Shown here: piece after piece, positions 1 to 64,000 of the stretch
How the letters are laid out: each line of letters starts with the position of its first letter
Numbering within the stretch: position 1 is the first letter of the stretch
Source: a virus
Lineage: Duplodnaviria; Heunggongvirae; Uroviricota; Caudoviricetes
IMG/VR virus record: IMGVR_UViG_3300029841_000009
Coordinates: 4,544 to 68,543 of that record
Reading direction: 5' to 3' (one strand)
DNA: 64,000 nt
The notes under the pieces: generated by a model
Told to the model about the DNA's origin: nothing
The model's input: only the letters and a program-made list of their open reading frames with translations
Databases searched by the model: none
Made by a program: the position numbers and the translations under genes

Positions 1-980
1 ATCCCCCAGTTATATGCTGCTCCGGTCAATATTTCTGAGCCGTACTTACCATACAGTTGATTTACATAGTCACTGGCAAGCATTTCATGCTGTTGTTCGT
101 CCGTAGGGTTGTATTCAACGCCACGTTTGGCCGCCAGTTCTTTCCCTGTGCCCGGCATTAACTGGTATTTCCCCTGGGCCCTCTCTCCAGAAGATGTTTT
201 CGGTCCTTCAAGAATACTACCATCAGGATTAAAGTGACGATCACCTGATTCAACAAGGCGTATGGCACGCATGTCCATGCCTCCAGAATCATTTTTCTGA
301 AACTGACCATTTAACCATCCTTCCGGGTTAGCAGCGGCATAATTCTTCGCCCGCATTTCTGTGGCACTGCGATCATCACTTTCTATTTCTTCCAGAATGC
401 GTTCTTGTGACCATCCCCTGGCTGCTCCATATCTGGCAATGGCTACCATTCTGGAATTTCTGGCTAAAGTGGCAGTTTGCGGGTCATTCCAGGCATCCGC
501 TTCATTTTGTATCCATAATTTTCTCGTTGCCTGATATTGCTCATCTTCATAGGCATTTGTCTGCCCTATCTCATGTCTGAGAACTCCAGTACTGAACTGA
601 ATTTTCTGTGTTCTGGCTTGTTGCAAAAACATATTTCTTGCTGCTTCATCAGTCAATGAAGCAGCTATTTCTTCCACATCCTGATCAAATCCAGATATGT
701 ACTCTTGCCCCTTACCAATCGCATTTTTGCCTTGTTGTGCATAAAAACCGGTTTGAGGGTTATAAAGACGTTCATTGCTGCGCTGATTAAGCTGAAGTAT
801 GGCATCCTGAGACAATGCAACATTCGCTTTCTGCCTGGCTTCACCATATGCCACCGCATACTGATCTGCGACATTCGCCAGCACCTGACCTGCTTGAGGA
901 ACATCGAAGATCTGAAAACCACCGGTTTGCACACCACGACTTTGCACCTGGCGTCCGGATGTAGTAGGAACAACAGGCAT
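1..980 (-). CDS. Internal virion / ejection protein with lytic-transglycosylase-like motif (N-terminal part; gene runs off the left edge)
   Basis: Manual translation from ATG at 980 (overlaps the TGA of the upstream gene as TGATG) gives an uninterrupted frame to position 1: MPVVPTTSGRQ...GKYQLMPGTGKELAAKRGVEYNPTDEQQHEMLASDYVNQLYGKYGSEILTGAAYNWG. Not in the ORF track because no stop lies inside the window. Follows gp13/gp14-like genes as in T7. Confidence 0.55.
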   Translation of the reverse strand, partial: MPVVPTTSGRQVQSRGVQTGGFQIFDVPQAGQVLANVADQYAVAYGEARQKANVALSQDAILQLNQRSNERLYNPQTGFYAQQGKNAIGKGQEYISGFDQDVEEIAASLTDEAARNMFLQQARTQKIQFSTGVLRHEIGQTNAYEDEQYQATRKLWIQNEADAWNDPQTATLARNSRMVAIARYGAARGWSQERILEEIESDDRSATEMRAKNYAAANPEGWLNGQFQKNDSGGMDMRAIRLVESGDRHFNPDGSILEGPKTSSGERAQGKYQLMPGTGKELAAKRGVEYNPTDEQQHEMLASDYVNQLYGKYGSEILTGAAYNWG

Positions 981-1546
981 CAGTAACCTCCTATTTTGAA
1001 TCGGGAGTCAGAATTCATAAAACCTGAGTTAGATAACATTGGCGTGTTTCCTTGCTTACTAATCGGATTGATACTTCCGCTACCCAACTTATATGCACCG
1101 TATGCTTTTAGTGGTGCCGTTAACAAAGTGCTGGTCATCGATGATTTAGCAGCCGACTGAGCAGCAGCCCCCTGTGCCTGAGCATTCATTCCCTGAACCT
1201 GATACCCATATGCCTCACGCTGAGCATTATTCACTGTCGTTAACGCATCAAGAGTGCCGAACTGAGCATTATCCGCAAAAACGTCAAGAGCTGTTCCGCT
1301 ACTTAATTCCGCACCGGTAGCCCCCATAGTGGCCGCCGCAGTGCCTGAGCGTTGACGCATTTCACGACGACGCTGATCCGCTTCAATATTCCCACGATTG
1401 ATTGAATCCTGTGCCTGAGCTTCAGCAATTTCAGCATTCCGATCAGCTATGGCTGACTGGTATTTTGCCTGCTTGCTCTGGCTGTACATTGACGCGGCTG
1501 TGGATGCCACTGTGACGGCAACCAAAGCGATGGCTGGGTTACACAT
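980..1546 (-). CDS. Internal virion protein (T7 gp14-like position), Ala/Gln-rich
   Basis: 188-aa ORF tightly coupled to neighbours in the tubular-protein operon; size and position match T7 gp14. Confidence 0.45.
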   Translation of the reverse strand: MCNPAIALVAVTVASTAASMYSQSKQAKYQSAIADRNAEIAEAQAQDSINRGNIEADQRRREMRQRSGTAAATMGATGAELSSGTALDVFADNAQFGTLDALTTVNNAQREAYGYQVQGMNAQAQGAAAQSAAKSSMTSTLLTAPLKAYGAYKLGSGSINPISKQGNTPMLSNSGFMNSDSRFKIGGY

Positions 1547-2010
1547 TATTTTCTCTCCATGTGAAATCTGTGGAAATTAAGACCAAGAGCACCATAAGGC
1601 GCGGCTTCTTCAAGCCTGAATCCAAGCCAGTGCAGCCATGCTTTGGCAACATGGTTTCGCTCGTCGACATAGTTTTCCAGGCGCGGATAAACTGCCAGCA
1701 TCTGCTGCAATACAGGGCGGCAGTGGCGAAGAAATGTCTTCTGATATTTTTCGATACGGCTGGTTCCGACCAGCCAGGGCGTACCATTGCCACCGATCAT
1801 TGACGCCGGAGATACGCCAAACATGGTTACCAGTTCTCCGTTCGCGAACCCTGACCAGGCCATAGTCGCAGTGCGCAGACCAACACGCAGCGCATCTTTG
1901 GTAGTCATCAGCGATACCGCATACAGTTCGTCAATATCAGCCTGACGAACATCCGGCAAAATCATCTGAAGATGCTCTTCGGTTGCGGGAATAATTTGAA
2001 CATCGATCAT
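1546..2010 (-). CDS. Internal virion protein (T7 gp13-like position)
   Basis: 154-aa ORF directly downstream of the tubular B gene, sharing its stop/start junction. Confidence 0.4.
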   Translation of the reverse strand: MIDVQIIPATEEHLQMILPDVRQADIDELYAVSLMTTKDALRVGLRTATMAWSGFANGELVTMFGVSPASMIGGNGTPWLVGTSRIEKYQKTFLRHCRPVLQQMLAVYPRLENYVDERNHVAKAWLHWLGFRLEEAAPYGALGLNFHRFHMERK

Positions 2011-4481
2011 CAGAATCCCCCAACAGTAAGGCGAGGAATAACGGCAAGAACAGACAGCGGCAACGGATCAAGCTGACGGATTTTTACACGTCCGTTTTTG
2101 CCCCAGTTACTGTCCAGTTTCACTTCTACTTTTCCGGTAGCATCATCAACAGGATCATCGTAGAACTCGAATTCACGCTGTGGATATTCGTACCATTTAC
2201 CGCCGGGCGTAGTCGCCCAGATGCCGCGACTGGCATTCACAACCAGAGTAACGGACGGGATCACCTGTTTTTTGTCCAGCAGCGTTTCCTGTCCGTTAAT
2301 GTTGATATCCAGTGTTTCGAATTCAGCAGTTATTGGCAGGCCGATGTGCACTACAGCCCCCGGTGATTCCAGCGTGACGGCACCTCCGGAAACCACTTTC
2401 TGTGGTTCCACGTTCGCATCAGAGAGAATGTTTACGGTCTGGCCTTCAAGATGAGACAGGCCTCCAAATGTCCGGCGCGCCATCTGCCAGTTCGTGGTGG
2501 CCACATTCCTGAGGGATGGCGGGACGTTCCTGTTAGCACGAACCACTACAGCGGTATTGCTGGTTACAGAAATAATGTCGCAACGTAATTCTTTTGACAC
2601 CTCATCGCCAGTATCAGGATCAGTTCCGGTATAAGGGAACTGTAGTTGCGCGCCGACATCACTACTGGTGAAGTACGCACCACCAGAAACACTGATTGTA
2701 TATTCCGCGCGGTAATCCCATTCGCCAGAACCACCAGTGATGATCATCGTTCTGTCAGACGTATTTCTTCCATCATAGCTAAGGCCAGAATCAACAAAGA
2801 AAGCATCTTCATCGCTGGTAAATAAACGGCTGGACAGTCGCTCGATGTATCTCACTGTTTGCCCGTTAACGGTTCGGTTAACGACGAAATACACCGCATC
2901 TTCATTGCCTTCGCTGATACTGCATGTGCTTTCATATTTTCCGGTACTGGATTGTGGTGCCCATGCAAAAACCTGCTGATCACGCAAATAGGTCATCACC
3001 AGTAATTTACCGTCATCACGGATGCAGAAGGCGCTGGAGTAAGGGACTATTGAGAAGCACCAGTCAACAATGCTGTGCTTCTGAAAAAGATGATTGGCAA
3101 GGATAGTAAGGTCGTTCCCCTGATAGCCGTCAACATCGAATGAGTAGGCCAGATCACGGACAACACTGCCTTTCTCCTGGACGAACAGAGCAATATTCGC
3201 CACGGCAATTGGTGGGACATTGCTCGAGCCATTTGATCCCTGAGAGCTGAATGCAAATGATGATGGGGTAAGCACTTTGTTCTGGTCGCCAGTGATGACG
3301 TACTCACCTCCGGAAGTCAGCGCCACCAGCGAACCAACATCAATCAGGTGGCGGATCTCATTAACCTGACGCCCGGCATAGGTGTAGATAATTCTGTCGT
3401 CATCCTGCGTAGGATTGCTTTTGCCAAAATCCTTATAATCCCCGGTACGGCTGGCCCAGATAGTCTGAGGAAACGCAGTCGATGCGGCGAAGTAAAGACG
3501 TTGTTGATAATAAACAACAGTGCCAGGATAACCATTAACACTGTTCCAGGCATATTTAGCCCATTTATAGCTGGCATTATCCTCGCCAACTACCTGCGAA
3601 GGGATATAGGAAATCACCTCGGCAGTTGCAGTAGTTCCATTTGCAGCAGAGATACGGGCAATGCCAAAACCACTGTGCAGATACTCCCACTCAATGCCGG
3701 TATCATCATCACCGGATCCGCCCCAGCCATCCCATGATGTGCCTTCTGTATGCGAAGGGCGCAAAGTGCCTGTTTTGCCTACTGTAACGGCGCGATAGTA
3801 GTTACTGTCTGCACGGCGAATATCGCCAATTGACGTACTCTTACTGGTTTCCCATACCGGCACAGAATCCACTGCAGGCTGTTCCAGATAGAACAATTTG
3901 CCTACCTGCTCCGCGCCAAAAATAGAGGCGCTTGCCGTTAACGTAATTGTCCCGGTGCTGGCGCTGGCATAAACCGTCACTGACTCGTCAATATTGATAT
4001 CTTCAAATGGTCCGTTCTTCGTTACCACATCAACCAGTTGCCAGTTGTCATGCGCATAGCGACGCAACTCTTTCGGCGGGTATGCCGGATGAACAAGCGT
4101 AAGCACGTCGGCGCTTTGCGTGAATTTAATTCGGAACAGATCGGCTTCAGTATATGGCGTGGCAATTTCATAAATAACATTGCTGCTGTTCAGCACCAAC
4201 GCACCATCTTTGATAACGCGCATGTACTGGTGTCCGAACTCCAGAGCATAGGTCTGAACCGTCGAGAACTGGAACGGGATCAGGCGGCATTTCCGATTTG
4301 GGTATTTGGCGGCACCGACAAAACGCGTACCTGGTCGATTCTCAACGCCGCCATACTGCCGCACGATAAAGTTATCGCACTTGCGCAATGCCACCTGGTA
4401 CTTCGCCATGTCAATACGCCCGTACAACGACGGTCCAATCTCACCACCGGCAAAGCTGGGCTGGATCCAACTGATAGCCAT
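2010..4481 (-). CDS. Tail tubular protein B-like (T7 gp12-like)
   Basis: 823 aa; N-terminus MAISWIQPSFAGGEIGPSLYGR resembles the gp12 N-terminal pattern; follows the tubular A gene. Confidence 0.55.
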   Translation of the reverse strand: MAISWIQPSFAGGEIGPSLYGRIDMAKYQVALRKCDNFIVRQYGGVENRPGTRFVGAAKYPNRKCRLIPFQFSTVQTYALEFGHQYMRVIKDGALVLNSSNVIYEIATPYTEADLFRIKFTQSADVLTLVHPAYPPKELRRYAHDNWQLVDVVTKNGPFEDINIDESVTVYASASTGTITLTASASIFGAEQVGKLFYLEQPAVDSVPVWETSKSTSIGDIRRADSNYYRAVTVGKTGTLRPSHTEGTSWDGWGGSGDDDTGIEWEYLHSGFGIARISAANGTTATAEVISYIPSQVVGEDNASYKWAKYAWNSVNGYPGTVVYYQQRLYFAASTAFPQTIWASRTGDYKDFGKSNPTQDDDRIIYTYAGRQVNEIRHLIDVGSLVALTSGGEYVITGDQNKVLTPSSFAFSSQGSNGSSNVPPIAVANIALFVQEKGSVVRDLAYSFDVDGYQGNDLTILANHLFQKHSIVDWCFSIVPYSSAFCIRDDGKLLVMTYLRDQQVFAWAPQSSTGKYESTCSISEGNEDAVYFVVNRTVNGQTVRYIERLSSRLFTSDEDAFFVDSGLSYDGRNTSDRTMIITGGSGEWDYRAEYTISVSGGAYFTSSDVGAQLQFPYTGTDPDTGDEVSKELRCDIISVTSNTAVVVRANRNVPPSLRNVATTNWQMARRTFGGLSHLEGQTVNILSDANVEPQKVVSGGAVTLESPGAVVHIGLPITAEFETLDININGQETLLDKKQVIPSVTLVVNASRGIWATTPGGKWYEYPQREFEFYDDPVDDATGKVEVKLDSNWGKNGRVKIRQLDPLPLSVLAVIPRLTVGGF

Positions 4482-5086
4482 CAGGACAACCTCGCAATGG
4501 TAAACTCGTCAACCGGTGGCTGTGGTTCCTGTGATTCATTCTGGCTATGCGAGCCAGCACTAAGAATCACGCGATTGTACATATTGAGAGCAAATGTACC
4601 GAGATCCGCATTCCCAGTCAGCGCCATGTTAATGGCTGCCGCAAGACGCCAGGCCAGCGCCTCCATAAAAATGGCATCAAACATGTTTACATCTGAAACG
4701 CGAGAGACATACTTGAGCCATGCCTGCGGCTGGTCTGTGTAGATCAATTTTCCTGTTCCGTTGGTGTCTGCACCAACTTCGTACTGAACGCGCATTGCTG
4801 CTGTTGGATTGCGTACACCAGGAAGCATAATTTCAGTAATGCGCAGACAATCTGACGGGTACTGGTACGCATATTCCCAGTCAGGCGGTGGATTGCTCGT
4901 ATCTGCAAGCGCCACGCGTTTGGTAGCAAAGTTCCAGTCAAAATCAGAAAGCACAGCATCACGGCAGGCCTCAAAGTGCAGCGAACATTCCCCCGCTTCC
5001 TTGCTGGCTTCCGTCAGGCTGTTAATGCTGCGGCTGTTGCCAATATTGGACAGCGCACGATTGCAGATCTCTACTACAGAGGCCAT
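4481..5086 (-). CDS. Tail tubular protein A-like / head-tail adaptor (T7 gp11-like)
   Basis: 201 aa; N-terminal pattern ...ALSNIG...W.F resembles gp11-type adaptors; size and order fit. Confidence 0.55.
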   Translation of the reverse strand: MASVVEICNRALSNIGNSRSINSLTEASKEAGECSLHFEACRDAVLSDFDWNFATKRVALADTSNPPPDWEYAYQYPSDCLRITEIMLPGVRNPTAAMRVQYEVGADTNGTGKLIYTDQPQAWLKYVSRVSDVNMFDAIFMEALAWRLAAAINMALTGNADLGTFALNMYNRVILSAGSHSQNESQEPQPPVDEFTIARLS

Positions 5087-5142
5087 AAGTTTCTATACTC
5101 CTGCAATAAAGGGGCCGAAGCCCCTTGTCTGATTCGCGAGGC

Positions 5143-5487
5143 TTACACGCCCAGTTCTTTACGCTTATCTGCGATCTTCTCGCGTAGCGTTTCGGCTTTG
5201 GCGTTATGGTGTGGCTTCTCGTTAAAGAGCAATTCGTACTCTTCACGGAGCTTATCCAGTTCACCATCATCTGACACATCGTTGATGATTTTGGTGCTGG
5301 TTGCTGCCATTGACACCTTTCCTGCAACTTTTGCTTTTGCCTGTCTGGCTGCATCGTTAACAGGTTCCAGTGCGCTACCAGGCTCACCTTCGTATTCGAT
5401 TTCTGCCCCCTCCGGCCACAGAGTGTTATGGATATGAGAGAGGCGCAGAACGCGGTATCTTGGTTTCTCACCTGACATCGATATCAC
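5143..5487 (-). CDS. Hypothetical protein in virion module
   Basis: 114-aa ORF between capsid-associated genes and tubular A; charged C-terminus. Confidence 0.35.
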   Translation of the reverse strand: MISMSGEKPRYRVLRLSHIHNTLWPEGAEIEYEGEPGSALEPVNDAARQAKAKVAGKVSMAATSTKIINDVSDDGELDKLREEYELLFNEKPHHNAKAETLREKIADKRKELGV

Positions 5488-5488
5488 C

Positions 5489-5926
5489 TTAACCAGTTAC
5501 TTTTGAGCGGATCGGGTACGGCGTATTGGCATCAACATCCAGACTGATACCCGCAGTGAATTTGCCAGCCGTTAGTGGGCCAGTTGCGACGGAGTAGTTA
5601 ACACGCAGATATCGCTGAACACCGGCAGGCACCTTTGCAGAAACAACTCGTTTACCTGCTGTCAGGGCGGTCTTTGCCAGTGCGCCACTATCATAAATAG
5701 TGGTCCATGAGCTGTTATTCTCACTCGTCTGCAACTGGATGTTTACAGTTGCATCACCGCTTGCCGCGGCGGCTGCGTTAACCAGCGCCCAAAACTCAAG
5801 CGGGTAACCCACGCCGATATCACGACGTTTTCCGTCAATTGGACCGAGATCGATTACGTCAGTAGAAGCCGCGGTATTCGTAACCGCCTGAGCTTCGGAG
5901 AACATCAACAGTTTGTCGGTGATCAT
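5489..5926 (-). CDS. Hypothetical capsid-associated protein (possible decoration / minor capsid)
   Basis: 145-aa Ala/Thr/Gly-rich ORF immediately downstream of the major capsid gene. Confidence 0.35.
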   Translation of the reverse strand: MITDKLLMFSEAQAVTNTAASTDVIDLGPIDGKRRDIGVGYPLEFWALVNAAAAASGDATVNIQLQTSENNSSWTTIYDSGALAKTALTAGKRVVSAKVPAGVQRYLRVNYSVATGPLTAGKFTAGISLDVDANTPYPIRSKVTG

Positions 5927-5977
5927 CTTCTTTCTCCATTAGTGGGTCTGTTACGACCCACAGGTTAATAACAGGCG

Positions 5978-6970
5978 TTACACCACGCGGGCTTCTGTTT
6001 CCAGAAGCGCATCAGTTTCACGGATTGGTACACCACGGAATGAAGTCCACCACTCGCCTTCAGTCTCTTTTACGCTGATAGCCAGAGATGTTTTCTCCAG
6101 AGATTGCAGATCAAGAGCCTGGCCTACAGTGCGGTTCATGTAGAACACCGGGCGGCCCATGCCACGGTTTGGAATGCGATGTAGTGCTTTAACCATCAAC
6201 TTCGCAATATTTGCGGCAGAGGATGGTTCTGAAATATTGCTGACATCGATGTTTGCAATGCGAACAACATAACGCCAGTCACGCAGAGCAAGTCCGTTAT
6301 CCCATTTGTAATGGGTGCGATAGCCTTCGTACTTGCCGCCATTAGCATCTTCCAGTGTCACCTGGCCTTTATCTTCCATCTGGATGCCAGCCTTCTGCCC
6401 TTTCGGGAAGATGCCATGCACGGTGTTTTCGCCCCACACCACTAACCAGATTGAGGTGTTATCTGTACCCGTGCCACCAGCATCAATGATGTTCTGAGCA
6501 TTACCCGCAGACAGGCTGGAATAGCGGGAGGACAGTCCCATAAACTGCTGAGGGTTAACGCTGGAATCACCATAAAACAGCGTCTGCGCCATCTGCTGAT
6601 TCATCGCTTCAATAAATGCGCGGTCTTCAGACAGGCGGAATTCGGCGGTATTGCCGTTCAGATCAGCCAGTGACTTATCGACTTCCGCATAGGTTTCCAG
6701 CATGCCAACGGAATCGGTTACCTGCACTGTGGTTGATTTGCTTGGCTGTACGCCATAGTTCAGCAAACGCCAGGTAGCTGAAGGTAAACCAGAACGAATG
6801 GTGGTTCGGTGTCCGGTAGGAAGGTTCCCTTCGACAAAAGGCATATCCTGAAGGATCGGGTTAGTTTGACCGAGAAGCTCGATAATCTTATCGACTTTCC
6901 CGTTTGGATCGACGCGCTTACCCCAGTCAGCCAGCGTTAGCGCAGTTAAGCCTTTAACAGCCATTGTCAT
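5978..6970 (-). CDS. Major capsid protein
   Basis: 330 aa, between scaffold and tail genes; size and position of T7 gp10-like capsid protein. Confidence 0.65.
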   Translation of the reverse strand: MTMAVKGLTALTLADWGKRVDPNGKVDKIIELLGQTNPILQDMPFVEGNLPTGHRTTIRSGLPSATWRLLNYGVQPSKSTTVQVTDSVGMLETYAEVDKSLADLNGNTAEFRLSEDRAFIEAMNQQMAQTLFYGDSSVNPQQFMGLSSRYSSLSAGNAQNIIDAGGTGTDNTSIWLVVWGENTVHGIFPKGQKAGIQMEDKGQVTLEDANGGKYEGYRTHYKWDNGLALRDWRYVVRIANIDVSNISEPSSAANIAKLMVKALHRIPNRGMGRPVFYMNRTVGQALDLQSLEKTSLAISVKETEGEWWTSFRGVPIRETDALLETEARVV

Positions 6971-6978
6971 TTCCTCTC

Positions 6979-7680
6979 TTATTTGCCATAGAGCACTTCG
7001 GCCGCACTACGCTGGCCTTCATTACCACCGGTGACCATGCCATCTTCAGACATCGCCTTTCCGATTTTCACGAACGTTTTGACCAGATCAGGGTGATTAC
7101 CCAGCCCGGTGGTGTTCAGATATTCTTTGAGTTCAGGTGTCCCGAACTGGTCAAGCGCACGCTGTGCGGCGCTAAGGTTAGAAATCAACTTGTCGCCACC
7201 GATTTCTTTGTCGGCTTTTACATCCGCTGCCCACTGCTCGGTTGTTTTCTGCCAGGCTTCTGCCTGGCGCTGCTGAACACCTGCCAGAATCTTCGGATAA
7301 GCATCAACCAGCTTTTGCGCTTGCTCGTTGGTCAGGTTTAGTTCTCGCGCCACCGGCTCGAATTCCTTCAACGCTTCTGTATCCAGCTCTACGCCTTCGG
7401 CAGCCTGAAACTCGTACTTTTCAGGCGCACCCTCTGGTTTATCGCCGTCCTTTTTTTCATCCTGCTTATCGTTTTCAGGCTTTTTGTCATCAGCAGGTTT
7501 ATCGCCATCAGCAACAGGTTGTGGCTTATCACCTTCCTGTTGTGATGGATCACCAACTGGAGCAGGGTTATCACCTGCAGGCGCTGACGGTTCTGACGCA
7601 GCCGGAGCTGCTCCACCATCGACTGGTTGCTCATTGCAAAGACGGCGATACAGCAAACGCTCAAATAAATTCATGATCAC
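6979..7680 (-). CDS. Scaffolding protein
   Basis: 233 aa, highly acidic with a Pro/Ala/Asp/Lys-rich low-complexity N-terminus and helical C-terminus; lies between portal and capsid. Confidence 0.6.
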   Translation of the reverse strand: MIMNLFERLLYRRLCNEQPVDGGAAPAASEPSAPAGDNPAPVGDPSQQEGDKPQPVADGDKPADDKKPENDKQDEKKDGDKPEGAPEKYEFQAAEGVELDTEALKEFEPVARELNLTNEQAQKLVDAYPKILAGVQQRQAEAWQKTTEQWAADVKADKEIGGDKLISNLSAAQRALDQFGTPELKEYLNTTGLGNHPDLVKTFVKIGKAMSEDGMVTGGNEGQRSAAEVLYGK

Positions 7681-7973
7681 TCCTGTTCACTGGCCTCTTT
7701 GGCCATCTTCAAATACTGTTCAGGGCAATGCGCCATAACGCGCTGAAACAGTTCCAGCGCCAGATTGCGTTGCCCCTCATTAAATGCCATTGCCATAGCG
7801 TCCATCGGTGAGATAGCGGAAAACACACGGCCTTTCTCCAGCACCGACCAGACAACGCGACGCCCCTGTTCACTGCTCATGACAAAGCGAATGTCATCAA
7901 TTTCACGCTGTGCCATGTCACGTTGCTTACGGGCGTTTTCTTCTTTCAGTTGATCATCTTCGTAATCTGTCAT
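7677..7973 (-). CDS. Hypothetical small protein
   Basis: 98-aa ORF between portal and scaffold, overlapping both. Confidence 0.35.
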   Translation of the reverse strand: MTDYEDDQLKEENARKQRDMAQREIDDIRFVMSSEQGRRVVWSVLEKGRVFSAISPMDAMAMAFNEGQRNLALELFQRVMAHCPEQYLKMAKEASEQE

Positions 7974-9649
7974 TGTGATTGCCCACCCTGACCACTAACT
8001 GCATTCGCCATAGCTGACAAAACACTCGGATCCGAAGTTTTAGCTTCGCTTAGCGTCTTGGCACCCTGTGCCGCCGCCATCCCCATCGCCATCATTTGTT
8101 GCTGCTGTTGTTGCTGTGCCCGTTGCTGGCGAGCCTGCTCAACCTGTTCCTGCGGAACAATGACGGTTGGAGACACTCCGGACATATCAGCGAATGCATC
8201 GATCGCCTGATCAACGTTGAGTTTGTCGAGAGCTTCTGGTTTCGCTTGCGCAAGTTGACCAATGAAGTTAACCGTGGACGCCAGACTGGACAGGCCGATA
8301 GACTTCTGCGCCTGAGCCATGACGGAAATGTATTCGACCTTCAGGGGCATACCTTCCATCACGTCTGGCGGTGGCGGCAGCATGTTTTTACGCACCATCA
8401 TCGAGAAAGAGCGGTCAATGAGAGGATTAAGACATTCGTCGTTCAGACGCTCCAGAACCGGCCCCAACATCAGAAGTTTTTCTTCTTTCATTTCGATCAC
8501 CGCTTCAACAGGCATCGAGCGGGTATTGATGTTCTGCAACATCATGAACAGATCGACAAAGTAGGCGCTGTTAATGATTTGACGAGTGTCCTGAATGTCT
8601 GCCACCAAATCTGCTGTACTGGGGTTAACCAGATAAGCAGGCCTGAAACCATCCTGACCAGTAATCTGATCGATATACGTGATGTCGCCAGGAAGAAGGG
8701 AGGCACGCTGATTCTTGAGGGAAGTCGGAGCAACCATCGGCGGATTGGTGGCTTTATCAATCAACTGCGACTTGCGCTTCTGGAGAAGCTGCAATGCCTT
8801 AACAGGTCCAAGCGCCAGCATACCCGGGCATGATGATCCATAAACATCTTCGCCGTTAACTTCCCAGCGCGGGGCCATAATTGGAAACTCATCGAATCCG
8901 GACTCACGCAACAACTTGTCGTTATCGCCACCAACCTCGTAATAAACCGATTTGAATGGCTTGTTCTTGCTATCCAGCTTCGATGTATCGCGGTCAATGT
9001 TCGGGTAAACCGAATGCATCACTTCAATCCACTTCTCGTAGGTTCCGCTTTCCCACATGCTTTTTACGGATTCGCTGACGTTATTTAGCCCGAACTCCTG
9101 AACAAGCTGACGAACAGTCATAGAGAACTTGCGAAAACAGGTGTCCACACTGCCACGAGGTGAGTTAGCCAGGTAGTAACTGCCTATCGGGAATGGCATT
9201 GTGCGAATGATGTCCTCGTCATCCTCCAGCACTGCCATTGCACCAGTGCTGTATGTGCCGAGGCTTCCGTATAACTGCGGCAGCGACTGATAGAGATTCG
9301 ACTTATTGAACATATCGTTCATGCGGTTCTGCACCGCCTCAAGCCACAACTTAACAGGGCCATAATCCATCATTTCAGGATCTGGCGTAGCCAGGCGAAA
9401 CCACGGACGCGCGGGGCTTGTGATGCCTGACATCATGCCGCTGGCGAGAGTGCGCGCCGCCATAGTCCCGGTCGAATCAATAATGCGTGTATTGCGTCGA
9501 TCGTTACGGTTGACCTCAGAAGTCAGAAAGCGGGAACCACGCGGGTTGATGTAATCACTCAACTCGCGCCAGTGCGGCTCGAACGACTGACGCTCGCTTT
9601 CAAGTTGTGCGAACTGTTTGTTCAATCGCTCTTTAGTTGTTTCCGCCAT
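7970..9649 (-). CDS. Portal / head-to-tail connector (T7 gp8-like)
   Basis: 559 aa; C-terminus QQQQQQMMAMGMAAAQGAKTLSEAKTSDPSVLSAMANAV resembles the Gln/Ala/Met-rich C-terminus of T7-type connectors. Confidence 0.75.
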   Translation of the reverse strand: MAETTKERLNKQFAQLESERQSFEPHWRELSDYINPRGSRFLTSEVNRNDRRNTRIIDSTGTMAARTLASGMMSGITSPARPWFRLATPDPEMMDYGPVKLWLEAVQNRMNDMFNKSNLYQSLPQLYGSLGTYSTGAMAVLEDDEDIIRTMPFPIGSYYLANSPRGSVDTCFRKFSMTVRQLVQEFGLNNVSESVKSMWESGTYEKWIEVMHSVYPNIDRDTSKLDSKNKPFKSVYYEVGGDNDKLLRESGFDEFPIMAPRWEVNGEDVYGSSCPGMLALGPVKALQLLQKRKSQLIDKATNPPMVAPTSLKNQRASLLPGDITYIDQITGQDGFRPAYLVNPSTADLVADIQDTRQIINSAYFVDLFMMLQNINTRSMPVEAVIEMKEEKLLMLGPVLERLNDECLNPLIDRSFSMMVRKNMLPPPPDVMEGMPLKVEYISVMAQAQKSIGLSSLASTVNFIGQLAQAKPEALDKLNVDQAIDAFADMSGVSPTVIVPQEQVEQARQQRAQQQQQQQMMAMGMAAAQGAKTLSEAKTSDPSVLSAMANAVSGQGGQSQ

Positions 9650-9663
9650 TTCAATGACTCCGG

Positions 9664-9870
9664 TTACTGACCAAGCAGCGTTTTACCGCTGGTATTAGCG
9701 GTTGATGTGTCGCCCTGAGAACCGGTAAGCAGCGTAGAACTACGACCAGCAGCAGCGCGACGGCGACGAGTTTCTTCGTCGCGGGCATCAACAACGGCGG
9801 CATCCTGCTCCTGTGGTGCTGCCTGAACTTCTGGTGTTGCAGGCACTGATGGTGAGCTACCCATGCACAT
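9664..9870 (-). CDS. Hypothetical small low-complexity protein
   Basis: 68-aa ORF ending 15 nt before the portal start; Ala/Thr/Gln-rich; coding status uncertain. Confidence 0.25.
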   Translation of the reverse strand: MCMGSSPSVPATPEVQAAPQEQDAAVVDARDEETRRRRAAAGRSSTLLTGSQGDTSTANTSGKTLLGQ

Positions 9871-10297
9871 ATCAATGACTCCGTACGCAATTAAATTATT
9901 ACCAATTTAACCACATATGATTTATTTATCGTAGATAGTTGACATTTAACGCACAAATTATTACCTTTCAGGTAACCAAAGAATTCATTCCGGTTACTAA
10001 CCTGACTGGCTTGTCGTTAAATTGAACAGGTGGAGTGAGCTTTTATTTTGAGCAGTACGGCGTATGGCACATGCGCCGATAGCGGTCTGGATACGTTTAA
10101 GGGGCACCCTCCCTGGCTGTGGCAAACGAACCAGGTAGCCGGAATGTGCAAGTCGAGCGGTTTTATTCCGCGCACGGGGATTCACCATCCCGGCGATTCG
10201 GTGTGACGCCTCGGAAGAGACGAGGGTACAACGATGAGAGCATTTATGGAGCCGCGACAAAGTGTGGCGCCTTAACAGGCTAAGTGCTCTCAGCGTT

Positions 10298-10374
10298 GTG
10301 GCATTAGCTCAGTCGGACAGAGCAACCGCCTTCTAAGCGGTTGGTCGCAGGTTCGAATCCTGCATGCCACGCCA
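10298..10374 (+). tRNA. tRNA-Arg (anticodon UCU)
   Basis: Cloverleaf read by hand: acceptor GTGGCAT/ATGCCAC, D-arm GCTC..GAGC, anticodon stem ACCGC/GCGGT with loop CTTCTAA, T-arm GCAGG-TTCGAAT-CCTGC, discriminator G, CCA. Confidence 0.8.
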
Positions 10375-10537
10375 GAATCACGCCTAAGGACCGTGATGCC
10401 AGAAGTTCCAGGTGCTTGGCGGTGATGGTTTCCCTTGAAGGACTATCACCACCCTTTTTACAGCAGGACGCCATTGCGATGACTTCATGCTGTAAACCAG
10501 TACAGCCACGGAAGGCATAACTCATTGCTTCCAGTTC

Positions 10538-10561
10538 GCCCGATTCGCCGGGCATTTTTTT
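10538..10561 (+). terminator. Rho-independent terminator downstream of the tRNA
   Basis: GCCCG-attcgc-CGGGC hairpin followed by ATTTTTTT. Confidence 0.5.
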
Positions 10562-10572
10562 AAGGTGAGATT

Positions 10573-10944
10573 ATGAACGACCAGCAAATCGAAAAAGAAA
10601 TCGTTGAGAAAGGCAAAACGGCACCGCGCGTTACGCCAGACCATATCGAAGGCATTATTGCTCAGGAGGCATATTTCACAGCAGAAGATGGTGCCTTTGG
10701 CAAAGCCATAAAAGAGAAACATACTGGCGGAGAGGTAAACTACCAGCCGCACGAATCACTTTCTCTGCTGACGTTCTGCGTCCTGGTGCTGCGCAACGGC
10801 TTCACCGTCACCGGAGAGAGCGCCTGTGCAAGCCCGGAAAACTTTGATGCGGAAATTGGTCGGAAGATTGCCCGGCAGAATGCTGTAAACAAAATCTGGA
10901 TGCTCGAAGGTTACTTGCTGAAGCAGAAGCTAAGCGAGCAATAA
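10573..10944 (+). CDS. Hypothetical moron protein (opposite orientation to the structural operon)
   Basis: 123-aa ORF with strong SD (AAGGTGAG) 4 nt upstream of the ATG; sits with the tRNA between TerL and portal on the opposite strand. Confidence 0.5.
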   Translation: MNDQQIEKEIVEKGKTAPRVTPDHIEGIIAQEAYFTAEDGAFGKAIKEKHTGGEVNYQPHESLSLLTFCVLVLRNGFTVTGESACASPENFDAEIGRKIARQNAVNKIWMLEGYLLKQKLSEQ

Positions 10945-11034
10945 CGCCGTGACATGTCACAATCAGCCAGCCTATGAGCTGGCTTTGTTTTATCCTCACC
11001 AGAGGATATCAGCAGCATTATCCCATCCAGCGGA

Positions 11035-12510
11035 TTAAGCATAGGGATCGTAATCTGTGATGGCTTTGCCTTGCTGGTTCTGCTGCCCGGGAATTCGCAG
11101 ACGCTTCGACACAGGGAACGCAAACGTCAGCAGTAGCGCATCGCCTTTACCAGGAGAACGCCCAAGTCGCTCTTTGATATCTTCCTTCGGTTCGATAACG
11201 ATTTTACCGTCCACGCGAACTTTGTACTCTGCCGTCGACAGGTCGTCCGCTGTTTCCTGGTCATCCAGCATGCCGCCGAGCCTCAGCCATGTCTTGCATG
11301 AGTTGAACATCTCCCCACGCTTGTTGAGCATCTGCGGGTCAGTAGACGCGCCACCGAACGGAACAAGTTGCCATGTACGACCCCAGCCGTCACCGATTGA
11401 CTTCAAACCGGTTCCGTAACCGAAGTCGATGAACACCGCGTCAGCCTGATACTGGTCTTCAAAGTCAGCGATACGCTTCGCCATAATCAGATCGTCGGTA
11501 GTCTTGTTGCCAGTCCACAGCACCTTACTGTGTAGCCCCTGCCGCAGGTATATCACCGCGTCATCAACGCCTGAATATGCCGGGTCAACACCGATTATCA
11601 CCGGAGCATGTGCAACCTGCGCAGCGGTTACCACCCGTTTCATTGCCTCGTCAGTAAGACCGGTAGGGATAAACTGCAATTCAGATGCATCAGGGAATAT
11701 GCCACGCACACGGATTTTAACGAAGTCGCTATCTTCCCCGTAGTCATCAACCCATTTCTGCAACTGCTGTTTGTTGGTGCCTTCCACCGTCCTGCTGTCA
11801 ATCTGCGCAGTTTTCCAGCGGTGTTTGTATTTGCGGAAACATTCACGGAAACGCCCGGTGTTACGTGTAGGGTTTCCGAAAGCCACCCAGATAATCTCAG
11901 TGTCTTCGTCCGTTAGCGCACCCTCGGCAACTTCCCACACCAGATCCGCAATGTTCGACGCTTCATCAAATACCACAATGATGCGTTTACGCTCGTTGTG
12001 TAGTCCGGCGAATGCCTCAGTGTTGTGCTCAGACCAGGGGATTGCGTCAGCTCGCCACCGCTTGTCGTGCCCAGGGTCATTGCTGTACATCGCGGTAGCG
12101 GTACAGGTAAACCAGTCTTTCGTGATAGCAAGGTTTGACCACTTGATAATTTCCGGCCAGGTCTTCGTTCGTAGCTGGTTGTCGGTGTTGGCGGTCACCA
12201 CGACCTTACAATCCTCGCAAGTGGACATGCCCCAGTTGATCAGCATTGAGATGAATGCGGATTTACCAATACCGTGACCAGAAGCACGTGCCAGCATAAG
12301 CGGCTGATATCGCGTCTCTGGATTCTGCAGGTGATCACGTATCTCTCGGAACGCATCAGCCTGCCACTGACGTGGGCCGGTGGCATGTGCCAGTTCAGTC
12401 CCCTCTTCCCCCCATGGGAACGCATAGAGGGCATAGCCAAGCGGATCGTGAGTGAACCCTGCAATATCCTCGATTAACTGCTCTTCAGGAGATAACGCTG
12501 TATCTGTCAC
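11035..12510 (-). CDS. Terminase large subunit
   Basis: 491 aa; Walker-A-like GHGIGKS near the N-terminus; directly downstream of TerS. Confidence 0.8.
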   Translation of the reverse strand: MTDTALSPEEQLIEDIAGFTHDPLGYALYAFPWGEEGTELAHATGPRQWQADAFREIRDHLQNPETRYQPLMLARASGHGIGKSAFISMLINWGMSTCEDCKVVVTANTDNQLRTKTWPEIIKWSNLAITKDWFTCTATAMYSNDPGHDKRWRADAIPWSEHNTEAFAGLHNERKRIIVVFDEASNIADLVWEVAEGALTDEDTEIIWVAFGNPTRNTGRFRECFRKYKHRWKTAQIDSRTVEGTNKQQLQKWVDDYGEDSDFVKIRVRGIFPDASELQFIPTGLTDEAMKRVVTAAQVAHAPVIIGVDPAYSGVDDAVIYLRQGLHSKVLWTGNKTTDDLIMAKRIADFEDQYQADAVFIDFGYGTGLKSIGDGWGRTWQLVPFGGASTDPQMLNKRGEMFNSCKTWLRLGGMLDDQETADDLSTAEYKVRVDGKIVIEPKEDIKERLGRSPGKGDALLLTFAFPVSKRLRIPGQQNQQGKAITDYDPYA

Positions 12511-13184
12511 TGATTGCCATCCTGACGTTCTTTCAGTCTCTTCCTGGCTGCCGCTATGCGATCAGCAATTGTCACATTCACATTAACATCCAGGCGTTCT
12601 TTGAATGCGTTGACGTCGACGTGCTTACCAATCAGTTCGAGGTTCTTCACCTTGTCAGGCCATTTAATTTTTTTGAGGATGCCAACCAGCTCTTTCTCGT
12701 CTCCACGGCCTTCGAACATGTCGGCCAGTTCGAAACCTGTCAGGTACTGCCGCCAGACCTTAGGCCATTCCGAGACCGGCTTGATGCTCATATCGTCGTT
12801 GAGAATGTCAATCACGTCCATCTGGTCGATCTCCACCAGGCGCATGAGAACGTAATCAGCACTGACGCGCATTCGTTTGTTGCGCTCCTCCATCAACTCG
12901 GCAATCCGTTTCTGAATGCGTTCATCGCGCATCATGACACTGGCTTTAACTGCCGCTGTATTTGGGGAGAATCCTGCATTAATCGCAGCCTGAGTCTGGT
13001 TTTCAGGCGTTTTGATGTATGACTGGCAATAAGCCTCCTGCATTGCTGTTAGTGGCTTAAATTGCGTTGATTTGCGTTTATAGGTTTTAGGTTCAGCAGG
13101 CATCATAACCACCGTGGTAATAGTTACCGTTGTGGTAATAGTACCATGCAAAATAAAGCCGCCATAGTTGGCGGCAGTATTCAA
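12507..13184 (-). CDS. Terminase small subunit (true start probably near 13106)
   Basis: Helical DNA-binding N-domain pattern (QEAYCQSYIKTPENQTQAAINAGFSPNTAAVKAS) of small terminases; the poly-Thr N-terminal extension in the ORF is probably untranslated. Confidence 0.65.
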   Translation of the reverse strand: MNTAANYGGFILHGTITTTVTITTVVMMPAEPKTYKRKSTQFKPLTAMQEAYCQSYIKTPENQTQAAINAGFSPNTAAVKASVMMRDERIQKRIAELMEERNKRMRVSADYVLMRLVEIDQMDVIDILNDDMSIKPVSEWPKVWRQYLTGFELADMFEGRGDEKELVGILKKIKWPDKVKNLELIGKHVDVNAFKERLDVNVNVTIADRIAAARKRLKERQDGNQ

Positions 13185-13224
13185 AACCCATCAAATTCAT
13201 CATGCATAACCCACTCGTGACATG

Positions 13225-13578
13225 TCACAATATTAATTTCGTTTCATGCCAGCCTTTAGTCACCCAGCATTGCGAGTCACCATTACACGGGCATGAATTC
13301 ACAGGAACTCTCTCGCCGCACTTACCGCAACGTTTTCTGCTGATCGATTTTATACGCCCGTGCACGCGCGCATCATCCTGGCGGATCAGTAACGCTATAT
13401 ACTCACCAAATTCGTAAGGCGCACGCCCGGGGCGACGTGTGGCACAGTTACGCTCCAGCATTTCAATTTCCTGAGCATCAAGCACAATCTCCAGCTTACG
13501 CACACCAGATGCAGCTTGTCTGGCTCTCTGAGCGGCTTTGCGCTCTGCTGCTGCCTTAGCCATTACCATATCCACCAA
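13225..13578 (-). CDS. Hypothetical protein with Cys-rich C-terminus
   Basis: 117-aa ORF upstream of TerS; CGKCG...CPC motif suggests zinc binding. Confidence 0.35.
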   Translation of the reverse strand: MVDMVMAKAAAERKAAQRARQAASGVRKLEIVLDAQEIEMLERNCATRRPGRAPYEFGEYIALLIRQDDARVHGRIKSISRKRCGKCGERVPVNSCPCNGDSQCWVTKGWHETKLIL

Positions 13579-13648
13579 ACTTCACCAGACATGATTCTCG
13601 CAATCACTATCATCACCAAAGTGATAATCACAACTTTAACTGGCGGCA

Positions 13649-14026
13649 TCATTCACCATCCTGCTCCGGCGGTTCTGGCAGCGGCATCCAGTGGGTTACC
13701 TCCTTGAGATACAGGTCTTCGCCACCACCGTCATCCCAAGTGGGCTTGCCATCATTAAACCAGTCGCCATATACGCCGACCTGAGTGTTGGGGATGCTTG
13801 GTGGGTAGTTGTTTTTAAAGTCAGCAGCTAACACATAGCATTGTCGCTCTCCCATTTCTGGCATTCGTTCACTACAGCTTATCCAACTCTCCGGAGTTAC
13901 CGGAGAGTTGCCAGCCTCATACGCCACACGCATCCAGTGCATAAGCGTTTCAGTGCTCACACAGCCGCAATCAACATCAATTTTGCCGTGCTGCTGTTCC
14001 AGCCATTGCTCAAGCGTAGTGCTCAT
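13649..14026 (-). CDS. DUF551-like protein
   Basis: C-terminal THWMPLPEPPE motif typical of lambdoid DUF551 proteins. Confidence 0.55.
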   Translation of the reverse strand: MSTTLEQWLEQQHGKIDVDCGCVSTETLMHWMRVAYEAGNSPVTPESWISCSERMPEMGERQCYVLAADFKNNYPPSIPNTQVGVYGDWFNDGKPTWDDGGGEDLYLKEVTHWMPLPEPPEQDGE

Positions 14027-14256
14027 TTTTCATCCCCCCGATGATGCCATCTGCATCGCATCTCATAACACCCCCACTCAACACGAAAACCACATAGCCT
14101 GTGCAGATCCACCCACTTCTGCGCCATCGCTGGCGACGTGTAAATCACAGTGAATGCGTTATCTTCGTTGTCGATTTGCGTAAACGTCACTTTGTACAAC
14201 AACCCACCGTCGACACATGCTGTGTTCAACGATTTATTGCTAATACCCTCAATCAT
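14023..14256 (-). CDS. Hypothetical protein
   Basis: 77-aa ORF coupled to neighbours. Confidence 0.35.
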   Translation of the reverse strand: MIEGISNKSLNTACVDGGLLYKVTFTQIDNEDNAFTVIYTSPAMAQKWVDLHRLCGFRVEWGCYEMRCRWHHRGDEK

Positions 14257-14900
14257 TCGTACTCACCCCCCGCTGTTTTGAATTTGATCTCCGCTGCCTG
14301 CAATGCGTGTTCGACGTCGAAGCGGTCCAGCCATCCACCAAAGTGGTGCGGCATCATTACCACCCGCTCACCGCTATTTATTGGGTGGCCCATACGGGGT
14401 TCGTAGCCGTCCGGTAACTCGACTTCCCGCGCTTCCAGTTCTGCTATGCGCTTCTCTGATGCTTCAAGTAACGCCTGCTTATCGCGTAGCGCTTCTTCCA
14501 GTTCAGCAACATGGCACTCACTATCAATAAGGTTGTTCTCTGCGGCTTCCAGCTCAACACGCAGCTTCCCTACCGTTAGCGCAATATCCTCGTTCTCTTG
14601 GTCGCGGCGTTTGATGTATTGCTGGTTTCTTTCCCGTTCATCCAACAATGCCAGCACGGTAACTGGATTGGCTGCGGCGATGAATTCAGCATTGGCCTGC
14701 TGTTCCATTTGGAAATCTTCATCGAAACCGCTTTCAGGATGCGCTCCTTCAATTCTGCAAATGGGAAGATATCCAACAACTTCACGATGAATTAGCGCAT
14801 CACCAGCATCAAATCTCTCCTCTCCATATTCTAGCGACCACACACCACACGTTGCTTTTTCTGCCTTAGCACGCAGTGCCTGGTAATTAATTTCGCTCAC
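14253..14900 (-). CDS. Ead/Ea22-like protein
   Basis: N-terminus MSEINYQALRAKAEKA and coiled-coil core LLDERERNQQYIKRRDQENEDIALTVGKLRVELEAAE, as in lambdoid Ead/Ea22 proteins. Confidence 0.55.
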   Translation of the reverse strand: MSEINYQALRAKAEKATCGVWSLEYGEERFDAGDALIHREVVGYLPICRIEGAHPESGFDEDFQMEQQANAEFIAAANPVTVLALLDERERNQQYIKRRDQENEDIALTVGKLRVELEAAENNLIDSECHVAELEEALRDKQALLEASEKRIAELEAREVELPDGYEPRMGHPINSGERVVMMPHHFGGWLDRFDVEHALQAAEIKFKTAGGEYE

Positions 14901-15137
14901 TGGCTGCCTCCTGCTTTTCTGCCTTCAACACCATGCGAGAACCATCATCCAGCTCCCACACTATCTCACCACCTTCAGCCATGACCAGTTGCCACACCAA
15001 TTGAGCAGCCTCATTGGTAACATCACGACCTGGATCATTGCCAACGCGCATACGTCCACCTTCAACATCGCGCATTTTTGCCAGCATGATAGTTTTTGAT
15101 AGCGGTGAAAAACCAAGCTGTAGTCGTGCTGAATTAC

Positions 15138-15764
15138 TCACTGGTTGCCTCCTTTGCGAAGCTGTTCCGCCCATTCTTCAAGGGATTTCTCCGCATATTC
15201 ACCGGACAGGCCATCAATCGGATGCGCTTCATTAACCAACTCTTCTTTCGCTGACAAAATCATGCGTGTAACGTCGAAAACTTCACGCAAAGACTTATTG
15301 ATAAATCCGTGATTGAACGCAGCAGCAAGACGGCTGGCGGTATAGTTAATCCCCTCGTTGCGTGCTTCCGCACGAATTTCAGCCAGAAAAGCATCGGTAG
15401 CTGGAGTTTCGCTGTGGTGTAGGGCATCATTGATAATCATTGCAGCAACACCAGCCTGCCCTGCATCCGTGACCGACACATGCTCAAGAGTTACGGCCAT
15501 TGCGTGTTTCAGTCCGTCGTTCTCCACCACCAGCGCAGCGAGATTAGTCTCATACTCCGCAATTCGGCACATAGCATCGATATTTGTGTCCTCCAGCCGC
15601 TTAATTTCATCCAGTAGCGCCAGCACAACCTGCGGTGTGACCTTCATACGAAACGCGAGCAATTTTTGCGGCGTTGCCACGACTTTTATTGCTTCTGCTG
15701 CCTCACGCAGTGCCTGGTAATTAATTTCGCTCACTGGTTGCCTCCTGAATACGCTTAAACTCAA
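15138..15764 (-). CDS. Ead/Ea22-like protein (paralog)
   Basis: Contains SEINYQALREAAEA; its 3' ~250 bp is near-identical to 63750-64000. Confidence 0.5.
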   Translation of the reverse strand: MSLSVFRRQPVSEINYQALREAAEAIKVVATPQKLLAFRMKVTPQVVLALLDEIKRLEDTNIDAMCRIAEYETNLAALVVENDGLKHAMAVTLEHVSVTDAGQAGVAAMIINDALHHSETPATDAFLAEIRAEARNEGINYTASRLAAAFNHGFINKSLREVFDVTRMILSAKEELVNEAHPIDGLSGEYAEKSLEEWAEQLRKGGNQ

Positions 15765-16491
15765 TTACCCATACCCACGGGTTAGATAGCCAGTTCTCTT
15801 GCCCGTAAATACCGCGCCAGATATCACCAAAGCCAACGCGATAAACAGCTTCCGGCGGTGTAATCTTGTACGTCGCCGGAGATGCGCCTTCCGCTTTAGC
15901 ATCTGCCTCGCTCATGTCATGCAGCCGTTCCACACGCACGTCGGTAATTTCCAGCAAAATACGCGAAGCCCAGCGCGGCATGTGAATTGATGGACACCAC
16001 CCGCCATCAAACTTTTCATTCACAGTGTGAGGTTTCCAGTCGGCATCATCGGGTATCGACCACAGGCCGTAATCACCAGGCTTTTGCTCGCAACTGGCCC
16101 GATAAATCCTTGCTGCGTTCTTCTCATCGCCACGACAAAGGTTGTCGTTCCAGTCCACACTGCAACCATCCTCATTGCCTAATATCGCCCACGCTTCACG
16201 GACCCATATGCGATCACCAACGTTACCGAACGGACATAAACCATGTTCAGGTGCATCCATAACGTGGGTATAGACACCATTGCGTTTCTTTGTCGGTTTA
16301 CGGATAACCAGGCAGTTATCGGCCCTGACATTTTTTACAGGTCGGCGAGTCTGCGTCTTCCTGCCTTCGAGGATGGCCCTGACCATCGCATCATTAAAAA
16401 TCATGCCGCGCTCTTTCATCTTGCTCACTTCAACTCCTCCCGACGACGTTCCTGAAGCTCTAGCATTGCTGCTCGGAAATCCTGCCACCAT
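15721..16491 (-). CDS. Hypothetical phage protein (probable start at internal MKERGMIFNDAMVRAILEGRKTQTRR)
   Basis: 256-aa ORF; the conserved-looking segment starts about 24 codons in. Confidence 0.4.
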   Translation of the reverse strand: MVAGFPSSNARASGTSSGGVEVSKMKERGMIFNDAMVRAILEGRKTQTRRPVKNVRADNCLVIRKPTKKRNGVYTHVMDAPEHGLCPFGNVGDRIWVREAWAILGNEDGCSVDWNDNLCRGDEKNAARIYRASCEQKPGDYGLWSIPDDADWKPHTVNEKFDGGWCPSIHMPRWASRILLEITDVRVERLHDMSEADAKAEGASPATYKITPPEAVYRVGFGDIWRGIYGQENWLSNPWVWVIEFKRIQEATSERN

Positions 16492-16790
16492 TCCTCATCT
16501 GCAACGGGGGTGTTCCGCTCCAGCACCTTGTCCGCATCGGAGATCAGGTTTGCCAGACTCTTGTCTGAAATCTTCGTTACCGGAGTCGTTGGTTGCTCAA
16601 CCTGCCCGATAGGTTTTATCGTGCTCAAAAGGAGGCGACGGCGGGAAAGTGGTGCCCCACAACGACGGCCATCTTCCTTGCGATATGTTTCTTTCGGACC
16701 AACACACCAGGTTGTCGGCGTCTCGCGCAACTTCACTTTTTTCTCACCATCATTGGTAATGATTATTCCGGTATGGGTTTTGATGCTCAT
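16425..16790 (-). CDS. Hypothetical protein
   Basis: 121-aa ORF, charged. Confidence 0.35.
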   Translation of the reverse strand: MSIKTHTGIIITNDGEKKVKLRETPTTWCVGPKETYRKEDGRRCGAPLSRRRLLLSTIKPIGQVEQPTTPVTKISDKSLANLISDADKVLERNTPVADEEWWQDFRAAMLELQERRREELK

Positions 16791-17089
16791 GCCACAGCCC
16801 CTCTCAACGGCTTAACTTTGGCTAATAAGGTGTTAAACAACATGGAGTTAGGATTCATGCCAAATGGCAATTCCGGTTTAGCGGAGTAGTACAGGCAACC
16901 ATTTATTTTCCTGGTTGTTATCTGTCCTTCGGCAACCATGCTTCTCAGTCTGCAACGCATAGAGTTCTGCGACACACCAATGTGCTCCGCGATTACGTCC
17001 ACTTTTGAACATGGGTGATCGGTCAGGAAATTAATCACATCTTGGGGGTTAATAATTTTGCGTTTCATTGTCGAGGCGTCCTTATACAT
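16787..17089 (-). CDS. Putative DNA-binding protein (probable start at MKRKIINPQD, about 17068)
   Basis: Helix-turn-helix-like segment; AT-rich iteron lies just upstream. Confidence 0.4.
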   Translation of the reverse strand: MYKDASTMKRKIINPQDVINFLTDHPCSKVDVIAEHIGVSQNSMRCRLRSMVAEGQITTRKINGCLYYSAKPELPFGMNPNSMLFNTLLAKVKPLRGAVA

Positions 17090-17117
17090 TTATATAAATA
17101 TATAATTCTATATACGG
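17084..17117. repeat. AT-rich iteron (TATATAAAT..TATAATTCTATATA family)
   Basis: Shares the TATAAAT / TATAATT core with seven other copies in the window. Confidence 0.5.
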
Positions 17118-17145
17118 CGGGAGACATCCCGCCGTAGGCTTACTG

Positions 17146-18213
17146 TCAGGCTTTCAATAGCGATTCTTTCAGATATCGGGCATCAGCCAGGGCATTTGGA
17201 GTAATCTTGCGAACCCATGCATTACGGGTTGGACTCCACTTAAAGGCGCGTGATTTAAGCAGCGAACGAATGTTTGCCTCTGGTTTGCCAGGGAAATAAA
17301 ACAGGATGCGGTTATCCTCTGGATCTATCTCCATAGAAAAGTCGTCGTATTCTTCGCGCTGTGCTCCTGTTACAGACTTGACCGATTCAAGCTCCTTAAT
17401 ACGGCTCTGTAGTCGTTTGATCTCGGCGTTATTGTTGCTCAGTGCGTATGAAGGGAATCCGATGTGCCCACAGAAATCTCCGGCCAGTAACTCTTTGGCT
17501 TCGCTTTCTGTAAACCTGAGATCGATTAATGCAGAAAGCTGCTGTAATTGGTCTTTTTTGTATTTGCGAATGGCCTTATTTGCGGCCTTCATTTTGACGT
17601 GTGACTTCATGCAGCCTTGCAGCTTACGAAGCAACTTAAATAGCGCATCAGGATCATCAGACGAAATTCCATTACGACCAACACCTGCGGCTTTGCTCTC
17701 GTAGTGTGATGCTTTACTTTCGCATTCAACAAACGCTTTTCTTAATAACGCATCAGCTTTAGACAAACGGCGGCGATGGCCTTTCGCGCTATAATGGTCA
17801 ACTAAAATCGGCTGGCCTAACGGGATCACATCCAACAGGTCATGCGCTCGCTTATGCGCTACCGCACCTTCTTTTCTGGCTTTTTCTGCACGAGCAATAT
17901 ATCGGGCAAGACGCGCGTTCTGGCGTTCCTGATAGGTGTTTACGTAATCATCTCCGCGCTGCTGCTGTTCAAGCCATGCTTTGCGCAGATCTTCTGTTAC
18001 GTCCACCAGCTCCGCAGGGATACAACCAGTTTGGGCTTCATAAGAGTAACCATCCTCATAGATACGCCCATCATCTTCAACAAAGAAAAAGGTTTCGTGC
18101 TCATCGCTTTTGACCATACGACCATTAACATGGCGTAATAGGTAGCCAGTATCAGTGCTTAACAGGCTGTTAGGGTTGTTGATCCAGTCAGAAATAATTA
18201 CTTGTTTATTCAT
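17146..18213 (-). CDS. DUF3560-like protein
   Basis: 355 aa; central IPLGQPILVDHYSAKGHRRRLSKAD segment typical of DUF3560. Confidence 0.5.
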   Translation of the reverse strand: MNKQVIISDWINNPNSLLSTDTGYLLRHVNGRMVKSDEHETFFFVEDDGRIYEDGYSYEAQTGCIPAELVDVTEDLRKAWLEQQQRGDDYVNTYQERQNARLARYIARAEKARKEGAVAHKRAHDLLDVIPLGQPILVDHYSAKGHRRRLSKADALLRKAFVECESKASHYESKAAGVGRNGISSDDPDALFKLLRKLQGCMKSHVKMKAANKAIRKYKKDQLQQLSALIDLRFTESEAKELLAGDFCGHIGFPSYALSNNNAEIKRLQSRIKELESVKSVTGAQREEYDDFSMEIDPEDNRILFYFPGKPEANIRSLLKSRAFKWSPTRNAWVRKITPNALADARYLKESLLKA

Positions 18214-18335
18214 CAGATTTCTCCGGTTTAACCAGGGCGGGTATCGCTCGGTTTCGGGTATAACCTTAGGAAATTTTTTCCCACCTGTAAAGCACTTTTT
18301 ATATAAATCTATAATTATATATTTATAGATTTTCG
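18214..18335 (-). promoter_or_regulatory. Conserved promoter-leader cassette, copy 1
   Basis: AT-rich iteron, then -35 TTTACA, 17 bp, -10 TAAGGT, about 50-nt leader with GGAG SD; near-identical copies at 28215-28333 and 58794-58911. Confidence 0.5.
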
Positions 18336-18382
18336 ATGTTCCCGATGTCTACACACCATCAAAACAGCTCAAAATGACACTT

Positions 18383-18760
18383 TTACTCTCTTCGCTTTTT
18401 CAAATAGTCGACAACATACGCCCTGGCTTTTGCCAGCTTCCGGCGATACTGTCTGAGGCTAAGAGAAAGGGCGTGGGCTTTATCAATATGCGGTGCATTT
18501 ATGTCGAGGCCCCGAATCTCCCACGCCCCGTATTCAATTCGGACAACCAGCGCCGCAGTCTCATCAACTACCGTGAGGGCCGTCACCGCTCCCTCTATAC
18601 TGGTTTCCAGTGAGTCATTTGGTGCGCCGCCCCCTCCGGTAAACTGGCAGCGCGTAACCATCATCATTTCTAACATCGACGCGAAACCGCTACGGGCGTT
18701 GCAGCCATTGCGCACCCACAGCGCCCATAGCTCAAACAAGCTATCCAGATCGCGTCTCAC
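18383..18760 (-). CDS. Candidate late-gene antiterminator (Q-like), low confidence
   Basis: 125 aa; N-terminal MRRDLDSLFELWALW resembles the start of 82-type Q proteins; sits immediately upstream of the promoter cassette. Confidence 0.3.
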   Translation of the reverse strand: MRRDLDSLFELWALWVRNGCNARSGFASMLEMMMVTRCQFTGGGGAPNDSLETSIEGAVTALTVVDETAALVVRIEYGAWEIRGLDINAPHIDKAHALSLSLRQYRRKLAKARAYVVDYLKKRRE

Positions 18761-18763
18761 TGT

Positions 18764-19096
18764 TCAGATCTCCCGTATCGTGACGGGATAAAGCGCCTCT
18801 ACCTGCTTTTTCTTCATGATGTAGACGTCTGTTCGCACACCTTTAGTGTCGACACAATCAATCGTCCCATCGTCATAAAACACCATGAAATCAAGTTTAT
18901 AAACGACACCACCTGGCAGATGAAAAGGCACCTGCATAAGAAACGTCACAACGCGGCCAGCTTTTCTCAGTAGCTTCAGTTCGCAGTAGTAATCAGCCTC
19001 TTTTTTGCTATCAAAAGAGATATCATCGACAACAGTTTTTTTATTGCCGTATTTGCTTTTCCTGGTCGCTGGTTTGCGAAAGCCGGTATATCTCAT
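18764..19096 (-). CDS. DUF1064-like protein
   Basis: MRYTGFRKP...KSKYGNKKTVVDDISFDSKKEADYYCELKLL matches the DUF1064 pattern. Confidence 0.55.
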   Translation of the reverse strand: MRYTGFRKPATRKSKYGNKKTVVDDISFDSKKEADYYCELKLLRKAGRVVTFLMQVPFHLPGGVVYKLDFMVFYDDGTIDCVDTKGVRTDVYIMKKKQVEALYPVTIREI

Positions 19097-19497
19097 TTGG
19101 TATCCCCTGGTACTTCACCAAGACTAAGATCAAACCCAATTTCGTCTTTAACTGACTGCGGCAACAGCTCCCACGTCTGCGCACACAAAAATTCATCGGT
19201 GCCATAACGCTCAACAAAGCGAGCACAATTACTCAGGGGAGGGTGACGAACGGCAATATGCGGAGGCACGCGCCCACCACCAGGCACAACACCGCGATGA
19301 TGTGGTGCGCACAACCCAAAGCTATGGAAGTGGCAATTCTCATCAACGCTGCCGTAATCAGGATCGTGATGTAGCTCCGTCCACAGCTCTGGATTCTCAA
19401 TTTCACGGCCATCAATAATGCAAGCTATGCAACCCACGTGAGTGAGCACCGCTTGTATATAAAGTTTCTCTTTCTTCGTTGGTGTACGTCCGTTCAT
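19093..19497 (-). CDS. Ref-like HNH nuclease (recombination enhancement function family)
   Basis: GCIACIIDG...ELHHDPDYGSVDENCHFHSFGLCAPHHRG: His/Cys-rich HNH-like motif as in P1 Ref-type proteins. Confidence 0.45.
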   Translation of the reverse strand: MNGRTPTKKEKLYIQAVLTHVGCIACIIDGREIENPELWTELHHDPDYGSVDENCHFHSFGLCAPHHRGVVPGGGRVPPHIAVRHPPLSNCARFVERYGTDEFLCAQTWELLPQSVKDEIGFDLSLGEVPGDTK

Positions 19498-19730
19498 CAG
19501 CGCCCCTTACCATTGATAAAGAGGTTGAACTCGTTGATTAACTGGACATACATGCTTCTGGCCGCGTAGTTCTTTGCCAGCTCTTTACGGGATGAGATCC
19601 CGCAAAACTCACGCAGAATCACAGAGGCCTCAGAACTGTTTGAAACGTTCTTCCCTGTTTTACTGGTCAGAAAGCGCCAGAATTGGGGATTCTGGCAATG
19701 CATCGCAGCACCGCGAACATAACTACTCAT
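19497..19730 (-). CDS. Hypothetical protein
   Basis: 77-aa ORF, coupled. Confidence 0.35.
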   Translation of the reverse strand: MSSYVRGAAMHCQNPQFWRFLTSKTGKNVSNSSEASVILREFCGISSRKELAKNYAARSMYVQLINEFNLFINGKGR

Positions 19731-20242
19731 TGATGGCCCCCGTCATTTCTGGTGCTTTTCACCGTGCGGCTTCTTAAAAACCTGCCATCACGAACAACAG
19801 ACACTTCTCGTTTACCCAACCTCATTTCACGGCGGTAACATTCAGAAAATGCCTCGTCCGGCATCATATAAATGCGACGCTTCGCCTCCGTATCCAGAAG
19901 GGAACGGCTTGGGGTTACATATAAAAACGACTCATCAATAGGGACAAAACCACGAGCAAGAATTGCTGGCAGAATGCCAGGAAGAACGCAGAAAACAGCT
20001 CCACGATGCAGCAACATCTGGTACTCCATGACCTCCGTTATCCCCGTGACTACTGTTACGGTGTCACGTCTGTTACGGCTGGCAACCAGTCGCTGCACAC
20101 GTCCAATTTTCTGATCTACAGATAGATGTTTGCTATCGTTATCAATATGATCGATAGCAAATCCTTTAATCGTTTGATCAAGGTAGTGCACCACCTTCGA
20201 TTGAATCTGGTGATTATCACCAAAGAAGGCCAGAATCATCAT
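19727..20242 (-). CDS. Hypothetical protein
   Basis: 171-aa ORF. Confidence 0.35.
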   Translation of the reverse strand: MMILAFFGDNHQIQSKVVHYLDQTIKGFAIDHIDNDSKHLSVDQKIGRVQRLVASRNRRDTVTVVTGITEVMEYQMLLHRGAVFCVLPGILPAILARGFVPIDESFLYVTPSRSLLDTEAKRRIYMMPDEAFSECYRREMRLGKREVSVVRDGRFLRSRTVKSTRNDGGHQ

Positions 20243-20733
20243 TCCTCAAGCCTCCCAAGTGCTGAACGCCGGGCGTTGCTAATCTCCTTATGAATCAGCT
20301 CGATATCGCTGGAATCTTTATTCTTAAGCTCCAGCACGGTAATCGCATCACGAACCTCTGAAACGGTTACGTGTGAGTGTTTCCAGCGAGCAATGAATCG
20401 CGGACCGCGTAGATTGCAACGCTCCGCAGGCATCCCCAACTCAGAGAAAACCGCTTTCAGCCTTGATAAGCAGTTAACAGGGAGATTCCCTTTGATCTTG
20501 TTCTGCCGAACCGATGTGCCATCGCTACGCTGGCGCTGACGTTCGGCAAAATCTGCCGCCCATTGCTGGACGTTAATCCGGCCTTCCGAATACGCCACCA
20601 GCAGCGTCAGGTTATCCGCACGAGGGAATCTCTCGAAGCGATACCAGGCACCAATCAGTGATGACGTAAAGCCAAACTTTCTGGCAACACCAATTTGGCC
20701 TCCATTTTCGTCAACCCACTCCTGAAAGGTCAT
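20239..20733 (-). CDS. Cro-like HTH regulator with C-terminal extension
   Basis: N-terminal HTH (QIGVARKFGFTSSLIGAWYR); divergent from the CI-like repressor across an operator-containing intergenic region; GGAG SD 8 nt upstream. Confidence 0.45.
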   Translation of the reverse strand: MTFQEWVDENGGQIGVARKFGFTSSLIGAWYRFERFPRADNLTLLVAYSEGRINVQQWAADFAERQRQRSDGTSVRQNKIKGNLPVNCLSRLKAVFSELGMPAERCNLRGPRFIARWKHSHVTVSEVRDAITVLELKNKDSSDIELIHKEISNARRSALGRLEE

Positions 20734-20752
20734 TTAACGAACTCCAGTTAAA

Positions 20753-20870
20753 ACCACGATATGTGGTATTAAAACCACATATCGTGAGTTTTTCAATGGG
20801 CAAAACAAAAAATAACCTTCTATTTGTGGTCCACCTCTCGTCTTACCATGTGAAAACCACTAAATGTGGT
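20753..20870. promoter_or_regulatory. Operator cluster between cro-like and CI-like genes
   Basis: Three 15-bp palindromes: ACCAC-GATAT-GTGGT (20753-20767), ACCAC-ATATC-GTGAG (20774-20788), ACCAC-TAAAT-GTGGT (20856-20870). Confidence 0.55.
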
Positions 20871-20907
20871 AATGTATAAATAACCCACCATTCACGATTG
20901 ATGAGAC

Positions 20908-21564
20908 ATGAAAAGCAACGACGAGAACATCAAGAAAGAAATAGGTCTGCGCATTCAGACTCTACGGAAACAATCCGGCATGACTGCCGGAGATCTCCAG
21001 CAAGTCACTGGAATAGGCTTAAGCACCTTGCAGAACTATGAGGCCGGATTAAGACAACCATCTATACCTGCCATCAAGAAAATCGCGCACGCCCTGAAAG
21101 CATCAGCGCCTTATATCGCGTGCTTAACAGATAACCCGTTCCCACCCCAGAATACTAACGCTCCTGTTATTCCTGGGCTTGTAGCTATAAAAAATGACAT
21201 AGCATCGCACGCCGGAGAAAAGCCAGTGCTGGCGATAGAACAGGAGATTCTACGAAGCAAGAACATCAACCCATCGTCTCTGTCAGTTCTCCAGAGCAAC
21301 GATGAGTTAATGTCACCAACAATATCCCCTGGCTCCCAAGTCCTGATTGATACAGACGATACAGAGATTCATGAGGGGATCTATGCCCTTGAAGACAGAA
21401 ATGGCCTGGTTGTTTTGAGGCACTGTAGAGTCATACCGGGTGACAATGCTGTTATGCTGTCAACCGAAAGGGATGCTGAAATGAACACTAAGCATCTGAA
21501 TAACGAGGAATTTAAGCGTTATAAAGTTCTGGGCCGCGTAGTTAGTGTTGTCAACTGGTTATGA
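20908..21564 (+). CDS. CI-like repressor (HTH-XRE N-domain + S24 LexA-like peptidase C-domain)
   Basis: N-terminal HTH (IGLRIQTLRKQSGMTAGDLQQVTGIGLSTLQNYEAG); C-terminal S24-like segment (ELMSPTISPGSQVLIDTDD). Confidence 0.8.
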   Translation: MKSNDENIKKEIGLRIQTLRKQSGMTAGDLQQVTGIGLSTLQNYEAGLRQPSIPAIKKIAHALKASAPYIACLTDNPFPPQNTNAPVIPGLVAIKNDIASHAGEKPVLAIEQEILRSKNINPSSLSVLQSNDELMSPTISPGSQVLIDTDDTEIHEGIYALEDRNGLVVLRHCRVIPGDNAVMLSTERDAEMNTKHLNNEEFKRYKVLGRVVSVVNWL

Positions 21565-21570
21565 TACACA

Positions 21571-21594
21571 GCACGGCGAAAGCCGTGCATTTCT
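21571..21594 (+). terminator. Terminator-like hairpin after the repressor gene
   Basis: GCACGGC-gaaa-GCCGTGC followed by ATTTCT. Confidence 0.4.
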
Positions 21595-21606
21595 ACGCTC
21601 AAAAAA

Positions 21607-21621
21607 ACCACATTTTGTGGT
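21607..21621. promoter_or_regulatory. Operator site (ACCAC-ATTTT-GTGGT)
   Basis: Perfect palindrome of the same family, upstream of the 21657 gene. Confidence 0.5.
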
Positions 21622-21656
21622 TTTGACAACATGTGAAAGTATAAAAGAGGCTACGC

Positions 21657-22031
21657 ATGGAATTACATACAGCCAATAAAAACGAAACTCTGATCACTGC
21701 TGGAATCGAAATCCAAGCGTTGAACATAGCGATTGAGTGTATGTTATGCCAAATCATTGATAATGAGAAAGATATCGACTGGATATCATCTACCCTTCAT
21801 CTTGCTTACGAGCAAAAAGCCTGCCTCAAAACAGCCTTACAATACGATGTGCCTTCTGTATCAAAGCTGTGCCAGTCATTGATGGCATATAACAGAGCTA
21901 TCATTTCTGTATGCCTCATGATTCTCGATGAGAATACCCCTCTTAGCGACCGCTCAGAAGCAGCTCTAACCCTCTCACGTAAACAGCGACAGCTAGCAAA
22001 TCAACTGATATCAACGATAGCTGACCTCTGA
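21657..22031 (+). CDS. Hypothetical protein downstream of the repressor
   Basis: 124-aa ORF preceded by an operator and followed by a hairpin. Confidence 0.4.
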   Translation: MELHTANKNETLITAGIEIQALNIAIECMLCQIIDNEKDIDWISSTLHLAYEQKACLKTALQYDVPSVSKLCQSLMAYNRAIISVCLMILDENTPLSDRSEAALTLSRKQRQLANQLISTIADL

Positions 22032-22036
22032 CTGCA

Positions 22037-22054
22037 AGCGGGCTAACGCCCGCT
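22037..22054 (+). terminator. Terminator-like hairpin
   Basis: AGCGGGC-taac-GCCCGCT. Confidence 0.4.
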
Positions 22055-22055
22055 T

Positions 22056-22160
22056 ATATGATTATAGATTTATATAATTATATAAAACGCTTTTCATCCG
22101 CCAAAAAGTTGGTTATGCTTACCTCGTTCTATAAATATAGATTTATAGAATTATATAACC
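22056..22160. repeat. AT-rich iterons flanking the parA promoter (centromere/operator candidate)
   Basis: TATGATTATAGATTTATATAATTATATAA (22056-22088) and CTATAAATATAGATTTATAGAATTATATAA (22129-22160). Confidence 0.55.
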
Positions 22161-22166
22161 AAACAC

Positions 22167-22835
22167 ATGGAGTCTCGACAAATGACTATCTCTGTAGGTA
22201 TTTTCAACGGAAAAGGCGGCGTAACCAAATCAACAATTGCCCGTGCTTTAGCAGTTGCTTATGCAAAGGCTGGCTGGAATGTATGCCTGATCGATATGGA
22301 TGTGCTTAACGGAACGGTAACGCGTTGGGTACAACGCAGAATGGCCAACAATATCGAACCAGCAATCGCGGCGCAGCCGTGCGGCACACCATCACAAGTC
22401 CAGAAAATCATCGAATCAGAAGTATACGACCTGGTTATCGTCGATGGCGGTGCCTACGCATCTGAATCAGTACCGAAGCTCTCTGAATTTCTGGATATGG
22501 TTATTTTGCCAACCAGATTCTCTACCGATGACCTGGAAACCACCGTTAACACAGCTCACGGCATCGTTAAAAAGGGTGTACCAATCAAGAAAATTTGCAT
22601 GGTGTTTTCCGGCGCGGCTGAAAACGAAGCTGACTATATTGAAGCCCAAGAGTACCTGGCTAATACGCCATACTTTGTTGTCGATAAGTACATTCCCCAC
22701 AAGCCAGCTCTGAGCAAAGCTCAGGATAAGGGCTTAAGCCTTATTGAGTGCTCATACGTTGCGCCACGCAAAAAGGCAGACGATGTTATCCAGGGGATTA
22801 TCAATCAGCTTGAGGCTCTGACTACTGCCGCGTAA
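22167..22835 (+). CDS. parA: ParA/Soj-family partition ATPase (start possibly 22182)
   Basis: Deviant Walker A GIFNGKGGVTKST; about 220 aa, typical small ParA; GGAG SD 9 nt upstream of the second ATG. Confidence 0.8.
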   Translation: MESRQMTISVGIFNGKGGVTKSTIARALAVAYAKAGWNVCLIDMDVLNGTVTRWVQRRMANNIEPAIAAQPCGTPSQVQKIIESEVYDLVIVDGGAYASESVPKLSEFLDMVILPTRFSTDDLETTVNTAHGIVKKGVPIKKICMVFSGAAENEADYIEAQEYLANTPYFVVDKYIPHKPALSKAQDKGLSLIECSYVAPRKKADDVIQGIINQLEALTTAA

Positions 22836-22872
22836 TATATAATTATAGTTTTATAGATTTATATAAAAGGGG
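22835..22872. repeat. AT-rich iteron between parA and the RHH gene
   Basis: TAATATATAATTATAGTTTTATAGATTTATATAAAAGG. Confidence 0.5.
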
Positions 22873-22878
22873 ATACAC

Positions 22879-23127
22879 ATGGCCGCACCATCAAAACCAC
22901 CGAAAAAGAACAGCAAAGGCGTACCGCCATCAATCGAACAACCGCAGGTTTTCGACCCGACTGAAACGCCGACCAGAACCAAATCAGGTGGGGCACAAAT
23001 GGCGTTTAACGTCGACCCTGAATTTAAACGCGAGTACAAAACGTTCGCCAGCTCAATGGATATGTCATTGAAAGAAGTGCTGACAAAATCTTTTGAGTTA
23101 CTCAAGGCTCAATACAACCAGAAGTAA
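22879..23127 (+). CDS. ParG-like ribbon-helix-helix partition / centromere-binding protein
   Basis: 82 aa with disordered basic N-terminus and C-terminal RHH-like MAFNVDPEFKREYKTFASSMDMSLKEVLTKSFELLKAQ; directly downstream of parA. Confidence 0.55.
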   Translation: MAAPSKPPKKNSKGVPPSIEQPQVFDPTETPTRTKSGGAQMAFNVDPEFKREYKTFASSMDMSLKEVLTKSFELLKAQYNQK

Positions 23128-23156
23128 GAGAAGGTGACGGCCTCCAGCGCCAACTG

Positions 23157-23339
23157 TTGGCCGTCGCGACACAACAAGGGGAATTTGTTATGTCCGAGCA
23201 ACAATATACACGGTTACTGAAAACTCGTCTAACCGACCTCAAACGGCTGCAAGCTGGTTGCTTATTTGCCCTGCTATCTACCAGGCCAGAATGGGTACGT
23301 GAAGCAGTTCTGAAAGGTTTAATGCGCTCCAGCGTTTAA
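23157..23339 (+). CDS. Hypothetical small protein
   Basis: 60-aa ORF after the RHH gene. Confidence 0.3.
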   Translation: MAVATQQGEFVMSEQQYTRLLKTRLTDLKRLQAGCLFALLSTRPEWVREAVLKGLMRSSV

Positions 23340-23349
23340 ATTCAACCAT

Positions 23350-23371
23350 AAAAAAGGCCCCCGAAGGGGCC
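23350..23371 (-). terminator. Rho-independent terminator (minus-strand orientation)
   Basis: GGCCCC-cgaa-GGGGCC hairpin with T5 on the minus strand. Confidence 0.5.
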
Positions 23372-23377
23372 TAATCG

Positions 23378-23500
23378 CTACTTGCTGCTAATGTTTATCG
23401 TCACATTCAGAGCGTTATCAGTAATCTTCCAACCCTCCCCATGTGGCGTAAACAAAGCTCCAGTAACAACGATAAAAATACACATACAGTATTTTTTCAT
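23378..23500 (-). CDS. Small hydrophobic protein (40 aa, MKKYCMCIFIVVTGALFTPHGEGW...)
   Basis: Internal start of the 23378-23560 ORF with AAGGG SD 7 nt upstream; hydrophobic N-terminus; terminator downstream. Confidence 0.3.
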   Translation of the reverse strand: MKKYCMCIFIVVTGALFTPHGEGWKITDNALNVTINISSK

Positions 23501-23731
23501 TGTATGGCCCTTACAGGCCGTTTCACGGCATCCCCACCGACGAAAACAACGCGAGAGCAAGCACGGCTGCTTGTGCTTGCATGTACGGCAACGGAGAATC
23601 CTCCCCTAAAGTCGGTGCCCGGGTGCGAATCGGCGGGAAGGTCCACAGGTATTTTACGATTATTTTAAGATTAGTTATAGGAAAGAAATTAAACGAAAAA
23701 ACTCGTTTATTTTCACAAAATCAGTAACCTA

Positions 23732-23746
23732 CCCACAATCTGTGAG
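23732..23746. promoter_or_regulatory. Operator-like site (CCCAC-AATCT-GTGAG)
   Basis: Same half-site family as the cro/CI operators. Confidence 0.35.
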
Positions 23747-23943
23747 TTTGCAGGCACAACAAGAACCACAATTTTATGAAGCATAATAGTGGACTATTAT
23801 TACCTTTTGGGTAAAATTAACTTGCTGCTTGTGCTTGCGTGGTTGTTTATACAACAACGTAATGCTGAAAGGACCGCGAATCCGATCAGCACGAAAGAAC
23901 CGTCCTCAATAGGGCGGTTTTTTTGTTTCTGCCTACCAATAAA

Positions 23944-23958
23944 CCCACACTATGTGGT
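23944..23958. promoter_or_regulatory. Operator-like site (CCCAC-ACTAT-GTGGT) upstream of the antirepressor operon
   Basis: Palindrome of the operator family, next to a TTGACA -35-like hexamer at 23985. Confidence 0.45.
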
Positions 23959-24014
23959 TGTCTCTGTTAAAATCCCGCCGTATTGACATAAATGCGCCAT
24001 TGGTGGACACTTTC

Positions 24015-24095
24015 CGAGCCGTAGCAAAATCTACGGTCGGGATTGGAACCCCGATAATCATCATGGCGCATACCGCGTTAGCGGTTTTTTTATGC
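24015..24095 (+). ncRNA. Candidate c4-like antisense/regulatory RNA in the antirepressor leader
   Basis: Hairpins CCGTAG-caaaat-CTACGG and TCGGG-AUUGGAA-CCCGA, then terminator ACCGC-gtta-GCGGT plus T7; loop UUGGAAC is complementary to GUUCCAA at 24175-24181. Confidence 0.3.
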
Positions 24096-24256
24096 GTAAA
24101 GCACTGCTACACCCAAATTATGGTGGGGCGTGCGGGGGAGTCGTAAGACTCGCCGGATTCCATGGTGACCGGTAGTTCCAACCCTGTACGTCTCACCACC
24201 CAATGATTGGAACCAGACGGTGGTGAGTATCCTTAACCTTTAAGGGAACTATCACC

Positions 24257-24448
24257 ATGACAAACCTACCCCATGACTATTACGTCAACCTCGTAAAGAT
24301 CCTTCTCAAGAAAGCCTCATACGCCGATAAATTCCGCCTGGCTGAAATCATCGAGCGCGAAGCTATGCGCATCGCCAGCAACGATAACGCTGTTTCTGTC
24401 GCAAAAATCTCCCTCGTAACCAAAGTAGTTATGGGAGGTGCAAAATGA
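24257..24448 (+). CDS. Small protein translationally coupled to the antirepressor (Icd-like position)
   Basis: 63-aa ORF; its stop overlaps the ant ATG (ATGA). Confidence 0.4.
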   Translation: MTNLPHDYYVNLVKILLKKASYADKFRLAEIIEREAMRIASNDNAVSVAKISLVTKVVMGGAK

Positions 24449-25626
24449 AAACGCTTCCGACCGTTAACACCCTACAGCCTATCCTGCATAACCAGCTCCC
24501 CGTTATCACTACTGAACTACTGGCGCAATTGTATGGAACCGAGCGCCAACGTCTGACAAACAATTTCAATAGAAACAAGGAACGTTTTATAGAAGGTAAA
24601 CACTTTTTTAGGATAGAAGGTAAAGAGTTACGAGAGTTGAAGAACAAAAACTCTTTAAGAGTTCCTGTGAGAGTAGTTAACGAACCATCTTTAAGAGGGT
24701 TACAAATTCCCCCGAAAGTTCGCTCCCTCATCCTCTGGACAGAACGCGGGGCTGCACGTCACGCCAAAATGCTTGAAACTAACCAAGCGTGGGATGTGTT
24801 CGAACGGCTGGAAGACAGCTACTTCAACCAGAACGCACAAACGGCCGCGACCGTAACCGTCTCACCAAACAATGCTCGTGAGGTTGTCGATACGCTCAAC
24901 GCCAAACCAATGTATTACGTTAAGGTGTGCAACAACGAGCCACTCACAACCTCAGCCGATGTTGCCCAAGCATTCAGCACCACAAACAATTCCATCGTTA
25001 TGGCCATCGATGCGTTACGCATTCCTCGCACGGCTGCGGCGCGTCACTTCTTTAAAGAACAACGACCGCTGGAAGGAAGCGACCGCGAAATAACAATCTA
25101 TCGCATGACAAAAGACGGATTTACCTTGCTCATGGAAAGTATCGACGGTCCAGGCGTGAAGGATATCAAGCTGGCCTACATTGAAGCCTTTAACGCTATC
25201 AGCAGCGTGTTAAAGGCAGAATACGAGCGAATGCTATACAACCGACTGTATCAGGAAACAAAGATTATCCGAACGGCAACAGAACATCATCGGCTATTAA
25301 CGGAACCAAACTACCGCAAGACACTAATCAAAGAGTTTGACAAGGCGACGGAGAAAACTAAAGCGGCACTAAATCTACCAACAATGACTAAAGATGATGT
25401 GATATCAGCCTTACTTCTTGATCTGCTCAGAAACGCCAGAGCACTTATCAGTTTTGACGAAAACCTGAATCCTCAGCTCAAGCTACTACCACCGACAGGC
25501 AAAGTAGTCGACCAAGCAGATCACAACAGCATACTCAGCGTACTGGATGCAAACCTGCCAGCCAGGACACTACAGGAGCTGATAAAAATATCTGCGGATA
25601 AACTGGCCGCAGGTGCAAAACCATAA
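24445..25626 (+). CDS. Antirepressor (ORF6N-like N-domain + Rha-like domain)
   Basis: N-terminal LYGTERQRLTNNFNRNKERFIEGKHFFRIEGKELRELKN; central ITIYRMTKDGFTLLMESIDGPGVKDIKLAYIEAFN (Rha-type). Confidence 0.75.
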   Translation: MKTLPTVNTLQPILHNQLPVITTELLAQLYGTERQRLTNNFNRNKERFIEGKHFFRIEGKELRELKNKNSLRVPVRVVNEPSLRGLQIPPKVRSLILWTERGAARHAKMLETNQAWDVFERLEDSYFNQNAQTAATVTVSPNNAREVVDTLNAKPMYYVKVCNNEPLTTSADVAQAFSTTNNSIVMAIDALRIPRTAAARHFFKEQRPLEGSDREITIYRMTKDGFTLLMESIDGPGVKDIKLAYIEAFNAISSVLKAEYERMLYNRLYQETKIIRTATEHHRLLTEPNYRKTLIKEFDKATEKTKAALNLPTMTKDDVISALLLDLLRNARALISFDENLNPQLKLLPPTGKVVDQADHNSILSVLDANLPARTLQELIKISADKLAAGAKP

Positions 25627-25630
25627 AACA

Positions 25631-25650
25631 AAGCGCCCGATTTGGGCGCT
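25631..25650. terminator. Bidirectional terminator hairpin between convergent genes
   Basis: AGCGCCC-gatt-GGGCGCT with A/T runs on both sides. Confidence 0.5.
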
Positions 25651-25660
25651 TCTTCAATTC

Positions 25661-26296
25661 TTAATATTTCGGTGTAATCAGTAGCGATACATGCCCTGAT
25701 TTGTCACGAGAAACGTAATACTCGCCTCTCTTAGTCTTGAACTCAGCTTTCTGCATATCTGATTTAACAATCTGCTCTAACTGCGCAATCACGGTGTCTC
25801 TTTCACTTGACGCATCCAAGACTTCAACTGCTACGGCCATAGAAAGCAAGGAATCAGAGTTAGGCTTGGATACTCGCCATAATAACTCAGAAATCTTCCC
25901 ATCCTTATCAACTCTAGCCCGACCGTTAACAGATGAGTTGATGGCAAATTCAACGGTGTTATTACCTTGTTTAACAGACTTAATTCTTATAGTGGAGGTG
26001 GCTTTTCCTGATGTAACGATGCCTTCAAGGTCATCATTATATAACTGCTTAAACTTATCTACGGTCACACCATCAAAAGCAGCTCCGGTAGTAGCCGCAG
26101 TGTTGGAGTCTTCTGGGATCAAGGTCACAGCCGCAAGAGTATTAACAACTACAAAAGTAGCAATCCCGAGAAAGCCACTCACTAAAACAGCTTTGAACTT
26201 ACCACCAGAAGACGAGGCACATTGTTTCCGATATGCGCCACGAACTACGAAGAAACACAAAATCAGGCTAATAATAAACGCCACCAGCATCCCCAT
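25661..26296 (-). CDS. Membrane-anchored hypothetical protein
   Basis: 211 aa with two predicted N-terminal TM helices and a Ser/Thr/Asn-rich soluble domain. Confidence 0.45.
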   Translation of the reverse strand: MGMLVAFIISLILCFFVVRGAYRKQCASSSGGKFKAVLVSGFLGIATFVVVNTLAAVTLIPEDSNTAATTGAAFDGVTVDKFKQLYNDDLEGIVTSGKATSTIRIKSVKQGNNTVEFAINSSVNGRARVDKDGKISELLWRVSKPNSDSLLSMAVAVEVLDASSERDTVIAQLEQIVKSDMQKAEFKTKRGEYYVSRDKSGHVSLLITPKY

Positions 26297-26862
26297 AGAA
26301 ATCTCCTTTTAGATATAAGGGTAAAGCAATATCGTATTAGATCTTCCTTAAGACACAACCCCCCCTCCCCCCATACAGGGTGCCCTTTACCGGAGTTCCG
26401 GCCCCTTCTCAAAAGCATCAAAAAAAGCTCGAGATCGAGTACCGGAACTCATGCCACCAGATAGCTCCACATCGTTTCCAATGCTTCGCCGCCGTGTGCG
26501 CCCTGTGGCCCACAATCATGCCATTGGTCGTCTGATATACCTTCTTCTGCTCATTGAGCACAGGCGAGTTGTCGCACTCCTGCCTTTCTCAGACTCGACT
26601 TAGTTTAGATCGCTGTTCCTGGCTTGCGTCAGCACACTTTCCCCTTGTACGCATACCCGCGCGCCACTTCGCCCAAAAACACCGAACCCAACGAAGTAGC
26701 AAAGACAACGACGCGAGCGTGAGTCTGAAACGTGCACCAGTAAAAAAGGGGTTGCAGGCGCAAAAAGATTTGATTATCTTTAGACGCAAGAAAGCCGCCC
26801 CAATCAAGAGGTGTCTTTTTAAATCCAGCCTACCAAGCAAGATTTAAATTTCAGACTGAAAA

Positions 26863-26890
26863 CCGCCCGGCAAGGCGGTTTTTGTCTTTC
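26863..26890 (+). terminator. Rho-independent terminator closing a 600-bp noncoding island
   Basis: AACCGCC-cggcaa-GGCGGTT followed by TTTTTGTCTTT. Confidence 0.5.
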
Positions 26891-26931
26891 TGGCGCTTAC
26901 ATTACACCACCAGAAAACGATCCGTAAAGGA

Positions 26932-27204
26932 TCATTTGATCCCTTGTTCCAATTCTGCCGACACTTTAACCTTTTCCCATACAAGGGTTTGCAGCCTTAA
27001 CAGAATCGCATCTTTATCAAGGTGTGAAAGATCCTTAACCATATCGTCAAACGACAGAACGCGAATGGCCATCTCAATGACCCTCGGCGGCTCCCCCTTC
27101 TCATATCGCTTATATGTAGCCAACGATATCCCAAACTCTTCGGCTGCTCGCTCCTGCGTCCAGTTCATCCCACGACGCCATAATTTCAATTCGTAACCCG
27201 TCAT
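26932..27204 (-). CDS. HTH-XRE family transcriptional regulator
   Basis: ELKLWRRGMNWTQERAAEEFGISLATYKRYEKGE: Cro/C1-type HTH. Confidence 0.6.
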   Translation of the reverse strand: MTGYELKLWRRGMNWTQERAAEEFGISLATYKRYEKGEPPRVIEMAIRVLSFDDMVKDLSHLDKDAILLRLQTLVWEKVKVSAELEQGIK

Positions 27205-27305
27205 TACATCCTCTACCTTTCCCTAGATATTCAATAAATTAGACATAGCCACTCACGACAAAATAAGATGTATTAACAATCCAATCTTTAGGCTTTAGGT
27301 AAAAA

Positions 27306-27731
27306 ATGAGTTCATCTGCTTTTGTCACCGTGGTCACTGGTGTAAGTGTTTTTGTTCTAGGCCAACTCATCGTCAAAGGAGCTATTGAGCCTTACATTTC
27401 ATTCAGGGAACAACTAGGGAAAATATCCAATCTGTTATTATGTAACCAAGCAAAAATAGTGAATCCTAGCTCGAACTTAAAGCCAGAAATCATTCATGAT
27501 CTAAAAGATTCCGCAGCACAGTTAATGGCAAAATATTCCACTTTACCTTTCTATATCAAAAAGTTACATATCGGCTTTCGTCTTGTTCCATCAGCCACCG
27601 AGATTCTTGGGGCAGCTCGAAATTTGAACTATATAGCGTCAATACATGAAGGTAAGACTGGGGAGAATCCATCTAAGCATCTCGAAGAGATTGGCCATAT
27701 GCTCAAAATACCAACTACCTATTCAAGCTAA
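27306..27731 (+). CDS. Hypothetical protein with N-terminal TM helix (AT-rich gene)
   Basis: 141 aa; AFVTVVTGVSVFVLGQLIV TM segment; divergent from the HTH gene; visibly lower GC than its neighbours. Confidence 0.45.
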   Translation: MSSSAFVTVVTGVSVFVLGQLIVKGAIEPYISFREQLGKISNLLLCNQAKIVNPSSNLKPEIIHDLKDSAAQLMAKYSTLPFYIKKLHIGFRLVPSATEILGAARNLNYIASIHEGKTGENPSKHLEEIGHMLKIPTTYSS

Positions 27732-27833
27732 CCCAATGTAAGTTATCGGCTTGCCCCACAATAAGTTATCTATCTTCAAACGCCCCTATATTAACACTCG
27801 CAAAGTGTCAAAATGACACTTTGCGCATTGTGT

Positions 27834-28214
27834 TTACTTAACGAGGAATAAAAATGGTTTATCGTTCGGCGGTGTACTCGGGGCTGGCTCGCTTTTGCTC
27901 ATACGATCAGTGTACCAGGCCAGCTCCTTGTCAAAGTAAGCCTGATTAAAATAGGCCATGAATGTGGTTTCAAATCCATAACGACCGCTAATACGCAGCA
28001 TCTGATTGCCGTTCTCTGTTTCCAGATATACCTGGGCACGTTCCTGATTCTCCTTCAGCCAAGTTAAAGCCTCGTCGCACGAGGACACACGATACTCATC
28101 ATCGTAGCCGTCATCGATGCGGCTTGAAGAAGAACGGCAAATCACGCCAACAGAACCAGCCAGGATAGTTTGAATTTTAAGGAAAGCGTTTTTGCGGATT
28201 TTAATCATGCTCAT
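27834..28214 (-). CDS. Hypothetical protein driven by cassette copy 2
   Basis: 126-aa ORF directly downstream of the conserved promoter-leader cassette. Confidence 0.45.
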   Translation of the reverse strand: MSMIKIRKNAFLKIQTILAGSVGVICRSSSSRIDDGYDDEYRVSSCDEALTWLKENQERAQVYLETENGNQMLRISGRYGFETTFMAYFNQAYFDKELAWYTDRMSKSEPAPSTPPNDKPFLFLVK

Positions 28215-28333
28215 CGGGTTATCTCCGGTTTAACCAGGGCGGGTATCGCTCGGTTTCGGGTATAACCATAGGAAATTTTTTCCCACCTGTAAAGCACTTT
28301 TATATAAATCTATAATTATATAATTCTATGAGC
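28215..28333 (-). promoter_or_regulatory. Conserved promoter-leader cassette, copy 2
   Basis: Near-identical to 58794-58911; -35 TTTACA, 17 bp, -10 TATGGT, leader, GGAG SD, ATG. Confidence 0.5.
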
Positions 28334-28334
28334 A

Positions 28335-28361
28335 CAAAAAAGCCCCTTTGCAACAGGGGCT
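28335..28361 (-). terminator. Rho-independent terminator after the higBA operon
   Basis: AGCCCCT-ttgcaac-AGGGGCT with T6 on the minus strand. Confidence 0.55.
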
Positions 28362-28376
28362 TATCATTCGTTCTGA

Positions 28377-28676
28377 TCAGATGTTAAACGCTATTCGTTT
28401 TCCTGTGGGAAGCTCAACATCCAGGCTTAATTTGCCTCCCATAGCTTCAACGTAACGCTTTAATGTCGCCAGCTTTAAATCATTTCCGCGCTGCTCCAGC
28501 TTTGTTACTGCTGGCTGGCTTATACCCATCGCCTCAGCAACCTGCTTTTGTGATAACTGGAGTTCTTCACGCATCATCTGCAAGCCGACCTCAAGAATCA
28601 TCTCATCTGCCATTTCTTTAATTCGCGCCTGGCTTTCCGGTAAACGGCTGGCAATCACCTCATCTAATGTTCTCAT
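28377..28676 (-). CDS. higA: HigA-like antitoxin (HTH-XRE)
   Basis: 99 aa with HTH (LSQKQVAEAMGISQPAVTKLEQ); immediately downstream of and overlapping the toxin gene. Confidence 0.65.
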   Translation of the reverse strand: MRTLDEVIASRLPESQARIKEMADEMILEVGLQMMREELQLSQKQVAEAMGISQPAVTKLEQRGNDLKLATLKRYVEAMGGKLSLDVELPTGKRIAFNI

Positions 28677-29029
28677 TACTTGCTCTCCAGTGTGTTCAGA
28701 TGTGCTGCAAACTCATCCTCAGCTATACGCACCAGTTTTTTATAAAACCGCTTATCGTTACTTTTGTCTCCTGCACAAAGAACGATAGCCCGGCGAATCG
28801 GATCGAACGCATAAAAGGCTCTTATCGGACGGCCAGAAAACTGAACGCGAAGCTCTTTCATATTTTTGTACCGAGAACCTTTTACGGTATCGGCATATGG
28901 CCTGGGTAACTCAGGTCCGTAAACCTGTAGCTTTTTCAAATCAGCCAAAACCTTTTCCTGAAGAGCGTCTTCTTGCTCATTTAGCCAGCCGTCAAATCGC
29001 TGGCTAAAAAGTACCGTCCACATGCTCAA
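28676..29029 (-). CDS. higB: HigB-like toxin (RelE/ParE superfamily)
   Basis: 117 aa; toxin-first order; resembles the HigB / Gp49-like killer family. Confidence 0.65.
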   Translation of the reverse strand: MSMWTVLFSQRFDGWLNEQEDALQEKVLADLKKLQVYGPELPRPYADTVKGSRYKNMKELRVQFSGRPIRAFYAFDPIRRAIVLCAGDKSNDKRFYKKLVRIAEDEFAAHLNTLESK

Positions 29030-29267
29030 TCCTATAACCTGTAGTTTATATCACTAACTATATAACCTGTGAGTTATAATTTCAAGAAAAACGGGGCCAT
29101 TTAACATAATGGACGTTATCGGCACCACCGGATCACCGTTCATTGTCGGATCTAAAAAATCCGCTCAAAAGATCATGTTTTCCTGGGCGTTTTCCACCGT
29201 TTTTTATGTTGCTTATTTGTTAATGAAATCTCGTTTTCAGTTTCGCCTCATTTTCGACGCGAAAGCC

Positions 29268-29558
29268 CTATTTTTGTGACTTTACTCCTGGCATATGGAC
29301 TTCCCAGCGACGAATCCCCATAGCTGCGCAAAAATCAGCCACATAATTCAATCCCGCCCATTCGCGGATACCACCACGGGCTTTTTCAATGAAAACGGCA
29401 ATCCCTTTTTTATTGAGAGCAAAAAGCCGCCAGCTTTTTGTCACTTCGTCCTGGGTAGCCACAACACAAGTGAAAGCTCCCATGCGATACAGGTCCAAGA
29501 ACTCTTTGCGTGTTTTGCGTACAAGTTCCATAACAAACCTCATATTTGCATGTTTCAA
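29268..29558 (-). CDS. Hypothetical protein (plasmid backbone)
   Basis: 96-aa ORF near the replicon. Confidence 0.35.
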   Translation of the reverse strand: MKHANMRFVMELVRKTRKEFLDLYRMGAFTCVVATQDEVTKSWRLFALNKKGIAVFIEKARGGIREWAGLNYVADFCAAMGIRRWEVHMPGVKSQK

Positions 29559-29854
29559 ACATCTGTTTTGTTATCAATGAAGATTAACCCTAACCCAGCG
29601 AAGTAACACAGCAGCGCCCAGGCTGCATACGGAATGCTGGATCTGGATGTGGACTCCTTTAACATCTGCCAGTTGCGAACATTGCGACTATCTTTTAAGC
29701 CTAGTTTTTTGGCTAACTGCGAGCCGCTCATTCCGGTCAGGCCAATGACTGCCCGAACTTCTCCACATGTAGGAGATTCCCATTCATCCGCTTTTTTTAA
29801 ACAAGCCGGATTCAACATTTTTAAAACAGTATCTTTATCCATAACCATCTCCAT
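29555..29854 (-). CDS. Putative DNA-binding protein with C-terminal hydrophobic segment
   Basis: HTH-like GEVRAVIGLTGMSGSQLAKKLGL plus C-terminal IPYAAWALLCYFAGLGLIFI. Confidence 0.3.
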   Translation of the reverse strand: MEMVMDKDTVLKMLNPACLKKADEWESPTCGEVRAVIGLTGMSGSQLAKKLGLKDSRNVRNWQMLKESTSRSSIPYAAWALLCYFAGLGLIFIDNKTDV

Positions 29855-30039
29855 TTATTATATCTACGATGATAGGAAATCTTTTCCTATGTGGCAATAG
29901 AAATTTACTACATTGCGTATAAGACAAGTTTTCTATGTCTAATAGGAAATGATGTTTCTTACATTTTATCGCGTTCTGATGGCTACTGTGTGCGTATTTA
30001 TCGACGTTTATTGATAAGGCTCGCCCCTTCCTCCTGCAA

Positions 30040-30350
30040 AGCCCGGCCGTAGGCCTTATTTCGGCCTTATATAAATTGATTTTGTATAGTTCGAAACGTG
30101 CCGTTTCGAAAAGGATGATCAGGCTGCTCCATGCCTCCGGCAAGTGCCGGAGGAGGTATATTTGAGCGTAGCGACTCGAACCGGCGCGAGCTTTAGCTCG
30201 CTGCAAGGGCGAACATATTCACAGGCAAAGCCTGTGTAAGTTAAATAAAGAAAGTCTTAATAAAAGAAAGTGATTTTGCATTTATTTGTTTAGTGCATCT
30301 ATTATAAAAAACCATTTGCATATACATATCAGAACTGTGGATAACTTTAT
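30040..30350. other. Candidate oriR: hairpin cluster, AT-rich tract and DnaA box
   Basis: DnaA box TGTGGATAA at 30336-30344; palindromes at 30092-30108, 30134-30153, 30186-30201, 30221-30237; TTTGCAT repeats; directly downstream of repA. Confidence 0.5.
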
Positions 30351-30485
30351 TAGCCGATGCCTGTAAAGGCGATATTTTTGCTGTGTTCAGGTTTAGAGAA
30401 AATTAATTTAGATTGTTTTTTGAACAGATATTTTATTGCGACGTAGATAATCCTCCGGTAAAACCGGATTCATCATTCAGGTGGG

Positions 30486-31334
30486 TTAATGTTGGAGTGA
30501 TTTCCAGGTCTTTCTTAACCTGTTATAACGCTGCTCAACGAGGGATCGTAAATATGCAAGGTCAGCACCAGGATACATGCCATCAGCAAATTCCTGACTA
30601 ACCTCTCTGGTGATTTGATGACGAAGTTCGGCCTCTCCCTTTTCCCGAACAAGACGCGCAGCTCTCTCCGCTGCTTTCTGTTTTGCCTTTATCTCTCTGG
30701 CCGTCTTCCTCTGACGCCATACATTCTCCATCTGCTCCTGAATAACAATACGCTTATAATCAGCCTCCGTTATCGCTTTTTTAAGCCGTTCGCTATTCTT
30801 CGCATTGAAGTAATTAAGTTTCTGGCTAACCGCACGTCTCCATGCTTGTTCAGTAATACCAACGGTTTCCAGCAGTTGATCACGAATCTCTATTTTCGCT
30901 GGCCAATACTGTTTATTCACCCGATCCCAGCGACGTTCATAATCAATAAAACCTAACGCTTTCAGTTGCGACAACGCCCTTGTACAGCGCGTTATAGACT
31001 TGTTCCCAGCTTCGGATACGGTAGACAGGCCGCAAAAATCAGCCAACGCCTCAGCACTAGCCAGAACCCGCTTAGAAATGATGTTTACATGGTGCAAAAT
31101 CGCAGCGATCACAGCATTAATCGCCCGACGACGATGCTCGTTTATCCGGCGCTTCCGCTCTGACGGTTGATTAACGTAGAACGCAACCTCACACGTAAGA
31201 TCACGCCCATTAATGCGCTGTAAAGCATCAGATAACACCAGCGGCAGCTTGTGCGTATGGTGCTTTGGAGGCTGGAACTCCGGCGACAAATTACAAACGT
31301 AAGCTGAACGTAGAGACGGCATTGGTCTATCCAT
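30486..31334 (-). CDS. repA: IncFII-type replication initiator RepA (ORF extends to 31466 but likely starts at MDRPMPSL)
   Basis: Segment KSITRCTRALSQLKALGFIDYE and basic C-terminus resemble IncFII RepA1; the upstream in-frame extension overlaps an antisense promoter/terminator. Confidence 0.75.
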   Translation of the reverse strand: MDRPMPSLRSAYVCNLSPEFQPPKHHTHKLPLVLSDALQRINGRDLTCEVAFYVNQPSERKRRINEHRRRAINAVIAAILHHVNIISKRVLASAEALADFCGLSTVSEAGNKSITRCTRALSQLKALGFIDYERRWDRVNKQYWPAKIEIRDQLLETVGITEQAWRRAVSQKLNYFNAKNSERLKKAITEADYKRIVIQEQMENVWRQRKTAREIKAKQKAAERAARLVREKGEAELRHQITREVSQEFADGMYPGADLAYLRSLVEQRYNRLRKTWKSLQH

Positions 31335-31378
31335 ATGTTCGCTCTTGCGTCCACGGAAAACCAACGTATAATGGGAGT

Positions 31379-31460
31379 TGTCGAGGCGCCCATGGATTGT
31401 TGTTGTTGGTTTTCCGTGGATGTCGCAAGAAGCCCGCAGATTTATCTGCGGGCTTTTTGT
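31379..31460 (+). ncRNA. CopA-like antisense RNA candidate opposite the repA leader
   Basis: Plus-strand promoter TTGCGT-16 bp-TATAAT (31345-31372), stem-loop, and terminator GCCCGCAG-attta-TCTGCGGGC-TTTTT (31430-31458). Confidence 0.35.
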
Positions 31461-31502
31461 TTCCATATCTGGTCACTTTCCAACCAGACACCCACAATCA
31501 TA

Positions 31503-31517
31503 ACCACGTTACGTGGT
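31503..31517. promoter_or_regulatory. Operator site (ACCAC-GTTAC-GTGGT) in the repA promoter region
   Basis: Perfect palindrome of the same family as the cro/CI operators. Confidence 0.45.
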
Positions 31518-31829
31518 TTTAAGAGAACTCTACCACAACACTTTCGGTCATGCACGAAGTCTCTCACTGATCGAACGATAATCCACCAGTAAAAGGATCT
31601 AAATTGGATCTCGTTTTGCGAGCATCATACTACTGGCCTAACTCCAGTCAATGATTCCCAGCCAGAAACCTGCGGTAAACTCATCGTTCAGCAATATGCT
31701 GTCCGGCTTCAAAGATAAGGTGACATCATCCCTTAACAGCGCGGCCAGCTCCGTTAAAGGGTTGTTTTGACTTAATGCAAAACCGCTAATAAACATATTG
31801 GCGGTTTTGTTCCTTAAATCATCTTGCCT

Positions 31830-32405
31830 TTACACTAATTCTGGCCATTCGATATCAGGGGCATTTTCCGGCTGAACGCGATTCAGTAGCACACGGTATT
31901 TTTTCCAGTGTGTCAGGCTTAACTTTTCTTCCTCGGTAGCCATATCTAAATCGACAGCATCCTGCAGAGTGGCAATAATTTCACCTGCATATGCAATCAG
32001 CTCTTTCTTCTGAGAGTCAGCCGCTCTGACAAGCGCATCACGCTCTGCATTCTCATCATTCACCCACGCATTGCCGTTCCATTTCTGATAATCCCCCTCC
32101 GGGGAAATGGCTGTCACGTCTGGAGGTAATACGCCAAGTTCAGAAATATAAATGGCTGCTCCCGTTTTCGTTTCATAGACGGTCTTTCCGCGATGGTCTT
32201 CCATCAGTTCCCATTTCATTTCATCTGCATTGAAAACGGCTGCATAACCCGCCGGAATATCAGGCGGTGCAATATCTGTACTGTTTGCAGGCAGGCCAGT
32301 ATACGGTGGGATATATGCGTCACTTTCGCCAATAAATTCATTGGTTCCATCAAGTAAATTGAAAACGCGGATAGTTTGTGCTTCTGCACTCATTCTGAAA
32401 GCCAT
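31830..32405 (-). CDS. Tail fibre assembly protein
   Basis: 191 aa directly downstream of the tail fibre gene; Tfa-like size and composition. Confidence 0.7.
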
Positions 32406-35209
32406 TATGCAAGCCTCACAATATAGTTAAATGCGATGTTTTTGACGGTGTTTTCGGTATTACCCGTAGCATTTACCGTGATGGTGTGTCCGTGCGCACC
32501 TAATGCTACAGTGTGTGCATGGGCACCAATACCTACAGTGTGGTTATGCTGACCAATATCCACCGTATGGGCGTGCGCTCCGGCGGTGCTGGACACCTGA
32601 TTGTTTCCTGAAGCCTGTACACGCTGTTTTCCACCGACAGAGTCGCCGCCATAAACACCACCGACAGTGTGCGTATGATTGCCCGTATTGTTCGTTGATT
32701 TTGTGCCATGATTAAACGTACTGACCGTCTTCGTGCCGTAATCAAACGAACTGGTTGTTTTCGTTCCCAAATCCGTATTTGACGCACTGGCACTGTGAGT
32801 ATGCGATTTAATCCCGTCCTGTTCCTGTGACAATACGGCACGCCCACTGGCGGGTTTGCCCTTGATTGTCCAGCCGCGCATATCTGGAATAACACCAGAA
32901 GGATAGGCTATAGCCAGTTTCGGATATGCTGCCTTATCAAACGTCTGCCCCTGCATAATTGCATAGCCCGCAGGTGGTGTATCTGATGGCCACGGCAACG
33001 GAACACCTGGCGGAAATGCTTCAATATTTGCCGAGCCGTCAAATTTTACGCCGTTAATTGTCCTTGCCGTTTTCAGCTTTGTAGCTGTAGCCGCATTGCC
33101 GGACAGTTCACCAGAAAGACCACCGCTGAATGTCTGTTTCGCCGCCCATGTCTGAGCTTCGTCGATAATTGGCACACGTCTTGTCGTGATCGTGCGGCTT
33201 CCCGGATTTCCTGAAATACGCACCATAAAAAAGCGGTAATTCGCTTTACTTACAGTGCTGCGCCATACATGCATTGAGCGCCCCGTACCGGAATCATCAC
33301 TCGGACCAACTGCGATGTTTATCAGGTTGCCATCAATGACGCCCCAGTCCATACCGTCGGGAATGTTGGTCATGTTATCAAGCCGAACGGTTATCAGACT
33401 GCCCGGCACAAAGTCGTGGGTCTGCCAGTCCAGGCTGGTGAGCTTTGCCACTGCACCGCCGATACCCAGATTCAGGGGAAGTGAATACGAGGTGTAGACT
33501 TCCCGCCATTCGCTCCATGAGCTGCCGGTAAAAACGCGCTCAAACGTGCGACCTTTAAGGGTTGTACCTGTTCCGGCAGTTGTATAACGCTGCCATACGT
33601 TAACACCATCAAAGCGCCTCAACACTTCCAGAATACCGAGGACTGTCACGCCGTTTCCGTCCAGTATTGGACCATTGGTCGCTTTACCTGTAACGCTGTA
33701 AATACCTGGTGAAGTCACATCATTCAAATCCCCGTCGTAATAACGACTCTCTGACTGATGACCGACTCTTAACCACGGTTCCCACTGCGGATTTGATGCA
33801 TCCCAGCTTGCCGCAAGGCAGCGGACATACATATTTCCACGGCGAGTGGTATAACGTTGCGTTCTTCCATAATTCCCGCCTTCGAGGATCTCAAGCGTCC
33901 CCTGAGCAAAGCCGCCTTCCTCTGGATAATTGCGTTCATATGAAGCTATAGCCGAGCTACTGTTACGCCATAAACCAAGATGCTCGGCGGCTCCAAGCGT
34001 ATTCAGGTCTATAGTCGTACTCAAAGGGCGGGTAGCAGATTGAGTGTGACGCCATACGCCCCACGGACCATCAGTGCCATTCCACTTACTGGCGAGTTTA
34101 CGCATGTATACATTGCCGTCTCCCGTGGTAAAGCGTTGAGTACCTGCAAAATTGCCGGCAGCAAAAACCTCAAGCACACCGACAGCATTATCTTCCGGGA
34201 AATTTTTCTCCAGTGTTGCGTTAGTTGAGGTAGCTTTAGACCAGATCCCCAGATAAGCCTTAACGGGACCAAATGTATTCAGGTCGGCATCAACCGGCAT
34301 TTCGCCATTGTTTTTCATAAACGTCAGGCTAGTAACGCCAACATTGTCCAGAAAAGCTGATTTATCCTGGATATCTGCACCGTTCTGATTTTTCGCCAGA
34401 CGTGAATTTGCGTTGTCATTTGCTGCCTTGACCGCTTTTGGCGTTGCCGCCTGCGTTTCAGACGTACTGTTAGTGGCACTACTGAGCTGAACAATCCCTT
34501 TTCGCGCCGTGGTAGCGTCCTGTGCGGTGTATTTAGCGTTAGCCAGGTCATATGCAGCCTTAACAGCCTTAGGCGTCGCTGCGAGCTTTTCAGACGTGCT
34601 ATTGGTGGCATTACTGAGTTGAACAATGCCTTTTGATGTTAAAGTTGCATCAGGATGATTACGTGATTGCTCATGTTTTACAATAGCTTGCTTAAGCCGC
34701 TTTGCTGAAACAGCCAGGGAATCATCTGTACCTGCATCAATTTCTTGTTCATTAGCAAATCTTGCTACTCCAACAACAGTTTCGGTTGCGGGAGGGTTAA
34801 TAAACTCAACATCACCAAATGTAATGTTTTTAGTATCAAGATTTTTAATTGCTATATCACTTGATATTAAAGCAATTGTAGAAGATGCTTTATTTATTAT
34901 TACTTGTTCTTGCGAGTATACAGCAAACAATGTTCCTTTATTTGTATACAAACCTATTGTATGGACAACATACTCATCTTTACTATCATCCTTCGCAGTT
35001 ACATGAATGGTATCAGGAGAAACGACTTTGCCTCCTATTGTGGTAAGTCGCTTTATTTCATCTGTTATTTTTGTTTGTGTGGTTGATGTGGCATAATATC
35101 TACTACCTAAACCAACAGAAACGATCTCAACTTTATTTGTTCCAGTCTTGTTGGCATTAACCAGCGCCTTACGCCCGGCGTCAGTCATCGTAAATAATAA
35201 TTTACTCAC
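32405..35209 (-). CDS. Tail fibre protein
   Basis: 934 aa; internal tandem repeat [24 protein letters not shown] x2; C-terminal His-box repeats (HTHTV, AHAHTV, HNHTV, AHAHTV, HGHTI). Confidence 0.8.
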
Positions 35210-35239
35210 GCTTAATTCCTTGGATTAACAAATCGCAAA

Positions 35240-35821
35240 TTAGCACTCACCAATTAATCGTACATAAGACACAGGCTGGAAAGCACCGACAATACCAACA
35301 CCACCTGAAACATTGGTTGCTTGCGAAAATGTAAATAGTGTTCTTGCCGACTTTGCACTCTTGATACTTCTTAACGTATCCTCCAACATCTCTTTCGAAG
35401 GAACAGCACCATCAAAAGAGTTAATCGAAGCAACAATTGAGGCTGTATATGGTTCGCCAGGTGGTGATGTTTCAAACCATTCTGTTATGTTTACCTCTCC
35501 ACCCAAGCTATTTACTACATCTTCAACCGCTGCCCTTGTACCCTTTATTCGCTTTGTTCGTATTATTGATTTAAAAACAGAACGCTTTAACGATACAGGC
35601 CAACTATCCCTCCATGTATCAGCATTCCATTGCCAAGCTAAATGATCGAGAACAACTGAGTCCAGGTTATCAACAACGCTATATATTTCTGTCTTATATA
35701 TTAAATTGTTAATTGCTTGTAGTTCATCATCAATAGCTTTCGACATAGCTATCACGTTGGGATCGCTAGCTAAGTTAGGAGGTAAAACATCCAACAAGCT
35801 AACATTAAAGATATCAGCCAT
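35240..35821 (-). CDS. Tail protein I-like (baseplate)
   Basis: 193 aa between the J-like gene and tail fibre, P2 gpI position. Confidence 0.6.
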   Translation of the reverse strand: MADIFNVSLLDVLPPNLASDPNVIAMSKAIDDELQAINNLIYKTEIYSVVDNLDSVVLDHLAWQWNADTWRDSWPVSLKRSVFKSIIRTKRIKGTRAAVEDVVNSLGGEVNITEWFETSPPGEPYTASIVASINSFDGAVPSKEMLEDTLRSIKSAKSARTLFTFSQATNVSGGVGIVGAFQPVSYVRLIGEC

Positions 35822-36938
35822 CCTCTAACCCCGCATACTGGCAATTTATATTTCTCTCTCTGGCGACCTGTGTCTCTCCAACCACATTAAAAACAGGACT
35901 TGATATTTCTAATCTTTTAGCCCCAGCATTTTTTAAACGTTGAATAATTTCATCTGGATTTATATCTCTTCCCATAACCGAACGTTGCCATTGTTTATAC
36001 TCATCAATAGCTTTCTCAACCTCACTTTGAATTAAAGTTGTTCTGTTTTTGTCCGATGAGTTAATCCAGTATTTAATTATTATATCGTATTCAATGCTCT
36101 CTGGTTTCTTAACAAGAACTTTATCTGTGAATGGTCGAATATTAGTTGCAGAGAGAACGCTATTTATCTGCTCTAATAGTTCATCAGAAGGTATATCTCC
36201 GTTCTCTAACAAAGAACGGATTTCTACAATTCCGGGCGATGGTGTATATACATTCACATCTTTTATATTCTGATTGGCTGTTCTTGTCCAATATTTATAA
36301 GAATCCTCCGGCCCTGCTGTAGACAGTTTTTCCGGCGACAGTTTTATTCTTTCAGCATAATTATCATCTGACTCCGTATCAGCACCAGAATTAGATGTTG
36401 TTACATTCCTTACTCTGGAAACATACGGCAACGGAGTCACCAACTCATTTATTTGCCCTGGTAAAAAGCCATTCCCAGATAAACCAGGTATAACAGCATA
36501 TCCTGAGACTGTACCAACTGTTTTCCCAGCAGGTATTTCCAACAAAATATCTGTTTGGAAAATAACACCATTTCCAGTTGAAACTTGAGTGCCAGCAGGT
36601 ATTGTATATATCCCCGATAATTTTGTTGACAGATTAAACTCAAATGTAGTCAAGGCAGATTGAGCTTCCAGCCTAGGCGTATCCGTCAGATAGCCTATAT
36701 GGTCGAGATATTCACCTTCACCATATGTAAGAAGGTTTTGTTTTGCAGAAAAATCGATAGCTTTTCTTTGCTGTATAATAATCTCACACAATGATAAGAT
36801 GAATAATCTACGTGGATCAGCAGGTGCTAATGTTTCACCTGTTATACTCTCAAAAGCCCTGATTGAACGAGTTGTTATATCAGTCGGGTTAGAATCTGCG
36901 AAAGTAATATCTGGCAAACCACCACGCGGCAACGTCAT
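35814..36938 (-). CDS. Baseplate assembly protein J-like
   Basis: 374 aa; position and size of P2 gpJ / Mu gp47-type baseplate wedge. Confidence 0.7.
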   Translation of the reverse strand: MTLPRGGLPDITFADSNPTDITTRSIRAFESITGETLAPADPRRLFILSLCEIIIQQRKAIDFSAKQNLLTYGEGEYLDHIGYLTDTPRLEAQSALTTFEFNLSTKLSGIYTIPAGTQVSTGNGVIFQTDILLEIPAGKTVGTVSGYAVIPGLSGNGFLPGQINELVTPLPYVSRVRNVTTSNSGADTESDDNYAERIKLSPEKLSTAGPEDSYKYWTRTANQNIKDVNVYTPSPGIVEIRSLLENGDIPSDELLEQINSVLSATNIRPFTDKVLVKKPESIEYDIIIKYWINSSDKNRTTLIQSEVEKAIDEYKQWQRSVMGRDINPDEIIQRLKNAGAKRLEISSPVFNVVGETQVARERNINCQYAGLEDG

Positions 36939-37255
36939 TCTCTAACTCCTATCACAAGTTTTGGCCTAATAAAACCATCAGAAACGTCCGTTCTTTCAAA
37001 AGTAACAGAATGGATAATCGCTCTAGGCTCAAACTCACTAATTTTTTGAATTATTTCTCGTGTTGCTGTAGCAATAAAAATTGGACTAGAGCTATCAACA
37101 AGACTTGAATTAATTCCTAATTTTCTGGCATATGGTACAGTGCCAATTTGAGTATTAATAATAGTAGAGACATTTTGCAAAACTTCTTCTACAACTGTTT
37201 TGGGCGACCAATCAATCGAGTAAGAAGGTGATGATATGGTAAACGTATTATTCAT
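36935..37255 (-). CDS. Baseplate assembly protein W-like (gp25-like)
   Basis: 106 aa, coupled upstream of the J-like gene. Confidence 0.65.
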   Translation of the reverse strand: MNNTFTISSPSYSIDWSPKTVVEEVLQNVSTIINTQIGTVPYARKLGINSSLVDSSSPIFIATATREIIQKISEFEPRAIIHSVTFERTDVSDGFIRPKLVIGVRE

Positions 37256-37719
37256 AATAATTTACCTAACGCACTTCTAGTTTTTGACTCTATATTGCCA
37301 GCAATATCAACTAATGCTTCTTTCAGAGAGGTCTGTCCGACTTCCTGTAATTTAATGCCGACGATAATCACTCGTGGATTCCCAGTTGGACCGAAATAAG
37401 TCCATGATTCCTCTATATCTGTAATTATAAAATTACCAAAATACTGAATACCAATTACAACAGGATTTACTTCCTGAATTGATTGCATTGTCCTAAGTAA
37501 TGAAAGCGCAGCCAATGGAACAATGCCAAGTGTTGTATCCAACCGCATATTAAAACTAACTTCATCCAGATCTGGACCTATATCCTCCAGAACAGGTTTA
37601 AGCCCAATAACATCATGGCGCGCTACACGACGCTTTGACGTCCTTTTAAAATTGTTGAACGTATTCACCACTATTGATGAGGCAACAAAAGGCATTGTAC
37701 CAAGCATACCCACAATCAT
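37252..37719 (-). CDS. Baseplate protein (hypothetical)
   Basis: 155-aa ORF between the V-like and W-like genes. Confidence 0.4.
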   Translation of the reverse strand: MIVGMLGTMPFVASSIVVNTFNNFKRTSKRRVARHDVIGLKPVLEDIGPDLDEVSFNMRLDTTLGIVPLAALSLLRTMQSIQEVNPVVIGIQYFGNFIITDIEESWTYFGPTGNPRVIIVGIKLQEVGQTSLKEALVDIAGNIESKTRSALGKLL

Positions 37720-38336
37720 GCCTGAGCCTCCGTTGTCGGAGCGTATTCCCCCTGAGCTGTGTGATGGTGGCCTTTAGATTTAATCCCATCAACATCTATA
37801 TCACCACCAACAACCTTAACATTCCCAGAAATTGTAGCTGCAACACCTCCAGCAGAAGATCCTTTCATTCCACCTTTGAAGGTTAGTAATCCTTCAACTG
37901 TAGCATTTCCGGTAATGATGGTTTCTGGAGCATCAATAGTTACGGTTCCTGTAGCCTTAATGGTTACATCTCCGACAGCATCAACAAGGAGTAAATTAGA
38001 TTCTCTGTCTATCTCAATACGAGTTCCGTTATTAAATCTAATGACGCGTTTATTAACAGTATTAGATGGCGGCTTCTGTGTTTCATCATAAAAACTACCA
38101 AGAATAAAACCTTGTTGCGGCCCCGCGGGATGAAAGATACACAAAACTTGCTCACCAATATCTGGCATCCAGTAATCAGCATTCTTATCTGTATTTTTCA
38201 CAATAACTGATAACTTTGCCGAAGTGACGCTATCCTGATCATCGAAAGTAACTCTTGCTGTAACATCACCATCATCAATATCAGAAACAACGCCAACTCT
38301 TATAGTCTGACGTAATAATGTTTCTAAATCATTCAT
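37716..38336 (-). CDS. Baseplate spike protein V-like
   Basis: 206 aa; N-terminal pattern LLRQTIRVGVVSDID...WMPDIGEQVLCIFHPAG...GFILGSFY typical of gpV. Confidence 0.7.
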   Translation of the reverse strand: MNDLETLLRQTIRVGVVSDIDDGDVTARVTFDDQDSVTSAKLSVIVKNTDKNADYWMPDIGEQVLCIFHPAGPQQGFILGSFYDETQKPPSNTVNKRVIRFNNGTRIEIDRESNLLLVDAVGDVTIKATGTVTIDAPETIITGNATVEGLLTFKGGMKGSSAGGVAATISGNVKVVGGDIDVDGIKSKGHHHTAQGEYAPTTEAQA

Positions 38337-38338
38337 AA

Positions 38339-39340
38339 TTAATACCCATTAATTACTCTTCGGACATCAATCGAGGTGGTATAACCACTAGTCCCAATTG
38401 AATGCACAGCTTTCGATATAAGATATTTTCCAGAAAATGAACCGAATCCCTCCAGATTTATAGTTACACCAGCTACCAATCTGGTGTCTCCAACCAATAC
38501 TAAAGATCCGGTATTTTGATATCTATTTTTAAGCCGCAAAGCAGCCTTTGCCTTACGTTTTGCTTCATCTAAATTAGCTACCAGTTTTCTTATCTTAAGA
38601 TTCGACCCTTCTTCTACGGATGGATCTACCCAAGTATACGAAAGCGACTTTCTTTTTTTAGGTACGCGATATTTGCACGTGCAACTTTTATACAAATCTG
38701 TAGATTGTGTGCTAAAGCTATATCTGATTATCTCATCAATACCTAACGTAAGCGTAGCGATAGGATCTTTTTGCTCAAACATCTCTTGAGCAAATATTAT
38801 TAATTGGCTATCAGTGACCTTTAACGACAACCCTTCATCCTGGCAAAGTCGATGGAGAAATTTTAAATCGCTTTCCTCCATTTGATCTTCACGCGCATAA
38901 TATGGATTACTATCACCATCAATAAGAAACAACAGTTCAAGGTTAGCTAATTTAGCTATAGAAGTTGCTATATCTTTAAGAGTTGTTTTTTCCCATGCAT
39001 TACTTTTTAAATCACGTCTAATGCCTGATGAAACAGGAACAGAAACAGCAGTTACCTCAACCACAGAAGGTGGTCCAGAGCAAGTTATGCCATCTACCTG
39101 GAATTTCCCGCACTCAAGGACGATTTGATTTATAGGCTTAAAGCTCAAATCAATAAAATCACCCTTTTTAGGTGTCCAGTCTCCAGACCATTTCCCATCA
39201 TCATTTTTTAATATAATAGAAATATCATCGACCTGACCATCTTCATTATCTGTATAAGACATTGACAAAACATCAGGTGACATATGAGCGGTAATATTTA
39301 CATTCTGATATATAACATCAAAAAGCGTTTTACGTAACAC
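38339..39340 (-). CDS. Tail protein D-like (late control D family)
   Basis: 333 aa; N-terminal DVLSMSYTDNEDGQVDDISIILKNDDGKW resembles P2 gpD. Confidence 0.65.
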   Translation of the reverse strand: MLRKTLFDVIYQNVNITAHMSPDVLSMSYTDNEDGQVDDISIILKNDDGKWSGDWTPKKGDFIDLSFKPINQIVLECGKFQVDGITCSGPPSVVEVTAVSVPVSSGIRRDLKSNAWEKTTLKDIATSIAKLANLELLFLIDGDSNPYYAREDQMEESDLKFLHRLCQDEGLSLKVTDSQLIIFAQEMFEQKDPIATLTLGIDEIIRYSFSTQSTDLYKSCTCKYRVPKKRKSLSYTWVDPSVEEGSNLKIRKLVANLDEAKRKAKAALRLKNRYQNTGSLVLVGDTRLVAGVTINLEGFGSFSGKYLISKAVHSIGTSGYTTSIDVRRVINGY

Positions 39341-39548
39341 TATTGCGTCTCCACGGAGGAAAATTGTTTACTGATATTGGCATAACCGGAGCATCAGGAA
39401 CTTTAAGAATAATTCCCGCAGAAAAAAGCACCGTAAAGCGGTGCTCAGTATTAGCATCAATAAGAAGATAAGACAGGTACTCATTACCATACAACTTTAA
39501 AGCGATACTATCCCATGAGTCCCCTTGAACCGTTCTATAATCATCCAA
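39330..39548 (-). CDS. Tail protein X-like (LysM-like small protein)
   Basis: 72 aa; MDDYRTVQGDSWDSIALKLYG pattern of tail protein X. Confidence 0.55.
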   Translation of the reverse strand: MDDYRTVQGDSWDSIALKLYGNEYLSYLLIDANTEHRFTVLFSAGIILKVPDAPVMPISVNNFPPWRRNSVT

Positions 39549-42333
39549 AACTTAATCTCCGTTGTTGGAACATATGAGCACTCAATTTCTTCTCAAAATC
39601 AGAATATCCCGCATCTAATGCTCTTTTAGCTGCCGCCTCAGTTTCCTTTGGTGAACCAGCCGGAAGATTGATTACAGGTGAATAGGTTATTCCACCAGTC
39701 ACAGCGTTAACGTTCTGGCGAGGTCCAGAAGTCCCAGCGGCAGATATCCCGTGAGGTGATAAATTTGATTGCCCGAACTTGCTTGCTATTGCATTCTGTA
39801 AGCTGTTATTCCTGCTAACACCTGATGCCAGAGTAGTCATTATTGCACCACCTGACTTTGTTAGCTGTGAGAATGGACCTTTTTTCGCGTCAGAGAACGG
39901 TAAATACTCACGTACAGAAGAAAAAACGCCTTTCACTTCATTAATTAAAGCATTTGCTTTTGATTTTATCCCAGTGATTAACGTCTCAATTATTTTTGCG
40001 CCTGACTCACTCCAGTTTATTCCAGATAAATAAGTCGTTACAGATTGGAATGCTCTTATAAAGAGTCCAACTGGTGAAAAACGCATAAAAACAGATACCA
40101 GTGTATCTATGATTTTCTTTCCTGTTTCGCTCCAGTTAATGCCAGAAAGGTAATTTGTTGTAATTTTAAATGCTTTAATTAAGAACGGAAGCGGAGACAT
40201 CCATTTAAAAGCACTAATTAATGTACTGTAAATTCTTACTCCTGCCGAACTCCAGTTTATGTTGGAAAGATAATCCCATGCTTTACCAAACATAGATATA
40301 ATCCATCCATTGAGGTCAAAGTTTAAGATAAAGTTTTTTATAGCCTCAAATGATTTAACTGTATATTCCTTAACAGAAGGCCAAACTCTGACAGCATAAT
40401 CTCTGATCTTATCCCAATTCTGATAGAGCAATATTCCTGCGGCAACCAGCGCAGATATAGCCATCTGAATCCACCCGAAGGGTGTTAGCTTTGTCGCTAC
40501 AGATAAAGCCAGCATAGCTACCCTACACGCTATAACCACACTTTTCATGGTTAGAAACGCACCTGCCGCCATCACTATCTGAGACACAAAATTGGGGTTG
40601 TTAGCTACAAATTCACTAATTTTTGTAATCAGCGGAACCAAAACACTAAGCGCGGCATTCAAAGCAGGTTGCAAGGCCTGACCAAAACTTAATGATGCAT
40701 TGCTAGCCTGAATACGTAATTGTTTCAATCGCTCCGCATTATCTTTCGTTATGTTGGCAAAATCGCGGTCAATAACAGCACTTCCAGCTCCAAGAGATGT
40801 TGCTTTGATTCTCTGGTATTCCTTCCAGTTTTGAATCATCGGACGAACAAAGTTCTGAACCTGCATATCGCCAAATAGTTCACCAAGTAACTTCTGATCT
40901 CCGTTCTTAGTCATTTTCATGACAGAATGCATTGCAGCTTCGAATGGATTCTTCCCTTTTTTCTGCGCTGTTGTAACAATTTTATATAAATCTACACCGA
41001 AATTTTTCTTTGCTTTTTTTAGTGTTTCAGGGGAAAGTATTTTTGCCAAAAAGTTGTTCATATTATTAGCAGCCTCATCCGAAGTTGCAGCCCCCTTGCG
41101 AGCTATCTGCAAAGCTGCACCCATCGTCGCGGCTGCTTCTTTACCTCCCATTTTTAATGCCTGGAACTGAGCACCAAGCACAGGAAGATTTTTGGCCATA
41201 TCTTTAAATTCAAAGTTCCCCTCTTTCCCTGCCTGAACCAGAATCCCCATTGCAGACTTCATTTGAGATGGATCAATCTTCAATGAGTCACTTAATGTAA
41301 ATGATGCTTTCGAGACATCGAGGATATCAGAGCCAGTAGCTGTAGCTGTTCGCCCAATAGTTAGTAGATTCGCCTGAGCCTCTTTATAATCCTGCCCAGC
41401 AGCGACGAGAAAACCCTGAGCGGCCTGAATATCAGATGCAAACTGGTTGGTAGCCGTTCCGGTAACAAGCATCGCCTGCCCCATCGCCTGAACTTCTTCC
41501 GGCTTCATATCTGCCGTAAGACCAATCATTTTGTTTTCACGATTGAAATTTGCTGCATTGTTAGCAGCAGCAAATGCACCAGCCGCTACAGCACCAGTTT
41601 GTAATCCTGACCTTACAAGTTGACTCTTTGCCTCACCAAGATGCTCTCGCTTCAATTCACGCTGCCTTTCCAACGCGCGGTTTAACTCCTCCTGAGCACG
41701 TTTTACTGCAAGAACATTTTTCCGTGCTTCAGCCAACGCATTTTTATAGCTGTTAATTTTATCAATACGTTGTTTTTCTAATGCCCGGTTAAGTTCCTCC
41801 TGCTGTTTTTTCACTTGCTGAACATTTGCTCTGGCTAAAGCCAAAGCCGTTCTGTAGCGGTTAACCTGCTCAACGCTACGGGCCTGAGCCTCACGATTAC
41901 GATCAATGCTGGCTTTAAGCTCTTTCTCTCTTGAGGCCAAAGCTCTGGCAGATGTATCAGCTCCCTGATAGGCAGACTTTAAAGCGGCCAGTTCTTCACG
42001 CTGAGAACGTAGTGATGCTCGTAAATTTGATGAATGTGTTTTTGCCTTCTCAAAGTCACGAAGCATCGCTCTGGTTGGATTGGCCGTGTTTTTTATTTGC
42101 TTCTGTAACTCTTCAACGCGAGCGGCAGCTTTATGATATTCGAGGGCAGTCTGTCCAACCTTTACTTTTACAGATTGTAGCTTTTGAATTTCCCCATGTT
42201 CTTTCGTTAACCCAGCAAGCTCTGCATTTAATTTAGCAACAGCCTGATTAGCTGTAGTAAAACTTTTGGGGAGAGAGGCGGCAACTTTGCCGCCAATTTC
42301 AAAAGCCAGCTTAAAGTTCTTATTGCTGGCCAT
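39541..42333 (-). CDS. Tail tape measure protein
   Basis: 930 aa; long coiled-coil N-half, hydrophobic central segments, and repeated motif ..W(S/M)..G..I..T(L/Y)...F. Confidence 0.8.
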   Translation of the reverse strand: MASNKNFKLAFEIGGKVAASLPKSFTTANQAVAKLNAELAGLTKEHGEIQKLQSVKVKVGQTALEYHKAAARVEELQKQIKNTANPTRAMLRDFEKAKTHSSNLRASLRSQREELAALKSAYQGADTSARALASREKELKASIDRNREAQARSVEQVNRYRTALALARANVQQVKKQQEELNRALEKQRIDKINSYKNALAEARKNVLAVKRAQEELNRALERQRELKREHLGEAKSQLVRSGLQTGAVAAGAFAAANNAANFNRENKMIGLTADMKPEEVQAMGQAMLVTGTATNQFASDIQAAQGFLVAAGQDYKEAQANLLTIGRTATATGSDILDVSKASFTLSDSLKIDPSQMKSAMGILVQAGKEGNFEFKDMAKNLPVLGAQFQALKMGGKEAAATMGAALQIARKGAATSDEAANNMNNFLAKILSPETLKKAKKNFGVDLYKIVTTAQKKGKNPFEAAMHSVMKMTKNGDQKLLGELFGDMQVQNFVRPMIQNWKEYQRIKATSLGAGSAVIDRDFANITKDNAERLKQLRIQASNASLSFGQALQPALNAALSVLVPLITKISEFVANNPNFVSQIVMAAGAFLTMKSVVIACRVAMLALSVATKLTPFGWIQMAISALVAAGILLYQNWDKIRDYAVRVWPSVKEYTVKSFEAIKNFILNFDLNGWIISMFGKAWDYLSNINWSSAGVRIYSTLISAFKWMSPLPFLIKAFKITTNYLSGINWSETGKKIIDTLVSVFMRFSPVGLFIRAFQSVTTYLSGINWSESGAKIIETLITGIKSKANALINEVKGVFSSVREYLPFSDAKKGPFSQLTKSGGAIMTTLASGVSRNNSLQNAIASKFGQSNLSPHGISAAGTSGPRQNVNAVTGGITYSPVINLPAGSPKETEAAAKRALDAGYSDFEKKLSAHMFQQRRLSFG

Positions 42334-42338
42334 TAGTA

Positions 42339-42769
42339 TTAATCCTCATTAAACACGTCAATCCATGCGACGATTCGCCTCAACCGAAGAGAAAGCCAGT
42401 AGGATATAGGTGTTGATTGAGATGATTGAGATAGAGAACTCGCGGCCCTCATTATTTGCTTATCAATAGGTTTTTGCTCATCAAAACCTACGAGAGCAAA
42501 AAATTCTGTACCTTTTGACAAACTTTAACAAAGTCTTTCGCTGGTAATCCATTCAGATACTCTATTGGACGACCAATACAGCGAGCAGCCAAGGCTGCAT
42601 GGACTTTATTATCAAGTGATGTTTGAACTGAAACATGCCCTTGAGATTGCAGTAAGTCCGATACCTCTAAAATATCACTGCCTTTTAGGTTGTCTAAATC
42701 AAGGTTGAGTTCAGTCACCGGCTCAAAGTCTTCAAAACGATATTCTTTACTTAATTTAACGGTTTCCAT
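42339..42769 (-). CDS. Tail assembly chaperone with candidate frameshift extension
   Basis: 93-aa ORF (42488-42769) overlapped in another frame by a 60-aa ORF (42339-42521), between tube and tape measure as in E/E' or G/GT. Confidence 0.5.
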
Positions 42770-42778
42770 TTTGTCACC

Positions 42779-43300
42779 TTATAAACCTAAATCATCACGA
42801 ACGCTTTTTAATATATCTTCACCATCAAAGATACAAATAAAGTTCAACTTATCAATTTCCAGGACTTCTTTTCCATCAATAAATAATTTGATATAGAGAA
42901 CTTCAAATTCATTCTCTGAATCAGTAGCCTTTGCCACCTGTAGCGAACCTAAATCCAGTTTTTTAGGGTTTAGCTTCATTGAAGCCCGAATAGGAACCGT
43001 TTTATATTTTCCTGTTCCTGCATCATAAACCTGCTGGCTACCGCGAAAATCTACCTGATGCGATGAGGATAGAAATAATTTTGTACCAGCAGAGGTCAGA
43101 GTTCGCCATTTAAGAGAGACAGTCATTGGTTTGAAATGCCCCAGCGTTCCGCTCTCAAGCTCTCCAGCGATACCTGCACCACTAACAGTTTCTGTCATCA
43201 TCTCAATTGATGGCAGCTTTGCGTCAGCAACACCGATAATACGGTTTCCTTCACCGTATACTGTAAAGTTAATAAGTCTCTCAGGAATTTGATTGCTCAA
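42779..43300 (-). CDS. Tail tube protein
   Basis: 173 aa immediately downstream of the sheath gene (P2 FII size). Confidence 0.7.
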   Translation of the reverse strand: MSNQIPERLINFTVYGEGNRIIGVADAKLPSIEMMTETVSGAGIAGELESGTLGHFKPMTVSLKWRTLTSAGTKLFLSSSHQVDFRGSQQVYDAGTGKYKTVPIRASMKLNPKKLDLGSLQVAKATDSENEFEVLYIKLFIDGKEVLEIDKLNFICIFDGEDILKSVRDDLGL

Positions 43301-43316
43301 AGCAACCTCCTATTAT

Positions 43317-44780
43317 TTATTCAGAAAACAAGTTCAGCAGATAATCAGGATTATATTCCATGACGAACTCTATATCTCTGGCAGGTGAGAATGGTGTCAT
43401 TTTTACATGGAATTTAACAATCCCGTCCATCAATGACGTAATCGTGTTTTCAGACTGATCAAAGGTAACAACACCACCTGCAATATCCTGATTACCAGTG
43501 AGGCCGTTAAGCCAAATATTCGCACTAGTAACAATCGATTCAATTAATCGACGGTTTGCAGGATTGTCTATTTTTGACCAATGCGAAAGAATTAACGTAT
43601 TACCCACCCAGTTAAACATACGTCGGCAAACACGAAATGCGTCTTTGGGGTCTGTAGATGTTGGATAAATAGCATTACGGTTTCCCCATGATTTCCAACC
43701 ATCAAAATTAAGGCTTGTTACAATCCCCTGTCCATTTAAGTAGTTTGCCTGGCTAATGTTAAGCCATACCTCACTGCCATCTTTACGTACAGCACCGTCC
43801 ATCTGTAGTTTTATATTTGACGGAGAACGTGATGGAATATCACCATACTGACTATCCAGCAAGCATGTTGCTGCAGCTAAATGGGTTGAGTGATGGTAAA
43901 TATTGTCACCAAGTTTCACCATCGGCCAGCACACTGTCTGGTTAGCTGCCATATGATTATTGTTCTGCTTCCATTCAGGAACAGCAGAATAATCACTGAT
44001 AGTAGATTTATCAGTCGGCGCATCGGTGATAGCTTCTGCTTTGAACAATTCACTAATCAGCGCAGCTTTAGCCGCCATTAGCTGGCCAACTTCACTATCA
44101 GAACTAAATCCAGGCGCAATCACTTGTCCAGGAACCAACTTGAAGCGGGGATACACATCAGACAGTAACTCAAGCCCTGTATTGGCTTTAGTGTTGGAAT
44201 CCACACCACCGATAATGTCATTTTTAGTTACGGCACCGGGATCAAGATGCGTATAACTAACCTTAAGAGTAGCGTCTTTTTCGGTAATTTTTCCTCCGCT
44301 AATAGCGGTAATGACCGTATAGCCATTATCATCCAGCGCCAGCACATAATCGGTGTCAACCGTTAATCCTGCCGAATCACCATCTGCTTTTTTCACAACA
44401 ACAGATTTATATAAGACACCATCGTTAGAGAGCGTACCTTTCCCGCCAGAAAGTTTTACTACCTCATCAGGTACGTCTTTCTTATGCTTTGCTGGATCAA
44501 GCACATTAATAAATACAACTGGCGCAACACCATATATTCCAAATGCGACTTTAATTACTTCGCTTAAAGTATATTTCTCGAAGTTTGTGCTATATCCTAT
44601 TTTAGATACGGCCTCTGCGTATGTATAAGCAATGATAGGTTTATTTACCGCTGAGGCTGGATCTTCTAACTGATTAACAGGAGCTGTACCAAATGCGACA
44701 ATCAACCCAGCACTAACTTGTACTGGAGGAGTTATAGATGTAGCCAGCTCAGATATATAAATACCGTGGCGATATCCCAT
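43317..44780 (-). CDS. Contractile tail sheath protein
   Basis: 487 aa; N-terminus MGYRHGIYISELATSITPPVQVSAGLIVAFGTAP resembles P2 FI / Mu L sheath proteins. Confidence 0.8.
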   Translation of the reverse strand: MGYRHGIYISELATSITPPVQVSAGLIVAFGTAPVNQLEDPASAVNKPIIAYTYAEAVSKIGYSTNFEKYTLSEVIKVAFGIYGVAPVVFINVLDPAKHKKDVPDEVVKLSGGKGTLSNDGVLYKSVVVKKADGDSAGLTVDTDYVLALDDNGYTVITAISGGKITEKDATLKVSYTHLDPGAVTKNDIIGGVDSNTKANTGLELLSDVYPRFKLVPGQVIAPGFSSDSEVGQLMAAKAALISELFKAEAITDAPTDKSTISDYSAVPEWKQNNNHMAANQTVCWPMVKLGDNIYHHSTHLAAATCLLDSQYGDIPSRSPSNIKLQMDGAVRKDGSEVWLNISQANYLNGQGIVTSLNFDGWKSWGNRNAIYPTSTDPKDAFRVCRRMFNWVGNTLILSHWSKIDNPANRRLIESIVTSANIWLNGLTGNQDIAGGVVTFDQSENTITSLMDGIVKFHVKMTPFSPARDIEFVMEYNPDYLLNLFSE

Positions 44781-45070
44781 TATTTAATCTCCATGATAGA
44801 AGAAGAAACTCTAGAGTACATTACATACTCGACACTGGTTTTATCAGAAAGTCTTTTTTCTGCATCTGCAAAATCACTGGTTGCCACAAACAAACACTTT
44901 GCACCAGGAATATGTGATATTAATTTTTTACACTCTGGAGATAAACCATTCTTAAATAGTTTATGCTTCAAAATTGAGAGTTGAGGGATTGTTGGTCCTA
45001 TATATACAAATGTTTGAGCAACATCTTCCTTCTTTTCTATATCTTCTTTACTACTTTTCTTATTAGCCAT
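44780..45070 (-). CDS. Hypothetical protein (head-tail junction region)
   Basis: 96-aa ORF between head and tail modules. Confidence 0.35.
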   Translation of the reverse strand: MANKKSSKEDIEKKEDVAQTFVYIGPTIPQLSILKHKLFKNGLSPECKKLISHIPGAKCLFVATSDFADAEKRLSDKTSVEYVMYSRVSSSIMEIK

Positions 45071-45556
45071 TTAGATAAACTCCTGAGACTGAATATTCTG
45101 AGGCTTTAATACTAGCCACGTTCCAGTTGCTTCCGTTATCCAATATGGATATGGTTGATCATCAAACATTCGCCATCTGATATCACCCTGAAAGAGAAAT
45201 TTCTCTTCAAGTAAAGGCTTCTCCTGAAAATGAAACATCATCCTTTCAAGAAGAGCCATTACCCATTCATATCCAGTATGGTCCTCACAAAAACCACCTA
45301 GAAGAAACTTAACCTTAACTTCATCCGTTTCAGGCTGCATTCCTCCTTCCGTGGGCCTGATAATCACATGAGGAAATTCTGGCGGTTTATCTGGAGATGG
45401 TTGTGATTTAGGAGGCAAGTACCCTTTAAATATTGTTGGAACAAACAATTTAATATCGCTGTCTGTTTCATCATAAGGAGGCCCCTGCACTAATAAATCA
45501 TGGAAAACCTCATGTTCCAACCGATTTTTTATTGCATCTATCAAAAGATTAATCAA
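45071..45556 (-). CDS. Hypothetical protein (tail completion / neck candidate)
   Basis: 161-aa ORF, coupled. Confidence 0.35.
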   Translation of the reverse strand: MINLLIDAIKNRLEHEVFHDLLVQGPPYDETDSDIKLFVPTIFKGYLPPKSQPSPDKPPEFPHVIIRPTEGGMQPETDEVKVKFLLGGFCEDHTGYEWVMALLERMMFHFQEKPLLEEKFLFQGDIRWRMFDDQPYPYWITEATGTWLVLKPQNIQSQEFI

Positions 45557-45897
45557 ATCGGCATTCCTCTGTTAGTATTAACAGTGAGAGTTATTTCCAA
45601 TACACCAACATTATCTGATACTTCATCAATAATATAATTTTTACCGTTGATTTTCATTGACTGGTCTTTGACAGGGAGAACAGGAAAATCTTTTCTTGAA
45701 ACAAATAATATTATTTGCCCCTGATTTATTCCCTCTGCAAACTCAGCATATGAGCGTTTATTCCGCTCATGAATAAGGTCTGTATCAATAACGGCAAGGA
45801 TATCCTTGCCGTCTATGTTATATGTATCGGCAAACTCTTTTTCATTGAGGAATATTGCAGAAATATCTTGCGCTATAACCTCTTTGAAGGAGTTCAT
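45553..45897 (-). CDS. Hypothetical protein (head-tail connector candidate, FII position)
   Basis: 114 aa downstream of the capsid gene. Confidence 0.35.
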   Translation of the reverse strand: MNSFKEVIAQDISAIFLNEKEFADTYNIDGKDILAVIDTDLIHERNKRSYAEFAEGINQGQIILFVSRKDFPVLPVKDQSMKINGKNYIIDEVSDNVGVLEITLTVNTNRGMPI

Positions 45898-46289
45898 TAC
45901 TTCTTATTACCTTTTTTTTGCGTTGATTTTTTCGCATTACTGGTATCAGAAGTAGCTACAGATTCAGATGAATCATCAGCAACCGTTTCCTCATTGCCGC
46001 CATCATCCTCAAACTCAACCTCGAATACACAGCTACCCGCCTCCGTTCGCGTAATCAACCCCGCGTCCACAGCATCATTAACAGCAGATGCGTATCCATG
46101 CTCAAAAGCTAACTTAGCAGCATCATAGCCCCCGGCCGATGCCAAATCACCATCCTCTTCGGTGGCAATAGCATGTCCTGACGCAATCAGTTCGGCAATT
46201 CTGGAGTTATCCATTAGCCCATTAAGCAAACGGCCCGCTTTTAGCGAGCCGTGGCTTATCGTATCAATGTTTTTAATCAGTCTGGCCAT
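45897..46289 (-). CDS. Hypothetical acidic protein (FI position)
   Basis: 130 aa, acidic, immediately downstream of the major capsid gene. Confidence 0.35.
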   Translation of the reverse strand: MARLIKNIDTISHGSLKAGRLLNGLMDNSRIAELIASGHAIATEEDGDLASAGGYDAAKLAFEHGYASAVNDAVDAGLITRTEAGSCVFEVEFEDDGGNEETVADDSSESVATSDTSNAKKSTQKKGNKK

Positions 46290-47333
46290 TTAAACCACCT
46301 TAGCCACCAGATAGGCATCAGCCACACCAGGATTAGGCAGTGGAGATGACTTCATGGCAACATAACGGCCAGCCGGCTTACGAGTTACCCAGGTGTCTGG
46401 AACTCGTGGTGACTCAACAATCGTTAGAGTCTTTTCGGCGTCATCTACAAGCTCTACAGCACCATACAGCATCGTTCCTCGACCAGGAGAGCCAAAGAGG
46501 ATCTTATCTTCCGGTACTAATGGTTCTGGTTTTCCTGTTTTATCATTGCGAATAAGTTCGTCGTAACCATAAAAATCGACACCTTCAAGATTGCCATAAT
46601 GAGTTACGCCTTCTTCTAACTCCTTAGGCTCAATATACCCAAGCTCTTTTCGGCGATTATCAAGATATTTAGTTACTGCTTCATTTTTAACGAAAGCATC
46701 AACAACTTTTGCGCCCATTACGGCAACACGAGGTGTAAAACCTGAAGTTAGTGATACCCGACGTTTCCAGTTGCGAACATTGACCAACGGATCTGATTTT
46801 GCAGCACTCCATAAATCATCACCTGTCAGTTCAAGATATGGTTTATCTCCTTCCTCTTCAGGCCAAAAATAAACTGTGTCATCCACACCTTCACCAACAA
46901 TATCAACCTGCCCCGTAAACAAGACTTGTGCACACATCCATTCTTCACGGCGGTTAACCATTTCATCAAGCTCAAGCAAATCTTTACCTAATTGCTCGGC
47001 GGCTCGTTCTGCTGGCGATTTTGCGTTGTAAATATTCTCACCCGGAAGCCTGTTTAAAAGCAGCTCTGCTGTTGTTACCAAATCAGGTGCAACAAGTGGT
47101 GGCTCCAGAGTTCTCGTTACAAAGCCGCGTCGCTCAACGGTTTTTGAGCCAAAACCTTTACCAACAAACGGAGCCATAGTACGGCCACCGCGAACAAAAT
47201 CCAGATCAACTTTCTTTGTATTAAAGGTCTGAACACCAGGAAAAAAGGTACGAAGAAGAAAACGACGAGCCTTGAAATTCTGAATAACAGGCTCAAGCAT
47301 TGTACGTCGTTCAAAAATATCAATATTCGGCAT
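46290..47333 (-). CDS. Major capsid protein (lambda gpE-like)
   Basis: 347 aa; follows the D-like decoration gene; lambda E is 341 aa. Confidence 0.8.
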   Translation of the reverse strand: MPNIDIFERRTMLEPVIQNFKARRFLLRTFFPGVQTFNTKKVDLDFVRGGRTMAPFVGKGFGSKTVERRGFVTRTLEPPLVAPDLVTTAELLLNRLPGENIYNAKSPAERAAEQLGKDLLELDEMVNRREEWMCAQVLFTGQVDIVGEGVDDTVYFWPEEEGDKPYLELTGDDLWSAAKSDPLVNVRNWKRRVSLTSGFTPRVAVMGAKVVDAFVKNEAVTKYLDNRRKELGYIEPKELEEGVTHYGNLEGVDFYGYDELIRNDKTGKPEPLVPEDKILFGSPGRGTMLYGAVELVDDAEKTLTIVESPRVPDTWVTRKPAGRYVAMKSSPLPNPGVADAYLVAKVV

Positions 47334-47353
47334 AAAAATACGACCTCTTTATA

Positions 47354-47737
47354 TTATGCAGATGGATTTTGTTGTGCGGTGTTAAGGAATATCCCAACCT
47401 TCCGGCAAGCCAGATATACATCGGCAATCTTTGCTGATTCAGGAAGGATAACCGCATGTGCATTGAACATTCCGGTCAGCCATGCTGTTCCAACTTGCGC
47501 TGAATCAGTCGCATCAATACTGTGTTGAGCGATACAATACGGTTCTTTTGCCACCCCCTCACCAGAGAGATTTATTGGTGCTACAGTGACAACATTTGTT
47601 GTCTGATCAATACTGACAAAAGCAAGCAACTCACCTCGATTTACTTTACCGCTGGCAAGTTTAATACTTGTTGTAATTGCTGGCATACCACCAGAAATAA
47701 TCAGATTATCTGGTTCAAATGAAAAAGACTCTCGCAT
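47354..47737 (-). CDS. Head decoration protein (lambda gpD-like)
   Basis: 127 aa between protease and capsid genes. Confidence 0.65.
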   Translation of the reverse strand: MRESFSFEPDNLIISGGMPAITTSIKLASGKVNRGELLAFVSIDQTTNVVTVAPINLSGEGVAKEPYCIAQHSIDATDSAQVGTAWLTGMFNAHAVILPESAKIADVYLACRKVGIFLNTAQQNPSA

Positions 47738-47746
47738 AAACTCACC

Positions 47747-48835
47747 TTAATTTTTATCGCGGTTTTTAAATACTGACCCAATAACATTTTTTACTACTTC
47801 AGCTTGTTTATCTCCGTTGTTTTCTGGTTGATTAACATCAACTGAATCATTCACCTCATTTGCGTCTTCTTGCCGTTGATTAAGAAAGTTTTTGTTACGC
47901 GCTCGCTCTGCATTCATAATTTCCAAAGCAAGTTCAGCCGCAGAAACTCCCGTTTTGAATTTTGCATTCTTAACCAGGTCGTCATGACCTGGAATCACGC
48001 TATTCTCGATTGTTTCAATGCGCTCGCGTTCTGATTTAACGCCCTCGTCTTTACCAGCATTAAAAACCTGATTGTATAATTCTGGATGTTTATTTTTTAA
48101 TTCATCAAGAGTCACAACATCGTCCTCATTTTGTTCATTTAATTCAGTAGATAATTCATTTTTATTTTGTGGCAACTTTGCGAGCGAATCAGGTAATTTT
48201 GAAAACCTTGATGCTTCAAAAGTTATTCCATTGAGCGAAAGCATCCCTTCCTTTATAGAAGCGGATAAGCGCATTGGTTTTTCAACTTCGTCAGCAAATC
48301 CAAGCTCTACAGCCTCTTCTGCATTTAGCCATGTTTCCTGATCCATTAGTTCAATTAATTTATCCTCAGAAAGCCCTGTTTTCTCCTTATATGCAGATAA
48401 AATACTATCTCGTATCTTATCCATCATCTCAGCAATATCACGTAGTTCATCCGCATCACCAGCAGCAAATGTCCACGGATTATGGATCATCATCATAGCA
48501 TTAGATGGGATAACAACTTTATCACCTGCCATTGCAATAATGGTTGCAGCCGATGCAGCAATACCATCAATATAAACAGTAATATTAGCCTTATGACGTT
48601 TTAATGAAGAAAGAATAGCTTGAGCAGTAAAAACAGAACCACCATAACTATTAATTTTTACGTTGATAGCATTTGATGATATATCCTTTAATTTATTAAC
48701 TATGTCAGAAGAAGAAACCTCATCAAATTCGCCAATATATCCGTAGATTAAAAGTTCAGCCGGAGAGTCATCTTCACCCGTGCTATTTTTTATTTCCCAC
48801 CAATTAGGCATCATCTGTCTCCATATTTTGTTCAT
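47747..48835 (-). CDS. Head maturation protease (S49/ClpP-like, lambda gpC-like)
   Basis: 362 aa; ClpP-like core YGYIGEF...INSYGGSVFTAQAI...IDGIAASAATIIAMAGDK. Confidence 0.75.
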   Translation of the reverse strand: MNKIWRQMMPNWWEIKNSTGEDDSPAELLIYGYIGEFDEVSSSDIVNKLKDISSNAINVKINSYGGSVFTAQAILSSLKRHKANITVYIDGIAASAATIIAMAGDKVVIPSNAMMMIHNPWTFAAGDADELRDIAEMMDKIRDSILSAYKEKTGLSEDKLIELMDQETWLNAEEAVELGFADEVEKPMRLSASIKEGMLSLNGITFEASRFSKLPDSLAKLPQNKNELSTELNEQNEDDVVTLDELKNKHPELYNQVFNAGKDEGVKSERERIETIENSVIPGHDDLVKNAKFKTGVSAAELALEIMNAERARNKNFLNQRQEDANEVNDSVDVNQPENNGDKQAEVVKNVIGSVFKNRDKN

Positions 48836-50378
48836 TTACCTCAGAAACAGGAGGCGTAATCAGCCCCAACTCACGGCGAGCATTCTCTTCTCTGCCACAA
48901 ATTTGTGCGGTTTCTTCCCAGTTAAGACCTGACATTTCAGCCGCTTCCTTTTCACGGGTAGAGAATGTTTCCTCAACACGCAGTTTTGCAGCTTTGACTT
49001 CTTTAAGGGGATCTAATTGGCCTTGTGATGGGCCATACCATTGAGCGCCACTCCATGCAGCGCGATATTCAGGCCCATAAAAAAAACCAGGGGCAATAAC
49101 ACGACCTTTAGCAACGGCTTCGGCCAACCATTCCTCATAGATCGGTTGGCAAAATGACTGAACCATCCAGTCACGTCGCATACGGAACATTTTCCAGGCT
49201 TCAAGTAATGCGGCCCTGCTTGCGCTATAACTTGCTGTAAAATGCTTTACCAAGAGTTCGTAAGGGAGTTCTAAAGCAGCCCCAATTTGACGGCATATGG
49301 CGACAACAAAACCATCAAATGCCGTATTTGGTCGCCCGGGATTTGCTGTATCTATCGACTCACCTTCACCCAAACTTACTATGGAGCCATTCCCCATTTC
49401 TTGGGTGTTATCATCATGGTTATCGATCTGCTCGTACTGAGGGATACCCGATTCACCGACTGGTCCATCAGGAGCGTCTGTTTTAATAAAGACAGTAAAC
49501 ATCCCTGACACAACCGCAGCAACCAATTCAGCATCGGTGTATCGTCCTAACTGCTTCAATGCTTCAATAACAGGAGCAAGGACAGGAACGCCACGACGTT
49601 GCCCAGGCCTTTCAAAATCCTGCATGACATGCAGAATATTTCTTCTTCCTGTTTTACTCCCATATGCGGGAATACGTTCCCACTTGCGGGTTACAAAACC
49701 AGAAGTCCCGGCTGGGTGATGTTTTGCAACCCAGTACGCCACAGGCTCGCTAAATTCACCAACCTCTACGCCACCGTAAAGATTTGGTATAAAACGATCC
49801 TCTGGATTGCAAACACGATCACCTTCAATTAAATAGACGCACAAATCATATATAACACCCTTACGCTTAATAACTGGTAGCGCAGCAAATATATCGCCAG
49901 ATGTTAACGCAGATATTTGGACCAATGATTGCAATTGTCCAAAAGTACACATTCTTGATGCATCACAATTTGGAGAATCAGCCCATAATCTAAACTCACG
50001 CTCAACATGCTTTTCCCATGCTCGCGCTTCTTCCTGCGTCATCCCCAAGAAATCGGCATCAATGTTCGCATTTAGTTTTAAACCGGAACCAACAACGTTT
50101 GTCCTGATAGTTTTTATTGCGCCAACCGATAGCGGGTTTCCCATGAAGAGATCACGAGAACGCTCACGCAATTTATCTATATTTTTAACAATATCATCAT
50201 CAGGAGAACCAGCTTTACTAAACCAACCCCTTAATGATTTTTTATGAGTGCTTGCACCATGACGTGAATATCCAAGGTTATTAATACCTTCAAGTGCTTC
50301 TAACCGTTTTCTTGCCAAAGCTCGATTTAATGCCCTCTGAGGTGAAAACGGCGCAATAACTCGATCAAGAATATTCAT
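48804..50378 (-). CDS. Portal protein (lambda gpB-like)
   Basis: 524 aa between the W-like gene and protease; lambda B is 533 aa. Confidence 0.8.
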   Translation of the reverse strand: MNILDRVIAPFSPQRALNRALARKRLEALEGINNLGYSRHGASTHKKSLRGWFSKAGSPDDDIVKNIDKLRERSRDLFMGNPLSVGAIKTIRTNVVGSGLKLNANIDADFLGMTQEEARAWEKHVEREFRLWADSPNCDASRMCTFGQLQSLVQISALTSGDIFAALPVIKRKGVIYDLCVYLIEGDRVCNPEDRFIPNLYGGVEVGEFSEPVAYWVAKHHPAGTSGFVTRKWERIPAYGSKTGRRNILHVMQDFERPGQRRGVPVLAPVIEALKQLGRYTDAELVAAVVSGMFTVFIKTDAPDGPVGESGIPQYEQIDNHDDNTQEMGNGSIVSLGEGESIDTANPGRPNTAFDGFVVAICRQIGAALELPYELLVKHFTASYSASRAALLEAWKMFRMRRDWMVQSFCQPIYEEWLAEAVAKGRVIAPGFFYGPEYRAAWSGAQWYGPSQGQLDPLKEVKAAKLRVEETFSTREKEAAEMSGLNWEETAQICGREENARRELGLITPPVSEVNEQNMETDDA

Positions 50379-50614
50379 AAATCTCTTATCACCACTCGTT
50401 TAATTCGTGGGCCTCGGCGTATACCTGCTGATAATCTTTCTACTTCATTACGCCAGTAATCCATCTCTTTTCTGACTTCTGATAAATCCGCACGAGTTAA
50501 CTGCCGCGTACCAAATTTATATGACTGACCGCCAATAGCAATAGCGCGATATGCTTCCCGCCAGACAGATAACATCTCTCTGGCTTCAGTCAGAGAAAAT
50601 GCTTCATTGTTCAT
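50375..50614 (-). CDS. Head-tail joining protein W-like
   Basis: 79 aa between TerL and portal, as lambda gpW. Confidence 0.6.
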   Translation of the reverse strand: MNNEAFSLTEAREMLSVWREAYRAIAIGGQSYKFGTRQLTRADLSEVRKEMDYWRNEVERLSAGIRRGPRIKRVVIRDL

Positions 50615-50625
50615 TTATATTTCCT

Positions 50626-52482
50626 CTATATGGTTACGCCTTTACTTATAACTCTACGGCGTCTTCTACGTATACCTGACGAGTTCTGCACATACACATT
50701 ACCTCGCATTTCCTGTTCGGCAAGCCAGTTAAAATTAGGGTTCAGAATTTCCATCGCGGCAGTTGCATAGTTACGGCAATCAAGAGGCTCGTTACGCTCG
50801 TAGACTTTCACCCACTTTTCTTTTGTCTGCCCATTTTTATATTCAAATATTTTCTTCTCTGATAATAATCCTTTAAAGTATTCGGTATCATATCCTCTGT
50901 CAGAATCTAATGGGAAATGCATATAACCAGGACCAGGATCATGTAGTTTAATTCTTGCCATGATGGTCCCTTTACCATCATCAACCCCCAAATTAAACAA
51001 CATAGCACCCACACGGTTATTATTACTTGGCTTTCCTATAAATGGTAAACCTACCCCACCACGCCCCCTGATAGAGTATATTCGCCTTGATTCTCTCGGC
51101 TTAGTAAAGCGATATACCTCTGTCGTAAAATGCCCACCAGAGTCAATACAAACGGAAGAAATCTGTAATTTTCGACCGTCACGGAATGACCAGCTACGGA
51201 GTAAGTATTCATCAAGTTGTTTCCAGACAACATCTTGTGCGGGATCACCTGGGAATATTTTATATTCTATCCCCCATGACTCCTTACCTTTTCCCCAACC
51301 GACCAATTCACAAACTAAATACGTGTCCTGTACGTCAACACCAGCACTTAACAATAAAACATCATCTGGTAAAAACTCTTCAAACCTTATTCTGCGTTGC
51401 AACAAGTATTCAGGATCGATATCGTCTTTAGCATCCTCTTTCCATGGCTCACCCAGCTTAAGGTTAATAAACTCCATTAATCCATTTTTATCGCGGTTTC
51501 TGGTTGCTTCCGTAAATTCTTCAACCAGCTCTGACAATGCAACCCACGGGGAGTAAAGACTGTTAATATGAAAACCAACAATACCTTTAACTCCAGTATG
51601 TTCAGCTATCCATACCCCCTTCGCCAACCAATCAACGTCTGGTTTACCAGATCCGCGCATAATCCCGCCGCACTCACAGCACTCATATCTGGCCGTTTCC
51701 GGTAACGCCTCACCTGAATCGCTCTTATCCCATCTGACTTGCGACCATTTCATCACCTGCATGGTGCCACAACATGGGCAAGGAACATGGTAGTAACGCT
51801 GATCGGAGAGCTTAAACCACTTGTGGATTTTGCTCGTTTCCTCCAAAACAGGAGTAGAAACAAAAACTTTCTTACGATTATGAAAGTTGGTAGTACGCTG
51901 AATACCTAGTTTTAGTGGGTCGCCCTCCTGCGTCACACCGTAACGATCAATCTCATCAGCTAACAGTATTCGAATTGGCCTGGATGCAAGACCTGCTGGG
52001 GAATTAGCACCAACAAGTGCTATATATCCACCAGCGTAATGCTTCATACGTATAGTCGTGCTGGACTTTTTGGCTGCACCGCGCCCCTCTTTCCCTTCAT
52101 GCAGCTTGTGTTTCAAACCAGGGGAATATTTGAACGTCGGATCAATACGCTCTTTTGAAAAAGCCTCAGCCGCCTCTACCGTTGGATAAATCATCAACTG
52201 AGGAGATGGCTCCTGATCTGCAAAGTAACCCATAACATTTAGCTGTAATTCGGATTTACCAATTTGCGAGCTACATTGCATCACTACTGTTTCTGTATCA
52301 GCGTCACCAATAACATCCATTGGTTCACGCAAATATGGCACTCGGCTTGTACGCCACGGCCCTGGCTCTGGAGACGTTCCCGGCGCTACATGACGATACT
52401 TATCAGCCCATTCGGAAACAGTTAGCCGTGATTTAGGGCGAAGCGCACGGAAAAAAGCGGTGCTCCATACTGTTTCGCCCAT
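50626..52482 (-). CDS. Terminase large subunit (GpA-type)
   Basis: 618 aa with Walker-A-like QCSSQIGKSE; Cys-rich segments VPCPCCG and CCECGG; lambda gpA-like size. Confidence 0.85.
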   Translation of the reverse strand: MGETVWSTAFFRALRPKSRLTVSEWADKYRHVAPGTSPEPGPWRTSRVPYLREPMDVIGDADTETVVMQCSSQIGKSELQLNVMGYFADQEPSPQLMIYPTVEAAEAFSKERIDPTFKYSPGLKHKLHEGKEGRGAAKKSSTTIRMKHYAGGYIALVGANSPAGLASRPIRILLADEIDRYGVTQEGDPLKLGIQRTTNFHNRKKVFVSTPVLEETSKIHKWFKLSDQRYYHVPCPCCGTMQVMKWSQVRWDKSDSGEALPETARYECCECGGIMRGSGKPDVDWLAKGVWIAEHTGVKGIVGFHINSLYSPWVALSELVEEFTEATRNRDKNGLMEFINLKLGEPWKEDAKDDIDPEYLLQRRIRFEEFLPDDVLLLSAGVDVQDTYLVCELVGWGKGKESWGIEYKIFPGDPAQDVVWKQLDEYLLRSWSFRDGRKLQISSVCIDSGGHFTTEVYRFTKPRESRRIYSIRGRGGVGLPFIGKPSNNNRVGAMLFNLGVDDGKGTIMARIKLHDPGPGYMHFPLDSDRGYDTEYFKGLLSEKKIFEYKNGQTKEKWVKVYERNEPLDCRNYATAAMEILNPNFNWLAEQEMRGNVYVQNSSGIRRRRRRVISKGVTI

Positions 52483-52487
52483 GAGGT

Positions 52488-53048
52488 TTATTCTTCCTGC
52501 TTAATAAATCGGGATTCCTGGAGCGCCTGAAGCGCAAAATTAATCTCGTCTTCAATAATGCGTTCGATCTCCCTGGCTGTTTTGCCTTCACAACGGGGAG
52601 CTGCTCTTGGAGCAATACTAAATAAGCGGCTACGCAATTCATTAGCTGCCAGAAATGCATCATCCCTGACCGCATCTTTAGCGATGAGAGAGCCTTCCTT
52701 TTCTTCAAATTCAAGGCGTTTCAGCTTTGCCTGATAAATTTTTTCTGCGGTCTTAGCCTTGTTGAATTGCACCGCAACACCGGAAGTACCACCAGCTAAT
52801 CCGGCATCATCAGCGGGTAACTCTGGTTGTTCCGAAGATATCCCATGCCCTCTTTTTCCATTTTCAGCAGATACCTCACGACCAACCTGTCGGCTCGCTT
52901 CATAAGCCGCACTGGCTTTATCAAAATCCAGCTTGCCGCTTTTCAGCACTGGAATGCGACCGGAACGACAGAGCTTCGTAACCATTGCCGGAGAAATACC
53001 TTTCCGGCGAGCAAACTCTGACTTACTGACGATGGCCATTACTTGCAA
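52488..53048 (-). CDS. Terminase small subunit (HTH-containing; start possibly 53039)
   Basis: N-terminal HTH (SKSEFARRKGISPAMVTKLCRSGRIP); directly upstream of TerL. Confidence 0.55.
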   Translation of the reverse strand: MQVMAIVSKSEFARRKGISPAMVTKLCRSGRIPVLKSGKLDFDKASAAYEASRQVGREVSAENGKRGHGISSEQPELPADDAGLAGGTSGVAVQFNKAKTAEKIYQAKLKRLEFEEKEGSLIAKDAVRDDAFLAANELRSRLFSIAPRAAPRCEGKTAREIERIIEDEINFALQALQESRFIKQEE

Positions 53049-53629
53049 CCATTAGCAAGATACTGAACAAATCCCTCATGCGTTTCATGCGCGTCGTGGT
53101 ACTGACGATAAACATCCAGCAACAATGCAATTTCCATATCCGTCGCGGGAATACGTTCTTTATCAATAGCCAGGTACTTAATTTGAACAACAGGGGAAGA
53201 ATTATCGTCTTCTTCCTGCGGCTGTTCATCGCTTAACATTTCGTCAAGCTCTGCATCATTAAACCCAAGCAGATCAATATCAAAATCATCATCCATTAAC
53301 TCTTTGACTTCTTCGGCCAGAAGCTGCATATCCCAGCCAGCATTTAAGGCCAGCTTGTTATCTGCAATCCTGTAAGCCTTCTTCTGTTTTTCAGAAAGGT
53401 TACTCAACCGAATCGCCGGAACTTTATCCATTTCCAGAATTTCGGCTGCTGCAAGCCGACCATGCCCCGCAATCAGTTCATTCTTTTCATCGATCAGCAC
53501 AGGATTAGTGAAACCGAACTCACGGATACTGTTCACCAACTGTTCAACCTGCTCATCTGAATGAGTCCGTGAATTTTTGGCGTATCTGAGCAGCTTACCG
53601 ACTGGTAAATATTCGATTTTTAGAGCCAT
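53039..53629 (-). CDS. ParB-like nuclease domain protein
   Basis: ParB/Srx N-domain motif LIAGHGRLAAA; paralog of 56296-56919. Confidence 0.65.
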   Translation of the reverse strand: MALKIEYLPVGKLLRYAKNSRTHSDEQVEQLVNSIREFGFTNPVLIDEKNELIAGHGRLAAAEILEMDKVPAIRLSNLSEKQKKAYRIADNKLALNAGWDMQLLAEEVKELMDDDFDIDLLGFNDAELDEMLSDEQPQEEDDNSSPVVQIKYLAIDKERIPATDMEIALLLDVYRQYHDAHETHEGFVQYLANGCK

Positions 53630-53639
53630 TTTTTAACCG

Positions 53640-54000
53640 CCATAACACAACAGGTTAAAGAAAACTGTTTAACTTATTGATACTAAAAGAGAAAAATGAC
53701 GATCTTTTTACTCATAAAAAATCACACAAACCAGCATAATCATCTGATTTTATTAAGTTTTTATAAGTAAAAAGGATCTTGAGATGGTGTTTTGGTTAAA
53801 AGATTGGATGTATTTGCATGATTTATAACGATTTTTATCAGAACAACATCACATTGGTTAAAGATCTGCGCGTATCTTGATGATCTAAAAGAAAATTTTC
53901 TACTTTCTTTTTACCAGCACAAATACAGCAAAAAATCACGTTTTCCCGATATTTTTCAATGAGATGAGTAAATTTCTTTTACCGCAACTTTTAACCTAAC
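53640..54000. repeat. AT-rich region with direct repeats TGGTTAAA(A)GAT (candidate cos/pac or late-promoter region)
   Basis: GGTTAAAG at 53652, 53794, 53856 and inverted TTTAACC at 53989; GATCTTGA repeated. Confidence 0.35.
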
Positions 54001-54186
54001 TTTTTTCACGTTTAGCTAGCCGAACATCGGGGTTCGAATGACCCGCATCCAACGCTTTTGTCCAGAAGGACCCAATTCTGCCGGACGATGAAACGATGCT
54101 CGTGCACCCCCACAGACAGCCAGCGAGCGACGCTACAGAACACAGTGAATACACTCTGCATAACAACACCATCAACCACACGATGA

Positions 54187-54906
54187 TTAACGAGAGAAGG
54201 TCTTGGAAAGAATGTCATCAATAGCCTTTGTGACTTCATCAGCAAACGCATCCTCACCAGCACGCAGCGCCACGCCATGCCAATCAAGACGCTGCGAATA
54301 GTTAGGTTGCTGGATAAACGTAAGGATCAACGTAGGACGCCGCCCAACGCGCTGCCAGACGCCTGGTTGAAGCGGGTTACTTGTACCAGGTCGAACAACA
54401 AAAAACTCCGTAGGCTTGCCCTGACGGCGATTTTGATGCGCATCTCGCTGAACTCTTAGGCCAGATAAGACCTGCTGTAATTGCCCCCGCGAAATATTCC
54501 CGTATTTGTCCAGCTTTGCGCCGGGACCAGGAGCAATCTGCCAGCCGTTAGGCAAATATCCACCAGCCCTTAGCGCCCCTTCTGAGCGTTTGTACTGTCG
54601 TTGGCCACCTTCGATTTGCGGAGTCAACGTTACAGGGGCTGGCGTTCCTCCCCATTCACGAGCATACACAATGGCTGTAGGATCACTCTTCTTTGCGGCC
54701 AAAACGTAAGTAGAGTTCTGAATCCACGGCGTGGGCCTGTCAAATACCCGATTAATTTCATTCTTAATCGCAGCCTGAGAAGCCTTTGCCGTTCTGGTTG
54801 CCGCAAGCGCCATTGCGAACGGCAATTCGCGTTCTTCAAGGCGCTGGAGTTGTCGTTGAATATCCTGAGAAGAAAAATCCATCTTTATCTCAATTCTGTC
54901 AGCCAC
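54187..54906 (-). CDS. Hypothetical protein
   Basis: 239-aa ORF between the ParB-methyltransferase gene and the AT-rich region. Confidence 0.4.
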   Translation of the reverse strand: MADRIEIKMDFSSQDIQRQLQRLEERELPFAMALAATRTAKASQAAIKNEINRVFDRPTPWIQNSTYVLAAKKSDPTAIVYAREWGGTPAPVTLTPQIEGGQRQYKRSEGALRAGGYLPNGWQIAPGPGAKLDKYGNISRGQLQQVLSGLRVQRDAHQNRRQGKPTEFFVVRPGTSNPLQPGVWQRVGRRPTLILTFIQQPNYSQRLDWHGVALRAGEDAFADEVTKAIDDILSKTFSR

Positions 54907-54922
54907 CAGCGCCTCCTACACA

Positions 54923-56302
54923 CTACTTAATCAACGGCCGGAAAGCCGCCAGCACATCATCAGATCGTCCGATTGTTGAACCACCAGGCAACGGCAACTC
55001 AAACTCAAAACGAACAGCTTTCTCCAGACTCGCCCAACTAAGGGAATCATCGTTAATGACGTGCAAATACCAGCTCTTACAGTTGAATATTGACCGCTTA
55101 ATCCTGAAACCATGTACACGACACAACTGCTTCACTTCCTCATCAGAGTGAAACTTCTGGTAAAACCAGTGCCCCTTCCGGTACAACGCGGTAAAACCGT
55201 CATGATCAATAAAATAAAGCCGGCTTTTGGAACTCGCCGCTTGTGTTTGCTTCAGGACTGTTTCCAGTTCTCCACGGCTACGGCCAGAAAAGAATATTGA
55301 CCCACCAGCTTTACACAGGCCTTTCAGAACCGTCAGAACGGACCATTCAGCCTCGACACTATCGACCGAGTTCAAAACGCTATCGCAAATCACGTAGTCG
55401 TAACGCCCTCGCGTTTTTAAGTCGTCCACCAGCGTATCAATCATCCGGTTTGTTGCGGCCCTATCCAGAGTGTTTCCAGCGCCCTTACGGCGGAAAAGCT
55501 CGAGATCATGCAGGTTATATCCCTTTGCCCTGAGCATTCGCGCGTAGTCTCCCTGCCCCGAACCAAAATCAATTCCTCTTGGCGTCTTGGCAATGATCGG
55601 GAGGATCAACGACTCATACAGATTTGATTTCAGGCTGCCACCATTACGCAACCGCATAAGCTGCGCATACGTCTGGATGTATGTTGTTTTCTCCAGATGA
55701 GAATACTCAAATACACCATAAGTTTTATTCAGATAACTTTGGTATTTTTCCTTCTCAACATCAGGGATCACAAACACCGTTAGCGGTGTGCGCGTCATTT
55801 TCGCTGCTAATGCATACTGAGCACAGTGAATAACCTCACCAGACTGAGTAGCAACACAACCACCCCACGGACCATACTTGATAACCAGTTCCGCTATGTT
55901 CTTTCGAACATATGCCATTTTCGCGCGCATATTGCCTGAGATCTGGCTTGCCGATACCTGAACAAAACCATGCTTATCTTCCAGACCGGACACCCTGCAA
56001 CGCTCATCTCCGCTATCAAAATCCGTTCCGTTATGCAGTTGGTTAAACCGTACTTCGTCGTATACCGTCGTTTCACAGGGCAACACATACACCGCAGCAC
56101 GCGTTATTCCCAACTTACGTAGCGCCTTCGTCCTTTGGTGTCCCGCCACCAGCAAATCGCCGCGCACTATCAATGGCTTCACAAGCCCCAGCTCCCTGAC
56201 GCTTTCCGCCAGCCTCGCAAGATCATCCTCACCGATAAAACGCGGGTTATATTCCGCGCCGCGTAGGTGCGTTATGTCGTAATTGAGGTGAAGCATCAGC
56301 AC
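54923..56302 (-). CDS. ParB-like N-domain fused to class I SAM-dependent methyltransferase
   Basis: N-terminal ParB/Srx motif LVAGHQRTKALRKLG; C-terminal motif I IDFGSGQGDYARML and post-I DYVICDSVLN. Confidence 0.65.
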   Translation of the reverse strand: MLMLHLNYDITHLRGAEYNPRFIGEDDLARLAESVRELGLVKPLIVRGDLLVAGHQRTKALRKLGITRAAVYVLPCETTVYDEVRFNQLHNGTDFDSGDERCRVSGLEDKHGFVQVSASQISGNMRAKMAYVRKNIAELVIKYGPWGGCVATQSGEVIHCAQYALAAKMTRTPLTVFVIPDVEKEKYQSYLNKTYGVFEYSHLEKTTYIQTYAQLMRLRNGGSLKSNLYESLILPIIAKTPRGIDFGSGQGDYARMLRAKGYNLHDLELFRRKGAGNTLDRAATNRMIDTLVDDLKTRGRYDYVICDSVLNSVDSVEAEWSVLTVLKGLCKAGGSIFFSGRSRGELETVLKQTQAASSKSRLYFIDHDGFTALYRKGHWFYQKFHSDEEVKQLCRVHGFRIKRSIFNCKSWYLHVINDDSLSWASLEKAVRFEFELPLPGGSTIGRSDDVLAAFRPLIK

Positions 56303-56919
56303 ACCTCCCCAGCCAGCAATGCGGATACAAATCCGATATAGCTGCCATTATCATCAACATAACGAGACACCGCGCAGTCAAAACGATCCGCTTCCTCATC
56401 CGTTGCCGGGATTTTATGACCTCCAAATGACAGGTACTGAACTTTTACGCCTGATTTGGCCTCATCCTTCTCAAATGGGATATCCATACCCTCTGTGTCA
56501 TCGTAGACTGCCGCACTCAATAAGTTATCCAGTTCGCGCTGAGTAAAACCAATTGAGTCCAGAGCAAAATCATCGGCCGCAAGATCTGCAAGCTCCGCGC
56601 TTAACAACTCTTCATCCCAACCAGCATTCAGCGGAATACGGTTGTCGGCCAGACGATATGCCTTCTTCTGATTCTCCGTTAGCCCAGCCAGAACAATGCA
56701 GGGAACATCATCCATCCCCAACTGAGTGGCCGCAGCAATTCGACCATGACCAGCAATTACAACGTTGTTCTCGTCTATCAGGATCGGATTAGTCCATCCG
56801 TACTCCTGTATGCTGGCAACAATCTGATCTACCTGCTCCACGGAGTGTGTGCGAGCGTTCTTTTCATAACCAATCAACACAGAAAGTGGTAAAGAAACCA
56901 CATTAAGATGTTTTGTCAT
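56296..56919 (-). CDS. ParB-like nuclease domain protein (paralog)
   Basis: VIAGHGRIAAA motif; shares architecture and the C-terminal IPATD segment with 53039-53629. Confidence 0.65.
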   Translation of the reverse strand: MTKHLNVVSLPLSVLIGYEKNARTHSVEQVDQIVASIQEYGWTNPILIDENNVVIAGHGRIAAATQLGMDDVPCIVLAGLTENQKKAYRLADNRIPLNAGWDEELLSAELADLAADDFALDSIGFTQRELDNLLSAAVYDDTEGMDIPFEKDEAKSGVKVQYLSFGGHKIPATDEEADRFDCAVSRYVDDNGSYIGFVSALLAGEVC

Positions 56920-57153
56920 GCCGTTTATCCGCTAAAATCCCCTCGCTTGTGCAAGCAAGTGGGCCTCGGTTTGTATCCACGGCACCCTGTGGGTATGAAT
57001 GACTGTCGTCAGGTCGCAACTGACGGCGGTCGCCCACCTTCCAGTAATAAAAAAGCCACCAGCATTAACTCCACAGCGAGCAGGAGTTAATGAGGCAGCT
57101 TTGGTTTGCGCATTATCGCAGCCCCTGATTAGCACAAGAGCTGCTGTAATGCG

Positions 57154-57564
57154 TTACGCAGGGATCAAACAGATGTGGCCGTTATTTACCTCAATACGGG
57201 AATATTCCGGCTTACCATCCACGATTCCGGTAATGACAAGTTCGCCATCAGGCGACCATTCTTCTTTGTCGTCTTCAAGTACCGCGCCTTCTGGCAAATC
57301 AATACAGGCAAAAACAGGGCAGCCAGGATGACGTTTATCCTCCATCGCAATCAGCATCGACTCACCGAACCACTCTGTGGTAGCACGGCCATCAGCCGCC
57401 TGATAGTGAATCAGATACTGGTTTTCGCCATTTGCATACTGAGCACGGGCTTGAACTTCTCCCCACTCTTCACTGATACGCATTGTTACCAGTTGGGATA
57501 ATTCAAACTTAAACGGAACAGACTCTGCACCAATGGCAATCGGTTTATCTTCTTTCTTTTCCAT
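57154..57564 (-). CDS. Hypothetical protein (start at MEKKEDKP)
   Basis: ORF-track start at 57633 lies upstream of a terminator; internal ATG at 57564 has AGGTGA SD. Confidence 0.4.
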   Translation of the reverse strand: MEKKEDKPIAIGAESVPFKFELSQLVTMRISEEWGEVQARAQYANGENQYLIHYQAADGRATTEWFGESMLIAMEDKRHPGCPVFACIDLPEGAVLEDDKEEWSPDGELVITGIVDGKPEYSRIEVNNGHICLIPA

Positions 57565-57581
57565 AACATCACCTGAAAATA

Positions 57582-57606
57582 AAAAGCCCCGCGACACCGC
57601 GAGGCT
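57582..57606 (-). terminator. Rho-independent terminator after the small membrane-peptide pair
   Basis: GCCTCGCG-gtgt-CGCGGGGC hairpin with T5 on the minus strand. Confidence 0.5.
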
Positions 57607-57607
57607 G

Positions 57608-57766
57608 TAAGAGTTACTTTCGATATAAATCAAGGCGCATTTGCTCCCGCTTAAGCCGAAAAGCCCTCTGCGCCACTAAGATGCGCCACAGGACACCAGC
57701 GATAACCACCAGCGAGATACAAAAACACACGGCCACAACCATCAGAAAAATGCCAACACCATTCAT
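57608..57766 (-). CDS. Small hydrophobic peptide (52 aa), toxin-like
   Basis: Manual translation: MNGVGIFLMVVAVCFCISLVVIAGVLWRILVAQRAFRLKREQMRLDLYRK; ATG overlaps the upstream stop (ATGA); below the ORF-track size cutoff. Confidence 0.4.
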
Positions 57767-57975
57767 GAAACTATCCATTCTTCAATGAATATCTCCAGTA
57801 ATGTCAAGAGATACGCCGTCCCCAGCGCGGTTCCTACCGATATAGCTAAGACAAACCTCAAAGATAACGAGGTGTCTTTCGCTTTTCTCCAGACGTAAGC
57901 GCCAGCTAGAAATACCAACAAATCTCTTATTGGAAGCGGAAACCAGAACAAATCACTCGGCATAAGCACGATCAT
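57763..57975 (-). CDS. Small membrane protein (70 aa, two hydrophobic segments)
   Basis: LLVFLAGAYVW and FVLAISVGTALGTAYLLTLL segments; coupled to the 52-aa peptide. Confidence 0.4.
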   Translation of the reverse strand: MIVLMPSDLFWFPLPIRDLLVFLAGAYVWRKAKDTSLSLRFVLAISVGTALGTAYLLTLLEIFIEEWIVS

Positions 57976-58252
57976 CTTCCGCTGCTGATTTACATGCCGC
58001 AGTTACTGATATATTGATAACCGGTGCGCTAATCGTGATGGACGACGCTGTCGGTTGACGCGATATAACTGAACGATGGCTATCAATGAAGTCCACAATC
58101 TCATTCAGGCACTCTTTAGCTGCCTCATCGTGACTTTTTCCGTATGCTTCATGGAGGACTTTCATCCTCATCATTGCTCCGTCACATATAGTCGAAAGCG
58201 CGTAAAGCACATCACTAACCGCCATTTCTTTTTTGGTGCTTGTCGAAGGCAT
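57953..58252 (-). CDS. Hypothetical protein
   Basis: 99-aa ORF. Confidence 0.35.
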   Translation of the reverse strand: MPSTSTKKEMAVSDVLYALSTICDGAMMRMKVLHEAYGKSHDEAAKECLNEIVDFIDSHRSVISRQPTASSITISAPVINISVTAACKSAAEDDRAYAE

Positions 58253-58326
58253 CCCATGTTCTCCTTTGTCTGGATGTAAAAAAGCCCCGGCAATTGCCGA
58301 GGCTCGTTGTTCGTTATCGTTACGGT

Positions 58327-58527
58327 TTAATGCTCGCGTCGTCCGGCGACAACTTCGGATTTGTATTTCAGGTCGCCCAGCAAGAATTGCAGTTTAAGCA
58401 TCTTTGCCGCCGTGTAGTTCCCTGATTCCACAACCTCTTTCATGAGGTCATAAACGGCCGCTACATCATCAGCCAGGAACTCTTTGCGTTGCTGCTCAGT
58501 CGCACGTTTGAAGGAAATACGCATCAC
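58327..58527 (-). CDS. Hypothetical protein
   Basis: 66-aa ORF coupled to the 58524 gene. Confidence 0.35.
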   Translation of the reverse strand: MMRISFKRATEQQRKEFLADDVAAVYDLMKEVVESGNYTAAKMLKLQFLLGDLKYKSEVVAGRREH

Positions 58528-58793
58528 TCATCATCTCCTGCCGCACATACAACCTCACAAAAAAAATCAGCAGAATGTTTCTCCTTGAACGAATGACGCT
58601 CAAAACCGCACTCAATATCAGGCGCAAAAACATCCACCACATACGGTCTTTCAGAATGTTTGTTTTCCCAACGATAAACCGTAGTGACGTTGAAATGTTT
58701 TAACGCTTCACGGAACTCAACGCTGCCAGTCAGGTTTTTTGAGGTCAGGTATTGCAGGAGGTTTTTTACTACTTCACGGTCTTGTACTTTCAT
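58524..58793 (-). CDS. Hypothetical protein driven by cassette copy 3
   Basis: 89-aa ORF immediately downstream of the conserved promoter-leader cassette. Confidence 0.45.
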   Translation of the reverse strand: MKVQDREVVKNLLQYLTSKNLTGSVEFREALKHFNVTTVYRWENKHSERPYVVDVFAPDIECGFERHSFKEKHSADFFCEVVCAAGDDE

Positions 58794-58911
58794 CGGGTTA
58801 TCTCCGGTTTAACCAGGGCGGGTATCGCTCGGTTTCGGGTATAACCATAGGAAATTTTTTCCCACCTGTAAAGCACTTTTATATAAATCTATAATTATAT
58901 AATTCTATACC
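58794..58911 (-). promoter_or_regulatory. Conserved promoter-leader cassette, copy 3
   Basis: -35 TTTACA (58872-58867), 17 bp, -10 TATGGT (58849-58844), leader with GGAG SD; AT-rich iteron 58877-58911. Confidence 0.5.
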
Positions 58912-59492
58912 ACTTGCCAGAGAGCATCATGCAACTGGATACTTCCATTGCACTGGTTGCCCCAGCCATGCCAACCATCAGGTAAATCACCGCGAGCAAA
59001 CAGCTCAATACGAGGAACATCACCTAACAGCCTTACCAGCTTGTCACGAACCACATCAGGCTTCCGAGAATGCTCCAGACGAGGCGATGTAAACGACTGA
59101 ATGATCCCCGCATCAAGGCGGGTCGGCAATTTGCCTTTTACCGCAAACAAGCAATCTTCACTGTTTGCACGAGTCATATGCCCCATCCCCATCACCAGCT
59201 TATCTGGTTGTCGGCTACCACATTTGTTCCATGTGAAGCCCTTCATGGTCATAAGCCTGAATCCCCATGCTTTCACCACCAGCAACGCTTCTTCTGGCTG
59301 AGTCGGAACCCACCACATGGCCAACAAACACGATTCAGGATTAGCAAGCTGCCAGACAGGAATACGAGCAATATCCTCAGCTTTCATCGTTGGATACTTA
59401 AAACCAGCTCCACGATTCCCATCCTTACACTTATCTTTGTATTCCCAGGGGGGATCTGCATAAATCAGATTAAACAATGCAATTGCCTCCAT
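58905..59492 (-). CDS. MT-A70 family DNA adenine methyltransferase
   Basis: N-terminal LIYADPPWEY (DPPW catalytic motif); 195 aa. Confidence 0.75.
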   Translation of the reverse strand: MEAIALFNLIYADPPWEYKDKCKDGNRGAGFKYPTMKAEDIARIPVWQLANPESCLLAMWWVPTQPEEALLVVKAWGFRLMTMKGFTWNKCGSRQPDKLVMGMGHMTRANSEDCLFAVKGKLPTRLDAGIIQSFTSPRLEHSRKPDVVRDKLVRLLGDVPRIELFARGDLPDGWHGWGNQCNGSIQLHDALWQVV

Positions 59493-59800
59493 GTTAGTTG
59501 TGCCTCCGGCGCTTATCTCCGGCAGTCATAACGCTGGCCAGCTCTACAGCAGACGCAACGAAAAGGGCACTAACCAGACTGATTAATGCCCTTGCCTGTT
59601 GTGTGCCGGATATCGCCCGACAACGCTGTTTTGGTAACACGGCTACAGTTCCGTGCCGCTCCAGCTTTTACCCCTTTGCGGATAACAGGCCCTGCCTGTA
59701 ACTTAGCCCCACGTTCGCCCGAAATGCGCACCAGGCACGCATAAAGATGAGCACGAAGGAAGTAACTCCACCGCGCTTATCTTTATGTGTGAGAGTGAAT

Positions 59801-59876
59801 TGGTGGCCCCTACCGGATTTGAACCGATGACCGTGCGATTATGAGTCGCCTGCTCTAACCACTGAGCTAAGGGGCC
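59801..59876 (-). tRNA. tRNA with CAU anticodon (tRNA-Ile2-like, or Met)
   Basis: Minus-strand read GGCCCCTTAGCTCAGTGGTTAGAGCAGGCGACTCATAATCGC...GGTTCAAATCC...GGGGCCACCA; close to my recollection of E. coli ileX in acceptor, D and anticodon arms. Confidence 0.8.
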
Positions 59877-59883
59877 ATATTTG

Positions 59884-59972
59884 ATCTGTTTGTCTGGTGT
59901 GGCGCCGCGCACGAAAATCCCAGCCAATAAATTCAGGATTTTTGGGCGCGGCGGCATATCAGACAAACATGG
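59884..59972. repeat. Large imperfect palindrome upstream of the tRNA
   Basis: Arms CTGTTTGTCTGG..GGCGCCGCGC and GCGCGGCGGC..CAGACAAACATGG around an inner inverted repeat GAAAATCC...GGATTTT. Confidence 0.45.
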
Positions 59973-60012
59973 TTGATGCGTGCGCCCATGAGAAAAGCGC
60001 ATAGAATGTTGT

Positions 60013-60047
60013 AACTATATATTTATATAATTATAGAAATATATATT
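60013..60047. repeat. AT-rich iteron downstream of the spanin genes
   Basis: AACTATATATTTATATAATTATAGAAATATATATT, same family as the parA-flanking iterons. Confidence 0.45.
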
Positions 60048-60255
60048 ACTTGGGGCAGTTGATTTCCCATGCCCTGTTATGAGCCAGAATATCTTTCTTT
60101 GTCTGGCGGTCCATAACATCGATATCGTGATCAGTCAGGTAGATGGGCTTTACCCAATCACAGGCGGTATCAACCACCACCGGGACGCTTCCACGACTCC
60201 CGCAGCTCGCGATCAACATCGTCATCAGCCATATGGTTAACACTCTGCTGTACAT
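60046..60255 (-). CDS. o-spanin (outer-membrane lipoprotein, Rz1-like), overlapped arrangement
   Basis: 69 aa with signal peptide and lipobox IASC; start lies inside the i-spanin gene in another frame. Confidence 0.55.
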   Translation of the reverse strand: MYSRVLTIWLMTMLIASCGSRGSVPVVVDTACDWVKPIYLTDHDIDVMDRQTKKDILAHNRAWEINCPK

Positions 60256-60448
60256 TGCCCACCTCTTTTGTCACTTCTATACGCCGCTCCGCAGTGGCTT
60301 TTACGGCGGCTGCATTCTCATTAATGCGCTGCTTTTCAGCTTCATCTTCGGCCTTTTCTCGCCCCTTCATACGACCAAAACCAAACGCACCGAATGCAAC
60401 CAATATAACGGTGCCGATAAATGACAAAACGGCTTTCAAACCAGTCAT
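60170..60448 (-). CDS. i-spanin (Rz-like) candidate
   Basis: 92 aa; N-terminal TM (AVLSFIGTVILVAFGAFGFG) then charged helical region; follows the endolysin. Confidence 0.5.
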   Translation of the reverse strand: MTGLKAVLSFIGTVILVAFGAFGFGRMKGREKAEDEAEKQRINENAAAVKATAERRIEVTKEVGNVQQSVNHMADDDVDRELRESWKRPGGG

Positions 60449-60987
60449 ACCACCACTCGCTCTTTCATCCAGCCATAGACAAACGACTCATTTGCTTCGC
60501 GTTTCTCCGCCAGGTCCAGATAACGGTCGCCCTGCGTACAGTTCAGGGCCGTCAGCATTACCCGTTCGCCGTCTTTTCCCCGATTCCCAAGATAAGCACG
60601 TAATGCCGCAATGGTGCGCGGGCCGATTCGCCCATCCACATCCATATCTGGATACAACTTCCCGCCACGGTTGAAAACATTCAGCCAACGTTGAAGCATC
60701 TTCGTAGCCACAGTCGGCCCCATGTTGACGCCCGTATCGCACATCTCAGCCGCAATATCAGGGGAAAATTGCGCCACCTGGTCAAAACGAGGCCCATACC
60801 AATAATCACCTTCAAGAATCATCAGAGCCTGTTCTCGCGTCAGATCTCGCATATCGCCACGGTATCCGTGAGCACGGGCAGTATTCTGAGTAATGCCCCA
60901 CTTTGTTGGGCCTCCCTTGTCGTCAGGGTGATCCACATAGCCGCCCTCTTTTCCAAGAATGCTGTTAAAAATCTCATCTTTGGTCAT
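60445..60987 (-). CDS. Endolysin (GH108-type lysozyme with peptidoglycan-binding domain)
   Basis: N-terminal ILGKEGGYVDHPDDKGGPTKWGIT motif characteristic of GH108 endolysins. Confidence 0.75.
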   Translation of the reverse strand: MTKDEIFNSILGKEGGYVDHPDDKGGPTKWGITQNTARAHGYRGDMRDLTREQALMILEGDYWYGPRFDQVAQFSPDIAAEMCDTGVNMGPTVATKMLQRWLNVFNRGGKLYPDMDVDGRIGPRTIAALRAYLGNRGKDGERVMLTALNCTQGDRYLDLAEKREANESFVYGWMKERVVV

Positions 60988-61270
60988 GATTAAACCCTAA
61001 TGCGTCAACTATCCGCGCCAGATTGCCCCTGAAATACAGAACAACGATGCAGATAATCAGATTTCCAATAACCACCAGCCAGTGGGATTCTTGATAAAGA
61101 CCGAACACATAACGGAAGGGAACATTGGCGTATACAATGACGTAGATATAAGCCAGAAAGGAAACAAATGGACGATGCCTGGAGTCTTTCCGTCGATAAA
61201 GCATCAGCGCCATTACTATTACTGTGCAAAGCACCGCATTAATCAGTGCTGACGGGTCACTGCTTACCAT
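60974..61270 (-). CDS. Membrane protein (antiholin/holin candidate; start at MVSSDPS)
   Basis: About 98 aa with 2-3 predicted TM helices, between the holin candidate and endolysin. Confidence 0.4.
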   Translation of the reverse strand: MVSSDPSALINAVLCTVIVMALMLYRRKDSRHRPFVSFLAYIYVIVYANVPFRYVFGLYQESHWLVVIGNLIICIVVLYFRGNLARIVDALGFNHDQR

Positions 61271-61652
61271 TTGAACCCCCTCCACGTAAGCGGGAAAGCA
61301 TTCCAAAGATGCTACCGAGATCCTGGCTGTTTACGAACGTGAGGATTTTAATGGTCAATGCAGCCACAATAACCGCACCAAGCGCATCCAGAGGACGATC
61401 GTTGTAGCTGGTCCATTTGGCAAGAAATGAGCCAACTAACGGCGCTCCAATCACTCCAACAATGAACGATGTAAAGAAATAGCCAATCAGCTTGAGACGG
61501 CTAATATTCACCGCTGTAGCAACATAGAAAACAGCGCCAGCAAATGCCCCGAATACAACGCCGTAATCAATACCAGTTGCAATACCAAAAACGCTGGCAC
61601 CCATCAGGCCACCAGCAGCAACGGCCGTACCGGAAATTGGTTCTGCTGACAT
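61257..61652 (-). CDS. Holin candidate (start at MSAEPISG)
   Basis: About 131 aa, multiple Gly/Ala-rich TM helices and charged C-terminus; first gene of the lysis cassette with GAGGA SD. Confidence 0.45.
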   Translation of the reverse strand: MSAEPISGTAVAAGGLMGASVFGIATGIDYGVVFGAFAGAVFYVATAVNISRLKLIGYFFTSFIVGVIGAPLVGSFLAKWTSYNDRPLDALGAVIVAALTIKILTFVNSQDLGSIFGMLSRLRGGGSNGKQ

Positions 61653-61665
61653 TGAAATCCTCGTT

Positions 61666-61694
61666 AAAAAAAAGCCCCGCCGAAAAGGCAGGGC
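61666..61694 (-). terminator. Rho-independent terminator immediately upstream of the lysis cassette (tR'-like)
   Basis: GCCCTGCC-ttttc-GGCGGGGC hairpin followed by T8 on the minus strand, ending about 12 nt before the holin SD. Confidence 0.55.
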
Positions 61695-61840
61695 TTCATA
61701 AAGCAACAAATTACGCGGTAATCGCTTAACGCAGTTTTACTACGTTAAATGAAACACTACACCCAGTTACCACCTAAAACAAGGTTTCTTCATAAAAAAA
61801 CCTTCAAAATGTGGTTGATCGATCAATAAAAAAACAATAC

Positions 61841-62158
61841 TCACAGTAGTGCAGAAAAGAATAGCGGCTTAACTGCTTTCCTCACCTCACTAGCGTACAT
61901 CCCCGCAGCTATCTCAGTTGTGAACAAACGCCCTCCAACTAGCCATGCAACAGGTGCAGATGCCAGGGATGCCAGTGCAATTTCATCTGTAGCAAGCTCT
62001 CTTTCAAGATATTCACGAAATCCGGGGTTAATAGTTACCGTATCCAACATTCTCTGGCGCGCTTCCTTACGTTCACGAATATGGGCAATCAATTGCTCTT
62101 TGGTAAAAGTAGCCATATCACTTTCCTTTCCCATGAAGCATAGCCGCGCGGCAGGCAT
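61841..62158 (-). CDS. Hypothetical protein (probable start at MATFTKEQ, 62116)
   Basis: Contains the LASLASAPVAWL motif shared with the 62118 gene. Confidence 0.35.
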   Translation of the reverse strand: MPAARLCFMGKESDMATFTKEQLIAHIRERKEARQRMLDTVTINPGFREYLERELATDEIALASLASAPVAWLVGGRLFTTEIAAGMYASEVRKAVKPLFFSALL

Positions 62159-62492
62159 TCCAGCCTCTCACCTCTGCAATAGCGGCAACAGCATCAACCG
62201 CGTACATGCTAAGAGGATTAGGCATTGGTTTTTCTTCCGGTACTACTGGCACTGGAGGGGTGGCGTAGAGTGGAACTCCTCCCCCTCCACCAGAAAATTC
62301 ATTGCGAGCGTTATACTCACGACCATCTGCGTCATCACGCATCCACGCCACCGGTTCTGCTTCCAGCGATGCAAGTGCAATTCGTGCCAGTTCTTCCGCT
62401 TCTTCTGCTGGCAGTACAACGTTGCTATCAGGTCCGTATGTTTCGCGCCACTGCTTGATTGTCAGCAGTCGCTCTTTGGTAATAGTGATCAT
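62118..62492 (-). CDS. Hypothetical protein
   Basis: 124-aa ORF with LASLEAEPVAWM motif. Confidence 0.35.
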   Translation of the reverse strand: MITITKERLLTIKQWRETYGPDSNVVLPAEEAEELARIALASLEAEPVAWMRDDADGREYNARNEFSGGGGGVPLYATPPVPVVPEEKPMPNPLSMYAVDAVAAIAEVRGWNACRAAMLHGKGK

Positions 62493-62848
62493 GCCGTATC
62501 CCCTTCTTGATATTTACCGTACCACCAACCATCAGCATTTTTTTCCAGCTCGATGAAAGCTTTTTTATGTCCTGAAGGTATAACCACATCCCCAAACTTT
62601 TTAGTTACTGAGAATGTCCCTCTGCTTGCACCAGACATCTTTGCACCCTTTTCATCCGAGGTTGGCATCACCCTGATCTGCCTGTTTTCCTCATCCAACT
62701 CAACGAAAATAAATCGACTGTTCGATCTGACATCAACTCCGATATAGCACTGCACAGATCCTGATTTTGAATATCTAACGGATATTCCTGCCGTGTCACG
62801 CTTGCGACCTCTGCCACCAGTTATGATTGATACAAAAGCCATACTCAT
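62489..62848 (-). CDS. Hypothetical protein
   Basis: 119-aa ORF coupled to neighbours. Confidence 0.35.
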   Translation of the reverse strand: MSMAFVSIITGGRGRKRDTAGISVRYSKSGSVQCYIGVDVRSNSRFIFVELDEENRQIRVMPTSDEKGAKMSGASRGTFSVTKKFGDVVIPSGHKKAFIELEKNADGWWYGKYQEGDTA

Positions 62849-63531
62849 TCCCCCTTCACGCCAATGCCAGCGGCGCGCTCGGCTTTACTTTGTTCCCAAA
62901 ACCACTTGTGAAGCTCCATAAGCTTTTCGTCAATCGGTGCATATTTGCGATTAAAGTAGGCCTGAGCATCTTTCTCAGATTCGTCCGGCAATTCGCCTGG
63001 GCCAAACAGTGTGTTATAAATCCATGCCAGTCCGCTCTTAGCGTCGCCAGTTGCCTGCCATTCGATAATCGCAGCCTGCATGACCAGAATGTTTTTCCCG
63101 ATTAACAGGTCCAGTTCTTTGTACCGGTTGCGGATGTATGCATTCTCGCTTTGTAATTTTGCGTTGCGCTTCTCTGCGGCTTCCAGCTCAACACGCAGCT
63201 TCCCTACCGTTAGCGCAATTTCCTCGTTCTCCTGGTCGCGTGATTTGATGTATTGCTGGTTTCTTTCCCGTTCATCCAGCAGCGCCTGCACTACTTCAGG
63301 GTTGAAAGCTGCGATATAACGAGCGTTGTTCTCTGCGTTTTTCTGTTCGTCGAATCCTGGCCAGTCGACAATATCTCCGTGATGATTATCACCTGGTGTG
63401 TGTACGGCGTACGTGCCGTATTTGCCCGGCGAAATAAATGCGACCCATTCACCCTGTGTTGCCTTTTCTGCCGCATCACGCAGTGCCTGATAGTCAATTT
63501 TGCTCATTGTGCCTCCTCGATTTCGTCCCAT
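62845..63531 (-). CDS. Ead/Ea22-like protein (probable start at MSKIDYQALRDAAEKA, 63507)
   Basis: Shares MS.I.YQALR.AAEKA and the coiled-coil core LLDERERNQQYIKSRDQENEEIALTVGKLRVELEAAE with 14253-14900. Confidence 0.5.
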   Translation of the reverse strand: MGRNRGGTMSKIDYQALRDAAEKATQGEWVAFISPGKYGTYAVHTPGDNHHGDIVDWPGFDEQKNAENNARYIAAFNPEVVQALLDERERNQQYIKSRDQENEEIALTVGKLRVELEAAEKRNAKLQSENAYIRNRYKELDLLIGKNILVMQAAIIEWQATGDAKSGLAWIYNTLFGPGELPDESEKDAQAYFNRKYAPIDEKLMELHKWFWEQSKAERAAGIGVKGE

Positions 63532-63737
63532 TCCACCCAGGCATTCTCTCCATCAGCATCGATTTCACCTTTGTGACCGCATTTGGAACAGACAGCCTCA
63601 TCACCCGCCCACAAAGAATCTTTGGTTACCGACCATCCTGTTACCTTGGCTTTGCCGTGCTGGCACTTAGGGCAATCATCAAGCCATTCGACTTCGACTG
63701 TTGAAGGACCAAATCCATGTTCAGTTCGGATGCTCAT
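63504..63737 (-). CDS. Small zinc-ribbon-like protein (start at MSIRTEHGF, 63737)
   Basis: Two CxxC pairs (CPKCQ, CSKCG); ATG overlaps the stop of the upstream Ead-like gene. Confidence 0.4.
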   Translation of the reverse strand: MSIRTEHGFGPSTVEVEWLDDCPKCQHGKAKVTGWSVTKDSLWAGDEAVCSKCGHKGEIDADGENAWVEWDEIEEAQ

Positions 63738-64000
63738 AACTGAACTCCTTTGCGAATCTGTTCCGCCCATTCTTCAAGGGATTTCTCCGCATATTCACCG
63801 GACAGGCCATCAATCGGGTACGGTTCATTAGCCAACTCTTCTTTCGCTGACAGAATCATGCGCGTAACGTCGAAAACTTCACGCAAAGACTTATTGATAA
63901 ATCCGTGATTGAACGCAGCAGCAAGACGGCTGGCGGTATAGTTAATCCCCTCGTTGCGTGCTTCCGCACGAATTTCAGCCAGAAAAGCATCGGTAGCTGG
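63734..64000 (-). CDS. Ead/Ea22-like protein, C-terminal part (gene runs off the right edge)
   Basis: Near-identical at DNA level to the 3' end of 15138-15764; stop TGA at 63734-63736. Confidence 0.5.
   Translation of the reverse strand, partial: PATDAFLAEIRAEARNEGINYTASRLAAAFNHGFINKSLREVFDVTRMILSAKEELANEPYPIDGLSGEYAEKSLEEWAEQIRKGVQL

Follow-up and report, generated by a model that had tools for sequence, protein, structure and literature searches.

In our opinion, the interval that lies just upstream of the terminase genes in the window (by which we mean the whole stretch of 64,000 nucleotides analysed here) serves as the cos site of a 48-kb temperate phage with a lambda-type head and a contractile tail, which is kept as a 47-49 kb plasmid, and we would give this reading a probability of about 0.85. 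The element is of an ordinary, lambda-like type; what is new is its first description in this phage lineage. A sequence-only reading had earlier suggested a cos or pac site of a lambda-head phage. The first half of that suggestion stands, given the fixed ends and the cosQ-cosN geometry, while the second half falls, given the end positions that relatives share. A cos site is strongly supported, and it can be resolved into cosQ, cosN and a cosB-like array. The cos reading also draws on the genes downstream, which encode a GpA-family TerL, a lambda-family portal and a PHROG-57 TerS. The three genes nearest to the site are as follows.

53039-53629, minus strand: gene for a protein with a ParB/Srx N-terminal domain, the first gene after cos (Pfam ParB_N, PHROG 620)
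52488-53039, minus strand: small terminase gene (TerS), whose product presumably reads the repeats (PHROG 57, E 7e-42)
50626-52482, minus strand: large terminase gene (TerL), GpA family with ATPase and endonuclease, the presumed nicking enzyme (Pfam GpA_ATPase 7e-76, GpA_nuclease 1e-84)

The interval itself has no credible gene, as had been said of its roughly 550 bp at the outset: between 53630 and 54186 the longest internal ORFs have 33-61 aa, and all of them start with GTG or TTG. Among the E. coli records listed, the RefSeq annotation of the interval amounts to a single 'hypothetical protein'. It is AT-rich, as described, up to about 54000 (25-34% GC across 53600-54000), and GC climbs to 51-56% over 54000-54150. 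The gene upstream occupies 54187-54906, and its stop borders a variable spacer. Against a background identity of about 67% between lineages, the invariant blocks cluster in 54075-53987, and it is there that the core of the site is found.

54074-54186, minus strand: variable, GC-richer spacer from the stop of the upstream gene to cosQ; above about 54075 nothing is conserved in the lineages of 67% identity
54067-54073, minus strand (packaging orientation): cosQ-like heptamer GGGTCCT, set off from the left nick by 23 bp, the spacing also found in lambda and N15
54028-54048, minus strand: cosN core, a 21-bp block ATGCGGGTCATTCGAACCCCG invariant in four enterobacterial lineages, which includes a fragment resembling a tRNA T-arm
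54032-54043, minus strand: predicted 12-nt 5' cohesive end GGTCATTCGAAC, with nicks between 54044 and 54043 and between 54032 and 54031, placed from the record ends of relatives
54000-54031, minus strand: I2-like interval from cosN to the first repeat, CCCGATGTTCGGCTAGCTAAACGTGAAAAAAG, A-rich and holding CTAGCT

The position of the genome ends comes from relatives, not from this molecule. Records of the phages vB_YpM_41, vB_YpM_39 and vB_YpM_44 are 98-99% identical to the window, and all three are opened inside the invariant cosN block; these Yersinia records are labelled circular, and we treat their start points as assembly ends. Two of them (vB_YpM_41 and vB_YpM_39) start with GGTCATTCGAAC and end with ...GATGCG, that is, they are opened between 54044 and 54043 with window position 54043 as their first base. 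The third ends with ...GGTCATTCGAAC and starts with CCCGATG, so that it is opened exactly 12 nt beyond the start of the other two. The same is seen at a greater distance. The Vibrio records PVP-XSN, R20L and XM1 are opened at the homologous CG/GGT (here and below a slash marks the nick), and R19R, X29 and phi 2 are opened 10-12 nt later; the XM1 record carries GGTGCTCGCGAC at both of its ends, a 12-nt terminal duplication. Seven IMG/VR contigs of distant relatives, with TerL 53-58% identical, begin at the homologous base. In an eighth the homologous start stands straight behind an Illumina adapter tail, and this contig start marks a physical double-stranded end.

The right-hand boundary falls at 10, 11 or 12 nt among the Vibrio and metagenomic records, and at 12 only in the Yersinia pair and XM1. 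The twofold symmetry of cosN (GCGGG-N10-CCCG) would point to a 14-nt stagger, which we did not adopt in view of the 10-12 nt found at the record ends. The cohesive ends probably protrude at 5', since starts at position 1 together with ends at position 12 are expected only after fill-in of a 5' overhang. Regarding the literature, X29 has been reported to have defined ends, in contrast with another phage of that study whose sequence is permuted, and a cos site is described in none of the papers on X29, phi 2, XM1 and Rostov 7. A search for a paper describing vB_YpM_39, 41 or 44 found none, and a full-text search for the cohesive-end strings returned unrelated papers only.

These ends decide between cos and a pac site for headful packaging. 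A pac site might also be placed directly upstream of the terminase genes, but at least 13 independent records or contigs have end positions that agree to the base, X29 has defined ends, and TerL belongs to the GpA (cos) family. We regard headful packaging from this site as extremely improbable; the site is cos, not pac. The sequence-only reading had named termini elsewhere and repeats that relatives lack as grounds against it; the relatives' ends at the site and the retained positions of the repeats favour cos.

GGGTCCT occurs once in the whole 64-kb window, both strands counted. The cosQ of lambda is reported to be this heptamer (bp 48473-48479; Wieczorek and Feiss 2001), and the heptamer is conserved in lambda and N15. 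The surrounding TTGGGTCCTTC (54065-54075) is unchanged across the four enterobacterial lineages, and GGGTCCT is found too in Vibrio, Bradyrhizobium and Azotobacter relatives, with a spacing of 22-25 bp. A cosQ of 7 bp, highly conserved, has been described (PMC4669245). The 21-bp cosN block is identical even between lineages that are about 67% identical over the intergenic region, and the pattern GCGGGT-N7-ACCCCG-N8-CTAGCT, used as a query, recovered relatives from IMG/VR and GTDB genomes. The context of the left nick, CG/GG, fits the 5'-CG-3' flank rule of lambda-type cos. Beyond the right nick, CTAGCT (54014-54019) is invariant in the alignment of the enterobacterial lineages, and an ungapped hand count of the I2-like interval against lambda bp 13-30 gives 10 of 18 matching bases, including TT..GCTA. 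A comparison with the cos regions of GpA-terminase phages had been proposed from the start, and it does show that lambda and N15 share the cosQ-cosN geometry with the interval: the common template is GGGTCCT, 23 bp, CG/GG, 12 nt (a predicted length for the interval), C(G or C)C(G or A), then CTA.

The T-arm-like fragment had been reported correctly as sequence (GGGGTTCGAATGACCC at 54029-54044, one base off), and GGTTCGAAT does resemble a T-psi-C loop. It could thus be asked if a tRNA gene, or an attachment-site remnant left by integration, lies here. Neither ARAGORN nor Rfam (E up to 10) detects a tRNA at this place, and the flanks are unable to form a T-stem. The fragment sits at the centre of the invariant 21-bp block, lies inside the element, shows no variation in any relative and coincides with their genome ends. 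We therefore reject both the tRNA identity and the attachment-site remnant, to which we leave next to no chance. Rfam also returned microRNA matches at 53697-53780, which are noise of an AT-rich inverted repeat.

To the left of the core lies an AT-rich array of short repeats.

53987-53999, minus strand: first repeat, TTAGGTTAAAAGT, the R3-equivalent, at +45 to +57 from the left end
53977-53983, minus strand: repeat GGTAAAA, position kept in relatives
53909-53915, minus strand: repeat GGTAAAA within CTGGTAAAAAGAAAG, conserved in one lineage and degenerate in two
53855-53865, plus strand: exact repeat TGGTTAAAGAT, orientation opposite to the R3-equivalent, within 90 bp absent from vB_YpM_44
53793-53804, plus strand: repeat TGGTTAAAAGAT, opposite orientation; relatives have TTTTTACTC at the aligned position, which is GAGTAAAAA on the other strand
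53701-53778, no strand: conserved inverted pair GATCCTTTTTAC ... GTAAAAAGATC around AATCAG (inverted repeat I1)
53652-53662, plus strand: repeat AGGTTAAAGAA with 2 mismatches, opposite orientation; TTTAACC or TTTTACC in relatives
53632-53638, minus strand: GGTTAAA over the ribosome-binding region and start of the ParB/Srx-like gene, unconserved in relatives and a doubtful site

The direct repeats that had been noticed are thus confirmed, the first being the copy with 2 mismatches, and the inverted copy corresponds to CTTTTAACCTAA at 53988-53999. A second repeated motif fared less well: GATCTTGA occurs exactly only once (53775-53782), the other copy being TATCTTGA. In the 405 bp from the cos nick to the start of the ParB-like gene, GGTTAAA is found 5 times and GGTWAAA 7 times, with 0.13 and 0.26 expected; none of 2000 dinucleotide shuffles reached the observed counts, and P values are indicative only, the motif having been picked after sight. 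Outside these 405 bp, GGTWAAA occurs in the window at 0.47 per kb. Taken as an 11-mer with 2 mismatches, the repeat is not enriched over the whole window (29 found, 22 expected). GATC is present 4 times, 0.86 being expected (P about 0.009).

Conservation is highest next to the cut. The first repeat is unchanged in 20 of 20 distinct enterobacterial sequences, and each lineage examined has its own GGTWA-type motif at +47 to +58; in related lineages the motif at the R3 position is GTTAACA (Vibrio, Methyloprofundus), GGTTGAC (Bradyrhizobium, Xanthobacteraceae) or GGTAAC (metagenomic lineages). Farther away, the blocks 53773-53778, 53744-53749 and 53701-53711 are invariant in the four lineages, and each arm of the inverted pair holds one GTAAAAAG repeat variant and one Dam GATC site (the conserved GATC pair at 53701-53705 and 53774-53778). 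The repeat at 53855-53865 must be dispensable, since it sits in the 90 bp (53816-53905, one repeat copy) missing from the isolated phage vB_YpM_44. The IHF consensus WATCAANNNNTTR has one match, at 53670-53682, about 350 bp from cosN and unconserved in one lineage (the L011/L044 type); none is conserved between the first repeats. Judged by these sequence patterns, the most plausible reading of the repeats is a cosB-like array to which the small terminase would bind.

It is possible to hold, instead, that only the GC-richer core 54028-54073 is cos and that 53640-53985 serves mainly for transcriptional control of the packaging and head operon, for example through an activator-dependent late promoter, or through an operator at which regulators would bind GGTWAAA or GTAAAAAGATC; activator sites at a late promoter had indeed been proposed before. 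AT-rich upstream regions are typical of promoters, and the region upstream of these genes is AT-rich. Moreover, the array has about three times the length of the lambda cosB, 127 bp are enough in the Vibrio relatives, the conserved inverted pair with its Dam sites stands 70-150 bp upstream of the first gene, and 90 bp of the array can be dispensed with. However, a scan of 53400-54400 on both strands gave 0 sigma-70-like promoters and 0 intrinsic terminators, with 2.2 and 1.0 expected from shuffles; the scan covers -35/-10 hexamers at the proper distance and GC hairpins ahead of a T run, and an activator-dependent promoter would escape it. The late promoter thus obtains no positive support. In lambda, late transcription reads through cos, and here the upstream genes on the same strand (holins, endolysin, methylases, ParB-like) are followed by no terminator, so that a lambda-like read-through suffices. 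In every lineage the repeats begin at the fixed R3 position beside cosN, which fits a packaging role better. Hence we consider control as the main role of 53640-53985 unlikely, although part of the AT-rich array, given its length of about three lambda cosB and the dispensable 90 bp, may be doing something else.

A protein that reads the repeats as a cosB-like array is presumably TerS. Its putative recognition helix covaries with the motif (GISPAMVTKL with GGTTAAA, GRSHVWV(K/S)(K/R)L with GTTAACA), in a comparison of two motif states only; in the ParB-like protein, the C-terminal part does not covary with it. Residues 4-35 of TerS align to residues 3-33 of the DNA-binding region of gpNu1, a weak similarity (hhalign E 0.003, probability 10.5%); PHROG 575 (Cox-like HTH) matches at 6.9e-5 and Pfam HTH matches stay below the cut-offs. 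No Pfam Phage_Nu1 match and no PDB sequence match was obtained with TerS, and a scan of GTDB genomes with it found no relative.

The neighbouring ParB-like gene deserves a separate comment. The order cos, ParB-like, TerS, TerL is found also in the Vibrio phages X29 and XM1 and in a Methyloprofundus prophage, and not in every lineage; two ParB/Srx paralogues, one fused to a methyltransferase, stand just upstream of cos. One could imagine that the adjacent protein binds the repeats as a centromere (parS) or iteron-type origin of the plasmid prophage. AT-rich short repeats beside a gene with a ParB N-terminal domain would suit such a role, in an element that 71 of 72 E. coli genomes carry as a plasmid. 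Yet the IncFII-type RepA (30486-31466) and ParA (22167-22835) are 22-31 kb away, and the neighbour has the ParB/Srx N-domain only, with no adjacent ParA. The repeat arrangement is shared by lytic or temperate relatives that are no plasmids (X29, XM1) and by metagenomic phages, and the motif is retained in lineages where the ParB-like gene is missing from the cos-terS interval or lies outside it. A parS or iteron function is therefore very improbable, and we reject it. No iterons were found beside repA, as is expected for an IncFII-type replicon.

Quite unlikely, in our view, is also that the ParB/Srx-type protein acts as a third cos-associated packaging factor which loads on the AT-rich GGTWAAA / GTAAAAAGATC array, itself unusually long. 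If this were true, the array would be more than a lambda-style cosB, and a nucleotide-dependent clamp or nuclease would couple cos cleavage or end protection to the plasmid lifestyle.

That the element is a phage-plasmid follows from its location in complete E. coli genomes: it is found on 47-49 kb plasmids in 71 of 5,426 and is chromosomal in one more. Phage-homologous DNA runs unbroken across the site, from 15718 to 61843, and the lineage infects Y. pestis too. Membership in the pSLy3 phage-plasmid group turned out to be wrong, pSLy3 belonging to the SSU5 supergroup, and Pasteurella phage Pmp13, the sole other DNA match, was dropped because its terminases are unrelated.

By homology with lambda, the following mechanism can be proposed. 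The packaging genes run along the minus strand, and read that way the stop of the upstream gene is followed by the variable spacer, the cosQ-like GGGTCCT (54073-54067), 23 bp and cosN. Next come an A-rich, I2-like spacer that holds CTAGCT and then about 360 bp of AT-rich array, where GGTWAAA(A)G sites stand in either orientation and the first keeps its place at +45 to +57; after the array lie the ParB/Srx-like gene, terS and terL. The N-terminal helix-turn-helix of TerS would bind the repeats and anchor the GpA-type TerL at cosN of concatemeric or plasmid-derived DNA, where staggered nicks by TerL would give 5'-protruding ends GGTCATTCGAAC. Packaging would then run toward decreasing window coordinates and would end with a cosQ-assisted cut at the next cos. 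We infer both this direction and the role of the heptamer in termination.

This phage-plasmid lineage thereby obtains an exact packaging site and predicted cohesive ends, which can be used for genome orientation, for the assessment of transduction potential and for the building of cos vectors. The template could further predict genome ends in uncharacterised phages, and it could flag cos-only islands (possible satellites) beside defence genes.

Regarding known systems, the framework is that of lambda cos, with cosQ-cosN-I2-cosB and the gpNu1/gpA terminase (PMC4669245, PMC9026076). As in lambda, GGGTCCT stands 23 bp before a CG/GG nick, the predicted stagger is 12 nt, an A/T-rich interval with TT..GCTA follows, and the first repeat of the small-terminase type is near +45 to +50 (R3), with more copies in both orientations; terS and a GpA-family terL lie downstream, and lysis genes upstream on the same strand. 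Unlike lambda, the cohesive end GGTCATTCGAAC is identical to GGGCGGCGACCT at only 3 of 12 bases, and the right nick (AAC/CC) is followed by CC and not by the CG conserved in lambda-like phages. The repeat motif is unrelated to the R sites, the array extends over about 360 and not about 120 bp, and an IHF site between the first sites is lacking; the window further has a ParB/Srx-like gene between cosB and terS, a contractile tail and a plasmid prophage.

N15 has in common with the window cosQ with the 23-bp spacing, a plasmid prophage and a GpA terminase. It differs in that its cohesive ends agree with those of lambda at 10 of 12 bases and only one R site is critical, the 'simple' cosB (PMC4669245), and it is a linear plasmid with telomerase whose terS begins 89 bp after the end. 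Between the TerL of the window and that of lambda-like phages, identity comes to only about 28% (27.5% for N15), and the cosQ-cosN geometry (GGGTCCT, 22-25 bp, CG/GG) persists despite this, over a range that takes in Enterobacteria, Vibrio and Bradyrhizobium.

Outside the enterobacterial group, no isolated relatives come closer than the Vibrio myophages X29, phi 2, vB_VpaM_XM1 and Rostov 7 (TerL 63-65% identical), with homologous cosQ, cosN and CTAGCT, the order cos-ParB-like-TerS-TerL, and records opened at the homologous nicks. They have, in contrast, their own repeat motif GTTAACAC, in 5 direct copies within 127 bp, and the cohesive end GGTGCTCGCGAC. Beside a conserved cosQ-cosN, the putative small-terminase sites thus vary by lineage. 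PICIs that hijack lambda-like helpers keep a helper-type cosQ and cosN with a cosB that differs (PMC9026076, PMC6739421). This modular cos logic matches the one seen across the lineages of the window, although PICIs are satellites without their own terminase, whereas the element in the window encodes a complete TerS and TerL.

We read the gene-free interval 53630-54186 as a cos site of the lambda type and would put the probability of this reading at roughly 85%. Its parts would be cosQ, a cosN with 12-nt end, a spacer resembling I2 and an array resembling cosB. The gene string that encloses it lies on the minus strand, thus the cos elements are read on that strand as well; packaging would presumably proceed toward lower window coordinates.

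Genes around the interval
54187-54906, minus: PHROG-1924 protein gene, upstream of the gap
53039-53629, minus: ParB/Srx N-domain protein gene, first after the gap
52488-53039 (or to 53048 with a TTG start), minus: small terminase gene (TerS), PHROG 57
50626-52482, minus: large terminase gene (TerL), GpA-family
after TerL, minus: gpW-like adaptor gene, then lambda-family portal gene

Head genes and contractile-tail genes follow farther along the same strand, past the portal. The sequence-only reading had seen no credible ORF in the gap, and our ORF check found none; the RefSeq copies leave it essentially without annotation. GC content is 25-34% over 53600-54000 and 51-56% over 54000-54150.

A search of phage records matched the window to three Yersinia pestis phages of 49 kb, vB_YpM_41, 39 and 44 (98-99% identical), and all three records break within the fragment GGGGTTCGAATGACCC at 54029-54044, which had earlier been described as T-arm-like. 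The records of vB_YpM_41 and 39 end in ...GTTGGATGCG and start with GGTCATTCGAACCCCG..., a break at window 54044|54043, while vB_YpM_44 ends in ...GATGCGGGTCATTCGAAC and starts with CCCGATGTTCGG..., a break at 54032|54031, exactly 12 nt beyond. Assembly of filled-in 12-nt cohesive ends is expected to give just such an offset between sibling phages. The cos site that the sequence-only reading had proposed agrees with these fixed record ends and with a template shared with lambda and N15; its other proposal of a pac site is excluded by the fixed ends. The idea of an attachment-site or tRNA remnant is also to be abandoned, as ARAGORN and Rfam are negative here and phage-homologous DNA continues unbroken across the site.

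Among isolated phages, the Vibrio myophages X29, phi 2, XM1, R19R, R20L, PVP-XSN and Rostov 7 come closest by TerL (63-65% identity), and they have the ParB-like, TerS, TerL module as in the window. The linear records of PVP-XSN, R20L and XM1 open at the homologous CG|GGT, that of R19R 10 nt past it and those of X29 and phi 2 at 11 (the range given for later openings is 10-12); the Rostov 7 record was opened elsewhere, and the joined site is visible in it. For X29, defined ends have been reported. XM1 has GGTGCTCGCGAC at both ends, the right-end copy being followed by an A that looks like a remnant of A-tailing. A TerS profile search added viral contigs from metagenomes, their TerL 53-58% identical; seven of these contigs begin at the homologous GGT. 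In an eighth, L128 (IMGVR_UViG_3300045988_067343), bases 1-21 are an untrimmed Illumina read-2 adapter tail, AGACGTGTGCTCTTCCGATCT, fused directly to the left end GGTGCGCGCCACCCCG; this junction is an assembly artefact that marks a physical double-stranded DNA terminus. A sibling of this contig begins 10 nt later. Because ends occur at both boundaries and the overhang sequence at both ends fits fill-in, we infer 5' rather than 3' overhangs.

Conservation was assessed by aligning four enterobacterial lineages in IMG/VR; identity between their intergenic regions is only about 67% (83% for one pair).

Blocks invariant in the four-lineage alignment
54075-54065: TTGGGTCCTTC
54056-54050: AGCGTTG
54048-54028: ATGCGGGTCATTCGAACCCCG
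54019-54014: CTAGCT
53999-53987: TTAGGTTAAAAGT
farther on, beyond the 53987 block: GATCCT, AATCAG and GTAAAAAGATC

Right of 54075 this alignment has no conservation. An inverted pair, GATCCTTTTTAC and GTAAAAAGATC, flanks AATCAG at 53701-53778 and carries a Dam GATC in both arms; pair and AATCAG form three blocks that are invariant in four lineages otherwise differing by a third of their bases.

The direct and inverted repeats of the sequence-only reading are indeed present, with small corrections to copies and coordinates, while its repeated GATCTTGA has one exact copy only.

Repeat copies
53855: TGGTTAAAGAT, exact
53793: TGGTTAAAAGAT
53652: AGGTTAAAGAA, degenerate
53988-53999: inverted copy

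With two mismatches allowed, the long motif form shows no enrichment across the window (29 found, 22 expected). Its core GGTWAAA is strongly clustered in the 405 bp from the predicted end to the ParB start codon, with 7 copies versus 0.26 in shuffles and a window average of 0.47 per kb. The first copy, TTAGGTTAAAAGT, spans +45 to +57 from the left end. vB_YpM_44 (locus L132) is without 90 bp inside the AT-rich array, 53816-53905, and so has lost two GATC sites as well as the copy at 53855; a phage deposited as an isolate can therefore do without this part. The array adjoining the ParB/Srx-like gene, unusually long, AT-rich and partly dispensable, with a conserved GATC-bearing inverted pair, goes slightly beyond the ordinary, as does the depth of conservation of the cosQ-cosN geometry described below.

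At the first-repeat position each of the related lineages carries a short motif of its own, often repeated downstream: GTTAACAC in Vibrio (5 direct copies), GTTAACA in a Methyloprofundus prophage (6 copies), GGTTGAC in Bradyrhizobium and Xanthobacteraceae (3-4 copies), and GGTAACA, GGTAACC or AACCAGTT/AACTGGTT in metagenomic lineages. Hence repeats occur throughout the family while their sequence is particular to each lineage, the same pattern as cosB among lambda-like phages. A partition site or origin was rejected: RepA and ParA lie 22-31 kb from the repeats, and the repeat layout is also found in Vibrio relatives and metagenomic contigs.

The late promoter of the sequence-only reading fared less well, as no sigma-70-type promoter or intrinsic terminator was predicted on either strand. 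The genes upstream of the gap, which in the plasmid copy include holins and the endolysin, are on the same strand; given this and the lack of a predicted terminator, lambda-like read-through of cos is sufficient. The AT-rich part may contain a promoter that depends on an activator.

For the protein that reads the repeats of this cos site we favour TerS, judging from sequence comparison. TerS residues 4-35 can be aligned to the part of gpNu1 that binds DNA (hhalign E 0.003, at a probability of only 10.5%), and HTH matches at the N-terminus are below threshold. The putative recognition helix is GISPAMVTKL in GGTTAAA lineages and GRSHVWV(K/S)(K/R)L in the two GTTAACA lineages, between which the C-terminal portion of the ParB-like protein differs. 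The motif is also kept where terS directly follows cos, or where the ParB-like gene sits after terL. The gpNu1 alignment, the match of helix to motif and both ParB observations argue for TerS. On the two sides of cos lie three paralogous genes for ParB/Srx N-domain proteins (53039-53629, 54923-56302, 56296-56919), one of them fused to a methyltransferase domain, and an MT-A70 methyltransferase gene lies at 58905-59492. A Xanthobacteraceae genome (L076) and an IMG/VR contig (L062) likewise have ParB_N-methylase fusions after the cos core.

The cos site belongs to a myovirus phage-plasmid lineage. Of 5,426 complete E. coli genomes, 72 have the interval, and in 71 of these it lies on plasmids of 47-49 kb that encode IncFII-type RepA, ParA, a repressor of the XRE type and a toxin-antitoxin pair of the RelE/ParE type. 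The element itself (window 15718-61843; E. coli plasmid p48, NZ_CP023368.1, locus L079) is a phage-plasmid, and near-identical genomes have been submitted as phages of Yersinia pestis. Our literature search found no published description of this lineage; a lambda-type cos is a well-known kind of element, and its occurrence here is new.

At 64 kb the window is longer than the plasmid (48 kb), and compared with vB_YpM_41 it is permuted. Outside the element lie 1-15718 and 61843-64000; 1-14000 is late-region DNA of a lambdoid prophage that is common on chromosomes, many E. coli chromosomes matching it at 97% identity, and Ead/Ea22-like genes occur twice (14253-14900, 62845-63531). The window resembles a product of recombination, or a cointegrate, between the phage-plasmid and a lambdoid prophage.

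Features of the two parts
30486-31466: IncFII-type RepA
22167-22835: ParA
59801-59876: CAT-anticodon tRNA inside the phage-plasmid (Met by ARAGORN; p48 counterpart tRNA-Ile in RefSeq)
12507-13184: Terminase_2 small subunit, lambdoid part
7970-9649: T7-type portal, lambdoid part
10298-10374: tRNA-Arg(TCT) by ARAGORN, lambdoid part

Cos cores without cognate terminase genes (GGGTCC, then GCGGGT-N7-ACCCCG-N8-CTAGCT) were seen in Bradyrhizobium (L073, with McrBC after the core, and L075), a Competibacter MAG (L077, D5_N/DUF5906 primase before it), a gammaproteobacterial MAG (L072, capsid-protease fusion before it) and a Xanthobacteraceae MAG (L076, ParB-methylase and Terminase_4-type TerS after it). 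By analogy with PICIs (PMC9026076), these may be cos-hijacking satellites or remnants.

When both ends of lambda and N15 are compared with the window and its relatives, one template fits all: GGGTCCT, 22-25 bp ending in CG, a nick, GG plus 10 bases, a second nick, C(G/C)C(G/A) and ...CTA. The window has a single GGGTCCT, at the cosQ position, and its distance to the nick is 23 bp in lambda, N15, the window and XM1. In lambda the heptamer is at bp 48473-48479, which is reported to be cosQ (Wieczorek and Feiss, 2001). cosQ has 7 bp and is highly conserved among lambda-like phages (PMC4669245). With the shared template and a heptamer unique in the window at this position, the site is, on sequence grounds, a divergent homologue of lambda cos. 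The divergence is considerable: the lambda cohesive end shares only 3 of 12 bases with that of the window, CG flanks the right nick in lambda and not in the window, and TerL of lambda-like phages is about 28% identical to the window TerL (N15 27.5%). The first repeat copy, at +45 to +57, is close in position to lambda R3, which we place, from our own reading of the lambda sequence, at about bp 51-66. The distance from cosN to R3 is critical (PMC9026076). The cosQ-cosN geometry is very deeply conserved, from lambda to Vibrio phages to cos cores in alpha-proteobacterial genomes.

Follow-up and report, generated by a model that had tools for sequence, protein, structure and literature searches.

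In the window, by which we mean the whole 64,000-nucleotide stretch of viral DNA analyzed here, a DNA methylase and a ParB cluster are separated by six small genes. These genes, g1 to g6, are consecutive ORFs that exactly fill positions 58793 to 57154 of the minus strand (ORF list and sequence), and both they and their flanks are as the first-pass annotation had described them. The ORF sizes that it gave (89, 66, 99, 70, and 136 aa) agree with ours for five of the genes, but its 52 aa for g5 fits neither of the two possible starts. The block is bounded by an MT-A70 methylase on one side and a ParB/Srx gene on the other and is carried by a ~48-kb myovirus-type phage-plasmid of E. coli; identification of this element as a "p0111" or pSLy3 phage-plasmid was rejected, since papers make these P1-like and SSU5-like, respectively. 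The features are listed in the direction in which the block is read.

59492–58905, minus strand: upstream flank, MT-A70 family DNA methyltransferase, 195 aa (Pfam, E 3.4e-23)
58790–58908, minus strand: copy 3 of a 119-nt promoter/5′UTR cassette (repeat), ahead of g1
58793–58524, minus strand: g1, 89 aa, acidic (pI 5.5), soluble (ORF list)
58524 (ATG) or 58527 (GTG) to 58327, minus strand: g2, 65 or 66 aa, basic (pI 9.0), phrog_6621
58282–58305, minus strand: T1, terminator-like hairpin (10 pairs, 7 of them G-C) and T run, 22 nt after g2
58252–57953, minus strand: g3, 99 aa, soluble, phrog_8319
57975–57763, minus strand: g4, 70 aa, small hydrophobic membrane protein, overlapping the end of g3
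57778 or 57766 to 57614, minus strand: g5, 54 aa (or 50 aa from 57766), overlapping g4 by 16 nt
57585–57606, minus strand: T2, terminator-like hairpin (9 pairs, 7 of them G-C) and T run, 7 nt after g5 and 20 nt before g6
57564–57154, minus strand: g6, 136 aa, acidic (pI 4.5), phrog_1935
57049–57092, minus strand: T3-like element downstream of g6, 10-bp hairpin CATTAACTCC / GGAGTTAATG with a T6 run 8 nt on, read from the sequence
56919–56296, minus strand: downstream flank, ParB/Srx N-terminal-domain protein, 207 aa (domain and PHROG searches)
56302–54923: ParB_N plus SAM-methyltransferase gene, following the ParB/Srx gene (domain search)

On the 5′ side of the block are a lysis cassette (two holins, a GH108 endolysin, and spanins) and a tRNA, the latter being all that an Rfam scan of positions 56000 to 60200 returned, and on the 3′ side are the ParB, TerS, TerL, portal, and head genes. 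This gene order does not support the earlier description of the block as early-expressed: the block follows the lysis cassette and precedes the terminase, portal, and head genes, and the CI-like repressor, at 20908 to 21564, and the early operon lie ~37 kb away. A search for related loci with the ParB/Srx protein as query yielded unrelated, distant loci only.

Transcription layout of the block

The block forms one co-directional unit that runs from the cassette through g1-g2, T1, g3-g4-g5, T2, and g6 to a terminator-like hairpin, the terminators being consensus matches. The cassette is present in three copies in the window (18209–18327, 28211–28329, and 58790–58908) and, in the copy ahead of g1, comprises an AT-rich motif (58880–58909), a −35 element TTTACA (58872–58867), a 17-nt spacer, and a −10 element TATGGT (58849–58844), followed by a leader, the Shine–Dalgarno site GGAGA, and the ATG of g1. 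The promoter is sigma-70-like by consensus match only, and the number of promoters predicted in the block region does not exceed the shuffle expectation. One of the copies precedes the primase-like gene of the early region, a caveat for the timing of g1 and g2, which carry the same type of cassette.

In the Salmonella relative the cassette is ~90% identical at three syntenic places, compared with only about 70 to 76% for the adjoining coding DNA, and the three copies evolve in concert within each genome. The promoter hexamers are the same, and three terminators occupy the same places with different sequences: the position of T1 holds a different hairpin followed by T6, and T2 has a counterpart. 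A terminator scan of the window did not flag the T3-like element, but in the Salmonella relative the scan did report a terminator at the corresponding position. The AT-rich motif also flanks the partition gene parA (14 matches, versus none expected by chance), which suggests co-regulation of the block with plasmid-state functions; an 82-aa gene that follows parA, at 22879 to 23127, has no Pfam match.

From this layout we infer that firing of the cassette promoter would yield g1 and g2, and that the AT-rich motif probably places this promoter under common control with the two other genes that a cassette copy drives. The spaces behind T1 (30 nt) and T2 (20 nt) are too small for promoters, and g3 to g6 would be made by read-through only, either weakly or once late transcription has become terminator-resistant; no antiterminator was identified in the element.

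Products and conservation of the six genes

Profile and sequence searches place four of the genes in families, all of them without assigned function: g1, g2, g3, and g6 have PHROG matches, g4 and g5 have none, and a literature search on the PHROG numbers found nothing. Neither g1 to g6 nor their Salmonella counterparts gave anything usable in Pfam, NCBIfam, PADLOC, or PDB sequence searches, and the defense-system HMMs of PADLOC-DB 2.0 contain no family for any of the six at E ≤ 1. Searches of all PDB sequences with phmmer or hmmsearch, run with four proteins (g1, g2, g3, and g6) and with family profiles for three of them (g1, g3, and g6), returned only chance-level matches (E > 0.04), in a set that includes the solved anti-defense proteins Ocr, ArdA, Acr, Tad, Acb, and others. 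The earlier statement that the ORFs have no recognizable domains therefore stands for Pfam, NCBIfam, PADLOC, and PDB sequences, but fails for g6, which has a recognizable fold (see below), and sits beside PHROG membership for four of the genes. Nor do all six match known families with unrelated roles, the outcome against which the first-pass suggestion of anti-defense or host-takeover proteins had been set.

The g1 protein is the counterpart of the N-terminal 88 residues of phrog_6143 (a profile of 218 positions), and the full-length form of the family is represented by gp63 of Erwinia phage PEp14 (227 aa); the Salmonella homologue has 97 aa and is 44% identical. A helix-turn-helix in g1, considered for a "TTVYRW" stretch, was dropped because this stretch is not conserved in the Salmonella and Erwinia homologues. 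The start of g2 overlaps the stop of g1 (TGATG), which suggests translational coupling, and g2 is 98 to 100% conserved among close relatives, with a Salmonella homologue of 64 aa that is 34% identical. Together they would make up a pair of small soluble proteins, one acidic and one basic, whose translation is coupled. Their layout, two coupled small genes with a promoter and a terminator of their own, is toxin–antitoxin-like. We rejected a type II toxin–antitoxin pair, as neither gene matches a toxin or antitoxin family in Pfam, NCBIfam, or PADLOC and g1 represents one domain of a longer phage protein (the 218- to 227-aa family).

The N-terminal ~60 aa of g3 are common to alleles of 151 and 246 aa, whose middle domain the window allele lacks, and the N terminus of the Salmonella protein matches DUF1804 weakly (E 0.0034, below the curated cut-off). 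For g4, one clear transmembrane segment (about residues 37–64) and a shorter N-terminal hydrophobic stretch are predicted, and for g5 a single transmembrane helix with a basic C-terminal tail (pI 10.3). The MD.. start of g5 is common to the window and the Salmonella homologue, a protein of 50 aa with the same architecture and 38% identity; the Salmonella g4 is 42 to 47% identical. Neither g4 nor g5 matches a holin family in Pfam or PHROG, and the lysis cassette already has two annotated holins. Good Shine–Dalgarno sites precede g1, g2, g3, and g6, and weak ones g4 and g5. On these features, g3 may be soluble and modular in build, coupled to a pair of small inner-membrane proteins (g4 and g5), and the three would most likely act at the cell envelope, in superinfection exclusion or in lysis timing.

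Nine related E. coli/Yersinia elements retain all six ORFs, whose order is unchanged in elements L002 to L009 and in a diverged Salmonella plasmid (L024). The window and L024 share 31 to 48% amino acid identity, with pN of 0.33 to 0.47 against a saturated pS of 0.68 to 1.0, and pN is below pS in each gene, including g4 (0.33 versus 0.94) and g5 (0.40 versus 0.68). By this conservation, all six ORFs are real genes, two of which, g4 in many records and g2 often, PGAP omits. The pN of the block proteins is two to three times that of the flanking enzymes, and g5, kept in all relatives, is variable (84–100%), with a substitution pattern among close relatives that is almost neutral (10 nonsynonymous versus 3 synonymous variant sites). 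The whole block is found in 50 of 87 matching plasmids (coverage of at least 80%). The g4 ORF is present in all close relatives, and the 59 plasmids that carry it all belong to this element family, to which g3 and g4 are restricted. Only two slots are variable, the middle of g3 and the g6 position, where relatives carry a DUF2513 gene or other alleles instead.

The g6 family and its fold

In an AF2 model, residues ~15 to 90 of g6 form an SH3-like β-barrel related to HspQ/YccV, and residues ~98 to 136 form an optional C-terminal extension of 35 to 40 residues with low model confidence. The fold rests on a deep alignment, with which roughly residues 10 to 80 are modeled at a pLDDT of 88 to 98 (means of 10-residue blocks); a model from a shallow enterobacterial alignment (pLDDT 46) was discarded. 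The barrel can be superposed on HspQ (PDB 5ycq). Profile comparison with hhalign gave a probability of 60.6% for the g6 family against E. coli HspQ alone and 87.3%, over 75 columns and with a shared E..L......HP motif, against an HspQ alignment of 18 sequences with low diversity. With the PF08755 model, g6 gave no match, and 81 members of its family gave none at E ≤ 1. The g6 family has no Pfam model of its own and consists mostly of stand-alone proteins of 57 to 100 aa, with 598 cluster representatives (clusters at 50% identity) matched by its profile.

In lambdoid, P2-like, and metagenomic phages, relatives of g6 adjoin genes for lysis, terminase, or head completion. The one exception among the informative contexts is gp32 of Bcep176, which is grouped with small genes, a long way from the packaging genes. 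The g6-core genes stand directly before TerS or TerL in L031 and L034, between TerS and head completion in ESSI2 and L030, and between lysis and cos/TerS in phiP27 and lambdoid prophages. In one P2-like group the g6 relative follows LysB and precedes tail completion; an o-spanin, considered for this place after LysB, was rejected, as g6 has no lipobox and no signal sequence. Since some phage-forming relatives replace or truncate g6, as in vB_YpM_39, where a DUF2513 gene occupies its slot, g6 is dispensable for virion production.

HspQ is an activator of Lon and an inhibitor of ClpS (PMC6719616), and the YccV-like domain of PDIP38 modulates CLPXP (PMC7647994). The sources name the family of this closest structural relative "hemimethylated DNA binding protein YccV." The g6 protein would thus most likely be a late-acting small binding module, whose partner could be DNA, as the YccV name implies, or, as with HspQ, an AAA+ protease system of the host. 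This modeled HspQ-like fold is the only functional lead from the block, and the "host takeover" of the first-pass annotation would fit it loosely.

Interpretation and comparison with known systems

We read the block, with a probability of roughly 0.45, as a conserved accessory module of a family of ~48-kb myovirus-type phage-plasmids of Escherichia and Salmonella, nonstructural and outside replication, placed at the junction of lysis and packaging within a cluster of DNA-modification genes, with the layout and the products proposed above. Small accessory genes of unassigned function are, to our knowledge, a feature of all temperate phages, and the block itself is ordinary: PHROG families already include genes of it, and dozens of E. 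coli plasmids in the sequence record carry it, among them that of reference strain ATCC 25922. It is now defined as six real genes, two of them often missed by standard annotation, in a fixed promoter–terminator layout with clear variable slots, which suits it well to experiments by deletion and expression. Beyond the block, g6 opens the way to a large family of phage proteins whose fold is modeled with confidence and whose link to HspQ, which regulates proteolysis by Lon and ClpS, can be tested.

An anti-defense island, in which some or all of g1 to g6 would inhibit RM, CBASS, retrons, and the like while the neighboring orphan methyltransferases protect phage DNA from restriction, seems to us unlikely. 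Phage orphan methylases are typical anti-restriction functions, and the block has an MT-A70 methylase on one side and a ParB_N-methyltransferase on the other; its proteins are small, partly acidic (g1 and g6), and fast-evolving relative to the flanking enzymes, and the g6 slot is exchanged among relatives, allele turnover at one slot being typical of arms-race loci. However, PADLOC, Pfam, and PDB sequences gave no match, and the block lies outside the early region; proteins made only late cannot shield incoming DNA unless they are packaged. Lysis and packaging genes, moreover, are the constant neighbors of g6 relatives in many kinds of phage in which no methylase adjoins them.

By analogy with phage "morons," the block might instead be a fitness or exclusion module of the prophage state, with its own promoter active in the plasmid state and with g4 and g5 blocking superinfecting phages at the membrane. 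We hold this, too, to be improbable. The sigma-70-like promoter and terminators, the setting between functional modules, and the AT-rich motif that the promoter shares with the flanks of parA are as one would expect of such a module, as are two small predicted membrane proteins and the confinement of g3 and g4 to this element family. The same layout, however, puts g4 and g5 behind T1 without a promoter of their own, and their expression in the prophage state would therefore be low; in addition, the block is found family-wide, whereas classic morons are sporadic, and searches of Pfam, PHROG, and PADLOC revealed no sequence similarity to known exclusion proteins.

Quite unlikely, in our estimate, is an accessory role in packaging or DNA modification, in which g6, and perhaps g1 to g3, would act on phage DNA together with the methylases, ParB/Srx, and terminase; a YccV-like g6 could, for example, bind hemimethylated or unmethylated DNA and so mark or prepare concatemers for methylation and packaging. 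Both the family name of the closest structural relative and the position of g6-core genes next to TerS/TerL, head completion, or cos in several phages are consistent with such a role. A pI of 4.5 would nonetheless be unusual for a DNA binder, g6 is replaced or truncated in some phage-forming relatives, and in the P2-like group noted above it lies away from the terminase.

A bolder extension, which we consider a long shot, is that the g6 family is a phage-borne branch of HspQ/YccV that would retune host AAA+ proteolysis (Lon, ClpS/ClpAP) late in infection, a widespread and unrecognized class of host-takeover proteins, with the block drawn through its cassette into a regulon linked to plasmid partition. 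If phages do steer host proteolysis in this way, or read methylation at packaging, the g6 family would mark a new and widespread phage–host interface. Hardly credible, finally, is that certain of the ORFs, g4 and g5 above all, are chance frames in a long intergenic or leader region: their omission by PGAP (g4, and often g2), their weak Shine–Dalgarno sites and lack of a PHROG family (g4 and g5), and the excess of nonsynonymous variant sites in g5 would allow it, but g4 and g5 are intact in nine of nine close relatives and in Salmonella (42% and 38% identity), with the same length, overlap geometry, and transmembrane pattern and with pN below pS.

The accessory module that we favor shares with the lambdoid morons (bor and lom of lambda) small accessory genes, a sigma-70-like promoter, intrinsic terminators, and an intermodule site in the late region. 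An own promoter and terminator are present as consensus matches, at positions conserved in Salmonella; sporadic presence is not seen, as the block extends to the diverged Salmonella member. Unlike in the lambdoid morons, a single promoter, taken from a cassette used three times, serves three terminator-bounded segments. The cassette may be likened to the global regulons of plasmids and phage-plasmids that have dispersed partition or repressor sites, exemplified by the KorB operators of RK2, omega of pSM19035, the dispersed centromeres of N15, and the C1 operators of P1. As in these, one short motif, here the AT-rich one, is found between genes at several places, those next to parA among them, and it sits directly upstream of three otherwise identical promoters.

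The membrane proteins g4 and g5 resemble Imm and Sp of T4, which are small membrane exclusion proteins, and the holin/antiholin pairs that control lysis, in being a pair of very small inner-membrane proteins near lysis genes, and the one transmembrane helix and charged, putatively cytoplasmic tail of g5 can be likened to exclusion and lysis-control proteins. They differ from these in having no sequence similarity to them and in accompanying a lysis cassette that is already complete, with two holins, endolysin, and spanins. Compared with HspQ and YccV-like proteins (PF08755; 5ycq), g6 is only 17 to 20% identical, is phage-encoded, and has the additional C-terminal extension, and in the alignment its family lacks the long insertion of HspQ between strands 2 and 3. 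The closest comparison within PHROG 1935 is with L33 of phiP27, which is 80% identical to g6 over residues 1 to 96 and likewise stands between the lysis and the packaging genes, but which lacks the C-terminal extension; downstream of L33 come an HNH endonuclease, cos, and TerS, where g6 is followed by the ParB genes.

Gene content and conservation of the block

Between an MT-A70 methyltransferase gene and a gene for a ParB/Srx protein, six ORFs (g1–g6) follow one another on the minus strand and fill 58793..57154. Flanks and ORFs are as described in the first-pass annotation, which had six small genes without assigned function between methylase and ParB genes; its positions and lengths are right except for g5, where 52 aa matches neither start.

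Genes of the block and its flanks
59492..58905, minus strand: MT-A70 methyltransferase, upstream flank
58793..58524, minus strand: g1, 89 aa
58524/58527..58327, minus strand: g2, 65/66 aa
58252..57953, minus strand: g3, 99 aa
57975..57763, minus strand: g4, 70 aa
57778 or 57766..57614, minus strand: g5, 54 or 50 aa
57564..57154, minus strand: g6, 136 aa
56919..56296, minus strand: ParB/Srx protein, downstream flank
56302..54923, minus strand: ParB_N+methyltransferase fusion, second downstream flank

Shine-Dalgarno sites are good in g1, g2, g3, and g6, whereas g2, g4, and g5 each start within the preceding gene or where it ends, which suggests translational coupling. Nine related elements keep every one of the six ORFs intact. 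Decisive for gene reality was the comparison with L024 (NZ_LN890526.1), a diverged plasmid of Salmonella Weltevreden, which carries all six genes in unchanged order, with identities of 44, 34, 31, 42, 38, and 48% for g1 to g6 in turn and of 75% and 81% for the flanking MT-A70 and ParB/Srx proteins. In each of the six, pN (0.33–0.47) lies below a saturated pS (0.68–1.0), and the block diverges at two to three times the rate of the enzymes on either side (pN 0.12–0.19). PGAP annotation of the relatives' records omits g4 and often g2, both conserved like the other block genes; on these comparisons we judge all six ORFs to be genes.

None of g1–g6 matched Pfam, NCBIfam, PADLOC, or PDB sequences, in keeping with the earlier statement that they have no recognizable domains; that statement fails for g6, the model of which has a recognizable SH3-like fold (see below). 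The g1 protein covers just the first 88 positions of phrog_6143, full-length members of which (218–227 aa) come from Erwinia phages, e.g., PEp14 gp63, and has very few relatives beyond its own element family. g2 is a small basic protein (phrog_6621). g3 (phrog_8319) is built of modules: all alleles have the N-terminal ~60 residues in common, and a middle domain common to the 151-aa (phrog_14707) and 246-aa Salmonella alleles is absent from the window's 99-aa allele. g4 and g5 encode small hydrophobic proteins, that of g5 with one predicted TM helix and a basic tail; g3 and g4 are found only within their own element family.

A phage-plasmid with the block in its late region

From ~15.4 to 64 kb, the window is 99.5% identical to a circular, non-mobilizable ~47–49 kb E. 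coli plasmid family exemplified by pMB9698_3 (NZ_CP103471.1). Three Yersinia pestis phages (vB_YpM_39/41/44) also belong to this family. Since the family combines plasmid-state genes (RepA, ParA, a RelE/ParE toxin-antitoxin pair, and a CI-like repressor) with a full myovirus set (terminase, portal, capsid, sheath, tube, and baseplate), we class its members as phage-plasmids. Positions 1–15411 match a chromosomal lambdoid prophage at 97%, and 15400–64000 match the phage-plasmid; direct repeats at 14536–15404 and 63170–64000 (84–97% identity) are separated by 48.6 kb, roughly the length of one plasmid. This junction and the repeat spacing suggest that the phage-plasmid was not free but had recombined homologously with a related prophage to form a cointegrate.

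Along the coding strand, two holin genes, a GH108 endolysin, spanins, tRNA(CAU), and MT-A70 precede the block, which is followed by ParB/Srx, the ParB-methyltransferase, a 239-aa protein, a second ParB/Srx, TerS, TerL, portal, and head/tail genes; the CI-like repressor and early operon lie ~37 kb away. Judged by gene order, the block belongs to the late region, not the early one, and neither this order nor the contexts of g6 relatives support its earlier description as early-expressed. The timing of g1–g2 may nonetheless differ from late, their promoter being common to an early-region gene.

Three genes with ParB/Srx N-terminal domains lie between block and terminase (56919..56296, 56302..54923, and 53629..53039), one fused to a SAM methyltransferase and one directly before TerS. 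The 239-aa gene (54906..54187) belongs to a PHROG labeled “minor tail protein,” yet lies far from the tail genes. The tRNA with anticodon CAU (59801–59876, minus strand) is tRNA-Met according to ARAGORN and tRNA-Ile in the PGAP annotation of pMB9698_3, and resembles ileZ of phage phiP27, which likewise has the order methylase, tRNA, …, lysis, L33 (its g6 relative).

Promoter cassettes, terminators, and an AT-rich motif

Candidate regulatory features
18209–18327, 28211–28329, and 58790–58908: cassette copies 1–3, near-identical
38175–38280, 30365–30468, and 45568–45677 of L024: cassette counterparts
58305..58282, minus strand: T1, predicted strong hairpin-plus-T-run terminator after g2
57606..57585, minus strand: T2, predicted strong hairpin-plus-T-run terminator after g5
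about 57092..57049, minus strand: hairpin with T6 run after g6, read from sequence
17091–17110, 18300–18329, 22057–22076, 22130–22157, 22838–22865, 28301–28320, 58880–58909, and 60010–60045: AT-rich motif sites

Cassette copy 3 occupies the 119 nt from the methylase stop to the g1 start codon; its sigma-70-like promoter (TTTACA-17 nt-TATGGT) is followed by a leader of ~45 nt, then the SD GGAGA and ATG. The genes behind the cassettes are unrelated: one in the early region that is DUF3560/primase-like (18213..17146), a 126-aa gene (28214..27834) adjoining the RelE/ParE toxin-antitoxin pair, and g1. L024 has three cassettes at the same three places, ~90% identical to the window copies and better conserved than adjacent coding DNA. 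Cassettes are nearly identical within a genome, and the E. coli and Salmonella versions differ from each other consistently at about ten positions; we read this pattern as concerted evolution, or as co-evolution with some factor acting in trans. Terminators are likewise found at all three corresponding places in L024 with different sequences, and the layout of the block is therefore under constraint. With g3 and g6 starting just 30 and 20 nt after T1 and T2, respectively, g3–g6 would be transcribed only by read-through.

The AT-rich motif (consensus TATAATTATAGATTTATATA) sits just ahead of the −35 hexamer in each of the three cassettes and has 14 matches in the window versus 0 expected by chance, all intergenic. 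Its other places are two upstream of parA, one between parA and the next, 82-aa gene, and those behind the DUF3560 gene and behind the lysis cassette; the window scan gave no match in the stretch that separates the CI-like repressor from the early operon. Because it flanks parA and is absent from the latter interval, the motif points to a partition-linked regulator, not the phage repressor, and may be a putative centromere or operator of a partition system acting as global regulator. The 82-aa gene (22879..23127) has a ribbon-helix-helix look by eye and no Pfam match.

The g6 family and the function of the block

The first ~97 residues of g6 share 80% identity with L33 of the Stx2e phage phiP27. 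Searched with a profile, 1.84 billion cluster representatives yielded 598 relatives, mostly stand-alone proteins of 57–100 aa, with a minority fused to Lcl_C domains or tail-fibre-assembly fragments or present as tandem duplicates. Distant cores fused to Lcl_C (DUF1566-type) or repeated uncharacterized domains (P0166, P0188, P0224, P0159, and P0164) could help assign a partner or function. In phiP27, the relative lies after lysis and before HNH-cos-TerS. Many E. coli lambdoid prophages carry it behind their lysis genes, with Nu1/DUF1441-TerL following at ~600 nt, and in Enterobacter P2-like prophages it overlaps the stop of a LysB-like gene and precedes gpR. ESSI2 and a further P2/HP1-like phage have it flanked by TerS and the head-completion gene, and in two metagenomic phages it comes immediately before TerS or TerL; the sole exception is Bcep176 gp32, among small genes elsewhere. 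These neighborhoods tie the family to late lysis/packaging regions.

In close relatives, the g6 slot holds g6, a C-terminally truncated g6, a g6-tail-fibre-assembly fusion, or an unrelated DUF2513/phrog_585 gene, and with T2 and the ParB/Srx gene as its borders we regard it as a site of clean allelic replacement; given this variability, g6 is dispensable for virion production. The DUF2513/phrog_585 gene (~135 aa) occupies 513–920 in relatives L004 and L005 and 1813–2220 in L002. In several clusters (L003 1755–2468, vB_YpM_41; P0003, P0035, and P0090), g6 is joined in frame to ~100 residues from the N terminus of a tail-fibre assembly protein (Caudo_TAP), a fusion that takes the place of the g5 end and T2.

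Structure prediction and remote homology gave a lead for g6, with zero Pfam matches among 81 family members. An AlphaFold2 model from a deep alignment is confident over roughly residues 10–80 (10-residue block pLDDT means 88–98) and forms a five-stranded SH3-like barrel with a poorly modeled C-terminal extension. Profile–profile comparison with HspQ gave 61% probability with a single sequence and 87% over 75 columns with an 18-member alignment, with a common E..L......HP motif; g6 and HspQ thus have the same predicted fold and a probable distant relationship, short of established family membership. HspQ, itself a Lon substrate, activates Lon and can turn into a ClpS inhibitor (PMC6719616), and in human PDIP38 a YccV-like domain modulates CLPXP (PMC7647994); in sources, the HspQ/YccV family also goes by the name “hemimethylated DNA binding protein.” A role of g6 as an HspQ-like binding module is the sole functional lead and would loosely fit the proposed host takeover.

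The first-pass reading of the block as an anti-defense island is neither supported nor refuted: methylase neighbors, fast evolution, and the swappable g6 slot would suit it, but there is no match to known systems. The points worth following are the g6–HspQ link and the wiring of cassettes and AT-rich motif. The genes themselves are already public, annotated as hypothetical proteins and in PHROGs, and the block is a better-defined example of phage accessory modules.

Follow-up and report, generated by a model that had tools for sequence, protein, structure and literature searches.

Two overlapping genes for predicted small membrane proteins lie in a terminator-bracketed cassette of an E. coli/Salmonella phage-plasmid

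Introduction

Two short, overlapping reading frames at the end of a phage transcription unit raise the question of whether they are genes at all and, if so, whether their products act as a toxin, in lysis or in the exclusion of competitors. Such a pair is found in the window, the whole stretch of 64,000 nucleotides analyzed here. The original prediction described it as a translationally coupled pair of small membrane peptides in front of a terminator, resembling either Hok/Ldr-like toxins or an accessory lysis or exclusion factor. Literature searches by phage name, protein accession and topic turned up no work on the two genes.

Genomic context of the pair

From ~14.5 kb to its end at 64 kb, the window consists of a ~48-kb phage-plasmid. 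This carrier element is a myovirus-type phage-plasmid of E. coli and Salmonella. E. coli ATCC 25922 carries the same element, which has also been isolated as the Yersinia phages vB_YpM_39, vB_YpM_41 and vB_YpM_44. A match to the core of the locus is present in 69 of 5,426 complete E. coli genomes (~1.3 %), ATCC 25922 included.

The pair, named ORF1 and ORF2 here, sits in a co-directional minus-strand gene array. The lysis cassette of the element (Phage_holin_8, Phage_holin_3_7 and a GH108 endolysin) has the same direction, with ORF1 and ORF2 ~2.3 kb downstream. Two overlapping frames after the endolysin gene were read by eye as a putative i- and o-spanin. The endolysin gene itself is ~2.5 kb from the pair, across a promoter and a terminator; the full set of intervening features comprises a tRNA, a methyltransferase gene, the promoter, two genes and the terminator T1. 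On the other side, terminator T2 is followed by a gene for a 136-aa protein (phrog_1935), the Shine-Dalgarno (SD) sequence and ATG of which are located directly 3' of T2. The order X-(ORF1)-ORF2-phrog_1935-ParB/Srx-ParB-methyltransferase upstream of the terminase is strict in every lineage found. A putative HigB/HigA-like pair is also present on the phage-plasmid according to a by-eye reading of the translations. An Rfam search over 56.8–60.1 kb (E ≤ 10) returned the tRNA and noise only.

Properties of ORF1 and ORF2

ORF1 (57763..57963, minus strand) encodes a two-helix membrane protein of 66 aa. The frame of 70 aa originally proposed (57763–57975) does exist, but its first four codons belong to a mosaic block of the upstream gene that is swapped in other family members. 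Thus, the conserved start is the ATG at 57963. In other variants (with a 151-aa X) ORF1 starts with GTG, 2–3 nt past the stop codon of X. When the 213-nt stretch is shuffled, 0.6 % of the sequences contain an ATG-initiated frame of at least 66 codons. ORF1 is thus more than a chance frame, and its conservation, described below, is the decisive evidence. By hydropathy, ORF1 has two moderately hydrophobic helices, rich in Gly, Ala, Ser and Thr, which are connected by the basic loop WRKAKDTSLSLR; the C-terminus is acidic (net charge −3). This agrees with the predicted two-helix fold, although helix 1 is only weakly hydrophobic and the AlphaFold model (AF2, four-sequence alignment) is all-helical with low confidence (pLDDT 63). 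ORF1 is absent from the annotation of every RefSeq or GenBank record inspected, and ORF2 is unannotated in several records, too.

ORF2 (57614..57778, minus strand) encodes a single-pass membrane peptide of 54 aa. Distant relatives share the start at 57778, an ATG within the motif AATGGAT, which results in a 16-nt overlap with ORF1. A second start at 57766 yields 50 aa and is identical to the PGAP model WP_001523048.1. The ATGA overlap noted earlier holds for this shorter frame (57766 to 57614), the length of 52 aa assigned to it does not: the quoted peptide has 50 aa. The ATGA start is confined to the E. coli lineage, which has two in-frame Met starts four codons apart. A longer ORF2 frame was considered as well, since some variants have an open upstream extension (P0021, 92 aa); it was rejected as it is not conserved in distant lineages. 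The single transmembrane (TM) helix followed by a basic tail is borne out by a KD15 value of 3.2, an acidic N-terminal end and a tail of charge +6. This tail is predicted to be cytoplasmic, corresponding to an N-out/C-in topology.

No Pfam, PHROG, NCBIfam, PADLOC or PDB match was obtained for ORF1 and ORF2 as single sequences or, for PHROGs and PDB, as alignments with the distant members. TM proteins such as Vpu, CcmD and FtsL were hit at chance level, and the Pfam entries at E ≤ 1, DUF6773 and Vpu, are likewise of chance level.

A third gene and the probable coupling of the cassette

The two-gene architecture first proposed is correct as regards the pair and its terminator, but the unit consists of three genes and two bracketing terminators. 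Gene X (57953..58252, minus strand; phrog_8319) is the first gene and encodes an acidic, soluble protein of 99 aa. It is the only one of the three with a good SD sequence (GGAG, 8 nt before the ATG). Its homologues are modular proteins of 123–323 aa with conserved ends and occupy the same position in all relatives. An AlphaFold prediction from the single sequence gives an N-terminal helical hairpin (pLDDT ~80). Searches with X gave no match in Pfam, PDB or BFVD (Foldseek against BFVD, none at E ≤ 0.001) and nothing in IMG/VR. In a single metagenome match X is interrupted by an IS110-like element.

The stop and start codons of X, ORF1 and ORF2 overlap or abut in every lineage. The X and ORF1 frames share 11 nt in the window as well as in relative L017, and ATGA in L016. 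In three lineages the ORF2 start codon ATG is contained in the conserved ORF1 codons AA-TGG-AT; ORF1 and ORF2 overlap by 4–28 nt. As anticipated, this tight overlap is consistent with translational coupling. Very probably, ORF1 and ORF2 are indeed genuine, translated membrane-protein genes.

Terminators and promoters

T2 (57577..57606, minus strand) begins 7 nt past the stop codon of ORF2 and has a 9-bp GC-rich stem (57585–57606) with a T-run, which confirms the strong terminator predicted directly after the pair. With its flanks, T2 folds with −20.1 kcal/mol (z = −4.5) and none of 200 shuffled sequences folds as well. A different hairpin is found at this position, directly after ORF2, in L016, L017, L025 and L026. 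T2 is absent in two E. coli-lineage variants with a recombinant 3' part and is thus not obligatory. The terminator region adjoining ORF2 carries 1-nt indels.

T1 (58282..58305, minus strand) has a 10-bp stem with seven GC pairs and a T-run (−18.8 kcal/mol, z = −4.5). It closes a pair of genes for proteins of 89 and 66 aa and is positioned directly upstream of the SD sequence of X. Hairpin, T-run and SD sequence are conserved almost base for base across four diverged lineages. T1 may gate entry into the cassette. The spacer between T1 and the start codon of X is ~30 nt long, contains the SD sequence and has no consensus-like promoter. A promoter hidden in T1 was considered, with TTTACA right after T1 and CATGGG or TATGGG at 15–16 nt. 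It was rejected because the hexamer lacks the invariant T6 and, additionally, the SD sequence would fall upstream of the transcript start. Promoter scans of the stretch from T1 to T2, here and in relatives, revealed no promoter-like site on either strand.

A candidate operon promoter with its leader is located at 58790..58908 (minus strand). Self-BLAST and alignment identify this region as one of three near-identical 119-bp copies. It comprises an AT-rich iteron block, a leader of ~50 nt, an SD sequence and the ATG of the 89-aa gene; in the promoter scan, −35 (TTTACA) and −10 (TATGGT) elements are separated by 17 nt (58872–58844). In relatives of the Salmonella lineage the region is found at the same place with 86–88 % conservation. 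Presumably, this repeated promoter feeds the cassette. A PHROG scan aimed at finding an antiterminator or a late activator assigned every candidate to 'unknown function'.

Conservation and evolution

All 58 plasmids of the family in PLSDB, which are the same ones that carry the backbone, contain the cassette. Among the matches listed are 60 complete E. coli genomes, 56 of which match the 322-bp core without gaps; three further listed genomes resemble variant L013 (match starting at query position 36–39), consistent with a 30-nt in-frame deletion in ORF1. An exhaustive profile search of 1.8 billion proteins identified two distant ORF1 homologues, P0026 (E = 7.5e-12) and P0027 (E = 6.7e-8). On both contigs an ORF2 homologue overlaps the ORF1 relative, and the genes are arranged as here: X, ORF1, ORF2, terminator, phrog_1935-like gene, ParB/Srx and ParB-methyltransferase. 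Syntenic ORF2 homologues share 29–40 % identity (pairwise E = 4e-10 to 2e-6). Relatives with an overlapping pair comprise Salmonella and metagenomic sequences. Inspection of related elements, proposed earlier as a check, thus revealed homologues of about 30–45 % identity in which overlap and gene order are kept. The DNA no longer aligns between lineages, yet both frames are open and the overlap is retained. ORF1 is missing in L025 and in the S. salamae plasmid L053, where ORF2 directly follows X. Among GTDB species representatives no ORF2 relative was found, and the ParB/Srx anchor retrieved only far-off bacterial ParB-like matches there.

X, ORF1 and ORF2 are the fastest-evolving protein set of the region. 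Their pN/pS values (0.88, 0.45 and 1.18, respectively) are several-fold above those of five neighboring genes (0.04–0.33). At the depth of the distant homologues, the uncorrected pN/pS is ~0.5. Variable columns of ORF1 are distributed over the codon positions as 9, 7 and 16, i.e. half of them at position 3, with pN/pS of 0.45–0.47. For ORF2 the corresponding numbers are 9, 1 and 5; the avoidance of position 2 indicates that hydrophobicity is kept. The helix-1/loop part of ORF1 and the juxtamembrane basic tail of ORF2 (WRILVAQRAFR.KREQ) are invariant. Recombination breakpoints are located exactly at the internal borders of the cassette, and its GC content (0.46) is close to that of the plasmid (0.45). 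In phage vB_YpM_41 a 1-nt deletion truncates ORF2, vB_YpM_44 gives the same one-base-short match, and ORF2 alleles with truncated tails recur in raw assemblies. Instead of conflict, a relaxation of constraint on TM helices could underlie the high pN/pS.

Proposed mode of expression

X, ORF1 and ORF2 probably constitute a coupled accessory module of three genes. On balance, we favor a lineage-restricted inner-membrane pair within the arrangement T1-X-(ORF1)-ORF2-T2 that is expressed by read-through, a description that assigns no specific role. The cassette is best read as accessory and not essential.

Transcripts from the promoter at 58844–58872 would enter the cassette only by read-through of T1, either by leakage or by antitermination during lytic development. 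Ribosomes would load at X and then reinitiate on ORF1 and subsequently on ORF2; reinitiation from X onward would fix the ratios of the three products. We infer both the read-through and the reinitiation from the arrangement of the sequence signals. The two small proteins would insert in the inner membrane, ORF1 as a hairpin with a basic cytoplasmic loop and ORF2 with N-out/C-in orientation. Hydropathy and charge distribution support these topologies. ORF1 and ORF2 would then hold the acidic, soluble X at the cytoplasmic face. Such an interaction is a guess from the coupling and the opposite charges.

Possible functions

The most likely kind of role is membrane-level conflict or timing, i.e. 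superinfection exclusion, in which incoming DNA is blocked, or modulation of lysis. Exclusion specifically is possible, if somewhat doubtful. The HK97 protein gp15 is inserted into the inner membrane and prevents the entry of DNA (PMC3594210). Temperate phages usually express their exclusion factors from the repressed prophage, by a promoter belonging to these factors (PMC3594210), whereas no own promoter is seen in the cassette. Judged by the features of morons (PMC3594210), the cassette has a terminator of its own (T2, lacking in the two recombinant variants), no consensus-like promoter from T1 through the last gene, and neither deviant GC content (0.46 vs 0.45) nor presence/absence polymorphism (58/58). 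The moron-encoded proteins of the HK97 gp15/YebO type are comparable in that they are small, dispensable inner-membrane proteins of temperate Enterobacteriaceae phages with a terminator after the gene set. The likeness is confined to the general architecture of an N-terminal TM helix and a charged cytoplasmic tail. There is no sequence relation, with neither a YebO match nor any other Pfam match beyond chance level at E ≤ 1. Furthermore, the genes described here are three in number, coupled to one another, include a soluble protein, occur in every family member and have the GC content of the backbone.

The two-part RexA/RexB system of the temperate phage lambda also combines a soluble protein, the sensor, with a membrane effector encoded next to it, an analogy of architecture without homology. 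Rex is expressed from the prophage together with the repressor. The cassette, in contrast, is placed behind a terminator in an array of lytic direction.

A bolder proposal is that X, ORF1 and ORF2 form a previously undescribed three-part membrane conflict system of phage-plasmids, which we regard as improbable. X would then be a fast-evolving, modular adaptor or sensor in the cytoplasm that docks on two very small proteins of the inner membrane. Production would occur only when T1 is overridden, and the system would exclude rival phages or plasmids, or kill the cell on a specific trigger.

Among the alternatives to the favored read-through cassette, an accessory role in lysis is unlikely. ORF1 with two TM helices and ORF2 with one TM helix and a basic tail might be a holin/antiholin-like pair or regulators of holins. 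Size and helix number resemble class II holins and pinholin/antiholin systems such as S21 68/71, the two Met starts of ORF2 in the E. coli lineage are a further likeness, and the pair is co-directional with the lysis cassette ~2.3 kb upstream. However, neither ORF1 and ORF2 nor their distant homologues match a holin family in Pfam or PHROG. The lysis cassette already seems complete, given its two genes of the holin family, the endolysin and the putative spanins. The endolysin gene is not adjacent; the tRNA, the methyltransferase gene, the promoter, two genes and T1 intervene, and synteny is conserved with X and the ParB-like genes instead. A basic C-terminal tail is typical of holins, whereas the C-terminus of ORF1 is acidic.

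It is quite unlikely that the cassette is an abortive-infection or defence system, with X sensing an invading phage and ORF1 and ORF2 as membrane-disrupting effectors. Defence systems often employ small TM effectors, and X, with its variable length (99–323 aa), modular build and conserved ends, the highest pN/pS of the region in X-ORF1-ORF2 and the breakpoints at internal borders are in line with this role. PADLOC gives no match, though, and expression in the carried state is doubtful, because there is no own promoter and a conserved terminator is in front. The cassette is a fixed core component (58/58) rather than variable hotspot cargo, and its GC content is that of the backbone.

A membrane tether is very unlikely. 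In this case X together with ORF1/ORF2 would anchor the ParB/Srx nuclease-like protein, the ParB-methyltransferase or the replication or packaging machinery to the inner membrane. The strict gene order upstream of the terminase in every lineage found, the translational coupling to a soluble partner and the conserved basic cytoplasmic segments would fit. This is an argument from synteny without support from domains; moreover, ORF2 is frameshifted in deposited phage genomes, the ParB-like genes evolve far more slowly than the proteins of the cassette, and T2 separates the two groups.

The chance that ORF1 and ORF2 are decaying or non-functional frames kept only by linkage is remote. The pN/pS values of ORF2 and X, which are close to 1 in the E. 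coli lineage, the frameshifted or truncated alleles and the loss of ORF1 in two lineages point in this direction. Both frames, however, remain open with the overlap kept in lineages with unalignable DNA, and their protein similarity is significant. The 56 of 60 listed complete genomes are free of indels, whereas the adjoining terminator region has acquired 1-nt indels, and the juxtamembrane tail and the helix-1/loop part are invariant.

Finally, it is highly improbable that the cassette is a type I toxin-antitoxin system, in which ORF2 would be a membrane-depolarizing toxin, ORF1 a mok-like coupled leader and a plus-strand RNA the antisense antitoxin, together mediating post-segregational killing of plasmid-free cells. 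The comparison with hok/mok/sok and ldr/rdl, drawn in the original prediction, stems from a plasmid-borne hydrophobic peptide of ~50 aa with a single TM helix, the start of which is overlapped by an upstream frame and which is followed by a 3' terminator. The truncated ORF2 tails in raw assemblies and two phage records might also suit a toxic product. Neither Hok/Gef, Ldr nor any other toxin family was matched in Pfam, NCBIfam or PADLOC, and Rfam returned no toxin mRNA or antitoxin sRNA. The search for an antisense promoter detected no promoter-like site on the plus strand of 57582–57975 or of the homologous L017 and L026 regions; a weak or atypical one is possible. Taken together with the missing own promoter, these results leave the Hok/Ldr reading unsupported. 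ORF1 is itself a conserved membrane protein that is dispensable in two lineages and overlaps ORF2 by only 4–28 nt, whereas the mok leader spans most of the toxin gene. Both genes are embedded in a polycistronic phage operon, probably chained translationally to the soluble X, which is not the arrangement of a stand-alone mRNA under antisense control. The charge layout of Hok is the reverse of that of ORF2, which has an acidic N-terminal end and a basic C-terminal tail. In addition, the element already carries the putative HigB/HigA-like pair.

Significance

As it stands, the locus adds another uncharacterized pair of phage membrane peptides and has no bearing on a long-standing question. It corrects the annotation of ORF1 and, in several records, of ORF2, which had been omitted, and establishes a three-gene cassette that is conserved and contains two orphan families of small membrane proteins. 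As the reference strain ATCC 25922 carries the element, experiments are straightforward to arrange. Should the cassette turn out to act in exclusion, lysis timing or defence, it would provide a new small-protein mechanism and also a case of terminator-gated, reinitiation-coupled expression.

Organization of the cassette

The minus strand at 57614–57963 encodes two overlapping small membrane proteins, ORF1 (57763–57963, 66 aa) and ORF2 (57614–57778, 54 aa, or 50 aa from the ATG at 57766). The original prediction described a 70-aa two-helix protein overlapping by ATGA with a 52-aa peptide, followed by a strong terminator. The 70-aa frame (57763–57975) is present, the ATGA overlap lies at 57763–57766 and the second peptide ends at 57614, whereas the peptide quoted has 50 rather than 52 residues. 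The terminator (T2) is a hairpin at 57585–57606 with a strong fold; including its flanks it has a folding energy of −20.1 kcal/mol (z = −4.5), and all 200 shuffles fold less well. Hydropathy and charge also agree with the proposed membrane architecture. The single helix of ORF2 is strongly hydrophobic, with an acidic N-end and a basic tail of net charge +6. The two helices of ORF1 are moderately hydrophobic and flank the basic loop WRKAKDTSLSLR; the C-end is acidic. An AlphaFold model of ORF1 is all-helical, with low confidence. A weak hairpin with a T-rich tract, ACCTCGTTATCTTTGAGGTTTGTCTT (57855–57873), lies in the part of ORF1 with the highest DNA conservation. It is also detected in the E. 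coli lineage records L012 and L014 and may reflect mere coding conservation.

The unit observed is larger than the predicted pair and comprises X, ORF1 and ORF2 between two terminators. Gene X (57953–58252, minus strand) encodes a 99-aa acidic soluble protein and precedes the ORF genes in every lineage. Comparison of the homologues in L012, the distant contigs L016, L017 and L025 and the S. salamae plasmid (L053) shows a conserved N-terminal helical hairpin of ~60 aa and optional middle modules, with a total length of 99–323 aa. A C-terminal ITI(S/N)AP-type motif ends most versions. In the metagenomic relative L055 (2050–3090), the only one found with X as query, X is interrupted by an IS110-type transposase-like gene on the opposite strand, identified by eye from the translation.

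The start of ORF1 overlaps the stop of X by 11 nt in the window and in L017 and by ATGA in L016; where E. coli variants encode an X of 151 aa, the X stop is followed after 2–3 nt by a GTG. In three lineages the ATG of ORF2 is embedded in a conserved stretch of ORF1 codons (..AA-TGG-AT..), which makes ATG 57778 (54 aa) the likely ancestral start. The start within ATGA (57766) is confined to the E. coli lineage. In the window a well-spaced Shine-Dalgarno (SD) sequence is present for X (GGAG, 8 nt) and none for ORF1 or ORF2. GGAAGGA, found ~7 nt before the ORF1 GTG in the 151-aa-X variants, could be an additional one.

Terminators and promoters

The upstream terminator T1 (58282–58305) has a folding energy of −18.8 kcal/mol (z = −4.5). 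Its hairpin and T-run together with the SD of X (58230–58310) are almost base-for-base alike in four lineages although the flanking coding DNA is unalignable across them, which suggests that this element has a regulatory function in addition to termination. T2 directly follows ORF2 in the window, and a terminator of different sequence occupies the same place in L016, L017, L025 and the further distant contig L026. The gene after each terminator has its SD and ATG within ~25 nt.

No promoter-like site is found inside the cassette on either strand, in the window or in the homologous regions of relatives. The nearest candidate promoter is TTTACA-17-TATGGT (58872–58844), upstream of an 89-aa gene. 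A plus-strand site at 57473–57502 resembles a promoter with an extended -10 (CTGATA-18-TG-GATAAT; also in L012) and is directed antisense toward the start of the 136-aa gene, T2 and ORF2. As promoter-like sites in the region total fewer than shuffles predict, it is probably a chance occurrence.

The candidate promoter belongs to one of three near-identical 119-bp units on the minus strand (58790–58908, 28211–28329 and 18209–18327). Each consists of an AT-rich iteron block (ATAGAATTATATAATTATAGATTTATAT), the TTTACA-17-TATGGT promoter, an identical leader of ~50 nt and an SD with its ATG; the genes that follow differ (89 aa, 126 aa and DUF3560). The unit is conserved at 86–88 % in Salmonella-lineage relatives. 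Related iterons lie at 22054–22160 and 22836–22869, either side of the ParA gene (22167–22835). The iterons therefore look like candidate binding sites for a partition protein that are scattered over promoters, in a manner that recalls N15 sopC or the KorB sites of RK2. A HigB/HigA-like pair (Gp49-type toxin and HTH antitoxin; 28377–29029, minus strand), recognized by eye from translations, sits just upstream of one unit.

Genomic context

In BLAST searches the region matches 72 complete E. coli genomes, with 212 of 215 matching places in plasmids of ~47–50 kb, together with the genomes of Yersinia phages vB_YpM_39, vB_YpM_41 and vB_YpM_44. The window from ~14.5 kb to 64 kb corresponds to a non-mobilisable phage-plasmid of ~48 kb, whose copy in E. 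coli ATCC 25922 is NZ_CP009073. Positions 1–14500 lie outside the 48-kb backbone found in PLSDB and contain a tRNA-Arg (10298–10374). The last 256 bp (63745–64000) are 97 % identical to 15149–15404, so the window may derive from a larger or cointegrated element.

All relevant genes, from the lysis genes through the large terminase, are on the minus strand. Two holin-family genes and a GH108 endolysin are followed by two overlapping ORFs read by eye as a putative i-/o-spanin pair, a tRNA-Met, an MT-A70 methyltransferase, the promoter-like repeat, and genes of 89 and 66 aa. T1, X, ORF1, ORF2 and T2 come next, then a 136-aa gene, ParB/Srx and ParB-methyltransferase and, farther downstream, the large terminase.

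Evidence for coding

Distant relatives argue decisively that ORF1 and ORF2 are genes. Two distant ORF1 homologues, P0026 (67 aa, E = 7.5e-12) and P0027 (72 aa, E = 6.7e-8), were recovered when 1.8 billion representative proteins were searched exhaustively with a profile. On their contigs, L016 and L017, an ORF2 homologue (50 or 55 aa) overlaps the 3' end of each ORF1 homologue; the pair, whose conservation in related elements had been proposed as a check, is kept and overlapping in distant lineages. Identity between ORF2 and its homologues is 29–40 % (L016, pairwise E = 2e-6; L017, 4e-10; L025, 6e-7). L026 (IMG/VR) also has the pair, as does plasmid 3 of S. Weltevreden, in whose record both genes are unannotated. 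Cassette DNA is unalignable between distant lineages while the ParB-like genes align at 76–79 %, thus the conservation is at the protein level. At this depth the uncorrected pN/pS is ~0.5.

PGAP annotates ORF2 in many records (WP_001523048.1, 50 aa); no RefSeq/GenBank record inspected carries an annotation for ORF1. Within the E. coli lineage, the ORF1–ORF2 block and the backbone occupy exactly the same 58 PLSDB plasmids. Among the matches listed, a 322-bp core is free of length changes in 56 of 60 complete E. coli genomes; 1-nt indels are present in the short adjoining terminator region. One ORF1 variant has a 30-nt in-frame deletion, and in another the stop comes three codons early, so that an ATGA overlap is re-created, now with the more upstream ORF2 ATG. 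Variable columns at the three codon positions number 9, 7 and 16 in ORF1 (pN/pS 0.45–0.47) and 9, 1 and 5 in ORF2 (~1.2–1.4). Because changes in ORF2 avoid position 2, hydrophobic residues are exchanged for hydrophobic ones. Shuffling the ORF1 stretch gives an ATG-initiated frame of at least 66 codons by chance in 0.6 % of cases. Within the lineage, the juxtamembrane tail of ORF2 (WRILV.Q.AFR.KREQ) and the helix-1/loop segment of ORF1 show no variation.

Variability of the cassette

The cassette is dispensable, and its proteins diverge at a much higher rate than those encoded nearby: in the E. coli lineage X, ORF1 and ORF2 have pN/pS values of 0.88, 0.45 and 1.18, respectively, compared with 0.09, 0.15, 0.04, 0.25 and 0.33 for five neighbouring genes. 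Recombination breakpoints in this lineage lie exactly at the ORF1 start and within the last ~9 codons of ORF2. Upstream, X is either 99 or 151 aa long; downstream, three 3' ends occur, and T2 is present in just one. ORF1 is missing from the IMG/VR contig L025 (2602–3141) and the S. salamae plasmid CP053324 (L053, 3245–4168), where ORF2 starts 0–16 nt past X. X and ORF2 thus form the core and ORF1 is optional.

A 1-nt deletion shifts the frame of ORF2 in vB_YpM_41 (L008), and the match in vB_YpM_44 is likewise one base short. Several tail-truncated ORF2 alleles come from raw-read assemblies, and some may be assembly errors; none is found among the 60 complete E. coli genomes listed. The proteins P0002 and P0018–P0020, together with L008, represent several independent frameshift alleles that lose the basic tail and retain the TM helix. 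P0020 (25 contigs), read from the protein sequence, resembles a 13-nt tandem duplication at a GCTGGTG direct repeat.

Possible function

ORF1 and ORF2 have no relative in Pfam, PHROG, NCBIfam, PADLOC or PDB, nor do their distant homologues in PHROGs or PDB. The cassette is best explained as an accessory inner-membrane module. Transcripts would enter it solely by read-through of T1, and ribosomes would load at X and reinitiate on ORF1 and ORF2. The conserved basic segments of both ORFs, predicted to be cytoplasmic, possibly retain X, an acidic protein, at the membrane.

Among candidate roles, exclusion or a different conflict function at the membrane is preferred, followed by tuning of lysis, defence and, last, anchoring of the ParB-like enzymes encoded downstream. 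That X, ORF1 and ORF2 constitute a new three-part membrane conflict system is unlikely. The suggested analogy to Hok/Ldr-like toxins is not supported: the pair has no family membership, no match to an antisense RNA or its promoter and no sign of a stand-alone mRNA. For the proposed plus-strand antisense RNA, the Rfam search returned tRNA and no other family, and the cassette is free of plus-strand promoter-like sites. The topology predicted for ORF2 also differs from that of Hok. For a holin role there is neither a family match nor an adjacent endolysin, and two holin-family genes, an endolysin and the putative spanin pair are already present in the phage. Nor does the cassette fit the strict moron definition (PMC3594210), which calls for an own promoter, deviant GC and presence/absence among relatives; none of the three is found, though a terminator is. 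It is a real, well-delimited and ordinary feature, in which two orphan small phage membrane proteins belong to a coupled three-gene cassette.
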